DNA from: Myxococcales bacterium | GTDB lineage: Bacteria > Myxococcota_A > UBA9160 > SMWR01 | Direction: 5' to 3' | DNA length: 64,000 nt | Assembly (NCBI GenBank): GCA_029863845.1 | Contig: JAOTUO010000001.1 | Coordinates: forward strand, 3,664-67,663 | Shown: one piece after another, positions 1 to 64,000 of the stretch | Numbering within the stretch: the first letter of the stretch is position 1 | Layout: every line of letters starts with the position of its first letter | Translations under genes and position numbers: made by a program | The notes under the pieces: generated by a model | Databases searched by the model: none | What the model saw: only the letters and a program-made list of their open reading frames with translations | What the model was told of the DNA's origin: nothing

Positions 1-708
1 CCGGGCATACGGGTGAATGGCGTCGAGCGGGAAGTGGCGGTAGACGATGCGCACGTCGTTCGGGTAGCGCTCCCGCAGCTCCCTCAGGACCGACAGGGCG
101 CGCTGGCAGTACGGGCACTGGAAGTCGCTGAACTCGACGATCGTGACGGCGGCGGCGGCGGGGCCCATGGACGGGCCGTCGCTCGCGACCGCGACGCGCG
201 GAGGCTCGAGGCGCACCGTCACGTCCGCGCGTTCGCGCAGCAGCGTGACCGCCTCGCCGGCGCGGCGTTGCTCCAGGTACTCCCGGATGCGCGGGGCCAG
301 CTCAGCGAGCGGGGTGCCCCCGAAGCGGTCCGCCCGCTCGGCATAGAAGCCCTCGATCTGCTCGTCGGTGACGGCCCCGAGAGCCTCGATCTCCAAGGCC
401 AGCAGCTCCGACGCGTCGATGTTGCGGCGCCGCGCCTCGGCCTCCACGAGCTCCTCATCGATCATCCGCTGCAAGGCCTCCCGCCGCAGCCGATGCAGTT
501 GGGATGGGCTCCTGCCGTCGACTTCGCGCCGATAGAGGTCGTCGCGGATCCAGTCGTCGAGCTCGTCGATCGTGATGGAGCGCTCGTCCACGACGGCGAC
601 GACGTCGGTGGCGTCGGCGGGTGCGGCGTCTTCGATTCGGCCTTCACAGGCGACGAGGAGCAGAGCCGAGCAGAGCCCCGCAGTCAGTTTGCGAGTCGGA
701 CGGATCAT
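1..708 (-). CDS. DsbA/thioredoxin-fold thiol:disulfide oxidoreductase lipoprotein with SurA-N-like N-terminal region (C-terminus lies beyond window start)
   Basis: Own minus-strand translation; the ORF is absent from the track because it is cut by the window edge. ATG at 708-706. N-terminus MIRPTRKLTAGLCSALLLVAC has a lipobox. Later ...AAAAVTIVEFSDFQCPYCQRALSVLRELRERYPNDVRIVYRHFPL, with the CPYC active site encoded at nt 106-117. Plus-strand ORF 13..726 is its shadow. Confidence 0.75.
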   Translation of the reverse strand, partial: MIRPTRKLTAGLCSALLLVACEGRIEDAAPADATDVVAVVDERSITIDELDDWIRDDLYRREVDGRSPSQLHRLRREALQRMIDEELVEAEARRRNIDASELLALEIEALGAVTDEQIEGFYAERADRFGGTPLAELAPRIREYLEQRRAGEAVTLLRERADVTVRLEPPRVAVASDGPSMGPAAAAVTIVEFSDFQCPYCQRALSVLRELRERYPNDVRIVYRHFPLDAIHPYAR

Positions 709-745
709 TCTTCGAGTGTACACTAGACGGAGCGACGGGGGTTCG

Positions 746-1582
746 ATGACGGAGACGGTCGCGAGCGCTTCGACAAACCGGCTCGAAGGAGCGGTGTCCG
801 CGTTCGCGCTGCCCTTCGAGGGCGGCCGCCTTCTGCTGCGCGAGCGCCGGCTGTGGAGCCTGGCGCTCGTTTCGCTGCTGCTGTCGCTGGTGGCCTTCAC
901 CGCGGCCATCGGCTTCGTGATCGCCTACGCGAGCGAGATTCACACCGCGGTGACCGCCTGGATGCCCGTGGTGGAGGCCACTCGCTGGTACACCTGGATC
1001 TGGGTGGGCCCCGCGAAGCTCGGCCTGCTGGCGTTCGGCGCGCTGCTCTTCGTCGCGGTGGCGGGCGTCTGCCTCGTGCTCGCCTACGTCGCGGCCAGTC
1101 TGCTGGCCTCACCGTTCAACGACGCGCTCGCGCTTCGCGTGGAGCAGATCGTTACGGGGGGCGCGATCGACGAGACTGGGTCGGGCGTGCTCGAAACGCT
1201 GCGGGAAGGCGGTCGGGCGTTGCGCGAGGAGTTGCGGCGCTTCGCGTTCTTTCTGGGTGTCGTCGGTCCGCTTACGGCGATCGGTGTCCTCGTTCCCGGC
1301 GCGCAGATCCTGACCGGACCGGCGATCATTGGCTTCACGCTCCTGTTTCTGCCCCTGGACTACGCCAGCTACACGCTCGACCGGCGTCGCGTTTCCTTTG
1401 CCGACAAACGCCGCTGGGTGTGGTCGCGGGCGCCGACGATGCTCGGCTTCGGCTCGGCGGCCTTCCTGACCTGCCTCGTGCCCGGGCTGAACTTCGTGGC
1501 GATGCCGCTGCTGGTCGTGGGAGGGACCCTGCTCGCCCTGCGCTTCGCCCCCGCAAAGGCAAGGCCGCAGGCCGCGCAGTGA
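746..1582 (+). CDS. CysZ/EI24-family integral membrane protein
   Basis: ORF 572..1582 trimmed to ATG 746 (MTETVASAS...). Multi-pass membrane protein with ASPFNDALALRVEQ and LPLDYASYTLDRR motifs typical of the CysZ/EI24 family. Its TGA stop (1580-1582) lies inside the first unit of the 57-bp tandem repeat. Confidence 0.75.
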   Translation: MTETVASASTNRLEGAVSAFALPFEGGRLLLRERRLWSLALVSLLLSLVAFTAAIGFVIAYASEIHTAVTAWMPVVEATRWYTWIWVGPAKLGLLAFGALLFVAVAGVCLVLAYVAASLLASPFNDALALRVEQIVTGGAIDETGSGVLETLREGGRALREELRRFAFFLGVVGPLTAIGVLVPGAQILTGPAIIGFTLLFLPLDYASYTLDRRRVSFADKRRWVWSRAPTMLGFGSAAFLTCLVPGLNFVAMPLLVVGGTLLALRFAPAKARPQAAQ

Positions 1583-1755
1583 GCCAAAGGCGAACGAAGG
1601 CGGGCCCCCGCAAAGGCAAGGCCGCAGGCCGCGCAGCGAGCCAAAGGCGAACGAAGGCGGGCCCCCGCAAAGGCAAGGCCGCAGGCCGCGCAGTGAGCCA
1701 AAGGCGAACGAAGGCGGGCCCCCGCAAAGGCGAGCCGCAGGCCGCGCGGTGAGCC
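1548..1755. repeat. 57-bp tandem repeat, about 3.6 units (array D of the dispersed box-repeat family)
   Basis: CCCCCG recurs at 1548, 1605, 1662 and 1719, giving a 57-bp period. Unit: CCCCCGCAAAGGCAAGGCCGCAGGCCGCGCAG(T/C)GAGCCAAAGGCGAACGAAGGCGGG. The last unit is truncated and diverged. It contains the box GCGCAGYGAGCC-NN-AGGCGARCGRAG shared with the loci at 2.1, 29.0, 32.8 and 59.8 kb. Confidence 0.9.
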
Positions 1756-1865
1756 TTACTTCCGTTCCCATCGGGCGGCCTGCGTGATCGCGGGCTTCGC
1801 TTGACCCCGGGGGTGTGGGCAGGCACCCTCTCCCATGGCCCGCGCGTTGCGGGCGAGGTCAGGCC

Positions 1866-2090
1866 ATGTTCGGTATCGGCACCACCGAGCTCCTCGTCGT
1901 GCTCGGGATCGTCCTGGTCCTGTTCGGTGCCCGCCGACTGCCCGAGCTGGGCTCCGGCGTCGGCAAGGCGATCCGCAACTTCAAGGCCGGTATCTCGGGC
2001 AAGGACGAAATCGACGTGACCCCCAAGCAAGAGGCGGTCACGGACGGCAAGCCGGCGAAGTCTACGGAGCCGGCGCGCAGCGAGCCCTAG
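1866..2090 (+). CDS. tatA: Twin-arginine translocase subunit TatA/E
   Basis: ORF 1815..2090 trimmed to ATG 1866. [42 protein letters not shown] is the canonical TatA TM helix plus amphipathic helix. The C-terminal codons and TAG stop lie inside repeat array E. Confidence 0.9.
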
Positions 2091-2157
2091 GCGAGCGGAG
2101 TCGGACGAGCCCAGCCGGCGAAGTCTATGGAGCCCGCGAGCAGCGAGCCCTAGGGAG
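2051..2157. repeat. 63-bp tandem duplication, about 1.7 units (array E of the box-repeat family)
   Basis: GCCGGCGAAGTCTA(C/T)GGAGCC starts at 2051 and again at 2114. Unit 1 carries GCGCAGCGAGCCCTAGGCGAGCGGAGTCGGAC, which aligns with GCGCAGTGAGCCGCAGGCGAACGAAGTCAGAC in the 29.0-kb and 32.8-kb elements. Confidence 0.8.
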
Positions 2158-3400
2158 TCTCCCCGGTCGAGGACGGCGAGGCCTCTGCCAGCCGGAACGC
2201 CACGGCGGCGGGCGGAGGGTCCACGAACAGCGCTTGAACGCGCCGGCGCGCGCCCGGTGCGAGCGGCACCCGGGTCAGCCGCTGGGCGGCCCGCCCGTGG
2301 GCCTCGGTCAGGACCGCGGGATCCTGCTCGCGAAGCGCGCGACCGGCCAGCGCCGGGCCCATCGGTGCCGGCCGGACGTCGAGCTCCTTCCCCCGTTCGT
2401 CGAGGAGCCGCACCTCCAGACGCGCCGCGACTGGCCCGCGACCCGTGCCACGCAGGGTTCCCGAAACGACGTACATCGGACCCGCCAGCGTGTTCTCGAT
2501 CCACCGACCCTCGATCGATTCCGCCTCCATGCCGTCGAACGACTGCGAGAGCAGCGTCGCCGCCGACTCCGCCGCCCGCGGCGAGAGGCTCCCGTAGAGG
2601 GTCGCGCCGATCAGCCCGACCGCGGCGATCCAGCCGCAGCCGCCGGCGATGCGCCGCAACCAGATCGTGGCCTTCGAGTCGGCATCCATGTCGAGGCTCG
2701 CCGCTGCGAGGCGCGCCGCCGTCGCGTCGCCGCCCTCCAGGTCTTCCGGTGTCGTCGAGGCCAGCGGCGAGAAAACCGACCCGATCACCAACGGAGTCGG
2801 CTTCGAGCCGTCCGGTGAAGCGGGATCGTCGTCGGACAAGGCGGTCGCCGACGCCGCTTCCGGCGCCACGGTTTCCCCCATACCAGACAGTGGTGGTGAG
2901 TCGGAGGTCGCACGATCGGCGAGGTCGGGCGTGGGGCCGTAGGCGAGATCGAGTTGGGAGCCGTCGTCGAGTTCGGGTGTGGAGCCCTCAGCCAGGTCGG
3001 GAACGGGATCCCTGGCGAACTCGCGCGTGGGTCCGGCGTCGCGGCCCGACCCCAGCAGATCGTCGATCGCCGCCCGGGCCTCCACACGCCGGCCCCCAGA
3101 AGCCTCGTCGGCGTCGTCGCTCCGTCCGAAGTCGTGATTGAATTGCCAGTCGGGCTCCCCGCCTCCGTCGTTCGCCTCCGAGCCGCCCGGCAGGTCCTTG
3201 GTGACACCCGGGACGGACGAGCCGGCGTCGGAGATCGCTTCCTCGGCGGCCTGCTGGATACGATCGGCCGGCGAGAGCCCGGCAGGCTGGACGAGGAATG
3301 CGTGCTTGCACCGGGAGCAGCGCACGCGGATGCCGCGAGCCGGAACCTTCGCGTCGTTCAGCTGGAACTGCGTCGAGCACTGCTCGCAGGTGACGATCAC
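2150..3400 (-). CDS. MJ0042-type zinc-ribbon protein with C-terminal DUF3426-like domain
   Basis: ORF 2150..3517. The likely start is GTG 3400, preceded by GGGGGGGAG. VIVTCEQCSTQFQLNDAKVPARGIRVRCSRCKHAF is a CxxC...CxxC zinc ribbon. This is followed by a long acidic/Pro-rich linker, one TM helix (WIAAVGLIGATLYG) and a beta-rich C-terminal domain. Confidence 0.7.
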   Translation of the reverse strand: MIVTCEQCSTQFQLNDAKVPARGIRVRCSRCKHAFLVQPAGLSPADRIQQAAEEAISDAGSSVPGVTKDLPGGSEANDGGGEPDWQFNHDFGRSDDADEASGGRRVEARAAIDDLLGSGRDAGPTREFARDPVPDLAEGSTPELDDGSQLDLAYGPTPDLADRATSDSPPLSGMGETVAPEAASATALSDDDPASPDGSKPTPLVIGSVFSPLASTTPEDLEGGDATAARLAAASLDMDADSKATIWLRRIAGGCGWIAAVGLIGATLYGSLSPRAAESAATLLSQSFDGMEAESIEGRWIENTLAGPMYVVSGTLRGTGRGPVAARLEVRLLDERGKELDVRPAPMGPALAGRALREQDPAVLTEAHGRAAQRLTRVPLAPGARRRVQALFVDPPPAAVAFRLAEASPSSTGETP

Positions 3401-3546
3401 GGACTCCCCCCCTACCTCGAGACGCCCGAGCGGGGCCCTGGTGCTAGGGTCCCTCGGAGCTACGCCGCCAACGAACGTTTCGGAGGTGGGGGCGCTTCGC
3501 TTGAGATCGACGCTCACAGCCGGTCGGCGCGCCGCGGGAGGCCCCG

Positions 3547-4530
3547 TTGGCGGCTGAGCCCCTGGGCTCGCTGCTCGAGCGCCGTCTCGTGATCGTCACC
3601 GGCAAGGGGGGCACCGGGAAGACGACCGTCGCCGCCGCCCTGGCGGTCGCGGCGGCCCGCGCCGGACGGCGCGTGCTGGTCGCTGAGACGGGACGCGACG
3701 AGCAGCTGCCGCGCCTGCTCGCGCCCGGCTCTCCGCCGGTGGGCTACGCCGGCCGCGAAATCCTTCCCGGCGTCACGGCGATGCGCATCGACCCCTTCAA
3801 CGCGCTCGGCGAGTATCTGGGTCTTCAACTCGGCGTGCGCTCCGTCGTGGACTTCGTGCTACGCAACCGGGGCTTTCGCCAGCTCATGTCGGCGGCGCCC
3901 GGCTGGCGCGACCTCATCACGCTGGGAAAGATCTGGCACGTCGAGCAGATGACCAACGGCGACGGCGGGCCGCTCTACCACCTCATCATCGTGGACGCTC
4001 CCGCCACCGGGCACGGGGTCACCTTTCTCGACGTTCCCCATGTCGTCGTCTCGGCGGTGCGCACCGGTCCCCTCCGCCGCAACGCAGAGCGCGTCGAGCA
4101 GATGGTCGTCGACACGAAGCGCACGCTGCTCCTGCCGGTGGCGCTGGCCGAGGAGCTTCCGACCCGGGAGACCGCGGAGCTCGTGGAGCGCCTTCGCGCC
4201 GACGTCGGCATCACCATCGATCGGGCCGTGGTCAACGGCGTGTTTCCGGCGCCGTTCCCCGAAGCCCTGTCCGACCTCGACGAGCGGCTCGCGAAGCTGC
4301 CCGACGACGCGCCCCGGGGCGAGCTCCCCCGCCCGAGCACCCTTGCCGCCTGCGCGCGCTACCTGCGCGCGCGCTTCGAGCTCAATCGCAGCTACGTCGC
4401 GGAGATCGGCAGGCTCACGGGCCTGCCGGTCGTGTGCCTGCCCTACCTGACTACCGGGATCCAGGGGCCGGCCGAGATCGCGGTGCTCGCCGACGCGCTG
4501 GTGGAGCCCCCTCGAGCAGTGACGGCGTGA
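3547..4530 (+). CDS. ArsA/Get3-like P-loop ATPase (first of a pair)
   Basis: LVIVTGKGGTGKTTVAAALA is a deviant Walker A. IVDAPATGHGVTFLDVP is a switch motif. TTG start at 3547. Confidence 0.85.
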   Translation: MAAEPLGSLLERRLVIVTGKGGTGKTTVAAALAVAAARAGRRVLVAETGRDEQLPRLLAPGSPPVGYAGREILPGVTAMRIDPFNALGEYLGLQLGVRSVVDFVLRNRGFRQLMSAAPGWRDLITLGKIWHVEQMTNGDGGPLYHLIIVDAPATGHGVTFLDVPHVVVSAVRTGPLRRNAERVEQMVVDTKRTLLLPVALAEELPTRETAELVERLRADVGITIDRAVVNGVFPAPFPEALSDLDERLAKLPDDAPRGELPRPSTLAACARYLRARFELNRSYVAEIGRLTGLPVVCLPYLTTGIQGPAEIAVLADALVEPPRAVTA

Positions 4531-5750
4531 GCGCCGCCGAATTCGCCGATCGGACCCTGATGCATCCCCGCATCGTCGTCTGCGTCGGCTGCGGCGGGGT
4601 GGGCAAGACCACGATCGCCGCGGCGCTCGGGGTGGAAGCGGCGCGCCGCGGTCGCCGCGCGCTGGTGCTCACCATCGACCCGGCCCGCCGCCTCGCCGAC
4701 GCCCTCGGCCTGCGCTCGCTCGGCAACGAGCCCCAGCCGATCCCCCGGCATGTTCTCGCGCGGCTCGGGGTTCCCGGAGACGGTGGCCTGGCCGCGATGA
4801 TGCTCGACATGAAGCGGACCTTCGACGACCTCGTCGCGCGCTTCGCCGAGAGCCCCGAGGTGCGCGATCGCATCCTCAGCAACGCGATCTACCAGCACGC
4901 CTCCGACGCGCTCGCCGGCAGCGTCGAGTACTCCGCGATGGAGAAGGTGTACGAGCTGTACGAGGGGCGGAACTTCGATCTGATCGTCGTCGACACACCG
5001 CCCGCCCAGCACGCCCTGGACTTTCTCGAGGCGCCCCAGCGCCTGCTCGAGTTCCTCGACAGCCGTCTCGTGCAGATGCTCATCCATCCTGCCTTCGCGG
5101 CCGGACGCTTCGGCTTGCGGCTGTTCCAGCGCAGCACCCACCGCATCCTCCAGATCGTCGAGCGCGTCTCGGGCTTCGGATTCCTCGAGGACATCTCCGA
5201 GTTCCTGCTCGCCTTCGAGGGCATGGCCGGGGGCTTCCGCGAGCGCGCACACCGGGTGCGCAGTTTGCTGGTGGGCCCCGAGGCGGCCTTCGTGCGCGTG
5301 GCAGGGACGGGCGCGGAGTCACAGCGGCAGGCGGTCGATTTCCTCGATCGCCTCGAGGCGTTCGACGTGCCGCTCTCGGGCGTACTCATCAACCGCGTCC
5401 GCCGCTGGCCGGAGGGGGGCGCACCGCCCGAGTCGCTCACGGGCGGCGAGCTCCGCGAATCCGACATCGCGGCACTGGCGACGGCGCTCGGCGCGAGCGA
5501 AGCGCCGGACTTCCCGGCCGAGGCCGCCGCCCGGGCGGCGGTGGCCGCCGCGACGGGATACGCTGCCCTCGTGCAACGCGACCTGCGGTCCACGCTCGCG
5601 CTGCGTACGCGGGCGCGGGATCGGGGCCGCTACTGGGGTCAGGTTCCGGAGTTCGCCGGCGACATCCACGACCTGGCTGGCCTGGCGCACATCGCCGACG
5701 CGATCTTTCACGAGGGAGAGCCGTCGCTTGGAGAGCACGCGGGGCCCTAG
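4527..5750 (+). CDS. ArsA/Get3-like P-loop ATPase (second of a pair)
   Basis: IVVCVGCGGVGKTTIAAALG is a Walker A; also LTIDPARRLADALGL and VVDTPPAQHALDFLEAP. ORF 4434..5750 trimmed to GTG 4527, which overlaps the upstream stop as GTGA. ATG 4560 is an alternative start. Confidence 0.85.
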   Translation: MSAAEFADRTLMHPRIVVCVGCGGVGKTTIAAALGVEAARRGRRALVLTIDPARRLADALGLRSLGNEPQPIPRHVLARLGVPGDGGLAAMMLDMKRTFDDLVARFAESPEVRDRILSNAIYQHASDALAGSVEYSAMEKVYELYEGRNFDLIVVDTPPAQHALDFLEAPQRLLEFLDSRLVQMLIHPAFAAGRFGLRLFQRSTHRILQIVERVSGFGFLEDISEFLLAFEGMAGGFRERAHRVRSLLVGPEAAFVRVAGTGAESQRQAVDFLDRLEAFDVPLSGVLINRVRRWPEGGAPPESLTGGELRESDIAALATALGASEAPDFPAEAAARAAVAAATGYAALVQRDLRSTLALRTRARDRGRYWGQVPEFAGDIHDLAGLAHIADAIFHEGEPSLGEHAGP

Positions 5751-6243
5751 GGAGAGCGAGCCGCAAGCGGAGACCGCAGGCGAGGCGCTCGAGCGGGCGC
5801 GCGGCCACGCGCGGGCGGCGGCCGCGGAGGCGTTGGCCAGCCTGCACGCGCTCCTCGACGCCGCGGCGCTGGCCGCCAGCGGCCGGCCTTCGGAGTTCCA
5901 CGAGGTGCTCAGCCCGATCGCAAAGCTGCTGGACGGCCTCGCGGAGCAGCTCGGCCACGAGGGCGCACCGGTCGCCGCCTCCCTCCTGGAGGCGATCACC
6001 GACGCCCTCGACGCGGAGATCGGCCGCTGGGAGGAGCGCGCCCGGGACGACCCGGAAGCCCGCGCCGTGTTGCGGGCGTTCCTGGGCCTTCGCGAGATCC
6101 TGTGGGAGTTCGGCGTGCGGCGACCCGACGGCGCGTCGGGGCCGCAGGACGACGGCGGTCCCTCCACGCCGAAGCCCGGCACCCCCCGTAGTGCCCGGCG
6201 CGGCCGACGACCGAGCGTTCAGCGGGTTCCGATCGAGGGCTGA
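5728..6243 (+). CDS. Hypothetical helical protein with basic C-terminal tail
   Basis: ORF 5728..6243 with a TTG start. G/C-rich third positions match the genome's coding bias. It fills an otherwise unexplained 550-bp gap and overlaps the 3' end of the second ArsA gene. I recognise no domain. Confidence 0.45.
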   Translation: MESTRGPRESEPQAETAGEALERARGHARAAAAEALASLHALLDAAALAASGRPSEFHEVLSPIAKLLDGLAEQLGHEGAPVAASLLEAITDALDAEIGRWEERARDDPEARAVLRAFLGLREILWEFGVRRPDGASGPQDDGGPSTPKPGTPRSARRGRRPSVQRVPIEG

Positions 6244-6300
6244 CCCCCCGTGCGGGGTTCGCTAGCGTCACCGGCGTTCCCTGCCAAGCGAGGCGCCCGC

Positions 6301-6882
6301 ATGCCGGTGCTCGTCAAGCGCTACGCGAACCGCAAGCTCTACAACACCCAGACGAGCCGCTACATCACGCTCAAGGGAATCGCCGAGCTGGTCGAGGCCG
6401 GCGAGGACGTGACGGTCATCGACAACGAGACCGGCGAAGACATCACCTCGGTCGCGCTCTCGCAGATCCTGGTGGACGGCGAGCGCTCGAACCGCCCGAT
6501 GTCGCGCACGCTGCTCTCGGGCCTGATCCAGCGCGGGGGCGACGCGCTCTACGGCGCCCTGCGAAAGGGCGTGGACGACGCGAGCGAGGGCATCGAGGAG
6601 GTCCGCCGCAACGTGCGCCGGCTGGTCCGGGCGCGCGACGAAGACGGCAAGCTCTCCGACTGGATCGCGCTGGCCACCCCCGACGTCGATCATCTGGTGC
6701 AGAACGCGATGGAGCGCGTGTTCAAGCTCCTCGACCTGCCCCGTCGCTCCGACGTCGAGGCGCTCACAGCGAACCTCCAGCGGGTGGCCGACGCCGTGGA
6801 GCGCCTCGAAGCCTCGCGCCGGGAGCCCCCCGAGCGGGAGCGGCAGGCCGCCAAACCCGACTCGCCGAACGAAGGCAGCTAG
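6301..6882 (+). CDS. PhaR-like regulator (PHB/PHA accumulation regulator DNA-binding domain plus phasin-like C-terminus)
   Basis: ORF 6250..6882 trimmed to ATG 6301. MPVLVKRYANRKLYNTQTSRYITLKGIAELVEAGEDV matches the PhaR N-terminal domain. Confidence 0.8.
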   Translation: MPVLVKRYANRKLYNTQTSRYITLKGIAELVEAGEDVTVIDNETGEDITSVALSQILVDGERSNRPMSRTLLSGLIQRGGDALYGALRKGVDDASEGIEEVRRNVRRLVRARDEDGKLSDWIALATPDVDHLVQNAMERVFKLLDLPRRSDVEALTANLQRVADAVERLEASRREPPERERQAAKPDSPNEGS

Positions 6883-6898
6883 CGAGCGCCCGGGACCC

Positions 6899-7909
6899 TC
6901 AGCCCCAGACCGATTCGCGGTCCGCGAGGCCGGTGTCGACCAGGGTCTGGATCTTCGACCGCAGGTCCTCGGTGAGCCGCGAAATCAGCAGCTCGTCGGT
7001 CGCCGCGTCGGGCTGGAGGTGGTCGATCGGAATCGACGGCCCGAAGCGGATCACCCACTTGCTCGGCAGCGGCATGAGCCCCAACGGACCGAAGAGCGGG
7101 AAGGTGGGCGTCACCGGCAAGAAGGGCAGGCCCAGGGCCCGGGCCGGCATGCCCCACTTGAAGAGGACGGGATGGACCTCCTCGGCCCCGACGACGCCGA
7201 CGGGGACGATCGGGACGCGGTTCTCGAGGGCGACGCGAACGACGCCGCCGCGCCCGAAGCGCTTCAGCCGATAGCGCTCGCGGAACACCTTGGCCGCCCC
7301 CTTGATGCCCTCGGGAAACACGACCACGAAGTGCTTCGAAGCGAGCAGTCGCTCGGCGTTCTCGCGGCAGGCGCGCACCCCGCCCAGGCGCGCCAGATAG
7401 GGCTGCACGAAGGGCAGAGTGATCAGCCAGTCCGCCGCGAAGAAGCGCGGAGACACGTGGCGCGGGTGATTGCGATGGATGGCGTGGCAGACCATCAGCC
7501 CGTCGTAGGGCAGCAGGCCCGAGCGGTTCGCGACGAGCAGGCACGGACCTGCGTCGGGGACGTGCTCCAGCCCGTGGACCTCCACGCGCCAGTAGTGTTC
7601 GTACGCCAGGTCGAGCACCGCGCGGGTCCGGCGCAGCACGATCTCGTCCATGCCGAACTCGTCCACCTCACCGGAACGCTCGATCATGCCGATCGTGCTC
7701 AGGCGCCGCCGGAGCTCATTGAACAACGCGGGCCACTCGGCCGGCTGCCGCGGGACGTCCTCTCCCAGCGGCGCGGGGAAGCGCGCGCGGATCTCCCGGC
7801 GCAGGGAATCCAGCGCCTCGCGGAGATCCCCGACGCCAGGGTCGAAATCGGTCGCCGGATCCGTTTCGACGTCGCCGGGCGCGAGATTGGAATCGCGTTC
7901 GTCAACCAT
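6899..7909 (-). CDS. Lysophospholipid/1-acyl-glycerol-3-phosphate acyltransferase family protein (PlsC-like)
   Basis: 336-aa ORF. It carries LLVANRSGLLPYDG in place of the HX4D block, then VVVFPEGIKGAAK (the FPEG block) and VPIVPVGVVGAEE. About 90 aa of N-terminal extension. Confidence 0.75.
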   Translation of the reverse strand: MVDERDSNLAPGDVETDPATDFDPGVGDLREALDSLRREIRARFPAPLGEDVPRQPAEWPALFNELRRRLSTIGMIERSGEVDEFGMDEIVLRRTRAVLDLAYEHYWRVEVHGLEHVPDAGPCLLVANRSGLLPYDGLMVCHAIHRNHPRHVSPRFFAADWLITLPFVQPYLARLGGVRACRENAERLLASKHFVVVFPEGIKGAAKVFRERYRLKRFGRGGVVRVALENRVPIVPVGVVGAEEVHPVLFKWGMPARALGLPFLPVTPTFPLFGPLGLMPLPSKWVIRFGPSIPIDHLQPDAATDELLISRLTEDLRSKIQTLVDTGLADRESVWG

Positions 7910-7953
7910 GTCGAGTCGCGTCGCCTCCCGGCTCCCCGCGCGTCGCGGTGCGG

Positions 7954-8922
7954 CTAGCGGTAGCGCCGCATGCGGCGCGCGGAAACGAAGGAGATCCAGG
8001 CCTCCTTCGTCGTGTAGGCGGGCTCCCCGAAGGCCTCCCAGCCCCGCTCGCCGTCAGCGACCCAGAGGTAGCGCAGGTAGTCGTAGAAACCCGCCGGAGG
8101 ATCGCCCGTCTGGCCCTGGGACGGGTAGTACGCCATGCGGTAGAGGAGCGACGCCGGCAGCGGCAGGATGCGCTTGCCCGCCAGGCGCAGGATCGTCGAC
8201 AGGGGCAGAACCCCGCGCGCCACCACGTTGAAAACGCCCGGGTGCGGGCTCAGCGTGGCGCGTTCGAAGGCGTGCAGGCAGTCCTCCTCGTGAACGAACT
8301 GCATGAGCGGGTCGTAGCCCAGCAGCATCGGGACCACGGGCAGGGAGAAGAAGCGGGTGACATGGTCCCAGTAGGTGGGGCCCATGATCCAGCAGGGCCG
8401 CAGCACCGTGACCTCGCTGTCGGGATGGCGCTGGCGCCAATCGGAGAGGAGCCCTTCCATTTCCACGCGATCCTCGACCGAGTGCGCGTCCGGATGTCCG
8501 CGCAGCGGGTTTGCCTCGGTGAGGAAGTTCGGGTTGTCCGGTCGGGGCCCGTACAGCATCGTGCTCGATGCCACCACCAATCGCTTCACCTTGGCCGCGG
8601 CGCAGGCGTTCATGATGTGCAGGCTGCCGATCGTCTCGAGCTCGTGGTCCATCTCGAGATCCGGCGTCGGCGACGTCCGGAACGCGGTGTGCACCACGGC
8701 TTCCGCGCGCTCGCGCACCAGGATCTCGGCGCAGTGTCCGTCCGCCGTCGGCTCGGTGAAATCGACGCGGTGGAAGCGCACCCGGCTGTCGAGCCGAAAC
8801 GGGCGACGCTGATCGAGCGCCAGAACGCGCAGTTTCGGAGAGCGCTCGAGCAGGCGATCGACCAGCCGACGCCCGATGAAGCTGCCGGGTCCCGTGACGG
8901 CGATGACGCCGGGTGCGCTCAC
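7954..8922 (-). CDS. NAD-dependent epimerase/dehydratase family (extended SDR) protein
   Basis: ORF 7954..9009 trimmed to GTG 8922, preceded by GGGGGA. VIAVTGPGSFIGRRLVDRLL is a Rossmann GxxGxxG motif. The longer ORF version would overlap the divergent HDAC gene. Confidence 0.8.
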   Translation of the reverse strand: MSAPGVIAVTGPGSFIGRRLVDRLLERSPKLRVLALDQRRPFRLDSRVRFHRVDFTEPTADGHCAEILVRERAEAVVHTAFRTSPTPDLEMDHELETIGSLHIMNACAAAKVKRLVVASSTMLYGPRPDNPNFLTEANPLRGHPDAHSVEDRVEMEGLLSDWRQRHPDSEVTVLRPCWIMGPTYWDHVTRFFSLPVVPMLLGYDPLMQFVHEEDCLHAFERATLSPHPGVFNVVARGVLPLSTILRLAGKRILPLPASLLYRMAYYPSQGQTGDPPAGFYDYLRYLWVADGERGWEAFGEPAYTTKEAWISFVSARRMRRYR

Positions 8923-8986
8923 CCGATCCCCCTGAAAGCCGAGATCACCTCGCTGCCCGCATGGCGCTCGGATAGCATCGTGTGAA

Positions 8987-10045
8987 ATGGAACGCTTCCG
9001 GGCAACCACCGTATTGGCGGACCCGCGCTACAGGGACCACCGCGCCCCCGGCGGTCACCCCGAGCGGCCCGAGCGGCTGGTCGCCGTGCAGCGCGCGATC
9101 GACGCCCGGCGCGATCGGCTCGAGCACCTCGAGCCGCGGGAGGCGCAGCCCGAGGAGATCCTGCGGGTCCACGCCCGGGACCACCTCGATACCGTGGCCG
9201 AGGCCTCGCGCCGCGCGCCCCTGCACCTCGATCCCGACACCTACGTCTCGCCGCAGAGCTTCGCGGTGGCTCGCCTGGCCGCCGGGGGCGCCATCGAGCT
9301 GGCGCTTCGCGTCGCACGCGGTCGCCAGCAGTCCGGCTTCGCGGCGCTGCGTCCCCCGGGTCACCACGCCGAGTCGAACCGCGCCATGGGCTTCTGCCTG
9401 TTCAACAACATCGCCATCGCCGCCCGCGCCCTCCAGGCCGAGGAGGACGTGGAGCGCATCCTGATTCTCGACTGGGACGTCCATCACGGCAACGGCACCC
9501 AGCACCACTTCGAAGAAGACCCCTCCGTCCTCTACGTCTCGACCCACCAGTTCCCCTTCTACCCCGGTACCGGCGACTTCGGCGAAGCAGGCCGCGGAAA
9601 GGGCACCGGCGCGACCCTCAACATCCCCATGCCCGCCGGCTGCGGCGACCCCGAGTACATGGGTGTGCTGCGGCGTCTGCTGGCACCTGCGGCGCGCGCG
9701 TTCGACCCCCAGGTGATGCTCGTGTCCTGCGGCTTCGATGCGCACCGCGACGATCCCCTGGCGGCGATGCAGGTGACCCGGGAGGGGTTCCGCGCCATGA
9801 CCGCGCTCGTGCGCTCGCTGGCCGACGACCTGTGCGACGGGCGCCTGGCTTTCGTGCTCGAGGGAGGGTACGCGGAGTCCGGTCTGCAGGAAGGGACGGA
9901 AGCGGTGCTCGACGTCCTCCTCGACCCCACGCCTGCGTTGCCGCCGGAGGTGCCCGATCGGGTACCCGGAAGTCCGCTGGAGCGGATCGTGGCGGGCGTC
10001 GTCGCCGTCCACTCGAGCCGCATCCCCGGACTCGGCGCGGCCTGA
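8987..10045 (+). CDS. Histone deacetylase-family (acetoin utilisation/acetylpolyamine amidohydrolase-like) protein
   Basis: ALRPPGHHAESNRAMGFCLFNNIAIAA, ILILDWDVHHGNGTQHHF and HQFPFYPGTGDFGEAG are class I/II HDAC catalytic motifs. Confidence 0.9.
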   Translation: MERFRATTVLADPRYRDHRAPGGHPERPERLVAVQRAIDARRDRLEHLEPREAQPEEILRVHARDHLDTVAEASRRAPLHLDPDTYVSPQSFAVARLAAGGAIELALRVARGRQQSGFAALRPPGHHAESNRAMGFCLFNNIAIAARALQAEEDVERILILDWDVHHGNGTQHHFEEDPSVLYVSTHQFPFYPGTGDFGEAGRGKGTGATLNIPMPAGCGDPEYMGVLRRLLAPAARAFDPQVMLVSCGFDAHRDDPLAAMQVTREGFRAMTALVRSLADDLCDGRLAFVLEGGYAESGLQEGTEAVLDVLLDPTPALPPEVPDRVPGSPLERIVAGVVAVHSSRIPGLGAA

Positions 10046-10169
10046 ACCGCCTCTCGCGCCAATCCAACCGGGTTGACCGCATCATCTTGTGGTGAATCGC
10101 GCTCTCGTCATCCACATCTAGTGGACCGAAAAAAAATGCAAGTCGGGCGCAAAAACCTCGAGTTTCTTC

Positions 10170-10199
10170 TTGATCTGGGGCGGGAGGTGGGGGTAGGCT
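10170..10199 (+). promoter_or_regulatory. Candidate sigma-70-type promoter of the dcw cluster (Pmra-like)
   Basis: TTGATC at 10170-10175, an 18-nt spacer, then TAGGCT at 10194-10199. It sits in the lower-GC spacer just upstream of the MraZ boxes and mraZ. Confidence 0.45.
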
Positions 10200-10206
10200 G
10201 TGCGCG

Positions 10207-10231
10207 GTGGGGAATCGTGGGTAATCGTGGG
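10207..10231 (+). promoter_or_regulatory. MraZ operator: three direct GTGGG repeats at 10-bp phasing
   Basis: The sequence is GTGGGGAATC GTGGGTAATC GTGGGATAGC, with GTGGG at 10207, 10217 and 10227. This matches the TGGGN-N5 x3 architecture described for E. coli MraZ autoregulation. It lies just downstream of the candidate -10 and 41 nt before the mraZ ATG. Confidence 0.65.
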
Positions 10232-10271
10232 ATAGCAGCCCTTTCGAGGCTCGAAGGATTGAATCTCGTCG

Positions 10272-10718
10272 ATGTTTTCCGGTCGCTCCGTTCACACGCT
10301 CGACGCCAAGGGCAGACTGAGTATACCGGCGATATTCCGGGCGCACCTGGTCGGCGAAGGCGAGCAGGCACCGACGATCACGCACGGAGAAGCGGACTGC
10401 CTAACCATCTACCCGCACGCAGCCTGGGACCGATTCCGCAGCTCCCTGGAGGCTCTGCCCTGGGCGGACCCCAACAGCCGCAGCCTCCGCCGCTACTACT
10501 TCTCGGGCGCGACCCAGTGCCCGATCGACAAGCAGGGCCGGATCCTGATTCCGCCCGCCCTGCGGGAGCACGCCGGCCTGGAGCGCGAGGTGGTGATCGC
10601 GGGCATGGGCTCCTTGATCGAGATCTGGGACAAGGTCCGCTTCGACGCGAACTTGCAGGAAACCCGTTCGAACCTCGACGAGATCTCGTCGTTGGTGGCG
10701 AACTGGGAACGGAGATAG
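10272..10718 (+). CDS. mraZ: Transcriptional regulator MraZ
   Basis: MFSGRSVHTLDAKGRLSIPAIFR...DKQGRILIPPALREHAGL shows the duplicated SpoVT/AbrB-like MraZ motifs. First gene of the dcw cluster. Confidence 0.95.
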   Translation: MFSGRSVHTLDAKGRLSIPAIFRAHLVGEGEQAPTITHGEADCLTIYPHAAWDRFRSSLEALPWADPNSRSLRRYYFSGATQCPIDKQGRILIPPALREHAGLEREVVIAGMGSLIEIWDKVRFDANLQETRSNLDEISSLVANWERR

Positions 10719-10743
10719 AACGGTGTTTGGGGGTGAGAGGACC

Positions 10744-10919
10744 GGAGGAGCGTAGCTCCTCCACTCGTGAGGCTAGGGTGTCCCCGGGGCGCAATGTTGC
10801 GGGGACGGGGCGTTACTGGGGGGGACAATCCGCCCCCGCGATAAAGCGCCCCGGGGCACCCTGCCAACCCCCTCGCTAGCAGCCCGACAACGAGTGGGCG
10901 GGGGGGAGGCGACCCACTC
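10744..10919 (+). other. Structured mraZ-rsmH intergenic spacer (three predicted hairpins)
   Basis: Hairpin 1 is GGAGGAGC-GTA-GCTCCTCC (10744-10762). Hairpin 2 spans 85 nt: GGGTGTCCCCGGGGCGC (10777-10793) pairs with GCGCCCCGGGGCACCC (10846-10861), with an inner GCGGGGACGG/CCGCCCCCGC stem. Hairpin 3 is GAGTGGG-N14-CCCACTC (10892-10919), which places the GGGGGGGAGG purine run in its loop 2 nt before the rsmH GTG. Confidence 0.4.
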
Positions 10920-10921
10920 CA

Positions 10922-11881
10922 GTGGCCAGCCGGTTCGCGCATCGGCCCGTGCTTCTCGAGGCGACGCTCTCCCTCCTGGAGCTTCGGCCGAACGCCCTGA
11001 TCGTGGACGGCACGGTCGGAGCCGGCGGGCACGCGGCCGCGATCCTCGAGCGAACCGCCCCCGACGGACGTCTGATCGCACTCGACATGGACGCATCCGC
11101 ACTCGAGGCTGCCGGCCACCGGCTACGACCCTTTGGCGACCGCGTACGCCTGGTCCACGCCTCGTTCCGGCGGCTCGGCCCGGTCCTGGCGGACCTCGGA
11201 ATCGCCCGGGTCGACGGCGTGCTGTTGGACCTCGGGCTCTCGTCGCCCCAGATCGACGCGCCGGCGCGCGGCTTCCGCTTCTCCGAGGACAGCGCGGAGC
11301 AAACGCCCCTCGACATGCGCATGGACGCCGGGAGCCCGACGACCGCGGCGGATCTCCTGGCCGCAGCCTCCGTCGACGAGCTCGCCCGCATGTTCCGCGA
11401 ATACGGCGACCTCCCCGGTGCGAAGCGGCTGGCCCGCGCGCTGGTCGCGGCGCGCAGCCGCGCCCCGCTGCACACGGCACGCGACCTGCTCGACGTGATC
11501 GCGACGACGCGGATCGGCGGCGGCCGCCGCCACCACCCCGGAACGCTCGTCTTCCAGGCCCTGCGCATCGCTGTGAACGATGAGCTCGCCGCGCTGGACG
11601 AGGGGCTCGAAGCCGCCATCGCGGCACTGCGCGCCGGCGGGCGGCTGGTCGTGCTTGCCTACCACTCGGCCGAGGATCGGATCGTCAAGAACCGCTTCCG
11701 TGATGCGGCGCGCGGTTGCGAGTGTCCGCCACGAACGCCGGTCTGCGTGTGCGGAGCCGTGGTCCGGCTGCGCGTCGTGACCCGCCGGCCCGTCCGGCCC
11801 GCCCTGGCGGAGGTCCGCGCGAACCCGCGGGCGCGCTCCGCGCGACTCCGCGCCGCAGAGCGCGTCGTCGAGGCGGCGTGA
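10922..11881 (+). CDS. rsmH: 16S rRNA (cytosine1402-N4)-methyltransferase RsmH (MraW)
   Basis: HRPVLLEATLSLL...IVDGTVGAGGHAAAIL...DLGLSSPQID...FQALRIAVNDEL. GTG start. Position in the dcw cluster fits. Confidence 0.95.
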   Translation: MASRFAHRPVLLEATLSLLELRPNALIVDGTVGAGGHAAAILERTAPDGRLIALDMDASALEAAGHRLRPFGDRVRLVHASFRRLGPVLADLGIARVDGVLLDLGLSSPQIDAPARGFRFSEDSAEQTPLDMRMDAGSPTTAADLLAAASVDELARMFREYGDLPGAKRLARALVAARSRAPLHTARDLLDVIATTRIGGGRRHHPGTLVFQALRIAVNDELAALDEGLEAAIAALRAGGRLVVLAYHSAEDRIVKNRFRDAARGCECPPRTPVCVCGAVVRLRVVTRRPVRPALAEVRANPRARSARLRAAERVVEAA

Positions 11882-12228
11882 TGGCCAGCCCCCCCGCCAG
11901 CTCCGTCCTCGTCGGGCGCGACCTCGCACCGGTGCGGCGGCATCGACCGCGCGGCAAGCGCCAGTTTGGCGTCGTGCTGCTGGGAATCGTTCTGGCGGCC
12001 TTCGCGCTCGCCGCCCTCCGGAACGACATCCTGCGCCTGCGCTACGGCCTGGGCGAGGCCGTGAGCACCCAGAAGGCCCTGCTCGAAGAGCACCGCGAGC
12101 TCACCGCCGAGGTGCGCTCGTTGCGCGACCCCGCCCGGCTCGCCCGACTGGCCCGGCAGCGGGGCTTCGGTCGGGCCGAGCGCGTGATCGATTTGCGCTC
12201 CGCGACAGCCGGGACGGATCGCCCGTGA
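11881..12228 (+). CDS. ftsL: Cell division protein FtsL
   Basis: ORF 11716..12228 trimmed to ATG 11881, which overlaps the rsmH TGA by 1 nt. It is a small bitopic protein with one TM helix (FGVVLLGIVLAAFALAAL) followed by a coiled coil. Position between rsmH and ftsI fits. Confidence 0.7.
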   Translation: MASPPASSVLVGRDLAPVRRHRPRGKRQFGVVLLGIVLAAFALAALRNDILRLRYGLGEAVSTQKALLEEHRELTAEVRSLRDPARLARLARQRGFGRAERVIDLRSATAGTDRP

Positions 12229-14261
12229 GAGGGAGCGACCTCCGCCTCGCCAGCCGACGGATCGCGGTCGCCCGTGCCCTGATGCTGCTCGCCTTCGCCG
12301 GGCTCGCGGCGCGCGCCGCGCACCTGAGTGTGGTGGACGAGCGCGGCGCCGATCGGGGCGAAGCGCAGTCCCGCCGCCTGCTGACGCTGCCTCCCGCGCG
12401 CGGCACCATCGTGGATCGTTCCGGCGCAGCGCTCGCGATCTCGGTCGAAGCCCCGTCCGTCTACGCGGTGCCCTCCCGCATCGACGACGTCGACGGCACC
12501 GCGGCCGCGCTGGCCCGGGTCTTCGGCGCGAAGGCCACGGCCCTCGCGGCGCGCCTCCGCGGCCATCCGTCCTTCCTGTTCCTCGAGCGCTGGGTCTCTC
12601 CGGAGCAGGCCCGGCGCGTGCGCACGCTCGCTCTGCCGGGCGTCGGCGTGCTGCGCGAGCCACGGCGCGTCTATCCCTACAGAGAGCTCGCGGCCCAGAT
12701 CCTGGGATTCGTCAACATCGACGCCGTCGGGGTCCGCGGAATCGAGCAGCAGGAGAACCGCTGGCTGCGCGGAACCGCCCGCCGCCTCCCCGCCGAGCGC
12801 GATGCCCGCGGCCGCCTCCTGGTCTCGGGGGGCGAGGAGCGCTGGAGTACCGCCGGGGGCGACGTCGCACTGACGATTGACGCGGCGCTCCAGGCCGACG
12901 CCGAGTCTGCGCTGCACGAGGCCGTCGCGAGAACCGGCGCGCGCGGCGGCGTCGTCATCTCGATGGATCCCCGATCCGGCGACCTTCTGGCGCTGGCGGA
13001 GCTGCCCGGGTTCGACCCGAACCGCTTTCGGGAGCTCGACTACGACGCCACGCGCTCGCGCGCCTTCCTCGACGCGGCGGAGCCGGGCTCCACGCTCAAG
13101 ACCTTCCTGATCGCGGCGGCGCTCGAGGACGGAGTCATCGGGGCCGACGACCGCTTCGACTGCGAGAACGGCGTCTTCGAAATTCCCGGCAAGACCATCC
13201 GCGACCACGACCCTCACGGCGAGCTCACCGCACTCGAGATCCTGCGTGTCTCGAGCAACATCGGCGCGGCCAAGATCGCGCGCGCCCTGGGACCCCGGGC
13301 GCACTACAAGATGCTGCGCCGCTTCGGCTTCGGAACGTCGACCCGCAGCCGCTTCCCGGACGAGTCGGCGGGCGTGTTGCGCTCCTGGCGCGGATGGAAG
13401 CCCGTCGACCACGCGACGATCGCGTTCGGCCAGGGCGTGAGCGTGACGCCGATCCAGCTCGTAGCCGCCACGGCCGCCATCGCCAACGGCGGCGAGTGGG
13501 TGCGCCCGCGGCTCGTGGGCGCGCGCCGCGTGGCGGGGCAGCCCTGGCAGCCGACCGACCGAGAGACGGCTCGTCGCGTGTTGCGGGCCGAAACCGCGTC
13601 CGCCCTGATGGCGATGCTCGAGGAAGTCGTGGGCCCCGACGGCACCGGAAGCGCCGCCGCGCTGCGCGGCGTGCGCGTGGCGGGAAAAACCGGAACGGCG
13701 CAAAAGCTGGACCCGAAGACCCGCCGCTACGCCCGGAATCGCTTCCGCGCGTGGTTCGTCGGCATCGTCCCGGCCGACGACCCGAGGCTCGTGATCCTCA
13801 CCGGGCTCGACGAGCCGCGGCGGCCGACGCACACCGGTGGCGCGGCGGCGGCGCCGCTCTTCGCGCGGGTGGCCGCGGCGCAGCTCTCGCGTTTTGGAAT
13901 CTTCACGGCGCCGCAGCCGGCTCCGTCGCGTGCGGTGCCGACGCAGACGGCGCAAGCCGCTCCCGCCCCTTCCGTCTCGAGTGCGCCCCCGCGTGCCGCA
14001 CCGGAACCCGCCGCGGCGGCGAGAGCGCTCCCGGTCCTCGCGCGAATCGACGACCGCGTGCTGCTGCCGGATCTGCGCGGCCTCACCGTGGAACAGGTGA
14101 AGCGGATCACAGCGGAAGGAGCCCTCGCGGTCGAGATTTCCGGCAGCGGTCGCGCGATCGCGCAGGACCCCCCGCCCGGAACCGTAGTGCCCGCCCACGC
14201 GGGGCGGATTCGCGTCCGGTTCGCGGCGGGCGGCGTCGGGGGCGGGGAGGAAGAGGGCTGA
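12225..14261 (+). CDS. ftsI: Peptidoglycan D,D-transpeptidase FtsI (class B PBP) with C-terminal PASTA domain
   Basis: STLK (AEPGSTLKTF), SSN (RVSSNIGAAK) and KTGT (VAGKTGTAQK) motifs are present. The C-terminal LLPDLRGLTVEQVKRITAEGALAVEISGSGRAIAQDPPPGTVVPAHAGRIRVRF matches the PASTA pattern. GTGA overlap with ftsL. Confidence 0.9.
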   Translation: MRGSDLRLASRRIAVARALMLLAFAGLAARAAHLSVVDERGADRGEAQSRRLLTLPPARGTIVDRSGAALAISVEAPSVYAVPSRIDDVDGTAAALARVFGAKATALAARLRGHPSFLFLERWVSPEQARRVRTLALPGVGVLREPRRVYPYRELAAQILGFVNIDAVGVRGIEQQENRWLRGTARRLPAERDARGRLLVSGGEERWSTAGGDVALTIDAALQADAESALHEAVARTGARGGVVISMDPRSGDLLALAELPGFDPNRFRELDYDATRSRAFLDAAEPGSTLKTFLIAAALEDGVIGADDRFDCENGVFEIPGKTIRDHDPHGELTALEILRVSSNIGAAKIARALGPRAHYKMLRRFGFGTSTRSRFPDESAGVLRSWRGWKPVDHATIAFGQGVSVTPIQLVAATAAIANGGEWVRPRLVGARRVAGQPWQPTDRETARRVLRAETASALMAMLEEVVGPDGTGSAAALRGVRVAGKTGTAQKLDPKTRRYARNRFRAWFVGIVPADDPRLVILTGLDEPRRPTHTGGAAAAPLFARVAAAQLSRFGIFTAPQPAPSRAVPTQTAQAAPAPSVSSAPPRAAPEPAAAARALPVLARIDDRVLLPDLRGLTVEQVKRITAEGALAVEISGSGRAIAQDPPPGTVVPAHAGRIRVRFAAGGVGGGEEEG

Positions 14262-15805
14262 TGCGACTGTCGAAGCTGCTGGCGACGCTGCCCCCGGAGC
14301 AGGGTCCCCTGCGCTTTGCGCGCGGGGACGACGACGACCCGGTGATCCGCGGACTCGGTTACGACTCGCGGAGCGTCGCAGCCGGCGACCTCTTCTTCGC
14401 GCTGAGGGGCGCCGTCTTCGACGGGCACGACTACCTCCAGCAGGCCGTCGATCTCGGGGCCGCCGCCGTCGTCGTCGATCAGATTCCGCCCGGGCTCGAC
14501 CTGCGCGGCCGGCCGGCCGTGGTCGTACACGACAGCCGGCGGGCGCTCGCGCCCATCGCCACCCGCTTCTACGGGGACCCCTCGTCCGAGCTCACGCTGA
14601 TCGGCGTGACCGGAACCAACGGCAAGACCAGCGTCACCTACCTGGTCGAGTCGATTCTGAAGACGGCGGGCCGGCGCACCGGCGTGATCGGCACGGTGGA
14701 GGTGCGTGACTCCGACGAGCGCGAGCGCGCCATCAACACCACGCCCGAGAGCTCCGACCTGCAGCGGATGCTACGCGCCATGCGCACCCGCGACGTCGAG
14801 GTGGTGCTGATCGAGGTCTCGTCCCACGGCCTCGAGCTCGGACGCGTCGACGGATGTCGCTTCGCCGTCGGCGCCTTCACCAATCTGACGCAGGACCACC
14901 TGGATTTCCACGGGACCATGGGCGCCTACCGCGATTCCAAGGCGCTGCTCTTCGGCCGTTACCTGTGCCAGGGCGGGATGGCGGTGCTGAACCTCGACGA
15001 CCCCTCCGTCGAGGACTTCGTGTGGGCCGCCAGGCGCACCGACGCGCGGATCATCGGCGTCACGCGCGACCCCTCGCGCTCCGGCGGGGTGCGACTCGAG
15101 GCCGCGGAGGTACACCTCGACGGGACCCGCGCCCGCGTCCGCACGCCCGCCGGAAGCCTCTCCGTGGTGCTTCCGCTGGTGGGCGACTTCAACGTGGAGA
15201 ACATGCTCGTCGCCTGCGGCATCGCGGTGGCGCTGGACGTCGAGCCCTCGGTCATCGTCGCAGGCATCGAGGCCTGCCCCCAGGTGCCCGGCCGGGCGGA
15301 GCGCATCGAGGCGTCGAATCCCGACGCGCCGACAGTGCTGGTCGACTACGCCCACACCCCGGACGCCGTGGACAAGCTTCTGCGCACCCTGCGCCCTCTC
15401 GCCCAGGGTCGCCTCATCACGGTCTTCGGATGCGGCGGCGACCGCGACCGCGCCAAGCGACCGCTCATGGCCGGAGCCGTCGCGCGCTGGAGCGATCGCA
15501 TCGTCGTCACCACCGACAATCCGCGCACCGAGGACCCGCTGCGGATACTCGCCGACGTGGAGGACGGCTTCGTGAAGCTTCGGCGCATCGACGTGGACGC
15601 CCTCGACGCCGCGACCGGGGCCTACGCCCTCGTCCCCGATCGCCGCGCCGCGATCCAGGCGGCCATTGGCATCGCCCGGGCGGGCGACATGGTGGTCCTC
15701 GCCGGCAAGGGCCACGAGGACTACCAGATCGTCGGACGCGATTCGCTCCCCTTCAGCGACCGCGACGAGGCGCGGCGCGCCCTCGCCGCCCGAGGCCGCG
15801 CATGA
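14261..15805 (+). CDS. murE: UDP-N-acetylmuramoyl-L-alanyl-D-glutamate--2,6-diaminopimelate ligase MurE
   Basis: ORF 13394..15805 trimmed to ATG 14261, which overlaps the ftsI TGA by 1 nt. LIGVTGTNGKTSVTYL P-loop and a DNPR-containing C-terminus (VVTTDNPRTEDP). Confidence 0.95.
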   Translation: MRLSKLLATLPPEQGPLRFARGDDDDPVIRGLGYDSRSVAAGDLFFALRGAVFDGHDYLQQAVDLGAAAVVVDQIPPGLDLRGRPAVVVHDSRRALAPIATRFYGDPSSELTLIGVTGTNGKTSVTYLVESILKTAGRRTGVIGTVEVRDSDERERAINTTPESSDLQRMLRAMRTRDVEVVLIEVSSHGLELGRVDGCRFAVGAFTNLTQDHLDFHGTMGAYRDSKALLFGRYLCQGGMAVLNLDDPSVEDFVWAARRTDARIIGVTRDPSRSGGVRLEAAEVHLDGTRARVRTPAGSLSVVLPLVGDFNVENMLVACGIAVALDVEPSVIVAGIEACPQVPGRAERIEASNPDAPTVLVDYAHTPDAVDKLLRTLRPLAQGRLITVFGCGGDRDRAKRPLMAGAVARWSDRIVVTTDNPRTEDPLRILADVEDGFVKLRRIDVDALDAATGAYALVPDRRAAIQAAIGIARAGDMVVLAGKGHEDYQIVGRDSLPFSDRDEARRALAARGRA

Positions 15806-17205
15806 GCGTTCCGTTCCGAGCACAGGACGCGGCGGACTGGACCGCGGGCGCCCTGCTCCAGGGACGGCCGGAGATCCGCTTCACGGGCGCGTCCATCGAC
15901 ACGCGCAGCGTCGGCGCCAACGATCTCTTCGTCGCGATCGTGGGACCCAGCCACGACGCGCACCGCTTCCTGCCGGAGGCGATCGCGGGCGGCGCCAGCG
16001 GCCTGGTGATGGAGCGCGGGCGCGCACTCCCCGCCGAGATCAAACCCGACGTCCCTGTGGTCGCGGTAACCGACACCACGCGCGCGCTCGGCGCCCTCGC
16101 GGCGGGACACCGCGCCGGCTTCCGCGGCCCCGTGGTCGCCATCACCGGCAGCAACGGAAAGACAACCACGAAGGAGATGTGTGCGGCAATCCTCTCCGTC
16201 GCCGCTCCCTGCCTCAAGAACGAGGGAAACCTCAACAACCAGTTCGGACTGCCCCTCACGCTGCTGCGGCGCAACGCGACGGATCGACGCATCGTCGTCG
16301 AAATCGGCATGAACCACCGCGGCGAGATCGCCGCCCTGGCAGCCATCGCAGCCCCGACGATCGGCGTCCTCACGAACATCGGCGCGGCGCACATCGAGCA
16401 CCTGGGCAGTGAGGACGAGATCGCGCGCGAGAAGGGCGATCTGCTGGCGTGCCTTCCGGCCGACGGGACCGCGGTGGTCAACGCCGACGATCCCCGCGCC
16501 GCGGCGCAGGCCGGTCGCAGCGATGCTCGCGTCGTGCGCTTCGGGCGTGCCGCGGACGCCGACGTTCGCGCCGAGCGCGTGGCCGAGCGAAGCGGACGCG
16601 GCTTTGCGTTCGAGCTCCACGCCCCCGAAGGTCGCACCCCGGTCGAAGTCGCCGGCGTCGGCGAAACCGCGATCCTGAACGCCCTCGCCGCCGCCGCCGC
16701 CGCCCTGGCGGCCGGCGCGGGGCTCGACGAGGTCAGCGAGGGTCTCGCGGCCCACCGCCCCGTGCGCGGGCGCATGCAGCGACGAGACCTGCCCGGCGGC
16801 GTGGTCGTGCTCGACGACACCTACAACGCCAACCCGCAGTCGATGGACGCGGCGCTGGAGAGCCTGGCGCGCGCGAAGGGCGACCACCGGGGCCTCGTGG
16901 TCGTCGGCGACATGGGCGAGCTCGGCGCGGCGTCCGACGAGGCCCACGCCCAGGTCGGCCGGCGCGCCGCGGCACTCGGCCTCGACGGCCTCTTCGCCCT
17001 GGGCGAGCACGCCGAGGGCGTCGCCGCGGCCGCCATCGAGGCGGGAATGCCGACGGAGCGCGTGCACGTCGGCGCCGACCACGCCGGCCTCGCCACGCTG
17101 GTGCGGTCCGCGCTGCAGCGCGGCGACTGGATTCTCGTCAAGGGCTCGCGCGCCATGCAGATGGAGCGCGTCGTGGAAGAACTCGCCGGGGAGGAGGCGC
17201 ACTAG
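15802..17205 (+). CDS. murF: UDP-N-acetylmuramoyl-tripeptide--D-alanyl-D-alanine ligase MurF
   Basis: ORF 14854..17205 trimmed to ATG 15802 (ATGA overlap with murE). VVAITGSNGKTTTKEM and VLDDTYNANPQSM. Confidence 0.95.
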   Translation: MSVPFRAQDAADWTAGALLQGRPEIRFTGASIDTRSVGANDLFVAIVGPSHDAHRFLPEAIAGGASGLVMERGRALPAEIKPDVPVVAVTDTTRALGALAAGHRAGFRGPVVAITGSNGKTTTKEMCAAILSVAAPCLKNEGNLNNQFGLPLTLLRRNATDRRIVVEIGMNHRGEIAALAAIAAPTIGVLTNIGAAHIEHLGSEDEIAREKGDLLACLPADGTAVVNADDPRAAAQAGRSDARVVRFGRAADADVRAERVAERSGRGFAFELHAPEGRTPVEVAGVGETAILNALAAAAAALAAGAGLDEVSEGLAAHRPVRGRMQRRDLPGGVVVLDDTYNANPQSMDAALESLARAKGDHRGLVVVGDMGELGAASDEAHAQVGRRAAALGLDGLFALGEHAEGVAAAAIEAGMPTERVHVGADHAGLATLVRSALQRGDWILVKGSRAMQMERVVEELAGEEAH

Positions 17206-18279
17206 ATGCTGTATCACCTGCTCTACCCGCTGGCGTCGGAGTTCTCGGGCTTCAACGTCTTCCGCTACATCACCTTTCGCACCGGCGCGGCGACGCTGAC
17301 GGCGCTCTTCATCGCCTTCCTCGTCGGCCCCCCGCTGATCCGGAAGCTCGGGCGGCTGCGGGTGGGGCAACCGATCCGCGAGGTCGGTCCCGATCACGCC
17401 GACAAGGCGGGCACGCCCACGATGGGCGGACTGCTGATCCTGCTCTCCTTGCTCGTCTCGGTGCTGCTGTGGTCCAACCTCGACAGCCGCTTCGTCTGGA
17501 CCGTGCTCGGCGTCACCGTCGGCTACGGGCTGCTGGGTTTCATCGACGACTACCAGAAGGTCAAGAAGGGGCACAGCGGCGGGATCTCCGGGCGCGTCAA
17601 GCTCGCGTGGCAGACGGTGCTGGCGCTCGCGGTCGCCGTCGCGATCTACAACGACCCGGGCTTCGACGCACAGCTCGCGGTCCCCTTCTTCAAGAACTTC
17701 ACGCCCCATCTCGGATGGCTCTACATCCCCGTCGCCACCTTCATCATCGTCGGGGCGAGCAACGCCGTGAACCTCACCGACGGGCTCGACGGGCTCGCGA
17801 TCGGTCCGGTGATGATCGCAGCGGGAACCTTCCTGATCCTCTCCTACGCCGCCGGCCACGCGGGCATCGCCGACTATCTCGCCATCAAGTACGTCGCCGG
17901 AAGCGGCACGCTCGCCATCTTCTGCGGTGCGCTGCTCGGCGGGGGAATGGGATTCCTCTGGTTCAACGCGTCACCGGCGCAGCTATTCATGGGCGACGGC
18001 GGCTCCCTGGCCCTCGGCGGCGCACTGGGGACCATCGCGGTCCTGATCCGGCAGGAGATCCTTCTCGCCGTCGCCGGCGGGATCTTCGTGGTCGAGACGC
18101 TGTCCGTGATCATCCAGGTGGCCTCGTTCAAGCTCAGGGGGAAGCGGGTCTTCCTCATGGCGCCGATTCACCACCACTTCGAGGAGCTGGGCTGGCCGGA
18201 GCCGAAGATCGTGGTCCGATTCTGGATCGTGTCCGCGATCCTCGGCCTGGTTGCCCTGTCCTCGCTGAAGCTGCGCTGA
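17206..18279 (+). CDS. mraY: Phospho-N-acetylmuramoyl-pentapeptide transferase MraY
   Basis: [24 protein letters not shown] and APIHHHFE motifs. 357 aa. Confidence 0.97.
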
Positions 18280-19619
18280 TGAAGGACCTCGCCGATCGAC
18301 GCGTGCTCGTGCTCGGTCTCGGCGTCTCCGGCGTCAGCGCGGCAAACTTCTGCGCGGAGCGGGGCGCACGGGTGGTGGCGGCTGACGAACGCCCGGCCCG
18401 GGCGCTGAGCGGACTTTCGGACCTCGACGCGCGCGTGGAGCGGGTGCTCGGCCGCGCCTTTCCGGATCCGGCGGATTTCGACCTGGTCGTTCCGAGCCCG
18501 GGCGTGCCGCGCGAGCGCTATGCCGATCGCGCCCGCCGCGCCTGGGGCGACGTGGAGCTGCTCTACCGCGTGCTCGCCGTGCCGATCCTGGCGGTCACCG
18601 GGACCAACGGGAAGTCGACGACGACGCGGCTGGCGGAGTCGATGCTGCGCGCGGCCGGTCTGCGGACGCGCGCCGCGGGAAACGTCGGCGCGCCGGCGCT
18701 GGGCCTCGTGGGGGAGGCCCTCGACTGGGCAGTCCTGGAGGTCTCGTCGTTCCAGCTGGAGACGACCGAGGAGTTCCGCCCGCGCGTCGCGGTGATCCTC
18801 AACCTCACGCCGGACCACCTGGACCGCCACGGGAGCTTCGAGGCCTACCGCGACGCCAAGGCCCGGATCCTCGCGCGCCAGGAAGCCGACGACGTCGCCG
18901 TCCTGAACTTCGACGACCCTGCCGTCCGCGATCTCGCGGACGCGTGCCGAGCGCGGGTCCTTCCGTTTCGGACCGCCGGCGCGCTGTCGCACGGCGCCTG
19001 GCTCGACGGGAGCTGCATCGTGATCCGGGACGGCGACGGGCCGGCCGTCCGCCTTCCCCTGGACGGCCTGCGCCTGTCCGGCCTGCACAACCGGGAGAAC
19101 GCCGTGGCCGCGCTCGCCGCTGTCGCCGCCGCGGGCGCGGACCCCTCCAAGGCGATCCTGGCGCTCGACGGCTTCGTCGGACTTCCCCACCGTGTGGAAG
19201 AGGTCGGCCGAGCGGGCGGCGCGCTCTTCGTGAACGACTCGAAGGCCACGAATCCCGGCGCCGCCGTCCAGTCGCTCCGCAGCTTCCCCGCCTCCGTGAT
19301 CTGGATCGCCGGAGGTCGGGACAAGGGGCTCGACTTCGCTGAGCTCGCCGCCGTCGCCGCCGCGCGCGTACGCGCCGCCGTGCTGATCGGGGAGGCCGCC
19401 GGGAAGCTCGAGGCAGCGCTTGCCGGCCGCGTCGACGTGCTCGCCGCCGCGTCGATCGAGGAGGCCGTCCAGCGCGCGGCCGGCCTGGCCCGGAGGGGCG
19501 ACGTCGTCCTGCTGTCGCCCGCCTGCGCCAGCCAGGATCAGTTCCGCGACTTCGAGGAGCGCGGCGATCGCTTCCGCGTGGCGGTCGCCGCCCTCGCGCG
19601 CCGAGAGGGCGCGCCGTGA
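18279..19619 (+). CDS. murD: UDP-N-acetylmuramoylalanine--D-glutamate ligase MurD
   Basis: ORF 16449..19619 trimmed to ATG 18279, which overlaps the mraY TGA by 1 nt. VLVLGLGVSGVSAANF and ILAVTGTNGKSTTTRL. Confidence 0.95.
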   Translation: MKDLADRRVLVLGLGVSGVSAANFCAERGARVVAADERPARALSGLSDLDARVERVLGRAFPDPADFDLVVPSPGVPRERYADRARRAWGDVELLYRVLAVPILAVTGTNGKSTTTRLAESMLRAAGLRTRAAGNVGAPALGLVGEALDWAVLEVSSFQLETTEEFRPRVAVILNLTPDHLDRHGSFEAYRDAKARILARQEADDVAVLNFDDPAVRDLADACRARVLPFRTAGALSHGAWLDGSCIVIRDGDGPAVRLPLDGLRLSGLHNRENAVAALAAVAAAGADPSKAILALDGFVGLPHRVEEVGRAGGALFVNDSKATNPGAAVQSLRSFPASVIWIAGGRDKGLDFAELAAVAAARVRAAVLIGEAAGKLEAALAGRVDVLAAASIEEAVQRAAGLARRGDVVLLSPACASQDQFRDFEERGDRFRVAVAALARREGAP

Positions 19620-20866
19620 TCCGGACCCGCATGAGACGCCGGACGCCGCCGCGCCGGCGCCACTTCGGGCGGGCGGCGCGGACGGGCCCTCGCGGACGCC
19701 GGGCTTCGCGCGTGCGCGCGGGCACGCGCAGCGAGCCCGTCTCCCGGCCGCTCGACGGCGGCGTCGTGGCGCCGGCGGCACTGCTCGCCGGCGTGGGAAT
19801 CGTCATGGTCTACAGCGCGACCGCACCGCTGGCGATCGGGGAGTTGGTGCCGCCGCACTTCGTCCGGCACCTCCTCGCGGTCGGGCTCGCGCTCGGGTGT
19901 GCAGCAGCCGCGACGCGGATTCCGCTGGTGGCGTGGCGGCGCCTGGCCATGCCGCTCTGGGTGGCGGGCGTCGCGCTGCTCGCCGCGACGCTTGTCGTGG
20001 GTGTCGAGGCGAACGGCGCCAACCGCTGGCTCGCCCTTCCCGGCGTTCCCGTCCGCTTCCAGCCGGCGGAGATCGCGAAGTGGACCACGGTGCTCGCCAT
20101 CGCCGCGCTGCTGGCGAAGGGGACGGAGCGCGGCCCGAGCCCGTGGCGCGGTGCGCTTGCGCTGGTTGCGGCGCCCGTGGGACTCCTGCTCCTACAACCG
20201 GATTTCGGCAGCGCCGCGCTCGTGGTCGTGCTGGGGGGGCTCCTGCTGTTTGCGGCCGGGGCGCGGCTCCGAGTCCTGTTCGCAGCGGCCGCCGCGGCGT
20301 GTGCCGGCGCCGGTGTCTATGCCGCGCTGCGGCCGTACGCGCTGGCGCGCTGGAAGGGCTTCCTCGACCCGTGGCAGACGGCCGGCAACGAGGGCTTCCA
20401 GCTGGTGCAGTCCTTCGTGGCCTTCGGCCGCGGAGGCAGCTTGGGCGTCGGCCTCGGCGACGGCCGCCAGAAGCTCTTCTACCTGCCCGAGGCGCACACG
20501 GACTTCATCCTCTCCGTGGTCGCGGAAGAGCTGGGGCTCGTGGGCGTCCTGGTGGTGCTCGGCGCCTTCGCCGCGCTGATCGTCGCCGGCACGCGGATCG
20601 CCCGCCGTGCCCGGGATCCCTTCGCCCTGCTCGTCGCCTTCGGCATGATGGCGCTGATCGCCGTGCCGGCCGCGGTCAACGCGGCCGTCGTCATGGGACT
20701 GCTGCCGACGACCGGCTTCCCGCTGCCCTTCCTCTCCCTGGGCGGAAACTCGCTGCTCGTGTGCTCGCTCGCGCTCGGGATCCTGCTGCGCATCGCGTCG
20801 CGCGAGGCCGCCCCGCGCGAAAGGCGGGTGGCGGGCGCGGCCCCGCGCGGACTGGTGGCCTCGTGA
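19616..20866 (+). CDS. ftsW: Peptidoglycan glycosyltransferase FtsW (SEDS family)
   Basis: GANRWLALPGVPVRFQPAEIAK, QPDFGSA and FIPEAHTDFI-like (YLPEAHTDFILSV) motifs. GTGA overlap with murD. About 45 aa of Arg-rich N-terminal tail. Confidence 0.9.
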   Translation: MIRTRMRRRTPPRRRHFGRAARTGPRGRRASRVRAGTRSEPVSRPLDGGVVAPAALLAGVGIVMVYSATAPLAIGELVPPHFVRHLLAVGLALGCAAAATRIPLVAWRRLAMPLWVAGVALLAATLVVGVEANGANRWLALPGVPVRFQPAEIAKWTTVLAIAALLAKGTERGPSPWRGALALVAAPVGLLLLQPDFGSAALVVVLGGLLLFAAGARLRVLFAAAAAACAGAGVYAALRPYALARWKGFLDPWQTAGNEGFQLVQSFVAFGRGGSLGVGLGDGRQKLFYLPEAHTDFILSVVAEELGLVGVLVVLGAFAALIVAGTRIARRARDPFALLVAFGMMALIAVPAAVNAAVVMGLLPTTGFPLPFLSLGGNSLLVCSLALGILLRIASREAAPRERRVAGAAPRGLVAS

Positions 20867-21981
20867 CCGGGCCGGGCGAACGACACTGGGTGGTGGCGGG
20901 CGGCGGCACCGGCGGGCACGTCACGCCGGCGCTGGCGCTGGCCGAGCAGATCGCTGCTCGGGGCGACTCGGTGCTGCTGCTCGGGTCCGAGCGCGGTCTC
21001 GAAAACCGGCTCGTCCCGGAAGCCGGCTTCGACCTGGTGGCCCTCCCCACCCGCCAGGTGATGGGCCGGGGGCTCGCGGCGCGGGCCGGAGCCGTCCCCG
21101 GGATGCTGCGCGCCTCCGCTTCGGCTTGGAAGACGCTGCGGGCCTCCCGGACCGACTTCGTGATCTCGGTCGGCGGCTACGCGTCGGTCCCGGCGGTGGC
21201 CGCCGCCGTGCTGGCGCGGGTGCCCCTCGCCATCGTGGAGCCCAACGCGATTCCCGGCCGGGCGAACCGGCTGGCGGCGCGCTTCGCCGCGCGCATCTTC
21301 GTGCAGTTCGAAGAGGCCACGCCGGTGTTCGCGCGCTCGGTCGGCGCCGACCGGATCCGGGCTCCGGGCATTCCGCTGCGCGCGGCCCTCGTCCAGGCCT
21401 TCTCCGACGGTCCGCCGCGGCGTGCGCCCTCCCCTCCCTTCCGCCTGCTGGTCTTCGGCGGCAGCCAGGGGGCTCGTCAGATCAACGAAGCCCTGATCGA
21501 AGCGGCGCCCTCCCTCGATCCCGCCGCGCTCGAGGTCGTTCACCAGACCGGCGACGCCGACCGCGATCGCGTCGCCGCCGCCTACGCGGCGGCCGGGATC
21601 CCCGCGGAGGTCGTGGCCTTCGAGCCGGACATGGCGCGCCGCTACCGCTGGGCCGACGTGGCCGTCTGCCGCGCGGGCGCGCTCACGGTGGCGGAGCTGG
21701 CGATGGCGACGCTTCCGGCGTTGCTCGTCCCCTACCCCTACGCCGCCGACGATCACCAGACGGCCAACGCCCGCGCCCTGGCCGACGCCGGTGCGGCGCG
21801 GCTGCTCGCGTCCCGCACCCTGTCTGGCCGTCGCATCGTCGAGGCCCTCGCGGCGCTGTTCGCGGCGCCGGAAACCCTGCGGGAGATGAGCAACCGCGCG
21901 GCCAAGCTCGCCCGCCCCGACGCCGCGGTCCGGATCGTGGCGGAGTGCGCTGCGCTGCTCGACGCGCGGGAGCGGAGGTAG
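20863..21981 (+). CDS. murG: UDP-N-acetylglucosamine--N-acetylmuramyl-(pentapeptide) pyrophosphoryl-undecaprenol GlcNAc transferase MurG
   Basis: ORF 19420..21981 trimmed to GTG 20863 (GTGA overlap with ftsW). VVAGGGTGGHVTPALALA and CRAGALTVAELA. Confidence 0.95.
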   Translation: MTGPGERHWVVAGGGTGGHVTPALALAEQIAARGDSVLLLGSERGLENRLVPEAGFDLVALPTRQVMGRGLAARAGAVPGMLRASASAWKTLRASRTDFVISVGGYASVPAVAAAVLARVPLAIVEPNAIPGRANRLAARFAARIFVQFEEATPVFARSVGADRIRAPGIPLRAALVQAFSDGPPRRAPSPPFRLLVFGGSQGARQINEALIEAAPSLDPAALEVVHQTGDADRDRVAAAYAAAGIPAEVVAFEPDMARRYRWADVAVCRAGALTVAELAMATLPALLVPYPYAADDHQTANARALADAGAARLLASRTLSGRRIVEALAALFAAPETLREMSNRAAKLARPDAAVRIVAECAALLDARERR

Positions 21982-21984
21982 GCG

Positions 21985-23373
21985 ATGCGACGCCGCATCG
22001 AGCGCATCCACTTCGTCGGCGCGGGCGGGATCGGCATGTGCGGCCTCGCCGAGCTGCTGCACAACCAGGGATACGCCATCAGCGGCTCCGATCTGAAGTC
22101 GGGCCCCACGGTCGAGCGCCTGCGTTCCCTGGGAATCGAGATCGCGATCGGACACGACCCGAGCCACGTCGGCTCCGCCGACGTGGTCGTCTACTCCTCC
22201 GCCGTGCGCCCGAACAACCCGGAATTGCGCGAGGCCGAGCGCCTCAAGATTCCGGTGATCCCGCGCGCGGAGATGCTCGCCGAAACCATGCGACTGAAGG
22301 AGGGCATCGCCGTCGCCGGCAGCCACGGCAAGACGACCACCACCTCGCTGATCGCCCACGTGCTCGACGCGGCGGGCCTCGACCCGACCGCCGTGATCGG
22401 CGGCCGCGTGCGCGCCGCGCGGGGCGCGGCGACCGGTGCCCGGCTCGGCGCCGGAGACCTCCTGGTGGCCGAAGCCGATGAGAGCGACGGCTCGTTCCTG
22501 CGCCTCGCCCCGGTGATCGCCGTGGTAACCAACATCGATCCGGAGCACCTCGACCACTACGGCTCGTTCGCGGCGCTCCAAGACGCCTTTGCGGCCTTCG
22601 CGAACCGAGTCCCCTTCTGGGGGCTCGCGGTGCTCTGTCTCGACCACCCCGGCGTGCAGGCCATCGTGCCGCGCATGACCCGACGCACCGCCACCTACGG
22701 GTTCGCCTCGCAGTCGGACCTCCTGGCCACCGACCTCGAGCCGGAGCGCGACGGCATGCGCTTCGAAGTCCGTCACCGCGGGGAGGCGCTGGGCCCGGTT
22801 CACTTGCCGCTGCCGGGTCGCCACAACGTGCTCAACGCCCTCGCGACGATCGCCGTGGCCCTCGAGCTGGGTGTTTCCTTCGAGCGGGCGGCGGCGGCCC
22901 TCGACAGCTTCCCCGGCATCGAGCGGCGCTTCGAGACCAAGGGCGAGGTCTCCGGCATCCGCGTCGTCGACGACTACGGCCACCATCCCGCGGAGATCAC
23001 GGCAACCCTGTCTTCGGCGCGCGGACTCCACGCCGGGCGCATCGTCGTCGCCTTCCAGCCGCATCGCTACACGCGCACGCGCGATCTCTGGGACGAGTTC
23101 ACCACCGCGTTCAACGACGCCGACCTCCTGTTCGTGACCGGGATCCATCCTGCCGGCGAGAGCAAGATCCCCGGCGTCGAGGCCGCTCCGCTCGTGGAGG
23201 CCATCGGCGCCCACGGGCACCGCAACGTGCACTTCGTTCCCGACCTCGAAGCAGTGCTCGAACGCCTGGTCGCCGAAGCGAAGCCGGGCGATCTCGTGAT
23301 GACGCTCGGAGCGGGGAGCATCGCGACGCTCGGGGCGCGGCTGATCGAGCGCCTGCGGGAGGGAACGCGGTGA
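21985..23373 (+). CDS. murC: UDP-N-acetylmuramate--L-alanine ligase MurC
   Basis: IHFVGAGGIGMCGLAELL and IAVAGSHGKTTTTSLI. 462 aa. Confidence 0.95.
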   Translation: MRRRIERIHFVGAGGIGMCGLAELLHNQGYAISGSDLKSGPTVERLRSLGIEIAIGHDPSHVGSADVVVYSSAVRPNNPELREAERLKIPVIPRAEMLAETMRLKEGIAVAGSHGKTTTTSLIAHVLDAAGLDPTAVIGGRVRAARGAATGARLGAGDLLVAEADESDGSFLRLAPVIAVVTNIDPEHLDHYGSFAALQDAFAAFANRVPFWGLAVLCLDHPGVQAIVPRMTRRTATYGFASQSDLLATDLEPERDGMRFEVRHRGEALGPVHLPLPGRHNVLNALATIAVALELGVSFERAAAALDSFPGIERRFETKGEVSGIRVVDDYGHHPAEITATLSSARGLHAGRIVVAFQPHRYTRTRDLWDEFTTAFNDADLLFVTGIHPAGESKIPGVEAAPLVEAIGAHGHRNVHFVPDLEAVLERLVAEAKPGDLVMTLGAGSIATLGARLIERLREGTR

Positions 23374-24287
23374 TCGCCCGGGCCACTCGCGAAGCCCTCG
23401 AGGAAGCTCTGGGCGACGCCGTCCGTTTCGACGTTCCGATGTCGCGCTACACGTCACTGCGCGTCGGCGGTCCGGCCGATGCCCTCGCCACGCCGTCGAG
23501 CCGCGCCGATCTGGCGCGGCTGCTGGCCGTGTGCATGACCCACCGACTGCGCCACGCCATCCTCGGCGCGGGCTTCAATACGCTGGCGCTCGACCATCGC
23601 ATCGAGGGCGTCGTGATCCAGATGGGAGGGCTGCGGCGCCTCGAAGAGCGGCCCGGCGGCCTCCTGCGGGCTGAGGCCGGCGTCTCCCACGCGCAGCTCA
23701 CGAACTTCTGCTGCCGCCGCGGACTCGCCGGCCTCGAGTTCGGGGCGGGAATCCCCGGGAGCGTCGGCGGCTGGCTCGCGATGAACGCCGGCATTCCCGG
23801 ACGAGAAATGAAGGACGTCGTCCACGAGGTCGAGGTGATGAGCCCGACCGGCCGGCGCGTGAGCCACCTGCGCCGCGAGGCGCTCCGCTTCGTCTACCGT
23901 GCGCTGCGCGGGCTCGCGCCGGGCTCGGTGCTGCTGTCGACGCTGCTCGAAGTCGAGGTTGCTCAGCCGGCCGCCGTCCGCGCCGAGGTGAAGCGCCTGC
24001 TCGCGAAGCGCGCGGGGACGCAACCCCTCGACGTCCCCACCTGCGGATCGGTGTTCAAGAACCCGCCCGGCGACTTCGCCGGCCGACTGATCGACGCCGC
24101 GGGCTTGAAGGGGCGGCGCATCGGCGGCGCGCAGATCTCTCCGCTGCACGCGAACTTCATCTCCAACCTGGGCGGCGCGACGGCGGCGGACATCCTAGCC
24201 CTGATGGAGGAGGCGCGAGCGGCGGTGAAAGCCGCGACGCAGACGCGGCTCGAAACCGAGGTGCGGCTGCTCGGGAGGAAGGGTTGA
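23370..24287 (+). CDS. murB: UDP-N-acetylenolpyruvoylglucosamine reductase MurB
   Basis: YTSLRVGGPAD, GAGFNTL, GSVGGWLAMNAG and CGSVFKNP. GTGA overlap with murC. Confidence 0.95.
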   Translation: MIARATREALEEALGDAVRFDVPMSRYTSLRVGGPADALATPSSRADLARLLAVCMTHRLRHAILGAGFNTLALDHRIEGVVIQMGGLRRLEERPGGLLRAEAGVSHAQLTNFCCRRGLAGLEFGAGIPGSVGGWLAMNAGIPGREMKDVVHEVEVMSPTGRRVSHLRREALRFVYRALRGLAPGSVLLSTLLEVEVAQPAAVRAEVKRLLAKRAGTQPLDVPTCGSVFKNPPGDFAGRLIDAAGLKGRRIGGAQISPLHANFISNLGGATAADILALMEEARAAVKAATQTRLETEVRLLGRKG

Positions 24288-25240
24288 GGGGACGGCGGCG
24301 ACGCGTCACCGCGGGTCGCGGCGCCCTCACCCGCACGGAGCGGGCGTCGCAGGCGCGGCGGCAGCGAGCGCTCGCGCATCTGGAGCGGGTGCGCGGTCAC
24401 GCCGGCTCGCCGCGGGAGCCGCGCTTCCGCGGCGCCGTCGCCGTCGCCGCGCTGCTGGCGTCCTCCGTTGCGGCCGGCGCCCTGTTCGGCCCCTCGCTCG
24501 TCACGGCGACGTCGGGCTGGCTCTCGGGCGCGACTCCCCGGCTGAAGGCGATTCGCGTGCACGGCCTCGAACGGCTCTCCGCCGGCGAGATCGCCGCGGC
24601 GACCGGCCTGGCGCGCGGCGCCACGCCGGCCGAGGTGGTTCCCGGCGAGGTGGTCGAGCGCCTGGAGGCCCACTCCTGGGTAGCGGCGGCGCGTGCGGTA
24701 CGCCTCTCGAGCCGAACCCTGTTGGTGGACGTGCGCGAGCGCGTGCCGCTGGCGGTGGCGCCGGCCGGGAAAGACGAGTCCCCGTTCCTCGTGGACGCAA
24801 CCGGGACGCCCTTCACCTCCGCAGCGGCGGCGACCTCGGAGGGACTGCCGCGCCTGGTGCCGGCCACCGCCGTCGCACCGGGCGAGCCCGACGACGCGCT
24901 GGCGGCGGCGGTGGCACTCGCGCAGCAGCTGCCCGCGTTCGGCCTCGCGGTGCCCACGCAGGTCCGGATCGCTGCGGCCGGAGACCCCCTGGGATTCGTC
25001 GTGCACCTGAGCGGTCTCACCGCACGCTTCGTGCTCGGGCGCGAGGATCTCGACGACCGACTCGCCGGGCTGGCGCGCTTGCTCGCCGCGAACCTCGTCG
25101 AGACCGCCAAAGCGACGAGCGTGGACCTTCGCTTCGCGGACCAGGCGGTCCTGCGGAAACGGCCGCCCCCGAAAGGGGCGGCGCAAGTGGCGGCGGAGCG
25201 CGGAGGCGCGGCGCCGTCCAACACGAGACCGTCCGGATGA
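24284..25240 (+). CDS. ftsQ: Cell division protein FtsQ (POTRA domain)
   Basis: TTG 24284 overlaps the murB stop as TTGA. An Arg-rich cytoplasmic tail is followed by a TM helix (AVAVAALLASSVAAGALF) and a POTRA-like LKAIRVHGLERLSAGEIAAATGL. The start is uncertain, as in-frame downstream GTG candidates exist. Confidence 0.8.
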   Translation: MRGRRRRVTAGRGALTRTERASQARRQRALAHLERVRGHAGSPREPRFRGAVAVAALLASSVAAGALFGPSLVTATSGWLSGATPRLKAIRVHGLERLSAGEIAAATGLARGATPAEVVPGEVVERLEAHSWVAAARAVRLSSRTLLVDVRERVPLAVAPAGKDESPFLVDATGTPFTSAAAATSEGLPRLVPATAVAPGEPDDALAAAVALAQQLPAFGLAVPTQVRIAAAGDPLGFVVHLSGLTARFVLGREDLDDRLAGLARLLAANLVETAKATSVDLRFADQAVLRKRPPPKGAAQVAAERGGAAPSNTRPSG

Positions 25241-25303
25241 GCCGGCGGTCTCCAGCGGGCGGCGGGCCGAGCCCGTCACCCGTGGACACGGGGGGAGAGA
25301 GGG

Positions 25304-26542
25304 ATGTCTCGCAATGATGATCTGATCGTCGGACTCGACATCGGAACCACCAAGATCTGCGTCATCGTCGCCGAACGCACCGAGAACGGCGTCGACATCA
25401 TCGGCATCGGCACGCATCCGTCGCGCGGTCTGCGCAAGGGTGTGGTGGTGGACATCGACGCCACCGTCAGCTCGATCAAGCACGCCGTCGAGGAAGCCGA
25501 GCTGATGGCCGACTGCGAGATCACGTCGGTCTTCGCGGGGATCGCCGGCAGTCACATCCATGGCTTCAACTCCCACGGCGTGGTCGCGGTGAAGGATCGG
25601 GAGGTGAGCGAGAGCGACGTGCGTCGAGTGATCGACGCCGCCAAGGCGGTCGCGATCCCCATGGATCGCGAGGTGATCCACGTGATCCCGCAGGAGTTCA
25701 TCGTCGACGAACAGGACGGCGTGCGCGAGCCGCTCGGAATGAGCGGCGTGCGCCTCGAGGCCCGGATCCACATCGTCACGGCGGCGGTGACGAGCGCGCA
25801 GAACATCGTGAAGAGCGCGAACAAAGCCGGCCTCAACGTCGTCGACATCGTGCTCGAGCCCCTCGCCTCGGCGGAGGCCGCACTCGCCGATGACGAGCGC
25901 GACCTCGGCGTGTGCCTCATCGACATCGGCGGCGGCACCACCGACCTCGCGGTCTTTGCCGACGGCTCGATCAAGCACACTTCGGTGTTGGGCCTCGGGG
26001 GCTACCACATCACCAACGACATCGCGGTGGGACTGCGGACGCCCTTCGACGAGGCCGAGCGCATCAAGAAGAAGTTCGGCGTGGCCTCGGCGCGCTACCT
26101 CGGCAGCGACGACGTGATCACGGTGCCGAGCGTGGGCGGGCGGCGACCGCGCGAGGTCTCGCGAAAGATCCTGTGCGAGATCATCGAGCCGCGGGTCGAC
26201 GAGATCCTGAGCCTCGCCCGCCAGGCGATCGTGAAGGCGGGCCTGGACGGCAAGATCCCCTCGGGCGTCGTCCTGACAGGCGGCTGCTCGGCGCTCGAGG
26301 GACTCATCGACCTGTCGGAGGAGATCTTCGAGTCGCCGGTGCGGCCCGGAGTTCCCACCAACATCGGCGGACTCCAGGACGTGGTCCGCGGCCCCATGTA
26401 CGCCACTGGCGTGGGTCTCGTGCTGTTCGGCGCCTCGGAGAAGCGGGGCCGCCTCAGCACGCGCTTTCGCATCCGGGACGGGTCGATCTTCGGCCGGGTC
26501 AAGCAGCGGATGCGCGACTGGTTCTTCGGGGAATTCGACTGA
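25304..26542 (+). CDS. ftsA: Cell division protein FtsA
   Basis: LIVGLDIGTTKICVIVAE, LIDIGGGTTDLAVF and VLTGGCSALEGL are actin-fold motifs. RBS GGGGGGAGAGAGGG precedes the ATG. Confidence 0.95.
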   Translation: MSRNDDLIVGLDIGTTKICVIVAERTENGVDIIGIGTHPSRGLRKGVVVDIDATVSSIKHAVEEAELMADCEITSVFAGIAGSHIHGFNSHGVVAVKDREVSESDVRRVIDAAKAVAIPMDREVIHVIPQEFIVDEQDGVREPLGMSGVRLEARIHIVTAAVTSAQNIVKSANKAGLNVVDIVLEPLASAEAALADDERDLGVCLIDIGGGTTDLAVFADGSIKHTSVLGLGGYHITNDIAVGLRTPFDEAERIKKKFGVASARYLGSDDVITVPSVGGRRPREVSRKILCEIIEPRVDEILSLARQAIVKAGLDGKIPSGVVLTGGCSALEGLIDLSEEIFESPVRPGVPTNIGGLQDVVRGPMYATGVGLVLFGASEKRGRLSTRFRIRDGSIFGRVKQRMRDWFFGEFD

Positions 26543-26608
26543 TGGGATCAGGGCCGGGCGGAGGCCGGCCCGGGCGGCGGGAGTCTCGCAACTCGTGGGC
26601 CCAAACCG

Positions 26609-26636
26609 TTACAAAAACGGCGTTTTGAAGTAACAT
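26609..26636 (+). promoter_or_regulatory. Candidate internal promoter for ftsZ
   Basis: TTACAA (26609-26614), a 16-nt spacer, then TAACAT (26631-26636), in the locally AT-richer ftsA-ftsZ spacer. Pattern match only. Confidence 0.3.
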
Positions 26637-26671
26637 TTGGCGCGCGGACAGCGCGCGAGAGGGGGTGAGAG

Positions 26672-28054
26672 ATGTCCAGGCGAACAGGTCGAAACAACGG
26701 ATCGAAGGGCTCCACGGGGCCGGTGACTCGCGGCGAGCAAGCCCCGGCGGAGGTCGGGGACCTGCTGCGGCTCGAGGGGGACGAGCAGCGCCCGCTGCTC
26801 GAGTTCGAGAGCGCCTCCCGGCAGCGGGCGCGGATCAAGGTGATCGGCGTCGGCGGCGGCGGCGGCAACGCCCTGAACAACATGGTCCGGGCCGAGCTCC
26901 GGGGCGTGGAGTTCGTGGCGGCGAACACGGACGCGCAGGCGCTCCACCACAACCTCGCCACCCACAAGGTCCAGCTCGGCGCGGAGGTCACCCGTGGCCT
27001 CGGGTGCGGGGCCGATCCGGACAAGGGCCGCGGATCGGCGCTCGAGGTGCGCGAGCGGCTGCTCGAGCTGCTCGAAGGCACGGACATGGTGTTCGTGACC
27101 GCGGGCCTGGGAGGCGGCACCGGCACGGGGGCGGCCCCCGTGATCGCGGAGGTCGCGCGCGAGGTCGGGGCGCTGACGGTCGGCGTCGTCACCAAGCCCT
27201 TCCTGTTCGAGGGCAAGGTGCGGATGCGCCACGCGGAGAAGGGCCTCGACGAGCTGCACGGCGTCGTGGACACGGTGATCACGATTCCCAACCAGCGCCT
27301 GCTGGCGCTGGCCGGGAAGGGCACGGCAATGAGCGAAGCCTTCCAACTGGCCGACGAGGTGCTGTTCAACGCGGTTCGCGGCATCTCCGACCTGATCACG
27401 ATCCACGGTCTCATCAACCTCGACTTCGCCGACGTGCGCACGATCATGAACGAGATGGGCGTGGCGATGATGGGGACCGGCGTGGGCACGGGCGACGAGC
27501 GCGGCACGGAAGCAGCGCGCGCGGCGATCTCCAGCCCGTTGCTCGAGGACATGTCGATCGACGGCGCTCACGGCGTGCTGATCAACATCACCGGCGGCGC
27601 CGACCTCACGCTGTACGAGGTGAACGAGGCGTCCACGCTGATCCAGGAGGCGGCTCACGAAGACGCGAACATCATCTTCGGCGCGGTGATCGACGAGACG
27701 ATCCCCAAGGGCGAGATGCGGGTGACCGTGATCGCGACGGGCCTCGACGGCAACCGGATGCGCCGAGGGCGTCACGACGGCGTCGCGCACACGGAGGGCC
27801 GCAGCAACGTGACGCCGCTGCGGCGCGATCCGATGCCCCTCGACGATCGGATCCCCGCGGCGGAGCATCGCGCGGAACCGATGTCGGGCCCGGGCGCTGA
27901 CGGGGCAGGCGCCGTGCACCCGAACGCGGGTAGCGACTGGATGTCGCCCTTCGAGGACGAGCTGGACGTTCCGACCTTCATCCGGCGGGGCGGACACGCG
28001 GACGACGACGACGAGATCGAGAAGCCCGCGTTCCTGCGGCGGTCGGCCGACTGA
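26672..28054 (+). CDS. ftsZ: Cell division GTPase FtsZ
   Basis: [36 protein letters not shown] and [21 protein letters not shown] precedes ATG 26672. About 55 aa of N-terminal extension before the GTPase core. Confidence 0.97.
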
Positions 28055-28065
28055 GAGCCGGCGCG

Positions 28066-28089
28066 CTTCCGGCGCGGAAGACCCCTTTT
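28066..28089 (+). terminator. Candidate intrinsic terminator after ftsZ
   Basis: CTTCCG-GCG-CGGAAG hairpin (28066-28080) followed by ACCCCTTTTC. The stem is short, so support is modest. Confidence 0.4.
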
Positions 28090-28129
28090 CGGGATTGCCG
28101 CGGAGGGAGGGCTCAGGCAGGCTGGGGCC

Positions 28130-28942
28130 ATGTCCGAGCCCTCCCCTCTCCTCCTCGAGCGCGACGCCGGCGTCGCGATCCTGACCTTCAACGATCCCGA
28201 GCGTCGCAACGCCATGACCCAGGCCATGGGCGAGGCCGTCGCCGAGTGCGTGGCCGACCTCGCCGCCGACCGGGAGCTGCGCGCCGTCGTCCTCACCGGA
28301 GCCGGCCGCGCCTTCTCGGCCGGGGGCGACCTCGGGATGATCGGCTCGCGCGCCCGGGAGGGAACGCAGCGACCCGGCGTCGCGCGCCGCGGCATCCGCG
28401 ACACGATGCGGTCCTTCTACAAGCTCTTCCTGTCGGTACGGGACCTGCCCTGCCCCACCATCGCTGCCGTCAACGGCGCCGCCATCGGAGCCGGACTCTG
28501 CGTCGCGCTGGCCTGCGACGTCCGGGTCGCCTCCGCCGAGGCCAAGCTGGGCCTGAACTTCACGGTGCTCGGGCTGCATCCGGGGATGGGCGCCACCTGG
28601 ACGCTTCCCCGGCTCGTGGGGCCGGCACTCGCGGCCGAGATCCTCTTCTCGGGTCGGGTGTTCCGGGGCGAGGAGGCTGCCCGCATGGGTCTGGTGAACC
28701 GCGTCGTCGCGCCCGACGCCGTACTCCCGACCGCCCGCGAGCTCGCCGCCGAGTTCGCCGCCAGCGCGCCCCTGGCCGTCCGGGCCGTCAAGCGCGCCCT
28801 CGCCCGCTCCCCCTACGTGAGCCTCGAAGATCAACTCAGCTTCGAGGCCGAGGAGCAGGCGGCCTGCTTCGAGACACAGGACGTCCGCGAAGGACTCGCC
28901 GCCGCCAAGGAAAGACGCCCCCCCCGCTTCCAGGGCCGCTGA
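28130..28942 (+). CDS. Enoyl-CoA hydratase/isomerase (crotonase) family protein
   Basis: VAILTFNDPERRNAM, VVLTGAGRAFSAGGDL and PTIAAVNGAAIGAGLCVALACD. Confidence 0.9.
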   Translation: MSEPSPLLLERDAGVAILTFNDPERRNAMTQAMGEAVAECVADLAADRELRAVVLTGAGRAFSAGGDLGMIGSRAREGTQRPGVARRGIRDTMRSFYKLFLSVRDLPCPTIAAVNGAAIGAGLCVALACDVRVASAEAKLGLNFTVLGLHPGMGATWTLPRLVGPALAAEILFSGRVFRGEEAARMGLVNRVVAPDAVLPTARELAAEFAASAPLAVRAVKRALARSPYVSLEDQLSFEAEEQAACFETQDVREGLAAAKERRPPRFQGR

Positions 28943-28965
28943 CGCCGCCCGGCCGGGCCACGTGA

Positions 28966-29157
28966 CGCAGCGACGAGCCAGGGCGAGGGCCGAAGGGGAC
29001 CCCGCAGCGAAATCAAGCGCAGGCCATCAATGCCTTGGCAAGGCGGCGCAGCCGCCGCGCAGTGAGCCGCAGGCGAACGAAGTCAGACTCCTGAGGATGG
29101 CCGAGCCATTCGCGGAGGGGTCCCCTTCGGCCCTCGCCCCGCTGCCGCGTCGCTGCG
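28966..29157 (+). repeat. Hairpin-bracketed conserved-core intergenic element, copy A
   Basis: The ~120-nt core (29001-29120) is flanked by complementary arms. CGCAGCGACG..GGGCGAGGGCCGAAGGGGACCCC (28966-29002) pairs with GGGGTCCCCTTCGGCCCTCGCCC..CGTCGCTGCG (29117-29157). It fills most of the convergent spacer between the crotonase and yqeY stops. Confidence 0.85.
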
Positions 29158-29166
29158 CTGGGGCGC

Positions 29167-29616
29167 TCAGTCGCCGGCCAGGAGGCGGCGGGCGATCTGG
29201 CTCACGAGCTTGCCGTCGGCGGCCGGGCCGAGGCGCTCCAGGGCCGGCTTCATCACGCGCCCCATCTCCTTCGGACTCGTCGCGCCCACCTCGGCGATCG
29301 TCGCGCGCACGACCCGCTCGATCTCGGCCTCGTCGGGGGCCGCCGGCAGATAGGCCTCCAGAACGGCCCGTTCCGCCCCCTCCTTCTCCACCAGATCGTC
29401 CCGCCCGGCGTTTCGGAACTGCTCGATCGAGTCGATTCGCTGCTTCACGAGACCGCGAATCACGCGCAGGATGCCCTCGTCACCCAGCAACTCGCCGATC
29501 TCGATCTCCTTGTTGCGCACCGCGCCCCGGACGCCGCGGATCGTCTCCAGGCGCAGGGTGTCCCGACTCCGCAGGGCCTCCTTCATGTCGGCTTCCAGAC
29601 GGTCTCGAAGGTGCAT
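29167..29616 (-). CDS. GatB/YqeY domain-containing protein
   Basis: ORF 29167..29751 trimmed to ATG 29616. MHLRDRLEADMKEALRSRDTLRLETIRGVRGAVRNKEIE is a typical YqeY N-terminus. Confidence 0.85.
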   Translation of the reverse strand: MHLRDRLEADMKEALRSRDTLRLETIRGVRGAVRNKEIEIGELLGDEGILRVIRGLVKQRIDSIEQFRNAGRDDLVEKEGAERAVLEAYLPAAPDEAEIERVVRATIAEVGATSPKEMGRVMKPALERLGPAADGKLVSQIARRLLAGD

Positions 29617-29880
29617 GTTTCTCGTCTTCTTCACCGCCGACCGCGATTTCGTGTGATCCGTCTCACCGAATCGGACTCGGGCTGTGCTAACCCTCAAGTG
29701 TTGGGGAGTTTGTTCGAAAGAGAAGCATAGGTTTGTCCAACCACGGGGCAAAGGGGGAGAGACCTCGTGAGTCGCGCACTTCGTACGCCGAGTCTCTGGC
29801 TGGTTCTGACCTGGGCGGGGCTGATCCTGCTCATGGCCCGGACCTACGCCTAGGCCGCTCGAACACCCGATCCACCCCCG

Positions 29881-30327
29881 TCAGGCCGGCAAGGCCTCGA
29901 CCGGCCCCAGGATCTCCATCGCGTTGAAGAAATAGGCGATCTCCAGGCGTGCCGTCTCGGGCGCGTCGGAGCCGTGGACCGCGTTGCGCTCGATGTCCGT
30001 CCCGAAATCGCCGCGGATCGTCCCGGGCGCCGCCTGGGTGGAATCGGTGGGCCCCATCAGCTCCCGATTCCGGGCGATGGCATCGGGTCCCTCCAGGACG
30101 CTCGCGACGACGGGTCCCGACGTCATGAACTTCACCAGGTTGCCGTAGAAGGGCCGCTCCTTGTGGACGGCGTAGAACCCCCGCGCCTGCGCCTCCGTGA
30201 GCCTCAGCTTCTTGAGCGCGACGACCTGAAGTCCCGCCTGCTCGAAGCGGCGCAGGATCTCGCCCGTGGCGGCTTTCGCCACGGCATCCGGCTTCACGAT
30301 CGAAAGCGTCCTTTGCGTCTCGGCCAT
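29881..30327 (-). CDS. ndk: Nucleoside-diphosphate kinase
   Basis: ORF trimmed to ATG 30327. [20 protein letters not shown] and [10 protein letters not shown] contain the active-site His motif. Confidence 0.95.
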
Positions 30328-30409
30328 CAACCGATCTCCTCGCTGGGGGCGGCAGAGCATACCGGCACCGTGGAAGCGAATCGACTCGACCGTCGATCCC
30401 GCCGGACCG

Positions 30410-31744
30410 TCATTCGACGTAGCCGAGCGCGCGCAGTCGCTCCCGCTGCTCTTCGCTGGCGACCGGCGCCGCCTCGGGTTGCCGTCGGCTGCGCAGGTCG
30501 GCGAGGCGCCGCACGCGCTCGTCGAGCTCTAGACGCAATTCAGCGTCGCTCTCCGGCTTGGCTTCGAACAGGTTCGAAGCCTCGCGGGGATCGTCCCGCC
30601 AGTCGAAGAGCAGCGGGTCCCCGGCGGCGCCCCTGTGGATGACGTGCCGGCCCCCGTGGATGGCGCTGTAGAGGTCCACGAGCGGATCCTCGCTGAACAG
30701 AGTACGCGGCGGCCGGTCGGCTCCGCGCCCCTCTATGAAGGGGAGCAGGGACACGCCCTCGACCGCAGGCGCCGGGATTCCCAGCAGGTCGAGCAGGGTC
30801 GGCATCACGTCGGCGAGCGCCGCGGGCTGGGTCACCACGCGGCGTTCGAGCCCGGGCCCGGCCATGATCCACGGCACGCGCAGGCTCTCGATGAACTGCG
30901 TGTTGCGGTGACCGATCTGGCCGTGTTCGAGGAACTCCTCGCCGTGATCCGAGACGACGACCACGATCGTGTTCCGCAGGCGCCCTTCGCTTTCGAGGCG
31001 CTCGAAGAAGGCGCCGAGGAGGTCGTCGGCGTAGCGGATGCCCGCGTCATAGCGATCGGAGAGAAATCGGGCCTGGCCGGGCGTGAGCGCCATGCCGTTG
31101 TAGTGGGGGTTCCCGCAGCGATCGCGCGTTTCGATCCGGTCGGCGGCCGGGCTCCGGTCGAAGAGCCGCGCATAGCGCGGCGGCGGGTGGTACGGACAGT
31201 GTACGTCGTAGGTGTGGACGAACCAGAAGTAGCGCTCCTCCGGAGCGAGCTGGCGGGCGACGCGAACCACGAGGTCGAGGGCGGTGCGCAGATCGAGCGG
31301 CTTGAGACCGTAGCGGTCGAAGCCTCGATCGAATCCGTGGCTCCCGTCCAGGAATCCCCCGCCGGTGACACCGAAGGTCCGGTAGCCGTGCTGCTTCAAC
31401 ACTTCGGTCAGCGTCGGGATCCCCGTCTGCATCTTGTCTCGGGGACCGGTCACGCCGTGGAAGGAGGGCGGCAGTCCGGTGAAGAGGGTCACGTGGGCGG
31501 GCAGCGTCCAGTTGGAATCCGCGATCACCGTCTCGAACCGCACACCCCGCGCCGCCAGTGCGTCGAGGTGGGGGCTGGTGTTCCGCTCGTAGCCGTAGGC
31601 GCCGAGGCGGTCCGCCCGCAGCGTGTCGATGGAGACGAGGATCAGGTTCGGCTGCGCCGCCTCGCGATCGGCGCAGGCGCCGCTCACGCCGGCCACCAGG
31701 AGCGCAGGGACGATCCAGGCGCGGGGGCGTCTCGTTCGATTCAC
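30410..31744 (-). CDS. Sulfatase-like hydrolase/transferase (alkaline-phosphatase superfamily), secreted
   Basis: ORF 30410..32638 trimmed to GTG 31744 (GTGA overlap with the upstream qor stop). After a signal peptide come [20 protein letters not shown] and [11 protein letters not shown] saw no canonical C/S-x-P-x-R formylglycine motif. Confidence 0.8.
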
Positions 31745-32721
31745 GCGACGCGGAGCACGACCTTGCCGAAGTGCTCGCTCGCCTTCACCAGGCGGTGGGC
31801 TTCGGGGGCCTGTTCGAGGGGCAGCACGCGGTCCACGATCGGCCGGATCTCGCCCTGGTCGAGGGCCGCTCCGAAGCGCCCGCGGAACGCCGCCGCGATC
31901 GCCGCCTTCTCCGGCGCCGGACGCGCGCGCAGCGTCGAGCCGATCACCTCGAGCCGCCGCACGAGAAGCGGCCCGAGGCCGATCTCGGCGCGAGCGCCGC
32001 CCATCAAGCCGATCAGGACTAGCTTCCCGCCCACGGCGAGGGCGGCGAGGTTCTTCTCCAGGTAGGGCGCTCCGATCGAGTCGAGGACGACGTCCACGCC
32101 GCGCCCGCCGGTCGCGCGCCGGGCCGCCTCGACGAAGTCGCCCGTTCGGTAGTTCACGGCGAGGTCGGCACCGAGCTCGAGGCAGCGGCGGCACTTCTCC
32201 TCCGAGCCCGCGGTCACGACGACGGTCCCGCCCGCGGCCTTGACGAGCTGGATCGACGCGGTGCCGATCCCGCTGCCGCCTCCGTGCACGAGCACCGCAC
32301 CCCCTTCGGGCAGCGCCCCGAGCCGGAAGACGTTCAGAAAGACGGTGAGGAAGACCTCCGGCACGGCCGCGGCCTCTTCCAGGGAGAGCCGGCCGGGCAC
32401 GTGCAGCGCGGAGCCGGCGTGGACGACGACCTCCTCGGCGTAGCCCCCGCCCGCCAGCAGCGCCATCGCCCGGTCGCCCGCCCGCCAGCCCTCCACGTCG
32501 GTCGCTACCTCGACGACCTCTCCCGCGCACTCGAGGCCGAGGATCTCCGACGCACCCGGCGGCGGCGGATAGAGCCCCTGTCGCTGGAGCAGGTCCGCGC
32601 GGTTGACCGCGGTGGCAGCGACGCGGATCCGGATGCACCCCGGCTCGAGGACCGGCGCGGGCACCTCGCCCAGGTGCATGGCGGACTCGTCTCCCGGTGC
32701 GTCGATGACGATGGCCTTCAC
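31741..32721 (-). CDS. NADPH:quinone oxidoreductase (zeta-crystallin/MDR family)
   Basis: ORF 31741..33300 trimmed to GTG 32721 (VKAIVIDAPG...). AVNRADLLQRQGLYPPPPGAS, VLVHGGGSGIGTASIQL and HFGKVVL. Confidence 0.9.
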   Translation of the reverse strand: MKAIVIDAPGDESAMHLGEVPAPVLEPGCIRIRVAATAVNRADLLQRQGLYPPPPGASEILGLECAGEVVEVATDVEGWRAGDRAMALLAGGGYAEEVVVHAGSALHVPGRLSLEEAAAVPEVFLTVFLNVFRLGALPEGGAVLVHGGGSGIGTASIQLVKAAGGTVVVTAGSEEKCRRCLELGADLAVNYRTGDFVEAARRATGGRGVDVVLDSIGAPYLEKNLAALAVGGKLVLIGLMGGARAEIGLGPLLVRRLEVIGSTLRARPAPEKAAIAAAFRGRFGAALDQGEIRPIVDRVLPLEQAPEAHRLVKASEHFGKVVLRVA

Positions 32722-32773
32722 GCCGCGCAGCTTACAAGAGCCGTTGCCACCGCGCCGAACCCCGGTGCGCAGC

Positions 32774-32934
32774 GAGGTCCGGAGCCGCAGGGATCCCGCA
32801 GCGAAATCAAGCGCAGGCCAAACCAATCTTCGCAAGGCGGCGCAGCCGCCGCGCAGTGAGCCGCAGGCGAACGAAGTCAGACTGCTGAGGATGGCCGAGC
32901 CATTCGCGGAGGGATCCCTGCGGCTCCGGACCTC
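32774..32934 (+). repeat. Hairpin-bracketed conserved-core intergenic element, copy B
   Basis: Perfect 24-bp inverted arms: GAGGTCCGGAGCCGCAGGGATCCC (32774-32797) and GGGATCCCTGCGGCTCCGGACCTC (32911-32934). They enclose a core identical to copy A apart from an 11-nt patch and one substitution. Confidence 0.9.
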
Positions 32935-32986
32935 TGAACTACGTCGCATACAATGGCTTTGCGCCAGACTGCTAGCCTCCCGCGGC

Positions 32987-33985
32987 GTGACGCGAAACTG
33001 GCGCCTCCACCGGCTGCCGCGCCGGACGCTCGCGCTCGTTGCGTTGGCAGCGATTGCGTCGCCGCTCCGGGCCGCCGAGATCGACAGCGTGACGTCGCGA
33101 AACGCGCCGCTGCGCGACTCGTCGAAGCCCCTGGACGCGCGGATCCACGACGCCCTGCGCACCGCCGTCGAGCGCGCCAACGAGCGCGGCTCCGATTGCG
33201 ACCCGCAGGACCTCACCCGGCAGCTGCGACGGGCCCTGTCCGTCCCCTTCATCGGGCACGCGATCGCCGAGGACCTCAACGACGCCGACGATCTGGACAC
33301 GAGACGCGTGGCCTTCCGCGATTCGATCTACCGGGACCTGGGGGTCTTCGATGCCATCAGCGTCCATCTCAAGGATCTGAGCGCGGTGATCCGACTCGGT
33401 GACGACCTCGTCGGCGTCGACAAGATCGGGCACTTCTTCGTCCAGGGCTGGACGTACTTCGAGATCGCATACCTGAAGGGAGACGGGATCGAGGCGGCCA
33501 TGGACTGGGGGGAGCGGGCCGAGCGAACGTACTTCGGCCTCTACACCACGGGGATCTACTCCTACGCGGACCTGTCGGCGAACTTCGAGGGCATGCGCTT
33601 CTGGCTGCGGCTGCTGGGGCCGGAGCCGGACCCCCTCGATCGGGGTTGGCGCTTCAACCGGCCCGCCGTCACCTGCGGCAAGCGCTTCTGGACGCGCGAG
33701 TCCTACTGGCGAATCCGCCGGAAGCCGCGCCTGTCGCGGTACGTGAGCGGAGCCTGGGACGAGGGCGTGAACTGCTCCCGGTACCGCAATCCCGAGATCG
33801 AGGCGCTGGTCGCCGACCGGATCGCAGAGCGCGAGGCGGCGGACGCCGCCTCCTACGCCTGCCCGATTCGACCGGACGCGTGCGTGGAAGCGCGGGAGCG
33901 ATACGGGCCCTACGCGGATCGGCTGCTGCATCCGCGCTGCGCCGCCGCAGAGCGCCCGCCGCGCCCGTGGTGGAAGTTCTGGTAG
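32987..33985 (+). CDS. Hypothetical secreted protein
   Basis: ORF 32603..33985 trimmed to GTG 32987 so that it starts outside repeat copy B. It has a signal-like RRTLALVALAAIASPLRAAEI. Later regions (DKIGHFFVQGWTYFE, YSYADLSANFEGMRFW) match no family I recognise. The start is uncertain. Confidence 0.55.
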   Translation: MTRNWRLHRLPRRTLALVALAAIASPLRAAEIDSVTSRNAPLRDSSKPLDARIHDALRTAVERANERGSDCDPQDLTRQLRRALSVPFIGHAIAEDLNDADDLDTRRVAFRDSIYRDLGVFDAISVHLKDLSAVIRLGDDLVGVDKIGHFFVQGWTYFEIAYLKGDGIEAAMDWGERAERTYFGLYTTGIYSYADLSANFEGMRFWLRLLGPEPDPLDRGWRFNRPAVTCGKRFWTRESYWRIRRKPRLSRYVSGAWDEGVNCSRYRNPEIEALVADRIAEREAADAASYACPIRPDACVEARERYGPYADRLLHPRCAAAERPPRPWWKFW

Positions 33986-34073
33986 CGCCGTAGGCGAGGG
34001 GAGTTCAGGCCTCAGAACGCCAGGCGCTCCGCGCGCGCGATCTTCACGAGCGCGCCGGCGTCGAGGCGGGAGC

Positions 34074-35300
34074 TCAGCAGTGGCGGCGCTTGGTGAGCAG
34101 GATCAGCCGCGCGTAGGCCCTGGCGATGCCGTCGCACACGGCGCCGAGCGCCGCGATCGAGCTCTCTGCCAGCGGGTGGGGGCCGTTGTCCACGTACAGG
34201 AGGTTCAGAACGCGGTCGCGAATTCGCACCGGGAAGATCGCCGCTTCGCGCACGTCGCAGCGGCCGATGGCGCGGAAGAGCTGCACGTCGATCCCATCCG
34301 GTGGAAGCGCACCCCGGAAGGCCTCGCCCTCGGTGACCGTCGCGGCCAGCACGCTGGCGGAAGCGAGCGGAACGAAGAGGCCGTCGGTGTTTCGGGGCAC
34401 GCTCGAACCCACGGCGCCGCAGCCGCGGATCACGTCCCGGCGCACGACGAAGAGGGCCGCCGCCGCGGCGTAGCTGCGGGCCAGGCGGAGCGCGCAGTCG
34501 CTGATGACTTCACGGTCGGGCGCCCTCGCGAGCCGGACCTCGAGCTCGGCGACCTCCTCGGGCTCGAGCGGCCGCACGTCCGCCGCGGGCGCAGCCTCGG
34601 CGCCGGAGACGCCCTCGGAGACCACCTCCGAGAGAACCATCGCCTCGGACGCCTCAGCGGTCTCGGCCGTCCGCTCGGAGTGGAGGCTCGAGAAGGTCTC
34701 CGCGTCGATCAGCTCCTCCTCGGCTTCCAGGGGGCGAAGACCCCAGGCCACGCGCTCCTTCGCCGCCTCCTCCACCTCCTCGGGCACCTCGGGGCGGGCC
34801 GCGGGCGGGGGCCGCTGCTTCCGGCTGCGCCCCTGCGCCCATTCGGGGCTCAGGTAGGCGAAGCGCCCTTCCCGCGGGATGCCCAGAAAGCGCTCGCGCA
34901 GGAAGGCCAGGTGTGCGTCCGACAGGAGGTAGGGCCGGATCCGGAGCCCGGTGGCGAAGCTCACCTCGTCCATGGCCGTCGGGTGATGAGGATCCGCCAT
35001 GGCCAGGTGGAGCGTCTTGTACTCCACGGCGAGCGGAAAAATCATGTGACGCTGGGCCAGGAGCGGCGGCAGCGATGCCAGGGCCTCGGGGCTCGGCTGC
35101 TCCACCCAGGCCTTCGGGGGCGTCTCGATGCCGAGGTGCTCGGCCAGGTGTCGGTCCAGCTCCTCGATCCCCAGGTAGCCGAGGTCCACCAGGTTCGTGC
35201 CCAGGCGCCCGCCCACCACGACCAGGTACTGGGTCGCCTCCTCGAGCTCGCTCTGGGTGAGAACGCGCTTGCGCGCGAGGAACTTTCCAAATGACTCCAC
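34074..35300 (-). CDS. GspE/MshE N-terminal (T2SSE_N) domain protein with acidic linker and GAF-like C-terminal domain; no ATPase domain
   Basis: GTG start at 35300. FGKFLARKRVLTQSELEEATQYLVVVGGRLGTNLVDLGYLGIEELDRHLAEHLGI and LHLAMADPHHPTAMDEVSFATGLRIRPYLL fit the T2SSE_N pattern. The call on the C-terminal ~140 aa is tentative. Confidence 0.6.
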   Translation of the reverse strand: MESFGKFLARKRVLTQSELEEATQYLVVVGGRLGTNLVDLGYLGIEELDRHLAEHLGIETPPKAWVEQPSPEALASLPPLLAQRHMIFPLAVEYKTLHLAMADPHHPTAMDEVSFATGLRIRPYLLSDAHLAFLRERFLGIPREGRFAYLSPEWAQGRSRKQRPPPAARPEVPEEVEEAAKERVAWGLRPLEAEEELIDAETFSSLHSERTAETAEASEAMVLSEVVSEGVSGAEAAPAADVRPLEPEEVAELEVRLARAPDREVISDCALRLARSYAAAAALFVVRRDVIRGCGAVGSSVPRNTDGLFVPLASASVLAATVTEGEAFRGALPPDGIDVQLFRAIGRCDVREAAIFPVRIRDRVLNLLYVDNGPHPLAESSIAALGAVCDGIARAYARLILLTKRRHC

Positions 35301-35364
35301 GGAGACCCTCGCAGCACGAGACGCTTCGACGCCCTACTTCGGCAGTCCGAAAGCGGGGCCTTAA

Positions 35365-36459
35365 TCAGGGACGCACGGCGATGACGATGTCGAAGTATCC
35401 GGCCGGATCGGCGTGCAGCGACGAGAGGGTGGCGTCGTCGGATCGGACCTTGATCGTGTGGGACGCCACGACGCCGCCCTCGACGTTGATGCGGAAGTAC
35501 CGCGAGAGATTCCACTCGAAGCCGACCCCGGCCAGCACCTGCCGGTCGCGCAGATTCAGCGGGCCGGCGACGCCGGCCCGGTCTACGAGCCGAAAACTCT
35601 CGGTGGTGACGTAGCCCGCGGCAAACAGCTCCAGGCGATTCGTCAGCCGGTACTCGATCTGGCCACCGATGCCGCGATTGCGCACCGTGAGTCGCTTCGT
35701 AGGATCCCAGCGGATCGTGCCGACGGGTGTCACCTTGACGCCGCTCCCGATGAGTCGGCTTTCGAGGCGCGCACCGAGGGCCATGCGCAGACGTGCGTTC
35801 TGATAGCCGAGGCTGAGGATCCCGCCTCCGGTCGATCCCTGCTCGAAGTTGTCGTCCTCCCAGCGCGAGCGCCCGTAGGCCGCGCCGATCAGCGACCAGG
35901 ACTCGCCGTCGACGAACAGGTACCCGCCGTCGTTGATCCGATACGCGCCCTGAAGGGACAGGAGCGCCTCATAGAGCCCGTCGATGGGATCGCCCGAGGT
36001 CGGGCCCAGGCCGAAGAGATCGCTGGTTCCGCTGAAGTCGTAGTGGCTGCCCCCGGCCTTCCCCGTGATCTGGAGGACCCCGCGATCCGAGACCGGCAGG
36101 GTCACGCGCAAGCGGGCGCCGGGGCTGTAGAGGGCGACGTCCGCAGAGCCGAAGTCGCTGCGGGGGACGAAGTGCGATCGCAGGCTCAGCCGGACCGCAT
36201 CCCGATAGCGGACCTGGGGAAAGATCGGAGTCCCGACGTTCTCGGGATCGTCTTCCTGCGAGTGGATGACCGTCGCCTTCCGCTCGACTGCGATCGAGGC
36301 TTCGGTCTCGGGCGAGGCTTCGGCTGAGGCTTCGGTGTCGGGCGAAGCTTCGGCCGAGGCTTCGCGAGCGGGGCCGTCGCCGCCCTCCACCGCATCCTGT
36401 GCCGAAGCGGTCGCCGCGGCGAGCAGCACGAGCACAGCGGCGGCTCCCGCCCGCCGCAA
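35365..36459 (-). CDS. Putative outer-membrane beta-barrel protein
   Basis: This is the C-terminal part of ORF 35365..38088. TTG 36459 gives MRRAGAAAVLVLLAAATASAQD, a signal peptide. Alternating-hydrophobic strands follow throughout (GVLQITGKAGGSHYDF, WSLIGAAYGRS, GILSLGYQNARLRMALGARLE, LELFAAGYVTTESFRL). Start codon choice is uncertain. Confidence 0.55.
   Translation of the reverse strand: MRRAGAAAVLVLLAAATASAQDAVEGGDGPAREASAEASPDTEASAEASPETEASIAVERKATVIHSQEDDPENVGTPIFPQVRYRDAVRLSLRSHFVPRSDFGSADVALYSPGARLRVTLPVSDRGVLQITGKAGGSHYDFSGTSDLFGLGPTSGDPIDGLYEALLSLQGAYRINDGGYLFVDGESWSLIGAAYGRSRWEDDNFEQGSTGGGILSLGYQNARLRMALGARLESRLIGSGVKVTPVGTIRWDPTKRLTVRNRGIGGQIEYRLTNRLELFAAGYVTTESFRLVDRAGVAGPLNLRDRQVLAGVGFEWNLSRYFRINVEGGVVASHTIKVRSDDATLSSLHADPAGYFDIVIAVRP
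36296..36366. repeat. 30-bp in-frame tandem repeat inside the OMP gene (encodes EASAEASP(D/E)T repeats)
   Basis: GAGGCTTCGG recurs at 36296 and 36326, with a partial copy at 36356. It sits just after the signal peptide in the minus-strand protein. Confidence 0.8.
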
Positions 36460-36587
36460 TGGCCGAGCAAGACACTGCCCGGATACAAACAAATCAGCGC
36501 CCCCCGGGCCGGGATCGTAGCCGCCCGCCTCCGGGGTCGCCCGCCTCCGGCCGCGCGCGTCGCGCGAGCGCGCGGCCGCCGCAACGC

Positions 36588-37760
36588 CTAGTTGAGCTCC
36601 GCGCGCGTGTAGCCCAGCAGGCCGCGCGCGATGATCATGCGCTGGATCTCGCCGGTGCCCTCGTAGATGTCGGTGATGCGCACGTCGCGGAACCACTTCT
36701 CGAGCAGGTGTTCCCGCGAAACGCCCATCGGCCCCAGGATCTCGATGCAGCCCTGGGTGATCTCCCGCACGGCAGCGCCCGCCTTGGCCTTGCAGACCGA
36801 GGCCTCCATGTTGTTGGGCTGCCCCTCGCCGGAGAGCCAGGCGGCGCGCCAGATCGTCAGGAGGGACGCCTCGTAGAGCGCCTCCATGCGGATGAACTTG
36901 TCGGTGACGGCGGACTGCCCGTGGATTCCCGGCCCGTACTCGATCTCGACGCCCGCCGCCCGCAGCTGATCGCGCGTGAAGTCGAGCGCCGCCTCTGCCA
37001 TGCCGATGCCGATCGCCGCGACGCCCGGCCGCGTCATGTTGAAGGTCTTCATCACGCCTCGGAAGCCGCCCGAGCTCTTCTTGGCGATCGTCTCGTCGAG
37101 GCCGAGCAGGTTCTCGAACGGGACCCGACAGTCGGTGAATACGTACGCCGCGGTGTCGTCGGCCCGGATCCCGAGCTTCTTCTCCTTGTGTGAGACCACG
37201 AAGCCCGGCGCGCCCTTCTCCACCAGGAACGACTTGATGCCCGCGCGTCCAGCCGACTTGTCGATCGTCGCCCACACGATCACGCCGTCGGCGCGACAGC
37301 CGGTGGTCACGAAGATCTTCTCTCCGTTCAGGATCCACTCGTCGCCGTCGCGGACCGCGGTCATCTGCACCCGCGAGGGATCCGACCCGCAGCCGGGCTC
37401 CGTGATGGCCATGGCCAGCGTCAGGTTCTGCCACTTCGCAAACTGCTCGGGGGTGCCCGCGGCCCGCAGGGCCGCGTTGCCGAGGCCGCCCGGCGGTCGC
37501 CGCATGCGTACCGAGTAGTCGCCCCAGGTCTGGCCCGCCATGATGAGCATGCCAGCCACGCCGAAGGGAGTGTCCTCGTCGGTGCGCCCCTCCAGCAGAT
37601 CGCCGAGGGTCGGGAAGTCCTTCGACTCCTCCAGCTCGTCGGGCGGGAACTCGTGCTCGTTCTCGTCGTAGTAGCGGGCGTAGCCGCGCGCCACGAGCGC
37701 CTGGGCCCGCAGCCCGTCCACCAGCTTCCGGTCGTTTGCGGTCAGCTCGAAATCGATCAT
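36588..37760 (-). CDS. Acyl-CoA dehydrogenase family protein
   Basis: ORF 36588..38396 trimmed to ATG 37760 (MIDFELTANDRKL...). AITEPGCGSDPSRV and IYEGTGEIQRMIIAR. Confidence 0.9.
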   Translation of the reverse strand: MIDFELTANDRKLVDGLRAQALVARGYARYYDENEHEFPPDELEESKDFPTLGDLLEGRTDEDTPFGVAGMLIMAGQTWGDYSVRMRRPPGGLGNAALRAAGTPEQFAKWQNLTLAMAITEPGCGSDPSRVQMTAVRDGDEWILNGEKIFVTTGCRADGVIVWATIDKSAGRAGIKSFLVEKGAPGFVVSHKEKKLGIRADDTAAYVFTDCRVPFENLLGLDETIAKKSSGGFRGVMKTFNMTRPGVAAIGIGMAEAALDFTRDQLRAAGVEIEYGPGIHGQSAVTDKFIRMEALYEASLLTIWRAAWLSGEGQPNNMEASVCKAKAGAAVREITQGCIEILGPMGVSREHLLEKWFRDVRITDIYEGTGEIQRMIIARGLLGYTRAELN

Positions 37761-37771
37761 GGTTCGACTCC

Positions 37772-38866
37772 TCAGACGGAGAGGGTGCCCTCGAGGGCCC
37801 CGAGGGTTCCTGCGTTGCGGTACCACATCTCGACGGGGTGCTCGCGAATGTAGCCGTGCCCGCCGAGGACCTGGACGCCCTGGTCGGCGATCCACAGCGC
37901 CTTCTCGGCGACGTAGCTCCGCACGAAGTGCGCCGCGGGTGTCGCGTCCAGGCCCTGCTCGAGCCGGCTCGCCGCCTTCCACGTGAGCCAGCGCGAGGAC
38001 TCGATCTCGATGTGCATGTCGGCCAGCTTGAACGCGATGCCCTGCTTCTGGGCGATCGCCTGGTCGAAGGCCTCGCGCTCCTTCGCATAGGGAACGGCGT
38101 ACTCCAGCACGGCGCGCGAGACGCCGACCTGGACCGCGCCGAGAGCCGTGCGCGAGCCGGCGACGATCCGCCTCACGTCGCACCCGGCCTCGCCGCCCAG
38201 ACGGTCGGCGGCCGGCACCTCGACGCCCTCGAGCTCGAGCACACCGGTGGGAAGCGCGCGCAGGCCGAGGTTCTTCTCGGGCTCCGAGACCGTCAGCCCG
38301 TCGGCATCGCGGGGCACGACGAAGGCACCCAGATCGCCGTCGCAGCGGGCCACCACCAGGAAGTGACTGGCGCGATCCGCCATGGGCACGAAGCACTTCG
38401 CGCCGGAGAGCACGAAGCCCTCGCCGCGCTTCTCCGCCACGGTGCGCGGCAGCAGCGCGTCGAAGGTGGGGCCGGGCTCCGACACCGCCAACGACGCCGC
38501 GTGGTAGTGATCGCCGCCGAAGAGCGGCAGGTAGCGCCGCTTCTGGTCCTCGGTCCCCTGGTCGGCGACCGCGAAGGCGAAGCCCGCCGGCGCCAGGGCC
38601 GCCACGGCCAGGGCCGCGTCACCCCAGGCCAGCTCTTCCAGGACGAGGACGTTGGTGATCGGCGAGCGCGGCTCGCCGCCGCCGCCGAACGCCTCGGGAA
38701 TCTGGGTGGAGACGAGGCCCAGCTCCCAGCACTGGCCCAGCGCTTCCTCGGATAGCTTCGACGCCTCGTCGCACTCGTGGGCCAAGGGGCGCAGCACTTC
38801 GCCGGCGAAGGTGCGCATGGCTTCGCGCACCACCTCCTGCTCATCGGTCAACTTGAACGAGATCAC
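37772..38866 (-). CDS. Acyl-CoA dehydrogenase family protein
   Basis: ORF 37772..39319 trimmed to GTG 38866, preceded by AAGGAGGAAACC (VISFKLTDEQEVV...). AVSEPGPTFD and QVLGGHGYIREHPVEMWYRNA. Confidence 0.9.
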   Translation of the reverse strand: MISFKLTDEQEVVREAMRTFAGEVLRPLAHECDEASKLSEEALGQCWELGLVSTQIPEAFGGGGEPRSPITNVLVLEELAWGDAALAVAALAPAGFAFAVADQGTEDQKRRYLPLFGGDHYHAASLAVSEPGPTFDALLPRTVAEKRGEGFVLSGAKCFVPMADRASHFLVVARCDGDLGAFVVPRDADGLTVSEPEKNLGLRALPTGVLELEGVEVPAADRLGGEAGCDVRRIVAGSRTALGAVQVGVSRAVLEYAVPYAKEREAFDQAIAQKQGIAFKLADMHIEIESSRWLTWKAASRLEQGLDATPAAHFVRSYVAEKALWIADQGVQVLGGHGYIREHPVEMWYRNAGTLGALEGTLSV

Positions 38867-39648
38867 GGTTTCCTCCTTCGCCCCGGGTTGACAGGGGCCG
38901 AACCGGATGCCGGCCGTGCCTGCGGATCCCGATTCTGCGGGCGTTCCGGTCGCGACACCTGGTGGAAGTAGTCGTCCATGGCCTCGCGTCCACCTTCCTT
39001 CGTCAGGAGGCCGCGGCGAAAGGCGTCCGGCGCATCGATGAGGCCCAGGGCGATCCCGCACCACAGGGGCCCGTCGGCCGTGTAGCGGACGTCGGCGTTC
39101 TCGGCGAAGCCAAGCGTCACCGTGCAGGCGCCGTCGTGGACGCGCACCGACCAGGCCCCGCCGCCCGGCCCCTTGAGCCGGATCTCGAAGGTGAGGTCCA
39201 CGTCGCGGGCGCGGTCCTCGCGCACCATGAACGGCAGCGCCTCGAGCACGGACTGGGCCGACGTCTCCGTGAAGCGGCCAGCGTCGATTCCGAGATCGTC
39301 GACGCCGCGCTGGATCCACCAGCGCCCGATTGCGTTGACGATCGGCTCCAGCGAGCGGCCCTGCTCGGTGAGGCCGTAGACCGACCGGGAGCCCTGGGAA
39401 AGGGTCCGGACGAAGCCGGCCGCCACCAGCTCCCGCAGGCGACTCGAGAGCACGCGCGGCGCGATCCCCGTGCGCATGCGCAGCTCCTGGAACCGGCGCG
39501 ACGCGGGCAGCAGCTGGCGGACGAGGACGAGGGTCCAGCGGTCCCCGATCACCTCCAGGGCGCGGGCGACCGGGTCGAAGATGCCCCCCGGTCGCGGGAC
39601 CGCCGGCTGACCGGACGCGGTCGTCACCGGATCCGTGACTCGATCCAT
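38863..39648 (-). CDS. HxlR-family winged-helix regulator fused to an SCP2/sterol-carrier-like C-terminal domain
   Basis: ORF 38863..39735 trimmed to ATG 39648. ALEVIGDRWTLVLVRQLLPASRRFQELRMRTGIAPRVLSSRLRELVAAGFV is the HxlR wHTH. Its stop overlaps the downstream ACAD start by 4 nt. Confidence 0.8.
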   Translation of the reverse strand: MDRVTDPVTTASGQPAVPRPGGIFDPVARALEVIGDRWTLVLVRQLLPASRRFQELRMRTGIAPRVLSSRLRELVAAGFVRTLSQGSRSVYGLTEQGRSLEPIVNAIGRWWIQRGVDDLGIDAGRFTETSAQSVLEALPFMVREDRARDVDLTFEIRLKGPGGGAWSVRVHDGACTVTLGFAENADVRYTADGPLWCGIALGLIDAPDAFRRGLLTKEGGREAMDDYFHQVSRPERPQNRDPQARPASGSAPVNPGRRRKP

Positions 39649-39720
39649 GCCAATTAAGTATCTATCAGACTCTTTTTCGATATTCAATAGGTATCTATAT
39701 GGGTACTTAAATAAAAGCGA
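39649..39720. promoter_or_regulatory. AT-rich island with repeated/palindromic GTATCTAT motifs (probable hxlR-like promoter/operator)
   Basis: The sequence CAATTAAGTATCTATCAGACTCTTTTTCGATATTCAATAGGTATCTATATGGGTACTTAAATAAAAGCGA is strikingly AT-rich against the GC-rich background. It contains a direct repeat (A/G)GTATCTAT at 39657 and 39689, the inverted pair TTAAGTA (39654-39660) / TACTTAA (39704-39710), and the near-palindrome ATAGGTATCTAT. Confidence 0.45.
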
Positions 39721-39755
39721 CTTACAGGGCCGCAAGCCCCTGCTTTTCCAGCGGA

Positions 39756-39784
39756 TTGCGGTCGCGGCCTCGGGTGCTTAGGCT
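39756..39784 (+). promoter_or_regulatory. Candidate rnpB promoter
   Basis: TTGCGG (39756-39761), a 17-nt spacer, then TAGGCT (39779-39784). This is the same -10 hexamer as the candidate dcw promoter. It ends ~7 nt before the inferred RNase P RNA 5' end. Confidence 0.4.
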
Positions 39785-39790
39785 GGAGGA

Positions 39791-40232
39791 CGTGCCGGAG
39801 GTGGATGGAGGATCGCCGGCGAACAAACACCGTTCGCGGGAGGAAAGTCCGGGCTCCAATGGGCAGGGAGGTCGCTAACGGCGACCCGGGGTAACCCGAG
39901 GGAAAGCGCCGCAGAAACGACACCGCCGATGGCCTGCGATCCCCCGGCTGCGAGAGGCAGCCGGGGAGGAGGCACAGGCAAGGGTGAAAACGTGGGGTAA
40001 GAGCCCACGCGCGACAGCCGGGTGACCGGCGGCGGGGCAAGCCCCTCCCGGAGCAAGCTCGAATAGAGGCGCTGTCGAGGGCGGTCCGCCCGAGCAGCCG
40101 CAGCCGCGGCTCCAGCACCCGGGTCAGAGCGCTCGAGCGGCCCAGCAATGGGCCGCCTAGATGAATGATCCTCGCCGGCGCGGGGGCAACCGCGCGCCGG
40201 AACAGGACCCGGCTTACAGTCCACTTCGGGAG
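39791..40232 (+). ncRNA. rnpB: RNase P RNA, bacterial type A
   Basis: Universal blocks are on the plus strand: GGAGGAAAGTCCGGGCTCC (P4 5' strand), CCGCCGATGGCC, CAAGGGTGAAA, GGTAAGAGCCCAC, CCCGGAGCAAG, CTAGATGAATGA and AACAGGACCCGGCTTAC (P4 3' strand). P2 pairs GAGGAT with ATCCTC. P1 pairs CCGGAGGTGGA (39795-) with TCCACTTCGGG (-40230). Ends are good to about +/-10 nt. Confidence 0.92.
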
Positions 40233-40325
40233 CTCCGGCTCCCGAACGCCGGGGGAAGAAGCGAAGGCCACACCCCCGGCGCTCCCGGCACCTCGTATAC
40301 TCGTCACTCCGCCGGGAGGGATCGA

Positions 40326-41372
40326 ATGCGCGTCGAAACCGGGTTGCCCCTGGACGACTGGCGTGCCGTGGCCGACGCGGCGCGCGCGGCCGAGGCCGCG
40401 GGCTTCGACGGCCTGGCCTCCTTCGACATCAGCAACGACCCCTTCGTTCCGCTCGCCTTCGCGGCGGTGGCGACCGAACGAATCGGCCTCGGCACGGGGA
40501 TCGTCGTCGCGTTTCCCCGCAGTCCGATGGTCGTCGCGCTGACGTCGATCGACCTGCATCGCGAGTCACGCGGGCGCTTCCACCTGGGGCTGGGGTCGCA
40601 GGTGAAGGGACACAACGTGCGCCGCTTCGGCGTGCCCTGGAGCGCACCGGTGCCGCGGCTGCGCGAGTACGTCGAGTCGCTGCGCGCCATCTGGCGGTGC
40701 TGGGAGCGGGAAGAGCCGCTGCGCTACGAGGGCGATCACTATCGCTTCACGTTGATGACGCCCGAGTTCGCGCCGCCCCCCACCGGCCTTCCGCCGATTC
40801 CGGTGAGCATCGCCGCCGTAGGGCCGGCCATGATGAAGCTCGCGGGCCGGATCTGCGACGGGGTGCGCCTCCACGGCTTTGCCACCCGCAAGTACCTGGA
40901 AGAAGTCGCTCTCCCGAAGGTCGAGGAGGGATTGCGGGAGAATCCACGGGCCCGCTCCCAGTTCGACGTCTGGGGCGGAGGCTTCATCGTCACGGGCGCC
41001 GACGAGGCGGAGCTGCAGAAGGCCCTCGACGCGACGCGGTACCGGATCGCCTTCTACGGCTCGACCCGCAGCTACCACGGGGTGCTGGCGATCCACGGCT
41101 GGGAGGAGCTGGGGCTCGAGCTGCACGCAATGTCGAAGCGCGGCCGCTGGCAGGAGATGGCGGCCCGGGTTCCCGACGAGGTGGTGCGCACCTTTGCGGC
41201 CGTCGGAACCCACGACGAGATCACCCGGGCGATCGAGGAGCGCTTCGGTGGCCTCTCGGACAGCGTCGCGCTCGGTTTCGGGGCAGGCACGGATCCCGGA
41301 CTCGTCCGAGAGATCGTCCAGGACGTGCGGCGAATTCCTGCCGCCTTCGAGGGCTACTCCCGGGACTGGTGA
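40326..41372 (+). CDS. Luciferase-like monooxygenase (LLM) class, probable F420-dependent oxidoreductase
   Basis: ORF 40161..41372 trimmed to ATG 40326, since the upstream part overlaps rnpB. GFDGLASFDISNDPF, GRFHLGLGSQVKGH and the overall TIM-barrel LLM pattern. Confidence 0.8.
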   Translation: MRVETGLPLDDWRAVADAARAAEAAGFDGLASFDISNDPFVPLAFAAVATERIGLGTGIVVAFPRSPMVVALTSIDLHRESRGRFHLGLGSQVKGHNVRRFGVPWSAPVPRLREYVESLRAIWRCWEREEPLRYEGDHYRFTLMTPEFAPPPTGLPPIPVSIAAVGPAMMKLAGRICDGVRLHGFATRKYLEEVALPKVEEGLRENPRARSQFDVWGGGFIVTGADEAELQKALDATRYRIAFYGSTRSYHGVLAIHGWEELGLELHAMSKRGRWQEMAARVPDEVVRTFAAVGTHDEITRAIEERFGGLSDSVALGFGAGTDPGLVREIVQDVRRIPAAFEGYSRDW

Positions 41373-41427
41373 AACCGGGGACGCTCCCGGCGCGTGAGCC
41401 GGGCGGATCCGAGGCGGATCCCCGAGG

Positions 41428-42525
41428 TCAGAGGTCGTGCCGCAGGCAGCGCAGGCGCGAGCGGCGCGGCGCGTGGTAGCTGCGCCACTTCTCGGGCGGG
41501 ATCGCGTCGGAATCGACGCGGCGAAAGCCCTCGCGCTCGAAGAAGTGCTCGACGCGCTCCGCGGTGGTGCACGCGAAGACGAAGCGGCAGCCCGACGCGC
41601 GGGCGTGATCCAGTGCGGAACGGACCAGGTGGCCACCGATGCCCTCGCCGAGAAAGCGCGTGAGGGTGTAGAGGGAGGCGATCTCCCCGGAGTGCGAGGG
41701 CTCGTGCACCAGCAGGGCGCCGATGCCCGCCAGGTAACGCCCCTCCACGAAGGCGCCGAAGCCGTTGGCGAGCACCCGCTCGATCTCGTCGGCGGAGCGC
41801 GGAGCCAGGTAGCCCTCCGCCACGCCCCGGCCGATCAGATCGTCCGCCGCGTCGTAGTCGTCGAGGCCCAGGCGCCGAACCCGCACGTACCGCTCGCGGG
41901 TGAAGAGCGTCCCGGATCCCGCGTAGGTGAAGAGCTCGTCCGCGAGCCCCTCGAGCGTGCACAGGTTGACCGCCACCAGCCCGCCCGCCAGCGCGGCCTC
42001 GACCTCCCGCAGCAACGAGCAGCGCTCCGGGCTCTCCTCGGGAAGCTCCCGCCGGAGAAGCGCCTGGAGCTCCTCGAGATCCACGAAGGACCGTGGGGAT
42101 CCGTCCTCGGCGCGCAAGCCGCCCTGGGGGTCGATCCAGATCCACTTCGAGACGGCCAGGCGCAGCGCGATCTCGCGGCAGGCCGGGGCGAAGTGCGGCG
42201 CGTCTTCCACGACCAGTCCCACGCGGCTCGACCGGCGCAGCTGGCGCCAGACCGCGCCTTCCAGGCCCACCCCGCCGCTCCCGCTCGGGAGCACCGTCGT
42301 GGCGAGCAGCGACCCGAGCGCACCCGGCTCCGTGGAGACCAGGACGACCCGCGTCGGGTTGGCCTCGAGCTCCTTCAGCACCGCCTCGAGCGGCGCGGGA
42401 GCCCGCAGGTCCTCGGCCCGGGCCGCGATCGCGAGCGTGCGCCCGCGGAACTCGCTCAGGTAGAAGCCCTTCTCGGAGAAAGGGGCGAGTGAGGCCGACG
42501 TCGTCTCCGAACCCATTGCGCGCAC
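41428..42525 (-). CDS. ArgA-like amino-acid N-acetyltransferase (amino-acid-kinase-fold N-domain plus GNAT C-domain)
   Basis: The N-terminus FYLSEFRGRTLAIAARAEDL resembles the ArgA start. The C-terminal GNAT region is GEIASLYTLTRFLGEGIGGHLVRSALDHARASG...FFEREGF. Confidence 0.65.
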   Translation of the reverse strand: MRAMGSETTSASLAPFSEKGFYLSEFRGRTLAIAARAEDLRAPAPLEAVLKELEANPTRVVLVSTEPGALGSLLATTVLPSGSGGVGLEGAVWRQLRRSSRVGLVVEDAPHFAPACREIALRLAVSKWIWIDPQGGLRAEDGSPRSFVDLEELQALLRRELPEESPERCSLLREVEAALAGGLVAVNLCTLEGLADELFTYAGSGTLFTRERYVRVRRLGLDDYDAADDLIGRGVAEGYLAPRSADEIERVLANGFGAFVEGRYLAGIGALLVHEPSHSGEIASLYTLTRFLGEGIGGHLVRSALDHARASGCRFVFACTTAERVEHFFEREGFRRVDSDAIPPEKWRSYHAPRRSRLRCLRHDL

Positions 42526-42548
42526 AGTGTGGCGGATTGTGATGTATC

Positions 42549-44333
42549 GTGCTGCGCCGGATGGACTGGCAGGGCTGGTTCACGCTCGCGGTCGTGCTCC
42601 TGACGCTCGCGGTGATGGTGCGGGGGCTCGCGGCCCCCGACGTCACCATGATGGCGGGCCTGTTCACGCTCGCGGCCTTCGGCGTCCTCTCACCCGCCGA
42701 GACATTCATGGGCTTCGCCAACCCGGCGCTGGCGACGATCGGCGCGCTCTTCATCGTGTCGGCGGCGCTGCGGGAGACGGGGGCGCTCGAGGCGACCGTC
42801 GGCCGCATCTTCGGCCCGGCCCGCGATGAGCGCATGGGGCTGGCGCGGATCTGCCCGCCCGTGGCCACGCTGTCGGCGTTCCTCAACAACGCGCCCATCG
42901 TCGCCATGATGACGCCGGTGATCATCGACTGGGCCCGGCGGCGGGGTCTCACGCCGAGCCGCTTCCTGATTCCCCTCAGCTACGCGTCGATCCTCGGGAG
43001 CATCACCACCGTGATCGGGACCAGCACCGTGCTCACGGTGGCCGGCCTCGTCCTCGACGCGAAGATGCCGCCCATTGGCTTCTTCGAGCTGGCGCCGGTG
43101 GGCGTGCCGATCGCCATCGCGGGCCTGCTCTACCTCCAGTTCGTGTCGCCGCGCCTGCTCCCGGTGCGCAAGCAGCCGACCGAGGAGCTCGGCGAGCACC
43201 GGCGCGAGTACACGACGTCGATGATCGTGGAGCACGACGGTCCGCTCGCGGGCCAGACGGTCGAACAGGCGGGGCTGCGTCACCTGGAGGGCCTGTTCCT
43301 GGTGGAGATCGACCGCGGCGGTCGCATCATCACGCCCGTCGGGCCCGACGCCGTGATCCGGGCGGACGACCGGCTGGTGTTCGCGGGCGTGGTCTCGACG
43401 ATCGTCGAGCTGCAACGCATTCGCGGCCTGGTGCCGGAGACCGACGGCGACGAGCCCGCGCCGGGCCGGAGCAGCCAGCGCCTGATCGAGGCGGTGGTCT
43501 CGCCCTCCTCCCCGCTCGTGGGCCGGACGATCCGCGCCTCCAACTTCCGGACCGTGTACGACGCGGCGGTGATCGGCGTGCACCGCAACGGCGAGCGGGT
43601 GCCCGGAAAGATCGGCGCCATCGGGCTGCGCGCCGGCGACACGCTCCTGCTCCAGGGCGCCGCCGGCTTCCTACGCGCGCACCGCAACAGCCCCGACTTC
43701 TACCTGGTGAGCGAGATCGCCGAGACCGAGACGCCGCGCTACGACCGGGCCTGGCTCGCCATCGGAATCCTCGTCGCCATGGTCGTGGTGGCGAGCACCG
43801 GAATCTACCCCATCGCCGTCGCCGCCTTTCTCGCGGCCGGGCTCCTGATCGTGACCCGCTGCATCCGGGCCCAGGGCGCGCGCCAGAGCGTCGACTGGTC
43901 GATCCTGATCGTGATCGGAGCCGGCTTCGGCATGGCCGCGGCAATGCAAAAGACGGGCGCCGCCGGCGCCGTGGCGGGCGTCCTCTCGTCGATCACCGCG
44001 GGCGCGGACAATCCGATGCCCGCCTTCGTCGTGGTATACGTCGCGACGCTGCTGCTGGCGGAGACGCTCCACCACGCCGCCGCCGTGGCCATCATGTTCC
44101 CGATCGCGGTGGCCGCGGCCGCGAACGTGGGAGCTGACCCCCGGCCCTTCGTGATGGCCGTGGCGGTGGCGGGCTGCTGCGCCTTCGCGTCGCCGGTGAC
44201 CTACCAGACCCACCTGATCGTGTACGGACCCGGCGGCTACCGGTTCGGCGACTTCGTGAAGGTGGGCCTGCCGCTCGACCTGCTCTGCGGCGTCATCGGG
44301 ATCGCGCTGATCCCGGTCTTCTGGCCCTTCTGA
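42549..44333 (+). CDS. SLC13/DASS-family permease with two central TrkA-C (RCK_C) domains
   Basis: 594 aa. N- and C-terminal multi-TM halves (LSAFLNNAPIVAMMTPV, AFASPVTYQTHLIV) flank two RCK_C-like segments (GQTVEQAGLRHLEGLFLVEIDRGG...; GRTIRASNFRTVYDAAVIGVHRNG...). Confidence 0.9.
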   Translation: MLRRMDWQGWFTLAVVLLTLAVMVRGLAAPDVTMMAGLFTLAAFGVLSPAETFMGFANPALATIGALFIVSAALRETGALEATVGRIFGPARDERMGLARICPPVATLSAFLNNAPIVAMMTPVIIDWARRRGLTPSRFLIPLSYASILGSITTVIGTSTVLTVAGLVLDAKMPPIGFFELAPVGVPIAIAGLLYLQFVSPRLLPVRKQPTEELGEHRREYTTSMIVEHDGPLAGQTVEQAGLRHLEGLFLVEIDRGGRIITPVGPDAVIRADDRLVFAGVVSTIVELQRIRGLVPETDGDEPAPGRSSQRLIEAVVSPSSPLVGRTIRASNFRTVYDAAVIGVHRNGERVPGKIGAIGLRAGDTLLLQGAAGFLRAHRNSPDFYLVSEIAETETPRYDRAWLAIGILVAMVVVASTGIYPIAVAAFLAAGLLIVTRCIRAQGARQSVDWSILIVIGAGFGMAAAMQKTGAAGAVAGVLSSITAGADNPMPAFVVVYVATLLLAETLHHAAAVAIMFPIAVAAAANVGADPRPFVMAVAVAGCCAFASPVTYQTHLIVYGPGGYRFGDFVKVGLPLDLLCGVIGIALIPVFWPF

Positions 44334-47300
44334 AGGCCCTGGCGCAGTCCGCGCGTCAGATCCTCCAGGACCAGGTAGAGCGCCGGCACCACGAACAGCG
44401 TGAGCAGGCTCGCCACCGCGAGCCCGAACACGATGGCGGCCGCGAAGGGCCCGAACACCCGCGAGTATCCGGTGACACCGAGCGCCATCGGCAGCAGCCC
44501 CACCATCGTGGTGAGCGTGGTGAGGAGGATCGGCCGGAAGCGGCGCTGGCTGGCCGTCCGGACGGCTTCACCCGGCGACACGCCGCGCAGCCGCTGGCGA
44601 TTCACGAAGTCGATCAGCACCAGCGAGTCGTTCACGACGATGCCGGCCAGCCCCACCATCGCGTACAGCACGTACATCGAAAGCGCGTAGCCACCGACGA
44701 GCGAATTCATGGTCCACATCCCGACGCTGACGCCGATGAACGAGAAACCGATCACGCTCATCACGATGAACGGTTGAGTATAGGATCGGAACTGGGCGGC
44801 GAGGATTCCGAAGATGGCCACGACCGCGAGCAGAAAGGCCCGGCGCATGTCGGCGAAGGCGTCGTCGGTCGCCTGGAACTCGCCCCCGAAGACGAGATTC
44901 ACGCCGGAATAGCGCTTCGCGACGTCGCCGAACCGGGAACGCATCTCTTCGTTGACCGAGATCGAGGTCGCCTGCTCGTTGTCCACGTCGGCGTACACGA
45001 CCACGGCGCGCTGGGCCCCGAAGTGGTACAGCCGCTCGTAGCCGCGGTTCAGATCGACGTCGGCGACGTCGCCGAGCTCGACCCGGTAGCCCGCCGGCGT
45101 CCGGATCCGGACCTGCATCAGGTCGGCGATGCTGCGGCGCTGCTCCTCCCGCACCAGGACGCGGATATCCACGTCCTCGTCGGAATCGGGATCCTTGAAG
45201 GTCGACGGGACCACGCCGTCGTTGGCCGCCATCAACGCGAAGCCCACGTCCGCGAAGGTCAGCCCGTGGATGGAGGCGCGGTGCTCGTCCAGGGCGACCC
45301 GCAGCTCGCGCGGGCCGAAGGGCACGTTGTCCTCGATGTTGTAGACGCCGGGAACGGCGGAGAGTTCGGATTTCACCTCCTCGGCGATCTGCTTGGCCTG
45401 CGCGTAGTCGTCGGACTGGATGCGGATCGCGACCGGTTTTCCGATGGGCGGGCCGTTGCGGGGCGGTTGCACGCGAAAGCTCGCGATGCCCGCGGGATTC
45501 GCGGCGCGATAGGCGTCCAGCCGATCCCGCACGAGATCGAGCACCCGGTCCGGGTTCGCGATGTTGGCGTAGCTGTTCGGGAACGAGATCCAGAGCATCG
45601 CGTAGTTGACGCCGATGATCGGAATCTGATCGGCGTTCATTCCGATTCCGATGTTCGTGGCGATGTCGGTGAGCTCTTGACGAATCGGCTCGAGGGCGCG
45701 CTCGACGCCCTGCACGACCTCATCCGTCTGGTGGATCCCGTAATCCGTCGGCGTCTGGATCGTCACCATCAGCTGGTTGAAGTCGCTGGGGAAGAGATCG
45801 ACCGGTATGTGCCGGGAGAGGCCGAGCGCGAAGAAGAGCGCCGCGAAGCACGCGGACAGGAAGACGTAGCGGTGATCCAGGAGCGGCTGCTGGACCCTCA
45901 GGAAGACGCCGCGGAGGCGCTCGATTCCCGCCTCCGTGCGGGTCCGGAGCGTGTAGGCGATGCGGACGGCGGCCGGGCGATGGGTCGACGCCGCCAGAGA
46001 CTCGGCCGCCCTTCCGCGACTCCCGAAGTCGACGTAGTGGGCCGGCAGGATCAACAGCGCCTCGATCAGCGAGCCCAGCAGGCACACGATCACGGTCTTC
46101 GGAAGGATCGACATGAACTCGCCGCTGGTGCCGGAGACCGTGAGCATCGGAATGAACGCGGCGATCGTGGTCGCCACGGCGGCCGTCACCGGCCACATCA
46201 CCTCCTCGGTGCCCTGGACGACGGCCTCCCGCACCGGCACGCCGTTCTCCACGTAGCTGTACACGTTCTCGAGGATGATGATGGCGCCGTCCACCAGCAT
46301 GCCCGAAACCATGACGAAGCCGATCAACGACAGGGAGTTGATCGTGATGTCGAAGACGGGAAAGAGGATCATTGCCGTGAGGAACGAGAAGGGAACCCCC
46401 ACGATCGCGAGCATCGCGTTGCGAAAGCCGACCGTGAGCCAGAGGATCAGGATCACGAACGCGATGCCCACGAGCAGGTTCGACTTCATGATGTCCATCC
46501 GGACGCTCACGTAGTCGGCGCTGTTGTAGGTGATGGACGTCTCGACGCCGTCCGGGATCGCAGCGGCGTGCTCGTCCAGCAGGGATCGGACCTCGTCGAT
46601 CAGGTCGATCAGGTCGACGTCGGCTTCCTTGGAGATTCCCAGGCTGACCGCCGGGACGCCGTTTTGGCGACCGATGATGCGCCGCTTCGCGAACCCCGCG
46701 GCGACCTCGGCGACGTCGCCGAGCAGGATGTGGCTCCCGTCCGGGTTCTTCTTGACGACGGTCCGGGCCAGCCGCTCCGGAGACACGAACTGACCCAGGC
46801 CGCGAACGATGATCTCGCGGTTCGCCGGGTCGGTGAACGAGCCTCCGGCGAAGTTCTGGTTGTTGTTTCCGATGATCGCCGTGATCTCGGCGAGCGTCAG
46901 GTCGTACTGGACGGCTCGGTTCTGGTCGACGAGGACGCGGATCTCGCGGTCCCGGGCGCCCCTCAGCTCCGCCTTGCGCAGGCCCGGAATCCGCTCCAGG
47001 CGGTCGCGCAGGTCGCGCGCGACCTCGCGCAGCGTGAACTCCCCGACGCCTCCCACGTCCTTCACGGCGACGATGCCGATGTTGTAGACCTCGGAGACCG
47101 AGAGCTCGCGCACGACCGGCGACTCCGCGTCTTCGGGCAGGTCGTCGGCCCGGTCCAACGCGGCGCGCAGGTCGTTCATGGCGGCCTCGTACTCGAGGTC
47201 CGTCAGCGTCTCGTCCCACTCGATGTTGATCTCCGACAGGCCGTGGCTCGAGAAGCTGTACAGCTCCTTGATTCCGGAGATGCCGTCGATCTCGTCCTCG

Positions 47301-47500
47301 AGCTTCTTGGTGAGCAGTCGCTCCACCTCCTCGGGCGAAGCGCCGGTCCAGACCGTGACGACGTAGGCGGTGTTGAAGGAGATGTCGGGGAACAGATCGA
47401 CCGGAATCCGCCGCATGATCTGCAGGCCCGCGATCATCAGCAGCGCGAAGATCAGATTGACCAGGACGATCTGTCGGACCGAGAAGGCCGGCAGACTCAC
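44237..47500 (-). CDS. RND efflux transporter, inner-membrane permease (AcrB/HAE1-like)
   Basis: ORF 44237..47662 trimmed to GTG 47500 (GTGA overlap with the MFP stop). VSLPAFSVRQIVLVNLIFALLMIAGLQIMRRIPVDLFPDI is a typical RND N-terminus. 12-TM/two-porter-domain layout. The 3' end overlaps the convergent SLC13 gene by 97 nt. Confidence 0.9.
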   Translation of the reverse strand: MSLPAFSVRQIVLVNLIFALLMIAGLQIMRRIPVDLFPDISFNTAYVVTVWTGASPEEVERLLTKKLEDEIDGISGIKELYSFSSHGLSEINIEWDETLTDLEYEAAMNDLRAALDRADDLPEDAESPVVRELSVSEVYNIGIVAVKDVGGVGEFTLREVARDLRDRLERIPGLRKAELRGARDREIRVLVDQNRAVQYDLTLAEITAIIGNNNQNFAGGSFTDPANREIIVRGLGQFVSPERLARTVVKKNPDGSHILLGDVAEVAAGFAKRRIIGRQNGVPAVSLGISKEADVDLIDLIDEVRSLLDEHAAAIPDGVETSITYNSADYVSVRMDIMKSNLLVGIAFVILILWLTVGFRNAMLAIVGVPFSFLTAMILFPVFDITINSLSLIGFVMVSGMLVDGAIIILENVYSYVENGVPVREAVVQGTEEVMWPVTAAVATTIAAFIPMLTVSGTSGEFMSILPKTVIVCLLGSLIEALLILPAHYVDFGSRGRAAESLAASTHRPAAVRIAYTLRTRTEAGIERLRGVFLRVQQPLLDHRYVFLSACFAALFFALGLSRHIPVDLFPSDFNQLMVTIQTPTDYGIHQTDEVVQGVERALEPIRQELTDIATNIGIGMNADQIPIIGVNYAMLWISFPNSYANIANPDRVLDLVRDRLDAYRAANPAGIASFRVQPPRNGPPIGKPVAIRIQSDDYAQAKQIAEEVKSELSAVPGVYNIEDNVPFGPRELRVALDEHRASIHGLTFADVGFALMAANDGVVPSTFKDPDSDEDVDIRVLVREEQRRSIADLMQVRIRTPAGYRVELGDVADVDLNRGYERLYHFGAQRAVVVYADVDNEQATSISVNEEMRSRFGDVAKRYSGVNLVFGGEFQATDDAFADMRRAFLLAVVAIFGILAAQFRSYTQPFIVMSVIGFSFIGVSVGMWTMNSLVGGYALSMYVLYAMVGLAGIVVNDSLVLIDFVNRQRLRGVSPGEAVRTASQRRFRPILLTTLTTMVGLLPMALGVTGYSRVFGPFAAAIVFGLAVASLLTLFVVPALYLVLEDLTRGLRQGLQKGQKTGISAIPMTPQSRSSGRPTFTKSPNR

Positions 47501-48651
47501 GACGCTTCCACACCGCCGCGACGGACGCGCTCGCCGTCCCGCAGCTGACGCATCCCGGTGATCGCGATCTCCTCGCCCTCGGCGAGGCCCGAGAGCACCT
47601 CGAACTCCCCGGGCCGGAACGGCAGCGGCCGCACCGCCACGCGCCGGCGACGCGCCACCCAATGGCCGTCGCTGCCGTCCCGCTCGACCACCCAGACGAA
47701 GCGCAGGCCGAACTCGTCCAGCGTCGCGTCGCGCGGGATCACGGTCCGCAGCTCGGCCTCGCCGAGGTCGAGGATCACGGTCGCGACCATGCCGGGCAGC
47801 AGGCGAGCGTCCGGGTTGGGGAGCTCGATCTCGACCGGGAACTTCTTGCTCACGACGTCGGCGGCCGCGCCGACGCGGAGGATCTCGCCGTCGAAAGGCT
47901 CCCCCGCGTAGGCCTCGACGCGCACCGTGGCGGGATGGCCGGCGCGCACCGCCACGATCTCGCGATCCGAGAGTCCGATCTGCACGCGCGCCGTCGAGAG
48001 GTCGAGCAGCTCCCCGAGCCGCTGGCCTGCGCCCACGTACTCGCCGACCTCCACGGAGAAGGACCGCAGCACGCCGCTGAAGCGTGCGACGATCGTCTTC
48101 TTGGACAGGTCGTCCCGGGCCCGCTTCAGCTCGGCGCGGCTCTCGCGCAGCGCGGCGGCGGCAACCTTCTCCGCGTTCACCGCGTCGTCGAATTCGGAGG
48201 TGCTGGCCGCGCCGCGATCCGCCAGCGACCGGCGCCGCTCCAGGTTCGAGCGCGCGAGGGCGACCTCGCTGGTGTTGCGCGCAATCGCGGCTTCCGCGCG
48301 CTCGACGGCCACCTCGGCGAGCAGCGGGTCGATCTCGACGAGCAGCCCGCCGGCGTCGACGCGGTCGAGTTCTTCGGCGCCCACCGCGATCACGGGGCCG
48401 CGCGTCTCGGCGAAGATCTGCACGCTGCGCCGCGCCTCCAGCACACCGGAGACCTCCACTTGCGAGCGGATCGCGAGCCTGCTCACCCGCTGCGTGGCGA
48501 CGGAGCGCAACGCAGCGCCGTCGCCGGCTGCCGTCACCCGCTCGGGCTCGGGCGCCAGCCCGAACAGCAGCGCGCCTCCCGCGACGAGCGCGATCGCAGC
48601 CGCGATCAACGACGCGCGCAGCGGCGATCGCCGGGGCGCCGCGTCAGCCAT
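47497..48651 (-). CDS. Efflux RND periplasmic adaptor (MFP/HlyD family)
   Basis: TM/signal anchor, a coiled-coil hairpin (EVAVERAEAAIARNTSEVALARSNLERRRSL...), and barrel domains (IVARFSGVLRSFSVEVGEYV, LLPGMVATVIL). Confidence 0.9.
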   Translation of the reverse strand: MADAAPRRSPLRASLIAAAIALVAGGALLFGLAPEPERVTAAGDGAALRSVATQRVSRLAIRSQVEVSGVLEARRSVQIFAETRGPVIAVGAEELDRVDAGGLLVEIDPLLAEVAVERAEAAIARNTSEVALARSNLERRRSLADRGAASTSEFDDAVNAEKVAAAALRESRAELKRARDDLSKKTIVARFSGVLRSFSVEVGEYVGAGQRLGELLDLSTARVQIGLSDREIVAVRAGHPATVRVEAYAGEPFDGEILRVGAAADVVSKKFPVEIELPNPDARLLPGMVATVILDLGEAELRTVIPRDATLDEFGLRFVWVVERDGSDGHWVARRRRVAVRPLPFRPGEFEVLSGLAEGEEIAITGMRQLRDGERVRRGGVEAS

Positions 48652-49300
48652 GGCCGTACCCGCCCGCCGCCCCGGCGTGCGCCGCGTCGGGGCCGAGCCC
48701 CCGGAGGAGCGCGTCGAAGGCCGCGCGCAGGCCCTCCGGCGTGGCCCGCTCCCGATCGAAGGTCGCGCGGTAGAGGAATCCGCTCAGCAGCGCCATGATG
48801 CCTTCGGCGAAGGCGGCGGCGTCGGCGTCGGCCCGAAACCCGCCCGCCCGCTGGACATCGCGAATGGCGTCGCGGATCTCCTCACCGCGCTGGGCGTGGA
48901 AGCGACACAGGAAGCCGTAGAGGCGCTCCTGGAACTGGGGGTGGCCCGCGACGACCCCCCACGCCTGGTAGTGCACGCCCATGCGCGGCGCCAGCGCCGC
49001 CAGCACCCCCGTCAGGCCGTCGAGCAATCCCTCCAGCCGTCGCAGCGGGTCGCCTTCGACGGCCGTCGCGGTGTCGATGATCCGGAGCGACTCCTCGTAG
49101 GAGTCGATGATCGTCGCCAGGAACAGATCGTGCTTGCTGTCGAAGAAGCGATAGAGGGTGCCCTTGGACACCCGCGCGAGCGCGGCGACCTCGTCCATGC
49201 GGGCGCCTTCCACGCCGCTGCGTTCGCAGACCTCGAGCGCCGCCTCGAGGATCCGGGAGCGCTTGACCGCGTCGGAGCCGTCCTGGGGGGTGGACGCCAT
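48644..49300 (-). CDS. TetR/AcrR-family transcriptional regulator
   Basis: ORF 48644..49411 trimmed to ATG 49300. RILEAALEVCERSGVEGARMDEVAALARVSKGTLYRFFDSKHDLF is the TetR HTH. Its stop overlaps the MFP start by 8 nt. Confidence 0.85.
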   Translation of the reverse strand: MASTPQDGSDAVKRSRILEAALEVCERSGVEGARMDEVAALARVSKGTLYRFFDSKHDLFLATIIDSYEESLRIIDTATAVEGDPLRRLEGLLDGLTGVLAALAPRMGVHYQAWGVVAGHPQFQERLYGFLCRFHAQRGEEIRDAIRDVQRAGGFRADADAAAFAEGIMALLSGFLYRATFDRERATPEGLRAAFDALLRGLGPDAAHAGAAGGYGHG

Positions 49301-49388
49301 TTCCTGCCCGCCAACCTCGCCGACTGCGGCCGAGCCCGGCAGCCGCCATTCGGCCCGCCGGGTGCGATACCGGCCGTTCGAAGCAAAA

Positions 49389-49404
49389 TACTGACCAGTC
49401 AGTA
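49389..49404. promoter_or_regulatory. Candidate TetR operator palindrome
   Basis: TACTGAC-CA-GTCAGTA is a perfect 7-bp inverted repeat, about 90 nt upstream of the tetR-like ATG in a locally AT-richer stretch. Confidence 0.5.
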
Positions 49405-49975
49405 CTTCCAATCCTACGCGGGCGCGGCGGAATCCGCAACGGGCGCACTGGCGGGCCCCCGCTGATACCGATCCGGTTCGCGAGGCGGTCTGGGGCCAGG
49501 CGGTGGGCGTTTGGGGAAGCCGGAGCCGCTATTTCCCCCCTGGGGGGAAAATCTTCGACGTTCCGGGCTGAAGACACCGCCCGCCCAGCCGATACACCTG
49601 TGGGCCGGGGGGATATCGATACGTCTCGTTCCCGGGGTCCGTCGGAGCCCGGCAACGACGGAAGGTGCAGTCGCGCCGCAATTTTCCATCGAAAAAGCTG
49701 GATATTTCGGCGGGGACATTCCATCATTCTGGGCTGTCTGGCTCCCCCCCAGAGCTCCCAGCGGCTTATTGCCGTGGGATCGACGCCCGCACGCGCCCGG
49801 CGGAACCGTCGTCGGCTGGCGCCCCGATCGCTGGGGGCGCATCGAAGGGGTCCGAGCACGGCGAAAATCGCGTCGATTGCATTGCAACGAGCGCGATGAG
49901 TAAATGGGTGAAACCCGATTCGCCCGGGCGGTATCCGAACCTACATCGGGAGCGCAACGGGCGTGAATCGGTGGA

Positions 49976-51358
49976 TTGGGGTCTGAGTCAGTGAAGGCGA
50001 ACGAGACACCGACGACCGTGGCGGATGCCGGCGCCACGCGGCCTGCAACGGGGGCGGCCCGCGCCGTGCCCCCCGAAGAGCTCGATCCCGGCCGCGAGCG
50101 TCGGCCCCTCGAGTCCTATTTCCAGGAGATCGGCGGCACGCGGACCCTGCGGCGCGAGGAGGAGGTCCTCCTCGCGAAGGAGCTCGAGGCGGCCACCGCA
50201 CAGCTCCGCGATGCGCTGTACGCGGTTCCCTGCTCCTCGCGTCACGTGGTCGCGCGCTGGGACGCGCTGCGCGCGCTCTCCCACACGGGCGCCAAGCTCT
50301 CCGAGTCGGTGGGCGACGAGGAGACGGGCGAGATCGCGGCGCGCGTAGAGCGCGCCGTCAAACGGATGCGTTCGATCCTCGCGCAGCGCGAGCGCGCGTC
50401 CAACGCGAAGGAGCTCGCCCGCAGCGACGCCAAGATCGCGCGCGAGCTCAAGGGAGCACAGCTCTCGCTCGTCATTCTGGCCGAGCTCCGCCAGAAGGTG
50501 CTCATGCTGGCGTACGAGCTGAAGAAGGCCCGACGCGGAACGAAGAGGTTCAAGACGCTCGAGGCGGAGGCCGGCGTCCCGCGCGCACGGTTGCTGGAGC
50601 TCACGGCGGCCGTCGAAGACGCGCACGACCGGATGACGGAGGAGAAGAACCGCTTCATCGAGCACAACCTGAAGCTCGTCGTCGCCATCGCGAAGGACTA
50701 CCGGAACCTCGGGCTTTCCTTCCCGGATCTGATCCAGGAGGGGAACCTGGGGCTCATCCGGGCGGTCGAGAAGTTCGACCATCGCCGCGGCTTCAAGTTC
50801 TCGACGTACGCGGTGTGGTGGATCCGCCAGGCGCTGGTCCGGGCGATCCAGAACCACTCCCGAACCATTCGCCTGCCTTCCCACGTGCACGACCGGCTGC
50901 AGCGCAGCCAGCGCGTGCGCGCCGAGCTGACGGGCAAGCTCGGACGCGAGCCGACCCCCGCGGAGCTGGCCCCCGAACTCGGGACGGAGGCCGGCGCCCT
51001 GGAAGCCCTCGATCTGCTGTCGCGGGAGGCGATCTCCCTCGAGTCTTCCGTGGCGGGCACCGAGAAACGCCTGGAGGATTTCGTCGCCGACCCGACCTCG
51101 TCCGCGCCGGACAACGGACTCGACGGCGAGCGCATGCGCTCGGGCGTCGGGCATCTGATCGGTGTGCTCACGTCCCGCGAGCAGCTCATCCTGCGACTGC
51201 GCTACGGCCTCGGCGGCGAGGAGGAGCACACGCTCGAGCAGATCGGCCAGTCCCTCGGACTGTCGCGCGAGCGCGTGCGCCAGCTCGAGGCGCGTGCGCT
51301 CAAGAAGCTGCGCGAGACGCTTCCCGCCCAGAGCCTGCACCCGATCCTCGAGCCCTAG
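49976..51358 (+). CDS. RpoD-family (sigma-70) RNA polymerase sigma factor with a long insertion between regions 1.2 and 2
   Basis: Region 1.2 is [27 protein letters not shown]. Region 2 is [60 protein letters not shown]. Region 4 is [28 protein letters not shown]. The start is TTG 49976 or GTG 49991. Confidence 0.9.
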
Positions 51359-51419
51359 CCTTAGCCGGGCCTCGCGCTCGCTGATCGCTCGCGCTCGGGC
51401 TCCGGCGCTTCGCTCGGCT

Positions 51420-52202
51420 TCACCTCGCGGCTAGCCACACGAGGAAGAGCGCGCCCGCGGCCCACGTGTAGTAGGCGAAGCGGTAGAAGTGCCGGCTTCT
51501 CAGCAGGCGCACGAACAGCCAGATGGCCGCCACGCCCGAGACCAGTGCCACGGCGCCGCCGATCGCGATCGCCGTGGCGTGATCCGGGGACGCCGCGGAA
51601 AGGTCCGGCAGCTTCACGAGCGCCGCTCCGGCGATCGCGATCACGCTCATCAGGAACGAGAACTCGGCGGCCGCCGCCGGTGCCACGCCGAGGGCGAGGG
51701 CGACGGCCACGGTCGAGCCGCTGCGCGAGATCCCGGGCAGGATCGCGAAGGCCTGTGCACAGCCGATCAGCAGCGCCGCCGTCCAGCTCGGCTCGGGGAG
51801 CTGCGCCGCTTCGAGGGTCCAGCGGGTCGTCCAGAGAACGACCCCGGTCAGGATCAGGCAGACGCCGACTCCGGGAGGAAACTCGAACTGCGCCTCGAGC
51901 CAGTCGCCCGCCAGCAGATACGCAACGACGGCGGGGACGGTTGCCAGCGCCAGCTTACCCACGTAGCGCAGCGATTCCGCCCGCAGCCGCAGTGAGCCCC
52001 AGACCAGCGCGGCGACGCGGCGGCGGTAGACGGCGAGCACGGAGACCAGCGTGGCGAGGTGGACCGCCACCTCGAAGCGCAGCCCCTCTTGACGAACCCC
52101 GAGAAGCTCCTGGGACAGGACGAGGTGCCCGGAGCTCGACACCGGAAGGAACTCGGTCAGCCCCTGGATCAGACCGAGGAGGAAAGCGTCGACTTCGTTC
52201 AA
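51420..52202 (-). CDS. uppP: Undecaprenyl-diphosphate phosphatase UppP (BacA)
   Basis: LLGLIQGLTEFLPVSSSGHLVL and PGISRSGSTV motifs. TTG start at 52202 overlaps the upstream RND stop as TTGA. Confidence 0.9.
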   Translation of the reverse strand: MNEVDAFLLGLIQGLTEFLPVSSSGHLVLSQELLGVRQEGLRFEVAVHLATLVSVLAVYRRRVAALVWGSLRLRAESLRYVGKLALATVPAVVAYLLAGDWLEAQFEFPPGVGVCLILTGVVLWTTRWTLEAAQLPEPSWTAALLIGCAQAFAILPGISRSGSTVAVALALGVAPAAAAEFSFLMSVIAIAGAALVKLPDLSAASPDHATAIAIGGAVALVSGVAAIWLFVRLLRSRHFYRFAYYTWAAGALFLVWLAAR

Positions 52203-55200
52203 GAGCCCCCCGCCGCTGCGGGGGAGGGAGCCTCGGTCGGCGCCACACGGAACCGGCGCAGGATCCCGGCGCGCAGCCGGTCGATGACGACGTAGGTGGC
52301 GGGGACGATGAAGAAGCTGAGCAGGGTCGAGAAGAACATCCCTCCCACGACCGCGATGCCCATGGGCGCGCGGGCGTCGCCGCCGGCACCGCGCCCGAGC
52401 GCGATGGGCAGGATGCCGGCCATCGTGGCCAGAGCGGTCATCAGGATCGGACGGAAGCGCGTCCGCGCCGCCTGCTCCACCGCCTCCGCCACGCCCAGAC
52501 CGCGCGCGCGAAGCTGATTGGCGAACTCGACGATCAGGATCGAGTTCTTCGTCACCAGTCCCACGAGCATCACGAGGCCGATCTTGCTGAAGAGGTTGAG
52601 CGTGCCGGGCAGCCCCACGAGACCCCAGTCGTTCAGGCGTGCGACCGCGAGCAGCGCGATCAGCGCCCCTGTGAAAGAGAACGCCACCGCGACCAGGATC
52701 GTGATCGGGTGCATGAAGCTCTCGAACTGGGCGGCGAGCACGAGGAAGACGACGAGGATGGCCAGGCCGTAGGCGAAGACCAGAGCACTGCCCGATTCCA
52801 GGAACTTCTCCGCCTCGCCGGTGAAGCGAATCGCGTAGCCCTGCTCGGGAAGCACCTCCGCGGCGATGGCGCGCGCCACCTCGATGGCCTCGCCCTGGGG
52901 CAGGCGATCCTCCAGATCCGCCGAGATTGCGACCGAGCGCCTCCGGTTGAAGTGCGGGATCTCCCGCGGCGCGATCGTCTCCCGCATGCGGACGACCGCC
53001 GAGAGCCCGATCAGCGCCTCGTTGTTGCCGCGCACGTAGAGCTCGAGCAGATCGCGCGGGTCGTTGCGCTCCTCGCGCCCGAGCTGGACCATGACGTCGT
53101 AGGTCTCGCCCCCGAGCTTGAAGGTCGAGAGGTCGAGGCCGCCCAGCAGGATCTGGAGTGCGCTGGCGATCTCACGCACCGAGATGCCCAGGTCACTGGC
53201 CCGGTTGCGGTCGATCTCGACCTCCATCTGCGGCTTGTTCAGGTACAGATCCGAGTTGACGTGCCGGATGCCGTCCACCTCCCCGAGCCGGCGCTCGATC
53301 TCGTCCGCGTAGCTCGCCAGCGCCTGTAGATCGCTGCCCTCGATGACGAAGGAGACCGGCGAGGCGAGAAAGCCGGAGAAGGCGGAGGGGGTGCTCGCGT
53401 GCGCCTTGATGCCCGCGATCCGTTCGAGGCGCGGGGAAACGGCGTCCGCGATCTCGTCCCCGCTTCGATCGCGCTCGTCGGGGTCGTCGAGCCCTCCGAT
53501 CACGAGCCCCTGGTTGACGAGGCCGGGCGTTCCCAGGCCCAGCGCGATCACCGAGAACGTGCGGCGAACCTCCGGTTCGGCCATCACCACCTGCTCGGCC
53601 TGGAACTGGTAGCGATCCATGTACTCGATCGTGCTGCCCTCGGGCGCCTGGGTCCAGACGAAGAAGACGCTGCGGTCGGACTTCGGGATCAGCTCCTCGT
53701 CGATGAACGGCAGCAGGGCCACGCCCAGCACCAGCCAGGCGGCGCCCAGGCCGACGAACAGGCCCGGACGCCGCAGCACCCGGGCCAGCGACGCGGCGTA
53801 GGCAGCGGCCAGCCACTCGAAGAAGCGCCCGAAGGCGGCCTTGAGGCCGGTGTCGGTGCGTCCCGTACGCAGGATCAGGGCGCAGAGCGCCGGCGACAGC
53901 GTGATCGCGACGAAGCCCGAGATGAGCAGCGCCGCCGCCACCGTCACGGCGAACTCGCGGAAGAGCCGCCCCGTGGTGTCCGTGAGGAAGGTGAGGGGCA
54001 GGAACACCGCGACCGCCGACAGCGTCGCGGCGACCACCGCGAACGAGATCTCCTGCATGCCGCGCCGCGCCGCCTCCAGGCGCGGCGTTCCGGACTCCAC
54101 CCAGCGCGAGATGTTCTCGAGCACGACGATCGCGTCGTCGACCACGAGCCCGATGGCGAGGGTCACGCCCATGAGGGTGAGGGTGTTGATCGTGAATCCG
54201 AGGAAGTACAGGGCCGCGAAGGCCCCGAGGATCGAGACGGGGATCGTCACCGCCGGGATCAGGGTCGCGCGGAACGAGCGCAGGAAGACGTAGATGACGA
54301 GGATCACCAGCACCGCGGCTTCGAAGATCGTGCGGGTCACGTCGGCGATCGACTGCCGGATGTAACGCGACGAGTCCCACGCCACCACGAGCTGGACGCC
54401 CGGCGGCAGCTCGGGTCGGAGTGCATCCACCTCGGCCTGGACGCCGTCCGCGACGTCGATGGTGTTGGCCGTCGACTGCTTCACCACGCCCAGACCGACG
54501 CCCGGCTCGCCGTTGAAGCGCAGGAGCTTGCGTGCGCTCTCGGGCCCCACCTCGACGCGTGCGACGTCGCGGATCCGCACCGGCTTCCCGTCCACGTTCT
54601 GGATGATGAGGTCCCCGAACTCCTCGGGCGCCTGCAGCTCGCCGAGGCTGCGGACGGTGAACTCCGTGCTGGACGACTCGAGGCGCCCGGAGGGAATGTC
54701 GACGTTCTCGCGCCCGAGCGCGTCGGCCACGTCCGCGATCGTGAGCGACTGCGCCGCGAGGCGACGGTTGTCGATCCAGACCCGCATGGAGTATCGGCGC
54801 TCGCCCGCGATGATGACGCTGGCGACGCCGGGGAGCTTGGTGAGCCGGTCGACGATCTGCGTCTCGGCGATCGACGTGAGCTGGATCTGGTCGAATCCCT
54901 CGCCGTAGAGCGCCATCCAGATCACGGCGCTCGCGTCGGAGTCCTGCTTGGCCACGACGGGAGCCTCGACCTCTTCGGGCAGGTGGTTGCGGGCCCGCGA
55001 GACGCGGTCGCGAACGTCGTTGGCGGCGGCCTCGAGATCGCGGCCCAGCTCGAACTCGACGGAGATCATCGAGACCTGCTCGCGGCTGATCGAGGTCAAC
55101 TGCTTGACCCCCTCGATCCCGTTCACCTGGTCCTCGAGGGGGTCGGTGACGGAGGTCTCGACGACTTCGGGCGCCGCACCGGGAAACACGGTCGTGATCG

Positions 55201-55336
55201 ACACGACGGGCGGATCCACGTTGGGGAGGTACCGGTTGGCGAGGCGCGTGACGCTGAGCAGGCCGAAGAGCAGGATCACCAGCGACATGACCGTCGCCAG
55301 GACCGGTCGGTCGATGCAGACCTGCGAGATCCTCAC
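52199..55336 (-). CDS. RND efflux transporter, inner-membrane permease (second system)
   Basis: ORF 52199..56422 trimmed to GTG 55336 (GTGA overlap with the MFP stop). VRISQVCIDRPVLATVMSLVILLFGLLSVTRLANRYLPNVDPPVVSITT is a typical RND N-terminus. Confidence 0.9.
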   Translation of the reverse strand: MRISQVCIDRPVLATVMSLVILLFGLLSVTRLANRYLPNVDPPVVSITTVFPGAAPEVVETSVTDPLEDQVNGIEGVKQLTSISREQVSMISVEFELGRDLEAAANDVRDRVSRARNHLPEEVEAPVVAKQDSDASAVIWMALYGEGFDQIQLTSIAETQIVDRLTKLPGVASVIIAGERRYSMRVWIDNRRLAAQSLTIADVADALGRENVDIPSGRLESSSTEFTVRSLGELQAPEEFGDLIIQNVDGKPVRIRDVARVEVGPESARKLLRFNGEPGVGLGVVKQSTANTIDVADGVQAEVDALRPELPPGVQLVVAWDSSRYIRQSIADVTRTIFEAAVLVILVIYVFLRSFRATLIPAVTIPVSILGAFAALYFLGFTINTLTLMGVTLAIGLVVDDAIVVLENISRWVESGTPRLEAARRGMQEISFAVVAATLSAVAVFLPLTFLTDTTGRLFREFAVTVAAALLISGFVAITLSPALCALILRTGRTDTGLKAAFGRFFEWLAAAYAASLARVLRRPGLFVGLGAAWLVLGVALLPFIDEELIPKSDRSVFFVWTQAPEGSTIEYMDRYQFQAEQVVMAEPEVRRTFSVIALGLGTPGLVNQGLVIGGLDDPDERDRSGDEIADAVSPRLERIAGIKAHASTPSAFSGFLASPVSFVIEGSDLQALASYADEIERRLGEVDGIRHVNSDLYLNKPQMEVEIDRNRASDLGISVREIASALQILLGGLDLSTFKLGGETYDVMVQLGREERNDPRDLLELYVRGNNEALIGLSAVVRMRETIAPREIPHFNRRRSVAISADLEDRLPQGEAIEVARAIAAEVLPEQGYAIRFTGEAEKFLESGSALVFAYGLAILVVFLVLAAQFESFMHPITILVAVAFSFTGALIALLAVARLNDWGLVGLPGTLNLFSKIGLVMLVGLVTKNSILIVEFANQLRARGLGVAEAVEQAARTRFRPILMTALATMAGILPIALGRGAGGDARAPMGIAVVGGMFFSTLLSFFIVPATYVVIDRLRAGILRRFRVAPTEAPSPAAAGGS

Positions 55337-56478
55337 GTGCCTTCCCCGGGCGCTGCCGCGACGGCGCCCTCGCGACGCGCCTGGCCCGACGAGGCGGGCG
55401 CGGCCGATTGCAGCTTCTCGCCCTCGGACACCTTGTGGGTTCCGGCGCTGACCACGGTATCGCCGGGCCGCAGCCCCAGGGTCACCTCGACGCGCCCGCC
55501 CTTGCGCAGCCCGACCTCGATCGGCACGCGCCGCGCGCTGTCGTCGTCCTCCACGCGCCACACGAAGGTGCCATGGCGGTCGAAGACCACGGCCGACTCC
55601 GGCACGAGCAGCGCGTTCTCGCGCTGCGCGATCTCGAGGTCGACGTCCGCGAACAGGCCCGGGCGCAGGCGCCCGTCGGCGTTGGGCACCCAGGCCTTCA
55701 GGATGAGACGGCGCGCGGCCGGATCGAGAGTCGGAGAGACGAAGAAGACCTCGCCCGCAAAGGTCTCGCCGGGATAGGGAAGAACGCGGATCTGGATCGG
55801 CGCGCCGTTCCTCGCGAACGCCACCCCCTGCTCGGTGATCCCGAACGAAACCTGCAGGCGCTCGATGGCGTCGATCTGCACCAGCGGCGTCTCGTCGGTC
55901 ACGCGGTCGCCGGGATCGACCCCGCGAGAGCCCAACACACCGTCGAAGGGCGCGCGCACCTCGGTGCGATCGAGCTCGAGCCGCGCGAGATCGACGCGCG
56001 CCTTCGCGACCTCGAGCTCCGCCGTCGCGCGATCCCTCTGGGCGAGCGACGTGGCGTCGCGGGTGACGAGCTTGCGCGTTCGCTCGTACACCTCCTCGGC
56101 GAGCGCGCGGTTGGCCAGGGCCTCGCGCAGGCGCGCCCGCTGTTCGCCGCTGCGCAGCTTGAAGAGCACCGCGCCGCGCTCGACCTGCTGCCCCTCTTCG
56201 AACGAGACGGACTCGATCACGCCGTCCGTCTCGGTCTTCATCATCACCGAATGCTCGGAATCGAGCTGCCCGCTGAAGGTGGCGACGTCCCGCAACGTCT
56301 CGGGCTCGATGCGGGTGTACTCGACCATGATCCTCTCGGCGTCCCCCTCCAGGCGGGCCCCGGCGCCTTCGGGGCCGCAGCCGACCAGCAGCGCCCCCAG
56401 CGCGACGCCGAGAGCGGCGCAACGGGCCGGAATCCAGCCCCCGCTGGGACGCACCGGGGCTTCGACCGAAGAGACCAT
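55333..56478 (-). CDS. Efflux RND periplasmic adaptor lipoprotein (MFP family, second system)
   Basis: ORF 55333..56733 trimmed to ATG 56478. Lipobox LLVGCG, a coiled coil (RARLREALANRALAEEVYERTRKL...) and EVRAPFDGVLGSRGVDPGD. Confidence 0.85.
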   Translation of the reverse strand: MVSSVEAPVRPSGGWIPARCAALGVALGALLVGCGPEGAGARLEGDAERIMVEYTRIEPETLRDVATFSGQLDSEHSVMMKTETDGVIESVSFEEGQQVERGAVLFKLRSGEQRARLREALANRALAEEVYERTRKLVTRDATSLAQRDRATAELEVAKARVDLARLELDRTEVRAPFDGVLGSRGVDPGDRVTDETPLVQIDAIERLQVSFGITEQGVAFARNGAPIQIRVLPYPGETFAGEVFFVSPTLDPAARRLILKAWVPNADGRLRPGLFADVDLEIAQRENALLVPESAVVFDRHGTFVWRVEDDDSARRVPIEVGLRKGGRVEVTLGLRPGDTVVSAGTHKVSEGEKLQSAAPASSGQARREGAVAAAPGEGT

Positions 56479-56635
56479 GCCAACGATGCTATCGAAACGA
56501 GGTTGTCCGAGGTAGACGCGCAGCGGCGAGGGAGGGCTTCGAGGCCCGCGAAAGACCGCGGGATGTGATAGACAATCCACCGCGCTCGCCGGGCGCTCCC
56601 CGCGCGGTCCCGCCCGGGGAAGACCAGGGACACCC

Positions 56636-57247
56636 GTGAGAATCGCCGCGCTCGACCTCGAGGGGGTACTCGTACCCGAAATCTGGATCAACGTCGCCGA
56701 ACGGACGGGGATCGACGACCTGCGTCGCACCACGCGCGACGAGCCGGACTACGACGTGCTCATGAAGCATCGGCTCGAGGTGCTCGCCGCCCACGACCTC
56801 GGCCTTCCCGACATCCAGAAGGTGATCGCCTCCATGCAGCCGCTCCCGGGCGCCGGGGCCTTTCTCGACTGGCTGCGCGAGCGCTTCCAGGTCGTGATCC
56901 TGTCCGACACCTTCTACCCCTTCGCGGCCCCGCTGATGCGGCAGCTCGGATTTCCGACGCTATTTTGCCACGACCTCGACGTGGACGAGGCGGGGCGCAT
57001 CGTGGACTACCGCATCCGGCTGAAGGACCAGAAGCGCCTCGCGGTGCGAGCCCTGCACAGCCTGAACTTCCGGATCGTCGCGGCAGGCGATTCGTACAAC
57101 GACACGACGATGCTCGCCGAGGCCGACGCCGGAATCCTATTTCGCCCCCCCGACAACGTCATCGAGGAGTTCCCGCAGTTCCCCGTGACCCGCAGCTACG
57201 ACGAGCTCCGGACGGCGTTCCTCGCAGCCGAGCGGGGCTGGGCATGA
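56636..57247 (+). CDS. thrH: HAD-family phosphoserine phosphatase/homoserine phosphotransferase ThrH-like protein
   Basis: [18 protein letters not shown] carries the DxD-type HAD motif I as DLEG. Also VVILSDTFY and [13 protein letters not shown]. The overall match is to ThrH. Confidence 0.75.
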
Positions 57248-57756
57248 GCCGGAGCGCCGGGAGGGCTTCGGTCTGGGCCGTGCTGGGTCTCGCCTTCACA
57301 CTCGCAGGCTGCGGTGAAGGCCGCGAGCAGCCGGCGCCCGCGCCGAGCGCGACCCAGACCCCGGCTGCGACGCCGCCGCCCGCCGCGCCCCCGGCGCCTG
57401 TCGTACCCGCCGCCCCCCCTGCGTCCGTCGTACCCGCCGCACCGAGCGGACCGGCCGACGCGAGCCGTGGCGCCGCCAACTACGCCATCTTGTGCGCCGG
57501 CTGCCACGGGGCGAGCGGCGACGGCGACGGTCCGCTGGCGGCGGCGCTAGACCCGAAGCCCGCGAAGCACAGCGACGGCGCGTACATGAACGCGCTGTCC
57601 GACGCGCACCTGTTTCAGGTGATCCAGCAGGGGGGCGCCTCGGTCGGCAAGTCGCCCATGATGGCGCCCTTCGGCGCGTCACTCTCCGACGCGCAGATCC
57701 GCGACCTCGTGGCCCACGTCCGGTCCCTGGCGAAGAACCCCCCCTACTCGCCCTAG
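57244..57756 (+). CDS. c-type cytochrome lipoprotein
   Basis: ORF 56965..57756 trimmed to ATG 57244 (ATGA overlap with thrH). Lipobox LAGCG, a Pro/Ala-rich linker with an internal repeat, a single CAGCH haem-binding motif and a distal SPMMAPF Met ligand region. Confidence 0.8.
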
Positions 57757-57797
57757 GGCTCCGCGCGCCGGCGCTCGCGAGCTACGGCGACGCACCG

Positions 57798-58592
57798 TCA
57801 GCCGGCCTCTCGCTTTGCATCCACCTTGAACATGGGGTGACCGCCGGGCTGGTAGGTGAGCACCATCGCCCGGCGCGCGGCATCCGAAAGATTGGGCTCG
57901 GAGCCGTGCACGATGTGGGGGCTGAAGAAGAGCAGGCTCCCGGCCGGCATCTCCGCCGGCACCTGCTGGGACAGGTCGAAGCCGTGCGGGTCGGTGAAGA
58001 GGGGCCCGAGTCGGCCCTCGCCCTCGAGGCCCGGCAGCATGCCCCGCGTGTGACTCCCGCGCACCACGCGCAGGCACCCGTTGCGCTCGGACGCGTCATC
58101 GAGGCTCAGCATCACGTTGGGCAGCCGATCGACGTGGGGACAGCAATGGGCCCAGTACGGCGAGTCCTGGTGCCAGCGGAAGCGCGAACCCTCGCGCGGG
58201 CGCTTCAGGTTCAATTTGTCGGTGAAGAGCGCAATTCGCGAGGAGCCCACGAGGCCCCGCATGGGTTCGACGAGGCGCGGGTCGTCGATCAGGCTTTCGA
58301 AGAGGGGATCGAGGTGATGAAAGGGCTCGAGGACGCGAATCGTCCGGGAGCCGGTCCGATGCTCGAACTGGACGGTCGTCCCCGTAGCTTCGCAGTAGAG
58401 ATTGCCGTCGATCTCGTACTGGGCGGCACCGCCTCCGGCCGCCGCCGCGCTCGCTCGCTCGACGGCTTGTTCCGCGGCCGCGCACAGCGCGGCGACCTCC
58501 GCGTCGCCGAAGCTGCGCAGGCGGATGAAGAATCCATCCTCGGCGTAGGCGCGCCGCTCCCCGGCGCTGAGCTCCCAGGAACCCGACCCCAT
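57798..58592 (-). CDS. Phytanoyl-CoA dioxygenase (PhyH) family Fe(II)/2-oxoglutarate oxygenase
   Basis: ORF 57798..59867 trimmed to ATG 58592. FRWHQDSPYW (HxD), CLRVVRGSH and LLFFSPHIVHGSEPN. Confidence 0.85.
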   Translation of the reverse strand: MGSGSWELSAGERRAYAEDGFFIRLRSFGDAEVAALCAAAEQAVERASAAAAGGGAAQYEIDGNLYCEATGTTVQFEHRTGSRTIRVLEPFHHLDPLFESLIDDPRLVEPMRGLVGSSRIALFTDKLNLKRPREGSRFRWHQDSPYWAHCCPHVDRLPNVMLSLDDASERNGCLRVVRGSHTRGMLPGLEGEGRLGPLFTDPHGFDLSQQVPAEMPAGSLLFFSPHIVHGSEPNLSDAARRAMVLTYQPGGHPMFKVDAKREAG

Positions 58593-58736
58593 GCCCTGCC
58601 CTCCACGGCCCCTCGTGCGCGCCGAGCGCCCGGCTCGAGGCGGAGCTCGCCGCGCAGCGACGAAAGCACGAGTGTCCGGCGCTCGCAGCCCGGCCGCAAG
58701 ACCTGCTGGTTTTACGCAAGTTTCACAGGCGAGCCG

Positions 58737-59690
58737 ATGCCGAAGACCGAAGCGCAGCCTAGGGTCGGAACCACTTTGGAGACGGAGGTGTGCGCGGTGC
58801 AGACGGTCGGTGGGGAAGTCTCCCGGGGATCCGACGGGTTCGAGGCTGCGGAGGGCTGGTGGGCGCAGCACTACTGGCTGCCGCGGGTCGTGTACTGGGG
58901 AATCCACGCCTCCTGCCTGCTCGCCCTGTGGGTCGGCGTCTCGACCGATGCCCTGCTGCTGTTCGCGGCCACGTTCTCGCTGCGGATGCTCGGGATCACC
59001 GGCGCCTTCCACCGCTACTTCGCGCACCGTACCTACAAGACGAGCCGACCCTTCCAGTTCGTCCTGGCGGTGCTCGGAACGATGGCGACGCAGAAGGGGC
59101 CCCTGTGGTGGGCCAGCCACCACCGGACCCATCACCGCTTCTCGGACCAGCCCGGCAAGGACGTCCACTCGCCGAAGGACGGCTTCTATCACGCCCACCA
59201 GGGCTGGATCTTCGACGGGCGCTGGGACGCCACTGACCTGAAGCAGATCCGCGACTTCGCCCAATACCCGGAGCTGGTGTGGCTGAACCGCTGGCACTTC
59301 GTCCCCCCCGCGGCGCTCGCCCTGCTGTGCTTCGCCGTGGGCGGGCTCGCTGGTGTCATCTGGGGCTTCTCGATCTCGACGGTCGTGCTCTGGCACCTCA
59401 CCTACTCCATCAACTCCCTGGCCCACCTCTGGGGCACGCGCCGCTACGACACGGCGGACACGAGCCGCAACAACGCCCTGCTCGGCCTGCTCACCTTCGG
59501 CGAAGGCTGGCACAACAACCACCACCACTTCGCCGCGTCGGCCCGCCAGGGCTTCTTCTGGTGGGAGATCGACGTGACCTACTACGTCCTGCGCGCACTC
59601 GCCGCCGTCGGCCTGGTCTGGGACCTTCGCGAGCCCCCGGCCCGCGTCATCCGCGGCGAATCCCCCTCCCACCTCCGAAGAGCCGCCTGA
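58737..59690 (+). CDS. Acyl-CoA (Delta9-type) fatty-acid desaturase
   Basis: ORF 57492..59690 trimmed to ATG 58737. The three His boxes are HRYFAH, HHRTHHRFSD and GEGWHNNHHHF. Confidence 0.9.
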   Translation: MPKTEAQPRVGTTLETEVCAVQTVGGEVSRGSDGFEAAEGWWAQHYWLPRVVYWGIHASCLLALWVGVSTDALLLFAATFSLRMLGITGAFHRYFAHRTYKTSRPFQFVLAVLGTMATQKGPLWWASHHRTHHRFSDQPGKDVHSPKDGFYHAHQGWIFDGRWDATDLKQIRDFAQYPELVWLNRWHFVPPAALALLCFAVGGLAGVIWGFSISTVVLWHLTYSINSLAHLWGTRRYDTADTSRNNALLGLLTFGEGWHNNHHHFAASARQGFFWWEIDVTYYVLRALAAVGLVWDLREPPARVIRGESPSHLRRAA

Positions 59691-59697
59691 TCCCGCA

Positions 59698-59854
59698 GCG
59701 GCCGGGACCGAGGCGCGTCCCTCCGCGAATGGCTCGGCCATCCCCGGTGGAACTCCGTTCGCCTTCGGCTCACTGCGCGGCGGCTTCGCCGCCTTGCGAA
59801 GAAGTTTTGGCCTGCGCTCGATTTCGCTGCGGGACGCGCTTCGGCCCCGGCCGC
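59698..59854 (-). repeat. Hairpin-bracketed conserved-core intergenic element, copy C (inverted orientation)
   Basis: Arms are GCGGCCGGGACCGAGGCGCGTCCC (59698-59721) and GGGACGCGCTTCGGCCCCGGCCGC (59831-59854), with 22/24 complementary. The core between them is the reverse complement of the A/B core with scattered substitutions. Confidence 0.85.
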
Positions 59855-59870
59855 CTTTGCGCAACATGAG

Positions 59871-61130
59871 TCAGCCGAGCGAGCGGCTCAGGAACCAGTA
59901 GAGCCCCGCCGCGAGGATCGGCGCGGAGCACACCTGAACCACGCGCACGCGGTGCAGGCGACTTCCCCGCTCCAACGCGAGCAGGATGGGCCACGCCAGC
60001 GCCACGAGGGCGATCTGGCCGATCTCGACCCCGAGGTTGAAACCCAGCAGAGCCGGCGCGATGCGGTCGGGCGGGAGCCCGATCTGCGTCAGCAGGCCGG
60101 CGAACCCGAAGCCGTGGATCAGCCCGAACACGAAGGCAACGAACCAGCGCATGCGGCTGGGGCGCGCGACGTGACGGATCAGCTCCAGGTAGCACAGCGC
60201 GAACACCCCAACGCCGATCAGCGCCAGCGCCGGGACGGCGCCCGCCCCGGACGCGGCGCCGATCGCCGCCAGCGCGAGGCCGACCGCGATCGAAACGAGG
60301 ATCCAGCGGCGCGTCGTCGGACCCACCGTCTCGGCGAAGTTCTCGACCGCGACGACGGCGATGGAGAGGCCGATCAGCGCTTCGATGGCCGCGGAGCGCG
60401 GCTCGACGACGCCCAGCACCCCGAGCGCGAGGGTCACGCTGTGGGCCACCGTGAAGCCCGTCACGATCGTCGCCACCTCCAACACCGAGATGCCGACGAG
60501 CAGCAGGGCGAGCAGGAACAGCAGGTGGTCGAAGCCCGTGGCGATGTGCCCGACGCCCAGACCGAGGTACTCGGCGAAGCTCGCCCCGCGCTGGGCGGTG
60601 TCCGACCCGGGCGCGCCCAGCGCATGGGTCGGACTCTCCAGCACGAAGATGCGCTCGATCACCTCGCCGTCGCTGCGCGTCGCGCGCGCCAGGTGGTAGT
60701 GCTGCGGGACCACCTCGAAGAAGGGATCCACGCGCAGGACGAGCGGCCCGGGCTCCCGGCACTCGACCCTCCAGCGGCGGGCCACGTGGCTGGGATCCGC
60801 GCTGGGCACCGCCGTCACCGGCCCGCGTACCTCGCAGCGCGACGCACCCGCATGCAGTGCCACGTGCGCGGTGAGATAGGCATCCACCGCGGCCTCGGAC
60901 GCCGGGCGCACGGCGATCTCTACGGCCGTGAGACCGGCCGCCTCCTTCACCGCCCGCTGCAGATCGCTCACCCGCACGCGGGCCAGCACGCGGGCGGCGG
61001 GGAGCGGGCCCGGCTCGAGGGTCCACACGGAGGTGGAGATCGAGCGGCCGTGTGCGATCGCGTCGTGCGCCGGTCCCGCCATCGCGAGCAGGCACGCCAG
61101 CAGCGCCGGCGCCGCCACACCGGGCCTCAC
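59871..61130 (-). CDS. HupE/UreJ-family membrane protein with N-terminal periplasmic domain
   Basis: Signal peptide, a ~190-aa soluble domain, then the HupE-like core (GVGHIATGFDHLLFLLALLL, TVAHSVTLALG, FGLIHGFGFAG, LGFNLGVEIGQ). Confidence 0.8.
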   Translation of the reverse strand: MRPGVAAPALLACLLAMAGPAHDAIAHGRSISTSVWTLEPGPLPAARVLARVRVSDLQRAVKEAAGLTAVEIAVRPASEAAVDAYLTAHVALHAGASRCEVRGPVTAVPSADPSHVARRWRVECREPGPLVLRVDPFFEVVPQHYHLARATRSDGEVIERIFVLESPTHALGAPGSDTAQRGASFAEYLGLGVGHIATGFDHLLFLLALLLVGISVLEVATIVTGFTVAHSVTLALGVLGVVEPRSAAIEALIGLSIAVVAVENFAETVGPTTRRWILVSIAVGLALAAIGAASGAGAVPALALIGVGVFALCYLELIRHVARPSRMRWFVAFVFGLIHGFGFAGLLTQIGLPPDRIAPALLGFNLGVEIGQIALVALAWPILLALERGSRLHRVRVVQVCSAPILAAGLYWFLSRSLG

Positions 61131-62023
61131 GGCGGCGCCAGCTCCGGATCCAAGATGCGGATCTCTCCCGCTTCCCGCAGCCCGGCCACGTAATCGCCCA
61201 GCGCCTCGTCGCCGCGCCGGCGCAGGTACTCGGCGCGCACCTGATCGCGCAGCTCCTCGAAAGGAGCGAGTTCGTCCGGACTGCGGTCGCGGACGCGCAC
61301 GACGTAGTAGCCGGGGCTCGCGCGGGTCGGAACACTCACCCCGCCCACCTCCAGACGGGCGGCCGTCCGCGCGACCGTCGGGCCCAGGTACTGGCGCACG
61401 GTGTCGATCGGGAGCGGTCCCTCGGGAAGGCGGGCCACCGGCGCATCGGCGAGCGCCGCGCGAACTTCGTCGAAGGGCTCGCCGTCCCGAACCCGGCGCG
61501 CGATCGTCTCTGCCACCCGGTAGGCCGCCACGTCGGGCCGGTCGGCGGTGCTCACGAACGCGACGTCGAGGGTGATGCGCCCGGGCCGCCGGAAGCGGTC
61601 GGCGTTCTCGACATGAAAGGCGCGGAGCGCCTCCTCGTCCGGCTCGACCAGCTCGGCGTCGGCCGTCACCGACGCGATCAGCGCCGACACGATCGCACGC
61701 CGCGCCGTCGGCTCGAAACGGTGCAGATCGAGATCCACGCCGCGCTGCAGCAGCAGCTCTTCGTCCACCAGCCGCTCGAGCAGCCGCCGCTGCATCGCTG
61801 CGTCGAGCGTCACGCTCTTGCGCTCCTGGGCCACGGCGGTCACGAGGCGGGCGAAGGTCTCCCGCGGGACGGGCTGCCCGTTCACGACGGCGATGGCACC
61901 CGGAACGTCGGGGGCGGGCGCATGGCCCGATCGCACGATGCCCACGGCGGCGAGCGCGATGCCGAGCCCGGCTCCGGCCAGGAGCAGAGCGCGGGCCCAG
62001 CGGTCCGGATGGGGTGCGCTCAC
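61127..62023 (-). CDS. Membrane-anchored SurA-N/PpiC (parvulin)-like peptidyl-prolyl isomerase/chaperone
   Basis: ORF 61127..62119, probably starting at GTG 62023. TM anchor (ALLLAGAGLGIALAAVGIV), then INGQPV-like AVVNGQPVPRETF. The C-terminal parvulin-like region is weakly conserved. 4-nt overlap with the downstream hupE-like start. Confidence 0.65.
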   Translation of the reverse strand: MSAPHPDRWARALLLAGAGLGIALAAVGIVRSGHAPAPDVPGAIAVVNGQPVPRETFARLVTAVAQERKSVTLDAAMQRRLLERLVDEELLLQRGVDLDLHRFEPTARRAIVSALIASVTADAELVEPDEEALRAFHVENADRFRRPGRITLDVAFVSTADRPDVAAYRVAETIARRVRDGEPFDEVRAALADAPVARLPEGPLPIDTVRQYLGPTVARTAARLEVGGVSVPTRASPGYYVVRVRDRSPDELAPFEELRDQVRAEYLRRRGDEALGDYVAGLREAGEIRILDPELAPP

Positions 62024-62130
62024 GGCTCCGCCGCTGCGCGCGTCACGATCGCCCTCGACGCCGCCGGGCAAGGCCGCGCATAGTCTACGCTTCTCGCTTC
62101 GGCTTCCACGCCGACTCACGGGGCTTCGCG

Positions 62131-62946
62131 ATGATTACCGCCGTGCTGCGCGGAGACGAGCAGACCCTGCTCGGGGGAATCTCCGCCATCGCCGAGGGCG
62201 ACGCGGCCATCGTCGTATCGACGGGCGGCGCCCGCAAGCGATACGCCTCCGTGGATCCCAACGAAGACGCAGCGGCGTTCGCCATCGGCGAGGGCGGCAT
62301 CCTGCTCATGGTGGCGGACGGCCACCACGGCCGCGAGGCCGCCGAGTGGGCGGTCGAGCGGACTCTCGAGCGGTCTGCGCCGCTCTGGACCGCGCCTAAC
62401 GCCGGCGACCTCGACCGGGACTGGGCCGAGGTCGCCGCGGAGGCGTTCCTCGACGCGAACGCCGTCATCTTGGACCGCGCCGCACGCGGGGGCCGCGCCA
62501 AGGCGCGAACGACGCTCGCCCTCGCGCTGGTGCGACCGCGCGAGGACCTTCTCGCCTGGGCAGCAGTGGCCGACAGCCTCGTCTTCCGGGTGGCGGAGTC
62601 CGAGGCGCGCGCCCTCGCACCCACCGGCCCGGCCCGCGTCTTCCTGGGCGCTCCGGCCGAGACGGAGGCGTCGCTGCGCCCGCACTTCGCCGTGGGACGC
62701 GAGAGCCTCGCCGGGGCCCGCGCCGTGGTGCTGGCCACGGACGGGCTCTCGGAGCGCGGCGTCGGCGTCGAGTCGCCCGAGACGACGCTCCTCGCGGCGG
62801 CGGACCGGGTCCGACGCGCCGATCCCGCCGCGCGCCCGCTCGAGCTCGCGCGCGGCCTCGTCGAGGACGCGCTCGCGGCCCATCGCCGACATCGCGCCGG
62901 CGACAACGTCGCCACCGCCTGCGTCTGGCTCACGCGCGACCCGTGA
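62131..62946 (+). CDS. PP2C-family protein serine/threonine phosphatase
   Basis: ORF 62014..62946 trimmed to ATG 62131. PNEDAAAF, LLMVADGHHG, VVLATDGLSE and AGDNVATACVWL follow the PP2C motif order. Confidence 0.75.
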   Translation: MITAVLRGDEQTLLGGISAIAEGDAAIVVSTGGARKRYASVDPNEDAAAFAIGEGGILLMVADGHHGREAAEWAVERTLERSAPLWTAPNAGDLDRDWAEVAAEAFLDANAVILDRAARGGRAKARTTLALALVRPREDLLAWAAVADSLVFRVAESEARALAPTGPARVFLGAPAETEASLRPHFAVGRESLAGARAVVLATDGLSERGVGVESPETTLLAAADRVRRADPAARPLELARGLVEDALAAHRRHRAGDNVATACVWLTRDP

Positions 62947-64000
62947 GCAGCGCGACCACGCGCTGCGCAATGGCCGGCGCGGCGGTCAGTCCGGGAGACT
63001 CGATACCGATCAGGTTCACGAAGCCGGGCCAGCCCGCCTCGGACTCCTCCGCCACGACGAAGTCGCGAAACGCCTCGCCCGGCGCCGCCAGCTTCGGGCG
63101 CACGCCCGCGGTGTCGGGCGTGAGCCACTCGGCGCGCAGCTCCGGGAGGTAGCGCCGGACGGCCGACGCGAAGGCCGTCGCCTTGCCCGGATCGACGCGA
63201 TAGTGGATGCGATCCACGTACTCGGCGTCCGGCCCGAAGCGGATGCGACCTCCGAGATCGAGCGTCGCGTGCACGCCGAGGCCCGCACCCGAGGGCACGG
63301 GGTACACCAGGCCCGATACGCGCACCGGCGTCCCCGACACCAGCGCGAAGTAGTCGCCTTTGCAGGGGTGCAGCCGGTAGCCCCGCGCGTCCACATCGAA
63401 GCCCGCGCGCTCGGCGACCGCGTCGCTCGCGAGGCCCGCGGCGTTCACCAGCGACCCGCACTCGACCGTACTGCGCTCGTCGCCCGGTCCTCGCGTGGCA
63501 ACGCGGTAGACGCCGCCCCGCAGCTCGATGCCCACGACCTCGGTGCGTCGCACGATCACGGCCCCGTGGGCCTCGGCCTCCGCTGCGTAGGAGAGGCTGA
63601 GGGCGGCCGCGTCGACGATGCCGGTCTCGGGCGAGACCAGCCCCGCCCGCGCGCGCACGCACGGCTCGCGACGCGCGACCTCGCGCCCGTCGACCAGCGC
63701 GAGTCCCGGCACGCCGTTGGCCGTGCCGCGCTGCTGAAGGCCTTCGAGCGTCTCGAGATCCCCGGGCTCCGTGGCGACGATGAGCTTGCCGAGCTTGCGG
63801 TGCGGGATCCCGAGCGCCTCGCAGCGCGCGTAGAGCGCCTCGCGCCCGGCCACGCAGAGCGCAGCCTTGAGCGATCCCTCCGGGTAGTAGATGCCCGCGT
63901 GGATCACCTCGCTGTTGCGCGACGTGATCTCGCGCGCGAGGTCCGCGTTGCGTTCCAGCAGCAGCACGGAGCGCGCCGTGCGGGCGAGCGCCGCCGCCGC
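62930..64000 (-). CDS. FAD-dependent oxidoreductase, DAO family (L-2-hydroxyglutarate oxidase/glycerol-3-phosphate dehydrogenase-like); N-terminus beyond window end
   Basis: SRNSEVIHAGIYYPEGSLKAALC, HPCKGDYF and LIGIESPGLTAAPAIA. The reading frame continues upstream of the listed Met to the window edge (...AAAALARTARSVLLLERN), so the dinucleotide-binding N-terminus is outside the window. Confidence 0.8.
   Translation of the reverse strand, partial: AAAALARTARSVLLLERNADLAREITSRNSEVIHAGIYYPEGSLKAALCVAGREALYARCEALGIPHRKLGKLIVATEPGDLETLEGLQQRGTANGVPGLALVDGREVARREPCVRARAGLVSPETGIVDAAALSLSYAAEAEAHGAVIVRRTEVVGIELRGGVYRVATRGPGDERSTVECGSLVNAAGLASDAVAERAGFDVDARGYRLHPCKGDYFALVSGTPVRVSGLVYPVPSGAGLGVHATLDLGGRIRFGPDAEYVDRIHYRVDPGKATAFASAVRRYLPELRAEWLTPDTAGVRPKLAAPGEAFRDFVVAEESEAGWPGFVNLIGIESPGLTAAPAIAQRVVALLTGRA

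Follow-up and report, generated by a model that had tools for sequence, protein, structure and literature searches.

Small hairpin repeats of bacteria have been studied almost solely in Proteobacteria and Firmicutes. The BOX element of Streptococcus pneumoniae, an AT-rich Firmicute, has the order boxA-boxB(n)-boxC, and enterobacteria carry the palindromic REP/BIME and ERIC repeats at the 3′ ends of genes and in the gaps between convergent ones, with stabilisation of the mRNA upstream or binding of host proteins as known roles. For REPINs, compensatory changes in transposing hairpins have been reported (PMC3116915). Here we describe a repeat from a 64-kb stretch of Myxococcales DNA (the window, i.e. 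the whole stretch that was analysed), which shares features with each of these systems and would extend such repeats to uncultured Myxococcota.

A preliminary description of the window reported three loci with a common core, and all three (copies A, B and C) were confirmed at the positions listed in the table below. When up to 3 mismatches are allowed, the window contains exactly three occurrences of a 42-nt segment from the centre and likewise three of a 25-nt segment from the 3′ part, for an expectation of 0 in dinucleotide shuffles. When the 121-nt core of copy A was used as query in blastn and nhmmer searches of the window, copy B (94% identity) and copy C (85% identity) were recovered as the only other full copies. 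The cores of A and B differ, as reported, solely in an 11-nt patch and one C/G substitution. All three copies are indeed intergenic, in a window with a G+C content of 71%. An enoyl-CoA hydratase gene (+) and a YqeY gene (-) end with their stop codons on either side of copy A, as do a fatty-acid desaturase gene (+) and a HupE/UreJ gene (-) around copy C; the neighbours of copy B, a zinc-ADH gene (-) and an unannotated gene on the + strand, face it with their 5′ ends. A and C are thus placed between convergent genes and B between divergent genes. Gene callers can be misled by the element, as the start of one public gene call falls within copy B.

Each copy had been proposed to fold into one long hairpin, and this was borne out by the folds of A, B and C, which are far more stable than those of shuffled sequences: the minimum free energy is -128.1 kcal/mol for copy A as RNA (z = -8.7), -61.6 kcal/mol for copy B as DNA (z = -8.8) and -100.7 kcal/mol for copy C as RNA (z = -5.8). 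The count of five loci in 64 kb, which had been reached by adding two 'tandem derivatives' near tatA, was wrong. These two arrays have only ~29-45 nt of the interior module in common with the element, and neither end blocks nor arms were found in them; hence the window holds three members. Judged by their sequence, the tatA arrays are a related but separate repeat, outside the hairpin family.

Table. Positions of the element copies, their parts and the non-member arrays in the 64-kb window.
Feature	Position	Strand	Remark
Copy A, whole hairpin	28966..29157	+	RNA fold; canonical element is 28980-29140
Copy A, extra outer stem, specific to A	28966-28978 pairs with 29147-29157	+	fold
Copy A, 5′ arm AGGGCGAGGGCCGAAGGGGAC	28980..29000	+	20/21 paired with 29120-29140
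Copy A, 5′ block CCCGCAGCGAAATCAAGCGCAGGCC	29001..29025	+	near-invariant across ~100 copies
Copy A, type-1 interior: variable patch, then one GCAAGGCGGCGnAGCCGCCGCGCAGTGAGCCGnAGGCGAACGAAG module unit	29026..29098	+	
Copy A, 3′ block GGCCGAGCCATTCGCGGAGGG	29099..29119	+	
Copy A, 3′ arm	29120..29140	+	
Copy B, whole	32774..32934	+	
Copy B, 5′ arm GAGGTCCGGAGCCGCAGGGAT	32774..32794	+	21/21 paired with 32914-32934
Copy B, core	32795..32913	+	5′ block 32795-32819, type-1 interior 32820-32892, 3′ block 32893-32913
Copy B, 3′ arm	32914..32934	+	
Copy C, whole	59698..59854	-	
Copy C, 5′ arm GCGGCCGGGGCCGAAGCGCGT	59834..59854	-	
Copy C, core	59719..59833	-	5′ block 59809-59833, type-1 interior 59740-59808, 3′ block 59719-59739
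Copy C, 3′ arm ACGCGCCTCGGTCCCGGCCGC	59698..59718	-	mismatched to the 5′ arm by a single G-T and a single A-C
Non-member tandem array of type-1 interior module	1547..1755	+	57-nt period, 3.7 units
Non-member, two diverged direct module copies	2040..2150 (approx.)	+	overlap tatA 3′ end

The element is not confined to the window. An exact 20-nt piece of its 3′ end was used as query against JGI metagenomes, and at least 119 contigs matched. Among the 127 3′-block matches listed, the 5′ block lies upstream in 101, a contig edge truncates 12 and 14 are chance matches within genes, and so the claim of a dispersed family holds, with at least 101 further copies carrying both end blocks. These copies come from at least three sample series, one of which holds a clearly diverged subfamily. 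Among the matches listed, 39 of 113 elements are located within 250 nt of a contig end, as repeats typically break assemblies, and two short Logan contigs terminate exactly at the element of copy A; for metagenome practice, the element is thus a point at which assemblies break. The enoyl-CoA hydratase adjoining copy A has an identical sequence on one ENA metagenome contig and four others. In 185,579 species-representative genomes, a first search pattern gave 0 matches and a second gave 13, of which 1 is a real element, the single real copy being in the MAG 'uncultured delta proteobacterium MFD09779.bin.1.97'. The host range of the family is uncultured Myxococcales/Myxococcota-like bacteria.

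Alignment of ~100 copies gave a common plan, consisting of a 21-nt 5′ arm, a 25-nt 5′ block, an interior, a 21-nt 3′ block and a complementary 21-nt 3′ arm, in a unit of ~124-165 bp (~160 bp in the window). The 5′ block (CCCGCAGCGAAATCAAGCGCAGGCC) is near-invariant, and so is the 3′ block (GGCCGAGCCATTCGCGGAGGG), although the copies were gathered through the 3′-end piece and the conservation of the 3′ block among them is thus ascertained by the query. The arms follow the consensus GCGGCCGGGRCCGAGGnnnAT, in which GGCCGG..CCGAG is shared at 85-95%; their length is fixed at 21 bp, and the ends of the element are sharply defined, since arm pairing stops after position 21. As parts of the element with fixed length and covarying sequence, the arms did not figure in the preliminary description. 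Arm-only hairpins numbered 0 in the window and in 848 kb of sequence, a sample biased to element-bearing loci. Thus, the arms belong to the element, and an independent REP-like family made of the arms was rejected.

Three types of interior were distinguished between the same blocks. In type 1, to which A, B and C all belong, a short variable patch is followed by one GCAAGGCGGCGnAGCCGCCGCGCAGTGAGCCGnAGGCGAACGAAG module unit and the core measures 114-121 nt. Type 2, with a core of 118 nt in 39 of 49 copies, has a few semi-conserved islands amid highly variable stretches (median pairwise difference of 26/72 positions), and type 3 has a shorter variable interior in a core of 82 nt. Cores of 165-263 nt also occur, including L006, L021 and L027, in which extra tandem module units lie between the same blocks, and interiors of different types are found on one contig (e.g. 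L045, L046, L053 and L097). Interiors of types 2 and 3 fold no better than shuffles (z ~0), and no helix is predicted there by RNAalifold. The preliminary view of a ~120-nt core conserved as a whole is not supported: across the family, conservation is limited to the 25 and 21 nt of the blocks and to arm pairing, and interiors can be replaced.

In the fold common to the family, the 5′ and 3′ blocks of a folded single strand pair into an irregular helix. Its order is CCC/GGG; 5′-GCA/GGA-3′, read as G.A, C:G and A.G; GCGAA(A)T/ATTCGC, in which one A is bulged; an asymmetric loop that contains a GC/GC of 2 bp; and finally GGCC/GGCC. A small hairpin proposed earlier, ATGGC-CGA-GCCAT, is replaced in this fold, as it lies within the invariant 3′ block that pairs with the 5′ block. 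Arm pairing is kept through many double changes. In a set of 90 copies, Watson-Crick pairs make up 92% of arm cells, and several pair types occur at nearly every arm position, with three or four types each at positions 3-8 and 11-13. When 35 type-2 copies were scored against a structure that we specified, 96.1% of cells were paired, and 21 of 40 pairs and 135 cells were altered on both sides, which was reached by 0 of 500 column shuffles; none of the 500 reached any of five covariation measures. In a slid control, with the 3′ partner shifted by 1-3 columns, pairing was 30-47% and double-change cells numbered 18-34. Mutual information over all column pairs marked the arm diagonal only, with nothing convincing elsewhere. 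Within the core helix, compensated changes were found at 25-143 and 47-125, and CCC/GGG is changed to CGC/GCG, again with compensation, in L097 and L027. Pairs inside the blocks never vary, and hence they are uninformative on pairing, either way. Arm mismatches comprise 42 that form G-T on the + strand of the element versus 26 A-C (equivalent to G-T on the opposite strand), a split with p of about 0.07 by our own binomial estimate, at which no strand can be named.

Comparison of orthologous loci demonstrated that related genomes have acquired, dropped and reshaped copies relative to one another (flank identities below are BLAST values). In L141, whose genes are in the same order and whose FtsZ is 84% identical, 26 nt separate the stop codons of ECH and YqeY, compared with 224 nt in the window, and this spacer contains neither the element nor an arm-like palindrome; L141 is a fairly distant relative, and therefore the junctions of this empty site are not alignable base by base. 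In L070 and L095 (flanks 92-98%), the same locus-specific arms enclose a type-2 interior in one and a type-1 interior in the other, whereas in L074 and L116 (flanks 84-88%) arms and types both differ at one site, as in a whole replacement. L027 and L097 have arms in common, and the interior of L027 is down to GAAG. Hypermutation between the near-identical strains L037 and L066 was considered and rejected, as this locus is a cluster of partial elements where orthology is unsafe.

Other copies have been kept at the same locus across ~10% flank divergence. Copy C is orthologous to the L075 copy (flanks 87-91% identical), with a 5′ block identical at 25/25 positions and two arm pairs altered on both sides that are still paired. 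For L092 and L096 (flanks 83-86%), the arms are identical at 42/42 and the 5′ block at 25/25 positions, and the interior at only 54/73. In six orthologous pairs, identity is 96% for the 5′ block versus roughly 83-99% for the flanks. The interior is dispensable, the end blocks being near-invariant. The persistence of copies at a locus and the identity of the 5′ block hint at a constraint at the locus, i.e. a host function, and not at transposability alone.

Copies prefer gene 3′ ends. By a crude GC3-based gene call, neighbours could be placed for 46 copies, of which 28 lie between convergent genes, 17 between co-directional neighbours and 1 between divergent genes; the chance expectation for a position between convergent genes is ~1/4 in bacterial genomes. 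Many copies start 4-30 nt past a stop codon. Where the two neighbours are co-directional (17 copies), the element runs along the gene direction 7 times and opposite to it 10 times, i.e. without orientation bias. Copies stand singly among dcw-cluster and other housekeeping genes, and not in cassette arrays. The proteins that recur next to them (SDRs, sigma-54 regulators, acyl-CoA dehydrogenases, sulfatases and Era) are ordinary housekeeping families, for which reason a linked protein family was rejected, and in L047 a pair of inverted copies encloses GNAT and ADH genes.

The preliminary description had recognised no Rfam family, and none was matched by the element at gathering or permissive thresholds, either in the window, where the scan gives RNase P only, or in loci of the other interior types; local Rfam scans at the element returned noise, namely a 16-bit score for Pyrobac-1 and miRNA-precursor models that fell well short of threshold. 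No match to the element sequences was found in the literature searched. A phage or plasmid origin was rejected, as blastn gave no match in phage or plasmid records; no viral contig had the 5′ block or the module, and three viral matches to the 3′ block are L014-type sequence that lacks the remainder of the element. The element is non-coding: a 31-codon reverse-strand ORF in type-2 copies is broken by stops, by frameshifts in 119-nt copies and by stop loss, and it is absent from type 1. The idea that the interior serves as a local guide was also dropped, because 10-mer matches to its own locus occur at 0.455 per kb, compared with 0.463 per kb for other loci, with no excess.

As stated earlier, no transposase was found nearby: transposase, recombinase and reverse-transcriptase domains are absent from the ~33 window ORFs scanned and from the gene table for 18-39 kb, and no such enzyme was seen in the flanks of ~120 loci or between the inverted copies of L047. 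Nor was a RAYT gene found in the 64-kb window or the locus flanks. None of ~110 copies bears an ORF within its termini, the largest block-to-block distance being 263 nt. For assumed arm lengths of 19-23, there is no excess of direct repeats of 4-6 nt that would indicate a target-site duplication; direct 3-mers at the ends are in weak excess (9 versus 2.5 expected), and flank logos gave no conserved target motif at insertion sites. The absence of target-site duplication is in keeping with a single-strand (IS200/IS605-like or RAYT-like) or a site-specific mechanism, not with DDE transposition. A scan of 28500-33500 found no sigma-70-like promoter and no T-tract terminator at copies A and B, and the 3′ flanks of copies are C-rich, not T-rich.

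The preliminary description had offered a structured sRNA, a BIME/MITE-like element and a protein-binding or terminator module as possible identities. The BIME/MITE-like option fits best, because of the placement at gene 3′ ends, the empty site, the turnover at orthologous sites and the contig breaks, and the independent sRNA gene is not supported. We therefore favour, with a probability of roughly 0.6, the reading that the element represents a new MITE/REPIN/BOX-like family of small non-autonomous hairpin repeats, whose mobility we infer from these observations. In such a family, a trans-acting enzyme encoded elsewhere would recognise the folded strand via the block helix, would need a paired stem of any sequence, and would copy or move the unit without target-site duplication. 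Propagation would be restricted to copies with intact blocks and paired arms, which would lead to invariant blocks, covarying arms and drifting interiors, the apical interior being free to vary, to be swapped or deleted, or to amplify in tandem. Copies would survive where they are harmless, i.e. at gene 3′ ends. Such a stable hairpin probably also acts there as a barrier at transcript 3′ ends, in either orientation. Selection on spreading ability, as argued for REPINs (PMC3116915), would thus account for the combination of invariant blocks, covarying arms and free interiors.

A more specific form of the mobile-element reading may be suggested only tentatively, since we regard it as rather unlikely: the family would be a distinct class of mobile or recombining folded single strands, in which a dedicated enzyme reads the asymmetric G.A-rich block helix and needs only a paired 21-bp stem, with the apex as an exchangeable cassette. 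If this were true, the mechanism would be unlike those of RAYT/REPIN, DDE-type MITEs and integron attC.

The main rival, which is compatible with the mobile-element reading and which on its own we consider doubtful, is a cis-acting RNA module of 3′ UTRs, whose long G+C-rich hairpin would terminate transcription or stop read-through out of either neighbouring gene, or block 3′ exonucleases, and whose G.A-rich helix would bind a host protein, spread being secondary. Such a role would suit the 28 of 46 copies between convergent genes and the many that nearly fill the spacer just after stop codons, yet copy B lies between two gene starts, and orientation is unbiased (7 versus 10) despite the asymmetry of the conserved blocks. 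The hairpins are extremely stable, but the stem is not followed by a T-tract, and a terminator needs far less than a 160-nt modular unit with a free interior. In its favour, blocks and arms are kept better than the interior at orthologous loci, as in L092/L096, and arms stay paired while the pairs change between orthologues; the multiplication of the family is what it leaves unexplained. Blocks and arms that change slowly where loci are orthologous, and copies that fit tightly between stop codons, would allow for a host role as a barrier at transcript ends, in either orientation.

It is much less probable that only the core is mobile, with blocks and interior inserting at the apex of palindromes that were already in place, terminator hairpins for instance, and the arms being target DNA. 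Arms that differ among copies and are nearly perfectly paired could be expected from this, but they share a strong consensus and a fixed length of 21 bp. Copies are located where terminators are expected, and the mechanism would resemble that of IS elements targeting REP sequences or of group IIC introns targeting terminators; however, 848 kb of sequence held 0 arm-only hairpins, and the empty site of L141 has no such palindrome. The same locus-specific arms around a type-2 and a type-1 core in L070/L095 would fit an exchange of the core alone, whereas L074 and L116 also have different arms at their common site.

Still less credible are attC-, dif- or BIME-like DNA sites, double-stranded or folded, for a site-specific recombinase or a nucleoid protein, with the interior as cassette. 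The exchange of the interior with retention of the arms (L070/L095) and the precise loss of the interior in L027 could be read in this way, and the unpaired bases and variable apex resemble folded attC; but the termini are GCGGCCGG/CCGGCCGC, not RYYYAAC/GTTRRRY, copies are dispersed among housekeeping genes with no cassette arrays, and the window ORFs scanned include no integrase or recombinase. Least probable of all are independently transcribed sRNA genes, with the conserved blocks as scaffold and the variable interior as guide or effector, for although a conserved scaffold with a covarying closing stem and a constant type-2 length (118 nt in 39/49 despite saturating substitution) could be expected of them, they would have to do without a promoter-like site, a T-tract terminator, an orientation bias, an Rfam relative, a fold signal in the interior or a 10-mer excess to their own locus, and with an interior that can be deleted or swapped at a locus.

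The anatomy of the element cleanly separates three layers, i.e. invariant blocks, covarying arms and a free interior. The family could also help as a natural test case of whether repeats are kept by selection on transposability or by host function, and the blocks could be used as bait for a binding protein.

Compared with described systems, the element is like REPINs in being a short extragenic multicopy unit that forms one long hairpin, with a stem kept paired by compensatory changes, no target-site duplication, vertical persistence at loci and any mobilising gene lying outside the element. It departs from the REPIN definition in that neither arm is itself a REP palindrome and a conserved GTAG or CGTC tag is absent from the arm and flank logos, and it differs further in that its most conserved parts are two distinct asymmetric internal blocks instead of the ends; its interior, of 36-73 nt or more, is unstructured and exchangeable. 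No RAYT was seen for the element, whose host genome is represented by 64 kb. Classical MITEs (Correia/NEMIS, RUP, Nezha) resemble it in size, terminal inverted repeats, high copy number, intergenic position and lack of coding capacity. However, the element lacks a target-site duplication and thus falls outside the classical MITE definition, no parent IS with the same ends was seen among ~110 copies, and its inverted repeats vary and covary instead of all matching one transposase-binding sequence.

Integron attC sites share with the element the folded single-strand hairpin, a structure conserved over stem sequence, unpaired bases near the base and a variable terminal structure, but the element falls outside the attC definition, ending in GCGGCCGG ... 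CCGGCCGC and not in RYYYAAC/GTTRRRY, with no R″/R′ core sites, no cassette arrays and no intI nearby, and its invariant blocks are much longer. With REP/BIME and ERIC it shares the palindromic nature and the position at gene 3′ ends and between convergent genes, and it differs from them in its unrelated sequence, larger unit and modular interior. The likeness to BOX is one of architecture only: paired conserved end modules enclose a central module in variable tandem number, in an intergenic repeat without a transposase of its own, and correspondingly the type-1 interior of the element has one unit and longer copies have more. No kinship in sequence is expected between an AT-rich Firmicute and DNA of 71% G+C, the element has two additional interior types, and its copy-specific covarying 21-bp arms are without counterpart in BOX. 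By these analogies, the element would work most like a REPIN or a MITE, with a modular build nearest to that of pneumococcal BOX, and it is filed as a new family among the bacterial small non-autonomous hairpin repeats.

The minimal form of the element, found in the metagenome contig L027, consists of the inverted arms and both end blocks, with GAAG in place of the entire interior, and its core is 47 nt long. The orthologue of this minimal element in contig L097 is a type-1 copy. The Ga0075428 and Ga0315273 sample series contain a diverged subfamily (contigs L092, L096, L089, L110, L112 and L036), in which the arms (GCGCCGGAGGAAGGGATGGGA) are common to all copies and about one quarter or more of interior positions are different; between L092 and L096, for instance, 54 of 73 interior positions are identical. 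Simple decay of recent copies fails to account for this pattern of identical arms and blocks with very different interiors. Moreover, adjacent, nested or partial elements are clustered at several places (L037, L066, L109, L057 and L009), including 5′ blocks without any 3′ block downstream, suggesting that the DNA was rearranged locally or that elements inserted beside one another.

The module of the type-1 interior also occurs in the window without end blocks or arms. The 57-nt unit of the tandem array near tatA is this same module, and the array begins within the last part of an ORF of the CysZ/EI24 family (536-1579), whose stop codon is the TGA of the first unit. The stop codon of tatA is likewise supplied by a module repeat, here from the diverged pair (GAGCCCTAG). 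The two AcrB/RND-type genes are located near each other, separated by genes for a TetR regulator and for a member of the sigma-70 family.

Coordinates of the features (window positions unless a contig is named)
Feature	Position	Strand	Details
Tandem array	1547-1755		57-nt unit x 3.7, 96% matching
tatA	1867 (ATG) to 2088-2090 (stop)		
Two diverged direct copies of type-1 interior module	2040-2150		overlapping tatA end
364-aa ORF, 3′ of copy B	32891-33985		L001 14762-15856; public gene call
Short tandem repeat	36295-36364		period 30, 2.3 copies, 90% matching
RNase P RNA, bacterial class A	39797-40232	+	full-length match, 220 bits
Large AcrB/RND-type transporter gene	44240-48643	-	
Large AcrB/RND-type transporter gene	52202-56488	-	
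Short tandem repeat	57379-57440		period 27, 2.3 copies, 88% matching
Minimal element	L027 6011-6099		core from 0-based position 6032

For the 364-aa ORF, whose product has no Pfam match, the public call places the start at an ATG within the 3′ block of copy B (GAGGATGGCC). A GTG at 32987, with a signal-peptide-like stretch after it, looks the more plausible start.

Follow-up and report, generated by a model that had tools for sequence, protein, structure and literature searches.

The window analysed here is a stretch of 64,000 nt from the MAG (G+C 71%) of an uncultured 'Myxococcales bacterium', and between the divergent starts of its qor gene and of a gene for a hypothetical protein it carries a 161-nt imperfect palindrome, which we term copy B (32774–32934, plus strand). 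The outer 24 nt on each side pair at 24 of 24 positions, such that the left arm GAGGTCCGGAGCCGCAGGGATCCC (32774–32797, plus strand) makes up the 5′ half of an outer stem, P1, and the right arm (32911–32934, plus strand) its 3′ half. An inverted-repeat search extends these arms to 32 nt at 94% complementarity, and a 1-nt insertion in the outer part of one arm is mirrored in its partner. Directly inside the left arm lies a left junction motif, GCAGCGAAATCAAGCGCAGGCC (32798–32819, plus strand), found invariant family-wide except for two free positions when copy B was aligned with 81 further copies. It is followed by an apical region (32820–32892, plus strand) consisting of a linker, a module that we call type I and a second linker, and by a right junction motif, GGCCGAGCCATTCGCGGA (32893–32910, plus strand), that pairs imperfectly with the left one (P2, GCGAA/TTCGC; P3, GC..GGCC). 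The type I module of copy B holds two C-GNA-G triloop hairpins, GGCGGC-GCA-GCCGCC and GCC-GCA-GGC. Compared with shuffled sequences, the element is predicted to fold with unusual stability on either strand (plus strand, −101.1 kcal/mol, z = −8.0; minus strand, −102.1 kcal/mol, z = −7.4).

Comparison with an orthologue led us to re-set the probable qor start to the GTG at 32721, and the gene for the hypothetical (secreted) protein most plausibly starts at the GTG at 32987, which leaves copy B about 52 nt from either start codon and agrees with the position between divergent starts assigned to it by an initial reading of the window made without database searches (hereafter, the sequence-only reading). 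In the public annotation, the hypothetical protein is called from an ATG that lies inside the right junction motif of copy B.

Two further copies lie in the window. A 44-mer from the interior of copy B has three matches there where none are expected, and copies A, B and C thus share a common core beyond chance. Copy A (28981–29139, plus strand; type I, with 23-bp perfect arms) sits between the convergent ends of the enoyl-CoA hydratase gene ECH (plus strand, ending at 28942) and yqeY (minus strand, ending at 29167). Beyond the unit common to the family, copy A is bracketed by a 10-nt block, CGCAGCGACG (28966–28975, plus strand), complementary to its partner CGTCGCTGCG (29148–29157, plus strand). 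Copy C (59698–59854, minus strand; type I), whose core is inverted relative to an orthologous copy at locus L081, likewise lies between convergent ends, those of a fatty-acid desaturase gene (plus strand, ending at 59690) and a HupE/UreJ gene (minus strand, ending at 59871). Its 24-bp stem comprises 22 Watson–Crick pairs, one G:T and one A·C. These pairings of A, B and C reproduce the counts first made from the letters of the window, including the single G:T of copy C and the 23-bp and outer 10-bp blocks of copy A. Copies A and B are divergent members of a family and not recent duplicates. In addition, a 57-nt tandem repeat of 3.7 units (1547–1755, plus strand) is homologous to the type I apical module and has neither arms nor junction motifs; the array is a free-standing relative of the module. 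Contigs L017 and L018 stop about 86 nt beyond the ECH stop codon, that is, inside copy A, a position at which the element may itself have caused the contigs to break.

To describe the family, metagenome assemblies were scanned with the left motif, yielding at least 117 loci from which at least 148 complete elements (at least 130 of them distinct) were extracted, with stems mostly of 20–26 bp. A set of 82 non-orthologous copies was aligned for consensus and covariation analysis. All the copies come from metagenome assemblies. A scan of species-representative genomes with the right motif, in a collection that apparently lacks the host species, matched 13 stretches, among which a single true, shorter copy (L005) was found in a 'delta proteobacterium' MAG. 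Scanning viral contigs with both motifs returned nothing, or chance matches within coding sequence. Complete elements follow one order, in which an arm of about 22–25 nt, the left motif (invariant form GCAGCGAAAT-nn-AGCGCAGGCC), an apical region, the right motif and a second arm succeed one another. The junction motifs are invariant across the 82-copy alignment; since the P2 and P3 pairings within them are invariant as well, covariation speaks neither for nor against P2 and P3. The apical region occurs in two interchangeable kinds, type I (as in the three window copies) and type II, both of which are found within the same contigs, and core lengths fall into classes of 81, 104, about 117 and about 180 nt. 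Left half-units form tandem arrays at four loci (L064, L065, L022 and L080), the apical module is triplicated in tandem inside one full element (L095), and half-unit clusters and singlets are present among the matches listed. The family is thus a modular, hairpin-forming interspersed repeat of about 160 bp in uncultured Myxococcota. In the literature library available to us, searches found no account of a repeat of this kind from Myxococcota, a scope that falls short of proving novelty.

Several resemblances were pursued and set aside. Integron attC sites carry R″ and R′ core sites (RYYYAAC ... GTTRRRY) at their ends around a variable palindromic centre; the present element has ends GCGGCCGG.../...CCGGCCGC with no GTTRRRY by eye, and it is the centre that is conserved, not the ends. 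To read the tandem half-units as attC sites or as CRISPR/TIGR-like was likewise rejected on their anatomy. A likeness of the left motif to an IHF site (AATCAA...) was rejected because the positions concerned vary between copies, and a micro-ORF beginning in GGATGGCC because its ATG is missing from type II copies.

With 82 copies at hand, the arms proved to have a consensus of their own, GCGGCCGGGGCCGAGG-nnn-GATCCC with its complement. Positions 7–11, counted outwards from the innermost base, vary most, and conservation rises towards either extremity of the arm; in many copies at unrelated loci, the arms are at least 89% identical. The description of the outer arms as unrelated and nearly unalignable was accordingly an artefact of sampling three copies. 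To a large extent the arms are ordinary terminal inverted repeats that had been undersampled, yet the compensated variation among them is real and large. Similarly, the view of the cores as almost invariant stands for part of their length only: in type I copies, pairwise identity reaches 0.95 across the junction motifs and the type I module and falls to 0.61 in the core linkers, as against 0.65 in the arms. The core is therefore a mosaic in which strongly constrained blocks alternate with linkers that have diverged as much as the arms. It had further been argued that slow divergence by point mutation would not give conserved cores between differing arms. We find this premise to be wrong, because a closing stem that covaries around a conserved core is exactly what differential constraint normally leaves.

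Covariation in the 23-bp P1 stem is pervasive. Across the 82 copies, 96.8% of all alignment cells are paired, and control registers slid along P1 pair just 31–50%. Double changes occur in 22 of the 23 pairs and amount to 342 cells, compared with 75.5 ± 8 in shuffled alignments (none of 500 shuffles reached 342). Over the inner 22 pairs, 31 of the 82 copies are perfect and another 22 have one non-Watson–Crick position. Family-wide, 172 of 335 double changes are of the transversion type, which passes through no G:U or G:T intermediate, and 163 are of the transition type; G:T (39) exceeds A:C (20).

Covariation of this strength around an invariant junction is also what a structured RNA would leave, whether acting in cis from 3′ UTRs or as a multicopy small RNA, with P1 under selection at the RNA level and the junction serving as a protein-binding or RNA motif. 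The fold z-score of −8 and the excess of G:T over A:C fit such an RNA. Half of the double changes, however, are transversions and thus have no wobble path. In the type II apical region, where the copies align poorly and a negative carries little weight, neither a consensus structure nor covariation was found, and the tandem half-unit arrays resemble DNA repeats. Nor did Rfam 15 assign any family to the window at gathering score other than RNase P; relaxing the threshold to E ≤ 10 added only spurious microRNA and VA RNA hairpin matches.

Genomic context bears on the same question. Among the matches listed, 71 copies have both neighbouring genes called, and 45 of these lie between convergent gene ends, a preference for gene 3′ ends that an RNA element could explain. 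In tandem contexts, 11 copies are co-oriented with the flanking genes against 14 anti-oriented, and this lack of any orientation preference weighs against such an RNA. Copy B is exceptional, as only 1 of the 71 lies between divergent starts. A scan found no intrinsic terminator (a G+C-rich hairpin with a T-run behind it) and no T-run after the stem, in keeping with the earlier statement that copy B is not simply a terminator, and no sigma-70-like promoter was detected in or around copies A and B in a scan limited to that promoter type; the absence of promoter-like and terminator-like signals is a further point against the RNA reading. The 3′ flank of the element is C-rich, and its 5′ flank ends in A.

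The element is distinctly asymmetric. In type I copies, C-GNA-G triloops, which are unusually stable in DNA, average 4.75 per copy on the plus strand versus 0.64 on the minus strand. The middle base of the triloop is free (first loop: GCA 10, GTA 9, GAA 8, GGA 7), a strand-specific pattern that a folded RNA would also produce. After de-duplication of loci, element-oriented GC skew is negative at 33 of 48 (p = 0.013), and gene strand shows no bias. We cannot reconcile these strand asymmetries (triloops, G:T excess and GC skew) with frequent flipping of the core.

Next to the arm-to-arm exchange discussed below, the sequence-only reading had offered two mechanisms by which matched arms could surround a shared core: a mobile core entering the centre of pre-existing palindromes, or an insertion process that builds inverted flanks from the target. 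The three window copies by themselves, with unrelated-looking arms and matching cores, do look this way. The wider family does not. In one pair of loci (L026 and L080), units including their arms are 98.7% identical over 152 nt between flanks that are unrelated on either strand, and in two more pairs (L093/L127 and L059/L121) identity is about 92% across some 160 nt, arms included, again between unrelated flanks. Arms that share a consensus and accompany the core to unrelated loci belong to the unit. Furthermore, in about 780 kb of related DNA, a consensus search and a general hairpin finder recovered no core-less palindrome with the arm consensus (unrelated hairpins only). The copy-A site is empty in two relatives, where the ECH–yqeY junction is a 26-nt gap (ECH 86% identical) or an 8-nt gap (ECH 82% identical) with no long palindrome in either, and a relative with ECH 89% identical retains a half-element remnant there. 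Direct repeats at the two ends of the element are no longer than those obtained with shuffled partners, which leaves no sign of target-site duplication, and 6-mers common to the variable segment of the arm and the flanks of the same copy occur in 38 copies, no excess over the 35.4 ± 4.4 obtained with flanks taken from other copies. Near-identical whole units at unrelated loci, palindrome-free empty sites and the absence of target duplication together lead us to reject both core insertion into palindromes and target-derived arms, readings that now seem scarcely credible. What forms the arms is a terminal inverted repeat that belongs to the element, not captured target DNA.

To follow copies in place, orthologous loci from different samples and related populations were defined by all-against-all comparison of flanks. 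Between orthologous copies with diverged flanks, 45 arm differences are compensated, 34 are one-sided and 8 are of other kinds. At its simplest, the sole arm difference between one copy (L068) and two orthologues (L118 and L120) is a single G:C to A:T double change; copy C and its orthologue L081 differ in their arms by two compensated changes together with the two mismatches of copy C. Cores also turn around. In five orthologous groups, comparison between assemblies shows the core (about 110 bp) inverted while flanks and arms remain collinear. Copy C and L081 lie in loci that are 85% identical over 1556 nt, and their cores match in reverse only (89.8% over 157 nt); L037 and L084 lie in loci that are 96% identical, with the element 97.5% identical in reverse; and the remaining groups set L021 against L062 and L124, L035 and L102 against L125, and L059 against L047 and L110. 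Because arms of 24 bp are shorter than the final k-mer sizes to be expected of these assemblies (their ENA contig names begin 'k141'), ambiguity in the assembly graph is an unlikely cause of the inversions. Finally, two orthologous copies (L078 and L130; flanks about 90% identical on both sides) have orthologous arms that differ by three compensated changes, yet the apical module is of type II in one copy and of type I in the other, indicating that modules are swapped in place. Across copies, arm identity is essentially independent of apical and linker identity. If modules are exchanged with the invariant junction motifs as anchors, the histories of arm and core would come uncoupled in this manner, and flipping of the core accounts for the random orientation relative to neighbouring genes. 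It would also change the strand transcribed, so that cores flipped in five orthologous groups argue once more against a structured RNA, which we consider an improbable explanation of the family overall.

A segment found in both orientations between inverted repeats at orthologous loci calls to mind invertons; on this reading, a site-specific recombinase would bind the junction motifs and arm ends and cross over in the variable middle of the arm. Partners must match where they cross, as the spacers of lox or FRT sites must, and this requirement would make the arms self-complementary in every copy. The layout of the arm (a conserved outer part, a hypervariable stretch of 5–7 bp and a conserved inner part) with invariant motifs directly inside it suits such a site. 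By extension, the genome would hold hundreds of recombinase-driven switches, each flip redirecting an activity of the core from one neighbouring gene to the other. Against this, just 1 of 16 near-identical orthologous pairs has flipped, and of the diverged ones a minority (4 of about 19). From a rough two-state estimate, we infer a flip rate close to the per-site substitution rate, which is not that of phase variation. In addition, covariation runs along the whole arm instead of marking out a spacer, the sigma-70 scan showed no promoter within the core, and most copies lie between convergent gene ends. No recombinase gene adjoins the element at the copies examined, and genes between paired copies (L057, L082 and L022; Pfam) encode housekeeping enzymes, with no transposase or recombinase among them. 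We regard recombinase-driven inversion as very improbable, and the genome-wide set of switches equally so.

REPINs offer a further explanation. Bertels and Rainey (PMC3116915) describe these as high-copy, extragenic repeats that form long hairpins with common compensatory changes and that combine invariant ends with a variable, compensated spacer. By analogy, the present element would be a non-autonomous transposon whose hairpin is the single-stranded DNA substrate of a single-copy HUH/Y1 transposase of the RAYT type, and only copies able to fold would replicate, so that complementary arms would stem from selection among the replicating copies and not from correction of one arm by the other. 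High copy number, extragenic location and a long hairpin rich in compensatory changes all agree with this, as do the arrival of whole units at new loci without target duplication, the clusters of half-units and singlets, the plus-strand-specific C-GNA-G triloops and the orientation bias seen against GC skew. On the other hand, the conservation pattern is the reverse of that given for REPINs in the same paper, the arm consensus contains no obvious REP motif of the GTAG type, and a tblastn search of about 865 kb of loci with an approximate E. coli RAYT query, a weak search for a Y1 transposase, gave nothing credible (the best match, at E = 0.9, was in a non-coding frame with a real gene on the opposite strand). 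Moreover, selection at the level of the replicator does not by itself explain compensated arm changes that arise in place in resident orthologues. As a full account of the family we judge a transposon of this sort possible, if unlikely.

The explanation we favour, with somewhat better than even odds (roughly 0.55), is that the arms are the unit's own repeat, copied together with the core and drifting in place while exchange from arm to arm keeps them matched, and that constraint and module exchange maintain the core. A unit that appears at a new locus brings its arms along with its core; how units spread may be best pictured by the single-stranded route of REPINs, the closest analogue. Resident arms would then drift at about the speed of unconstrained sequence, and matching would be restored by exchange between them, either through recombination within the element or through template-switching as replication crosses the palindrome. 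Events of this kind could also turn the core around in place. A further contribution probably comes from selection to keep a single strand foldable. The junction motifs and the type I module are strongly constrained in sequence, presumably for recognition by a protein, and apical modules are traded between copies, with the invariant motifs as putative anchors.

Compensated change in place, core inversion and module swapping together make arm-to-arm exchange the best-supported route to matched arms, as exchange would yield both inversions and wobble-free double changes at near-neutral speed. Of the mechanisms raised by the sequence-only reading, this is the one to have gained ground, by the surplus of compensated over one-sided differences (45 versus 34), the transversion-type half of the double changes and the five inverted cores. 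We infer that the matching arises by templated exchange and not by stepwise selection. On the present data, templated conversion and rapid compensatory selection acting in large populations look the same. In several cases the arms of orthologues resemble each other only a little more than those of random pairs do, and some of the 'compensated' differences between orthologues could reflect replacement of the whole element at a preferred site. The strand-specific features speak for one folded strand being under selection, beyond what arm exchange explains.

Orthologous copies thus capture a palindromic repeat in the act of changing both arms, inverting its core and swapping its middle module. 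Palindrome upkeep has usually been studied with engineered quasipalindromes only, and the family offers a natural system in which to ask how bacterial palindromes stay perfect, by templated self-correction or by selection on the fold. On a practical level, the element misleads gene callers in uncultured Myxococcota and, as the contig ends inside copy A suggest, breaks their assemblies.

Among known systems, quasipalindrome correction supplies a parallel to the changes seen in place. In E. coli, template switching within a quasipalindrome copies changes from arm to arm and can invert the spacer, and the compensated changes, the many transversion-type double changes and the core inversions described here are of that kind. 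Quasipalindrome correction is, however, a mutational mechanism and not a family of elements, and we suggest its action here from the pattern of change. Invertons, which are invertible promoter segments, share with the present family a layout in which inverted repeats (here about 24 bp) flank a segment (here about 110 bp) that lies either way round at the same locus (here between assemblies). They differ in that the estimated flip rate here is slow and neither an invertase nor a promoter was found, that known inverton families conserve their repeats and not their interior and that, to our knowledge, the copy number here is far above that of any inverton regulon. MITEs such as Correia/NEMIS elements are likewise small, have terminal inverted repeats, spread through intergenic regions and form hairpins in transcripts or single-stranded DNA. 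A close match to them is excluded because the present element shows no target-site duplication and because its terminal repeats vary with compensation, unlike the conserved site of a transposase; moreover, we know of no parent insertion sequence.

ERIC (IRU) and BOX elements of enterobacteria and pneumococci are modular intergenic palindromes of 100–200 nt, often transcribed, with length variants that arise from internal insertions or deletions; BOX is built of modules, one of them tandemly repeated, and a role at the RNA level is assumed for both ERIC and BOX, which show orientation effects. The length classes of the present family and the repetition of its apical module or left half-unit recall this architecture. 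Sequence and host phylum set it apart, as do its random orientation relative to genes and a core that flips.

REPINs are the closest known system. The two share long-hairpin repeats of about 100–160 nt at high copy number in extragenic DNA, compensatory changes that preserve the hairpin (PMC3116915), occurrence as singlets and as ordered tandem clusters, concentration at gene ends and the lack of a classical target duplication. They differ in that the arms, which form the ends, are what varies here, with invariant motifs just inside them, and in that neither a GTAG-type motif in the arm consensus nor, in about 865 kb of loci, a RAYT gene (the cognate single-copy gene that the repeats flank in REPIN systems) was found; interchange of apical modules and inversion of the core in place go unmentioned for REPINs in the text available (PMC3116915). 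Taken together, these comparisons place the element as a new family within a familiar kind of bacterial repeat, REP/REPIN/ERIC/BOX-like in nature, and not as a new class.

Two comparisons of orthologous copies indicate that the interior of the hairpin repeat can change while its arms stay where they are. At one locus represented in two contigs (L078:1100-1560 and L130:824-1281, minus strand), both the loci and the arms are orthologous, and the apical modules differ, type II being present in one and type I in the other; the middle of the element was exchanged in place. Copy C (59698-59854) likewise carries a core, the part between the arms, that is reversed relative to its orthologous copy in a related population (L081:3557-3712), the two loci being collinear at 85% identity with unmoved arms. 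Flips of the same type were found in 4 further orthologous groups among the matches listed. When oriented to the element plus strand, GC skew was negative in 33 of 48 de-duplicated element-bearing loci (p = 0.013), the same 48 loci displaying no gene-strand bias, and G:T mismatches in the stems outnumbered A:C mismatches (39 vs 20). The skew and the G:T excess each hint at a strand preference that is difficult to reconcile with in-place flipping.

The component parts of the element also occur separately, in multiples or in altered form. The type I apical module has a homologue in a 57-nt tandem repeat of 3.7 units (96% matches) at 1547-1755 of the window. This array lacks both arms and junction motifs and overlaps the 3′ end of an ORF at 572-1582; a full element in another contig (L095) holds three copies of this same module. 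Left half-units, each comprising an arm, the left motif and a short linker, form tandem arrays of 2 to 4 units with a period of 47-78 nt at four loci (L064:3330-3574, L065:1537-1747 on the minus strand, L022 and L080). Each array ends in one right half, with perfect pairing to the right arm limited to the innermost left arm. At the right junction, 6 of 82 aligned non-orthologous copies (e.g. L045, L047, L048, L090, L104 and L111) carry CGCTGCGGG in place of CGCGGAGGG, a variant that pairs perfectly with the left-side CCCGCAGCG and replaces the conserved 3 × 3 internal loop (GCA opposite GGA).

Two direct repeats with 63-nt spacing at 2050-2154 bear the recurring motif GCGCAGCGAGCC-nn-AGGCGAGCGGAG; the relative L139 has one such module (5540-5580) next to a hairpin where two genes converge. 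These repeats overlap the end of an ORF at 1815-2090 that reads as TatA-like.

Copy A lies directly downstream of the division and cell-wall (dcw) gene cluster (about 10000-28100; mraY, murD, ftsW, murG, murC, murB, ftsQ, ftsA and ftsZ in public gene calls for the same locus), in an ECH-yqeY gap of 224 nt (28943-29166). The corresponding gap is 26 nt in the relative L137 (1049-1074; ECH 86% identical to that of the window) and 8 nt in the relative L146 (1647-1654; 82%). In a third relative, L145 (ECH 89% identical), a half-element remnant, consisting of an arm and inverted right-motif-like sequence, directly follows the ECH stop and gives way to unrelated sequence of lower GC. Elsewhere, the window encodes a class A bacterial RNase P RNA (39797-40232, plus strand; 220 bits, E = 4e-70).

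The start codons of both genes neighboring copy B were reassessed. For qor (minus strand), the start is probably GTG 32721, which lies 14 codons upstream of ATG 32679 and gives a protein beginning M-KAIVIDAPGDES, as does its 79%-identical orthologue in L139. The public call of the divergent hypothetical protein begins at ATG 32891-32893, within the right motif of copy B (GGATGGCC); GTG 32987-32989 is the likelier start, as it would yield a plausible N-terminal signal peptide. Gene callers can be misled by the hairpin repeat.
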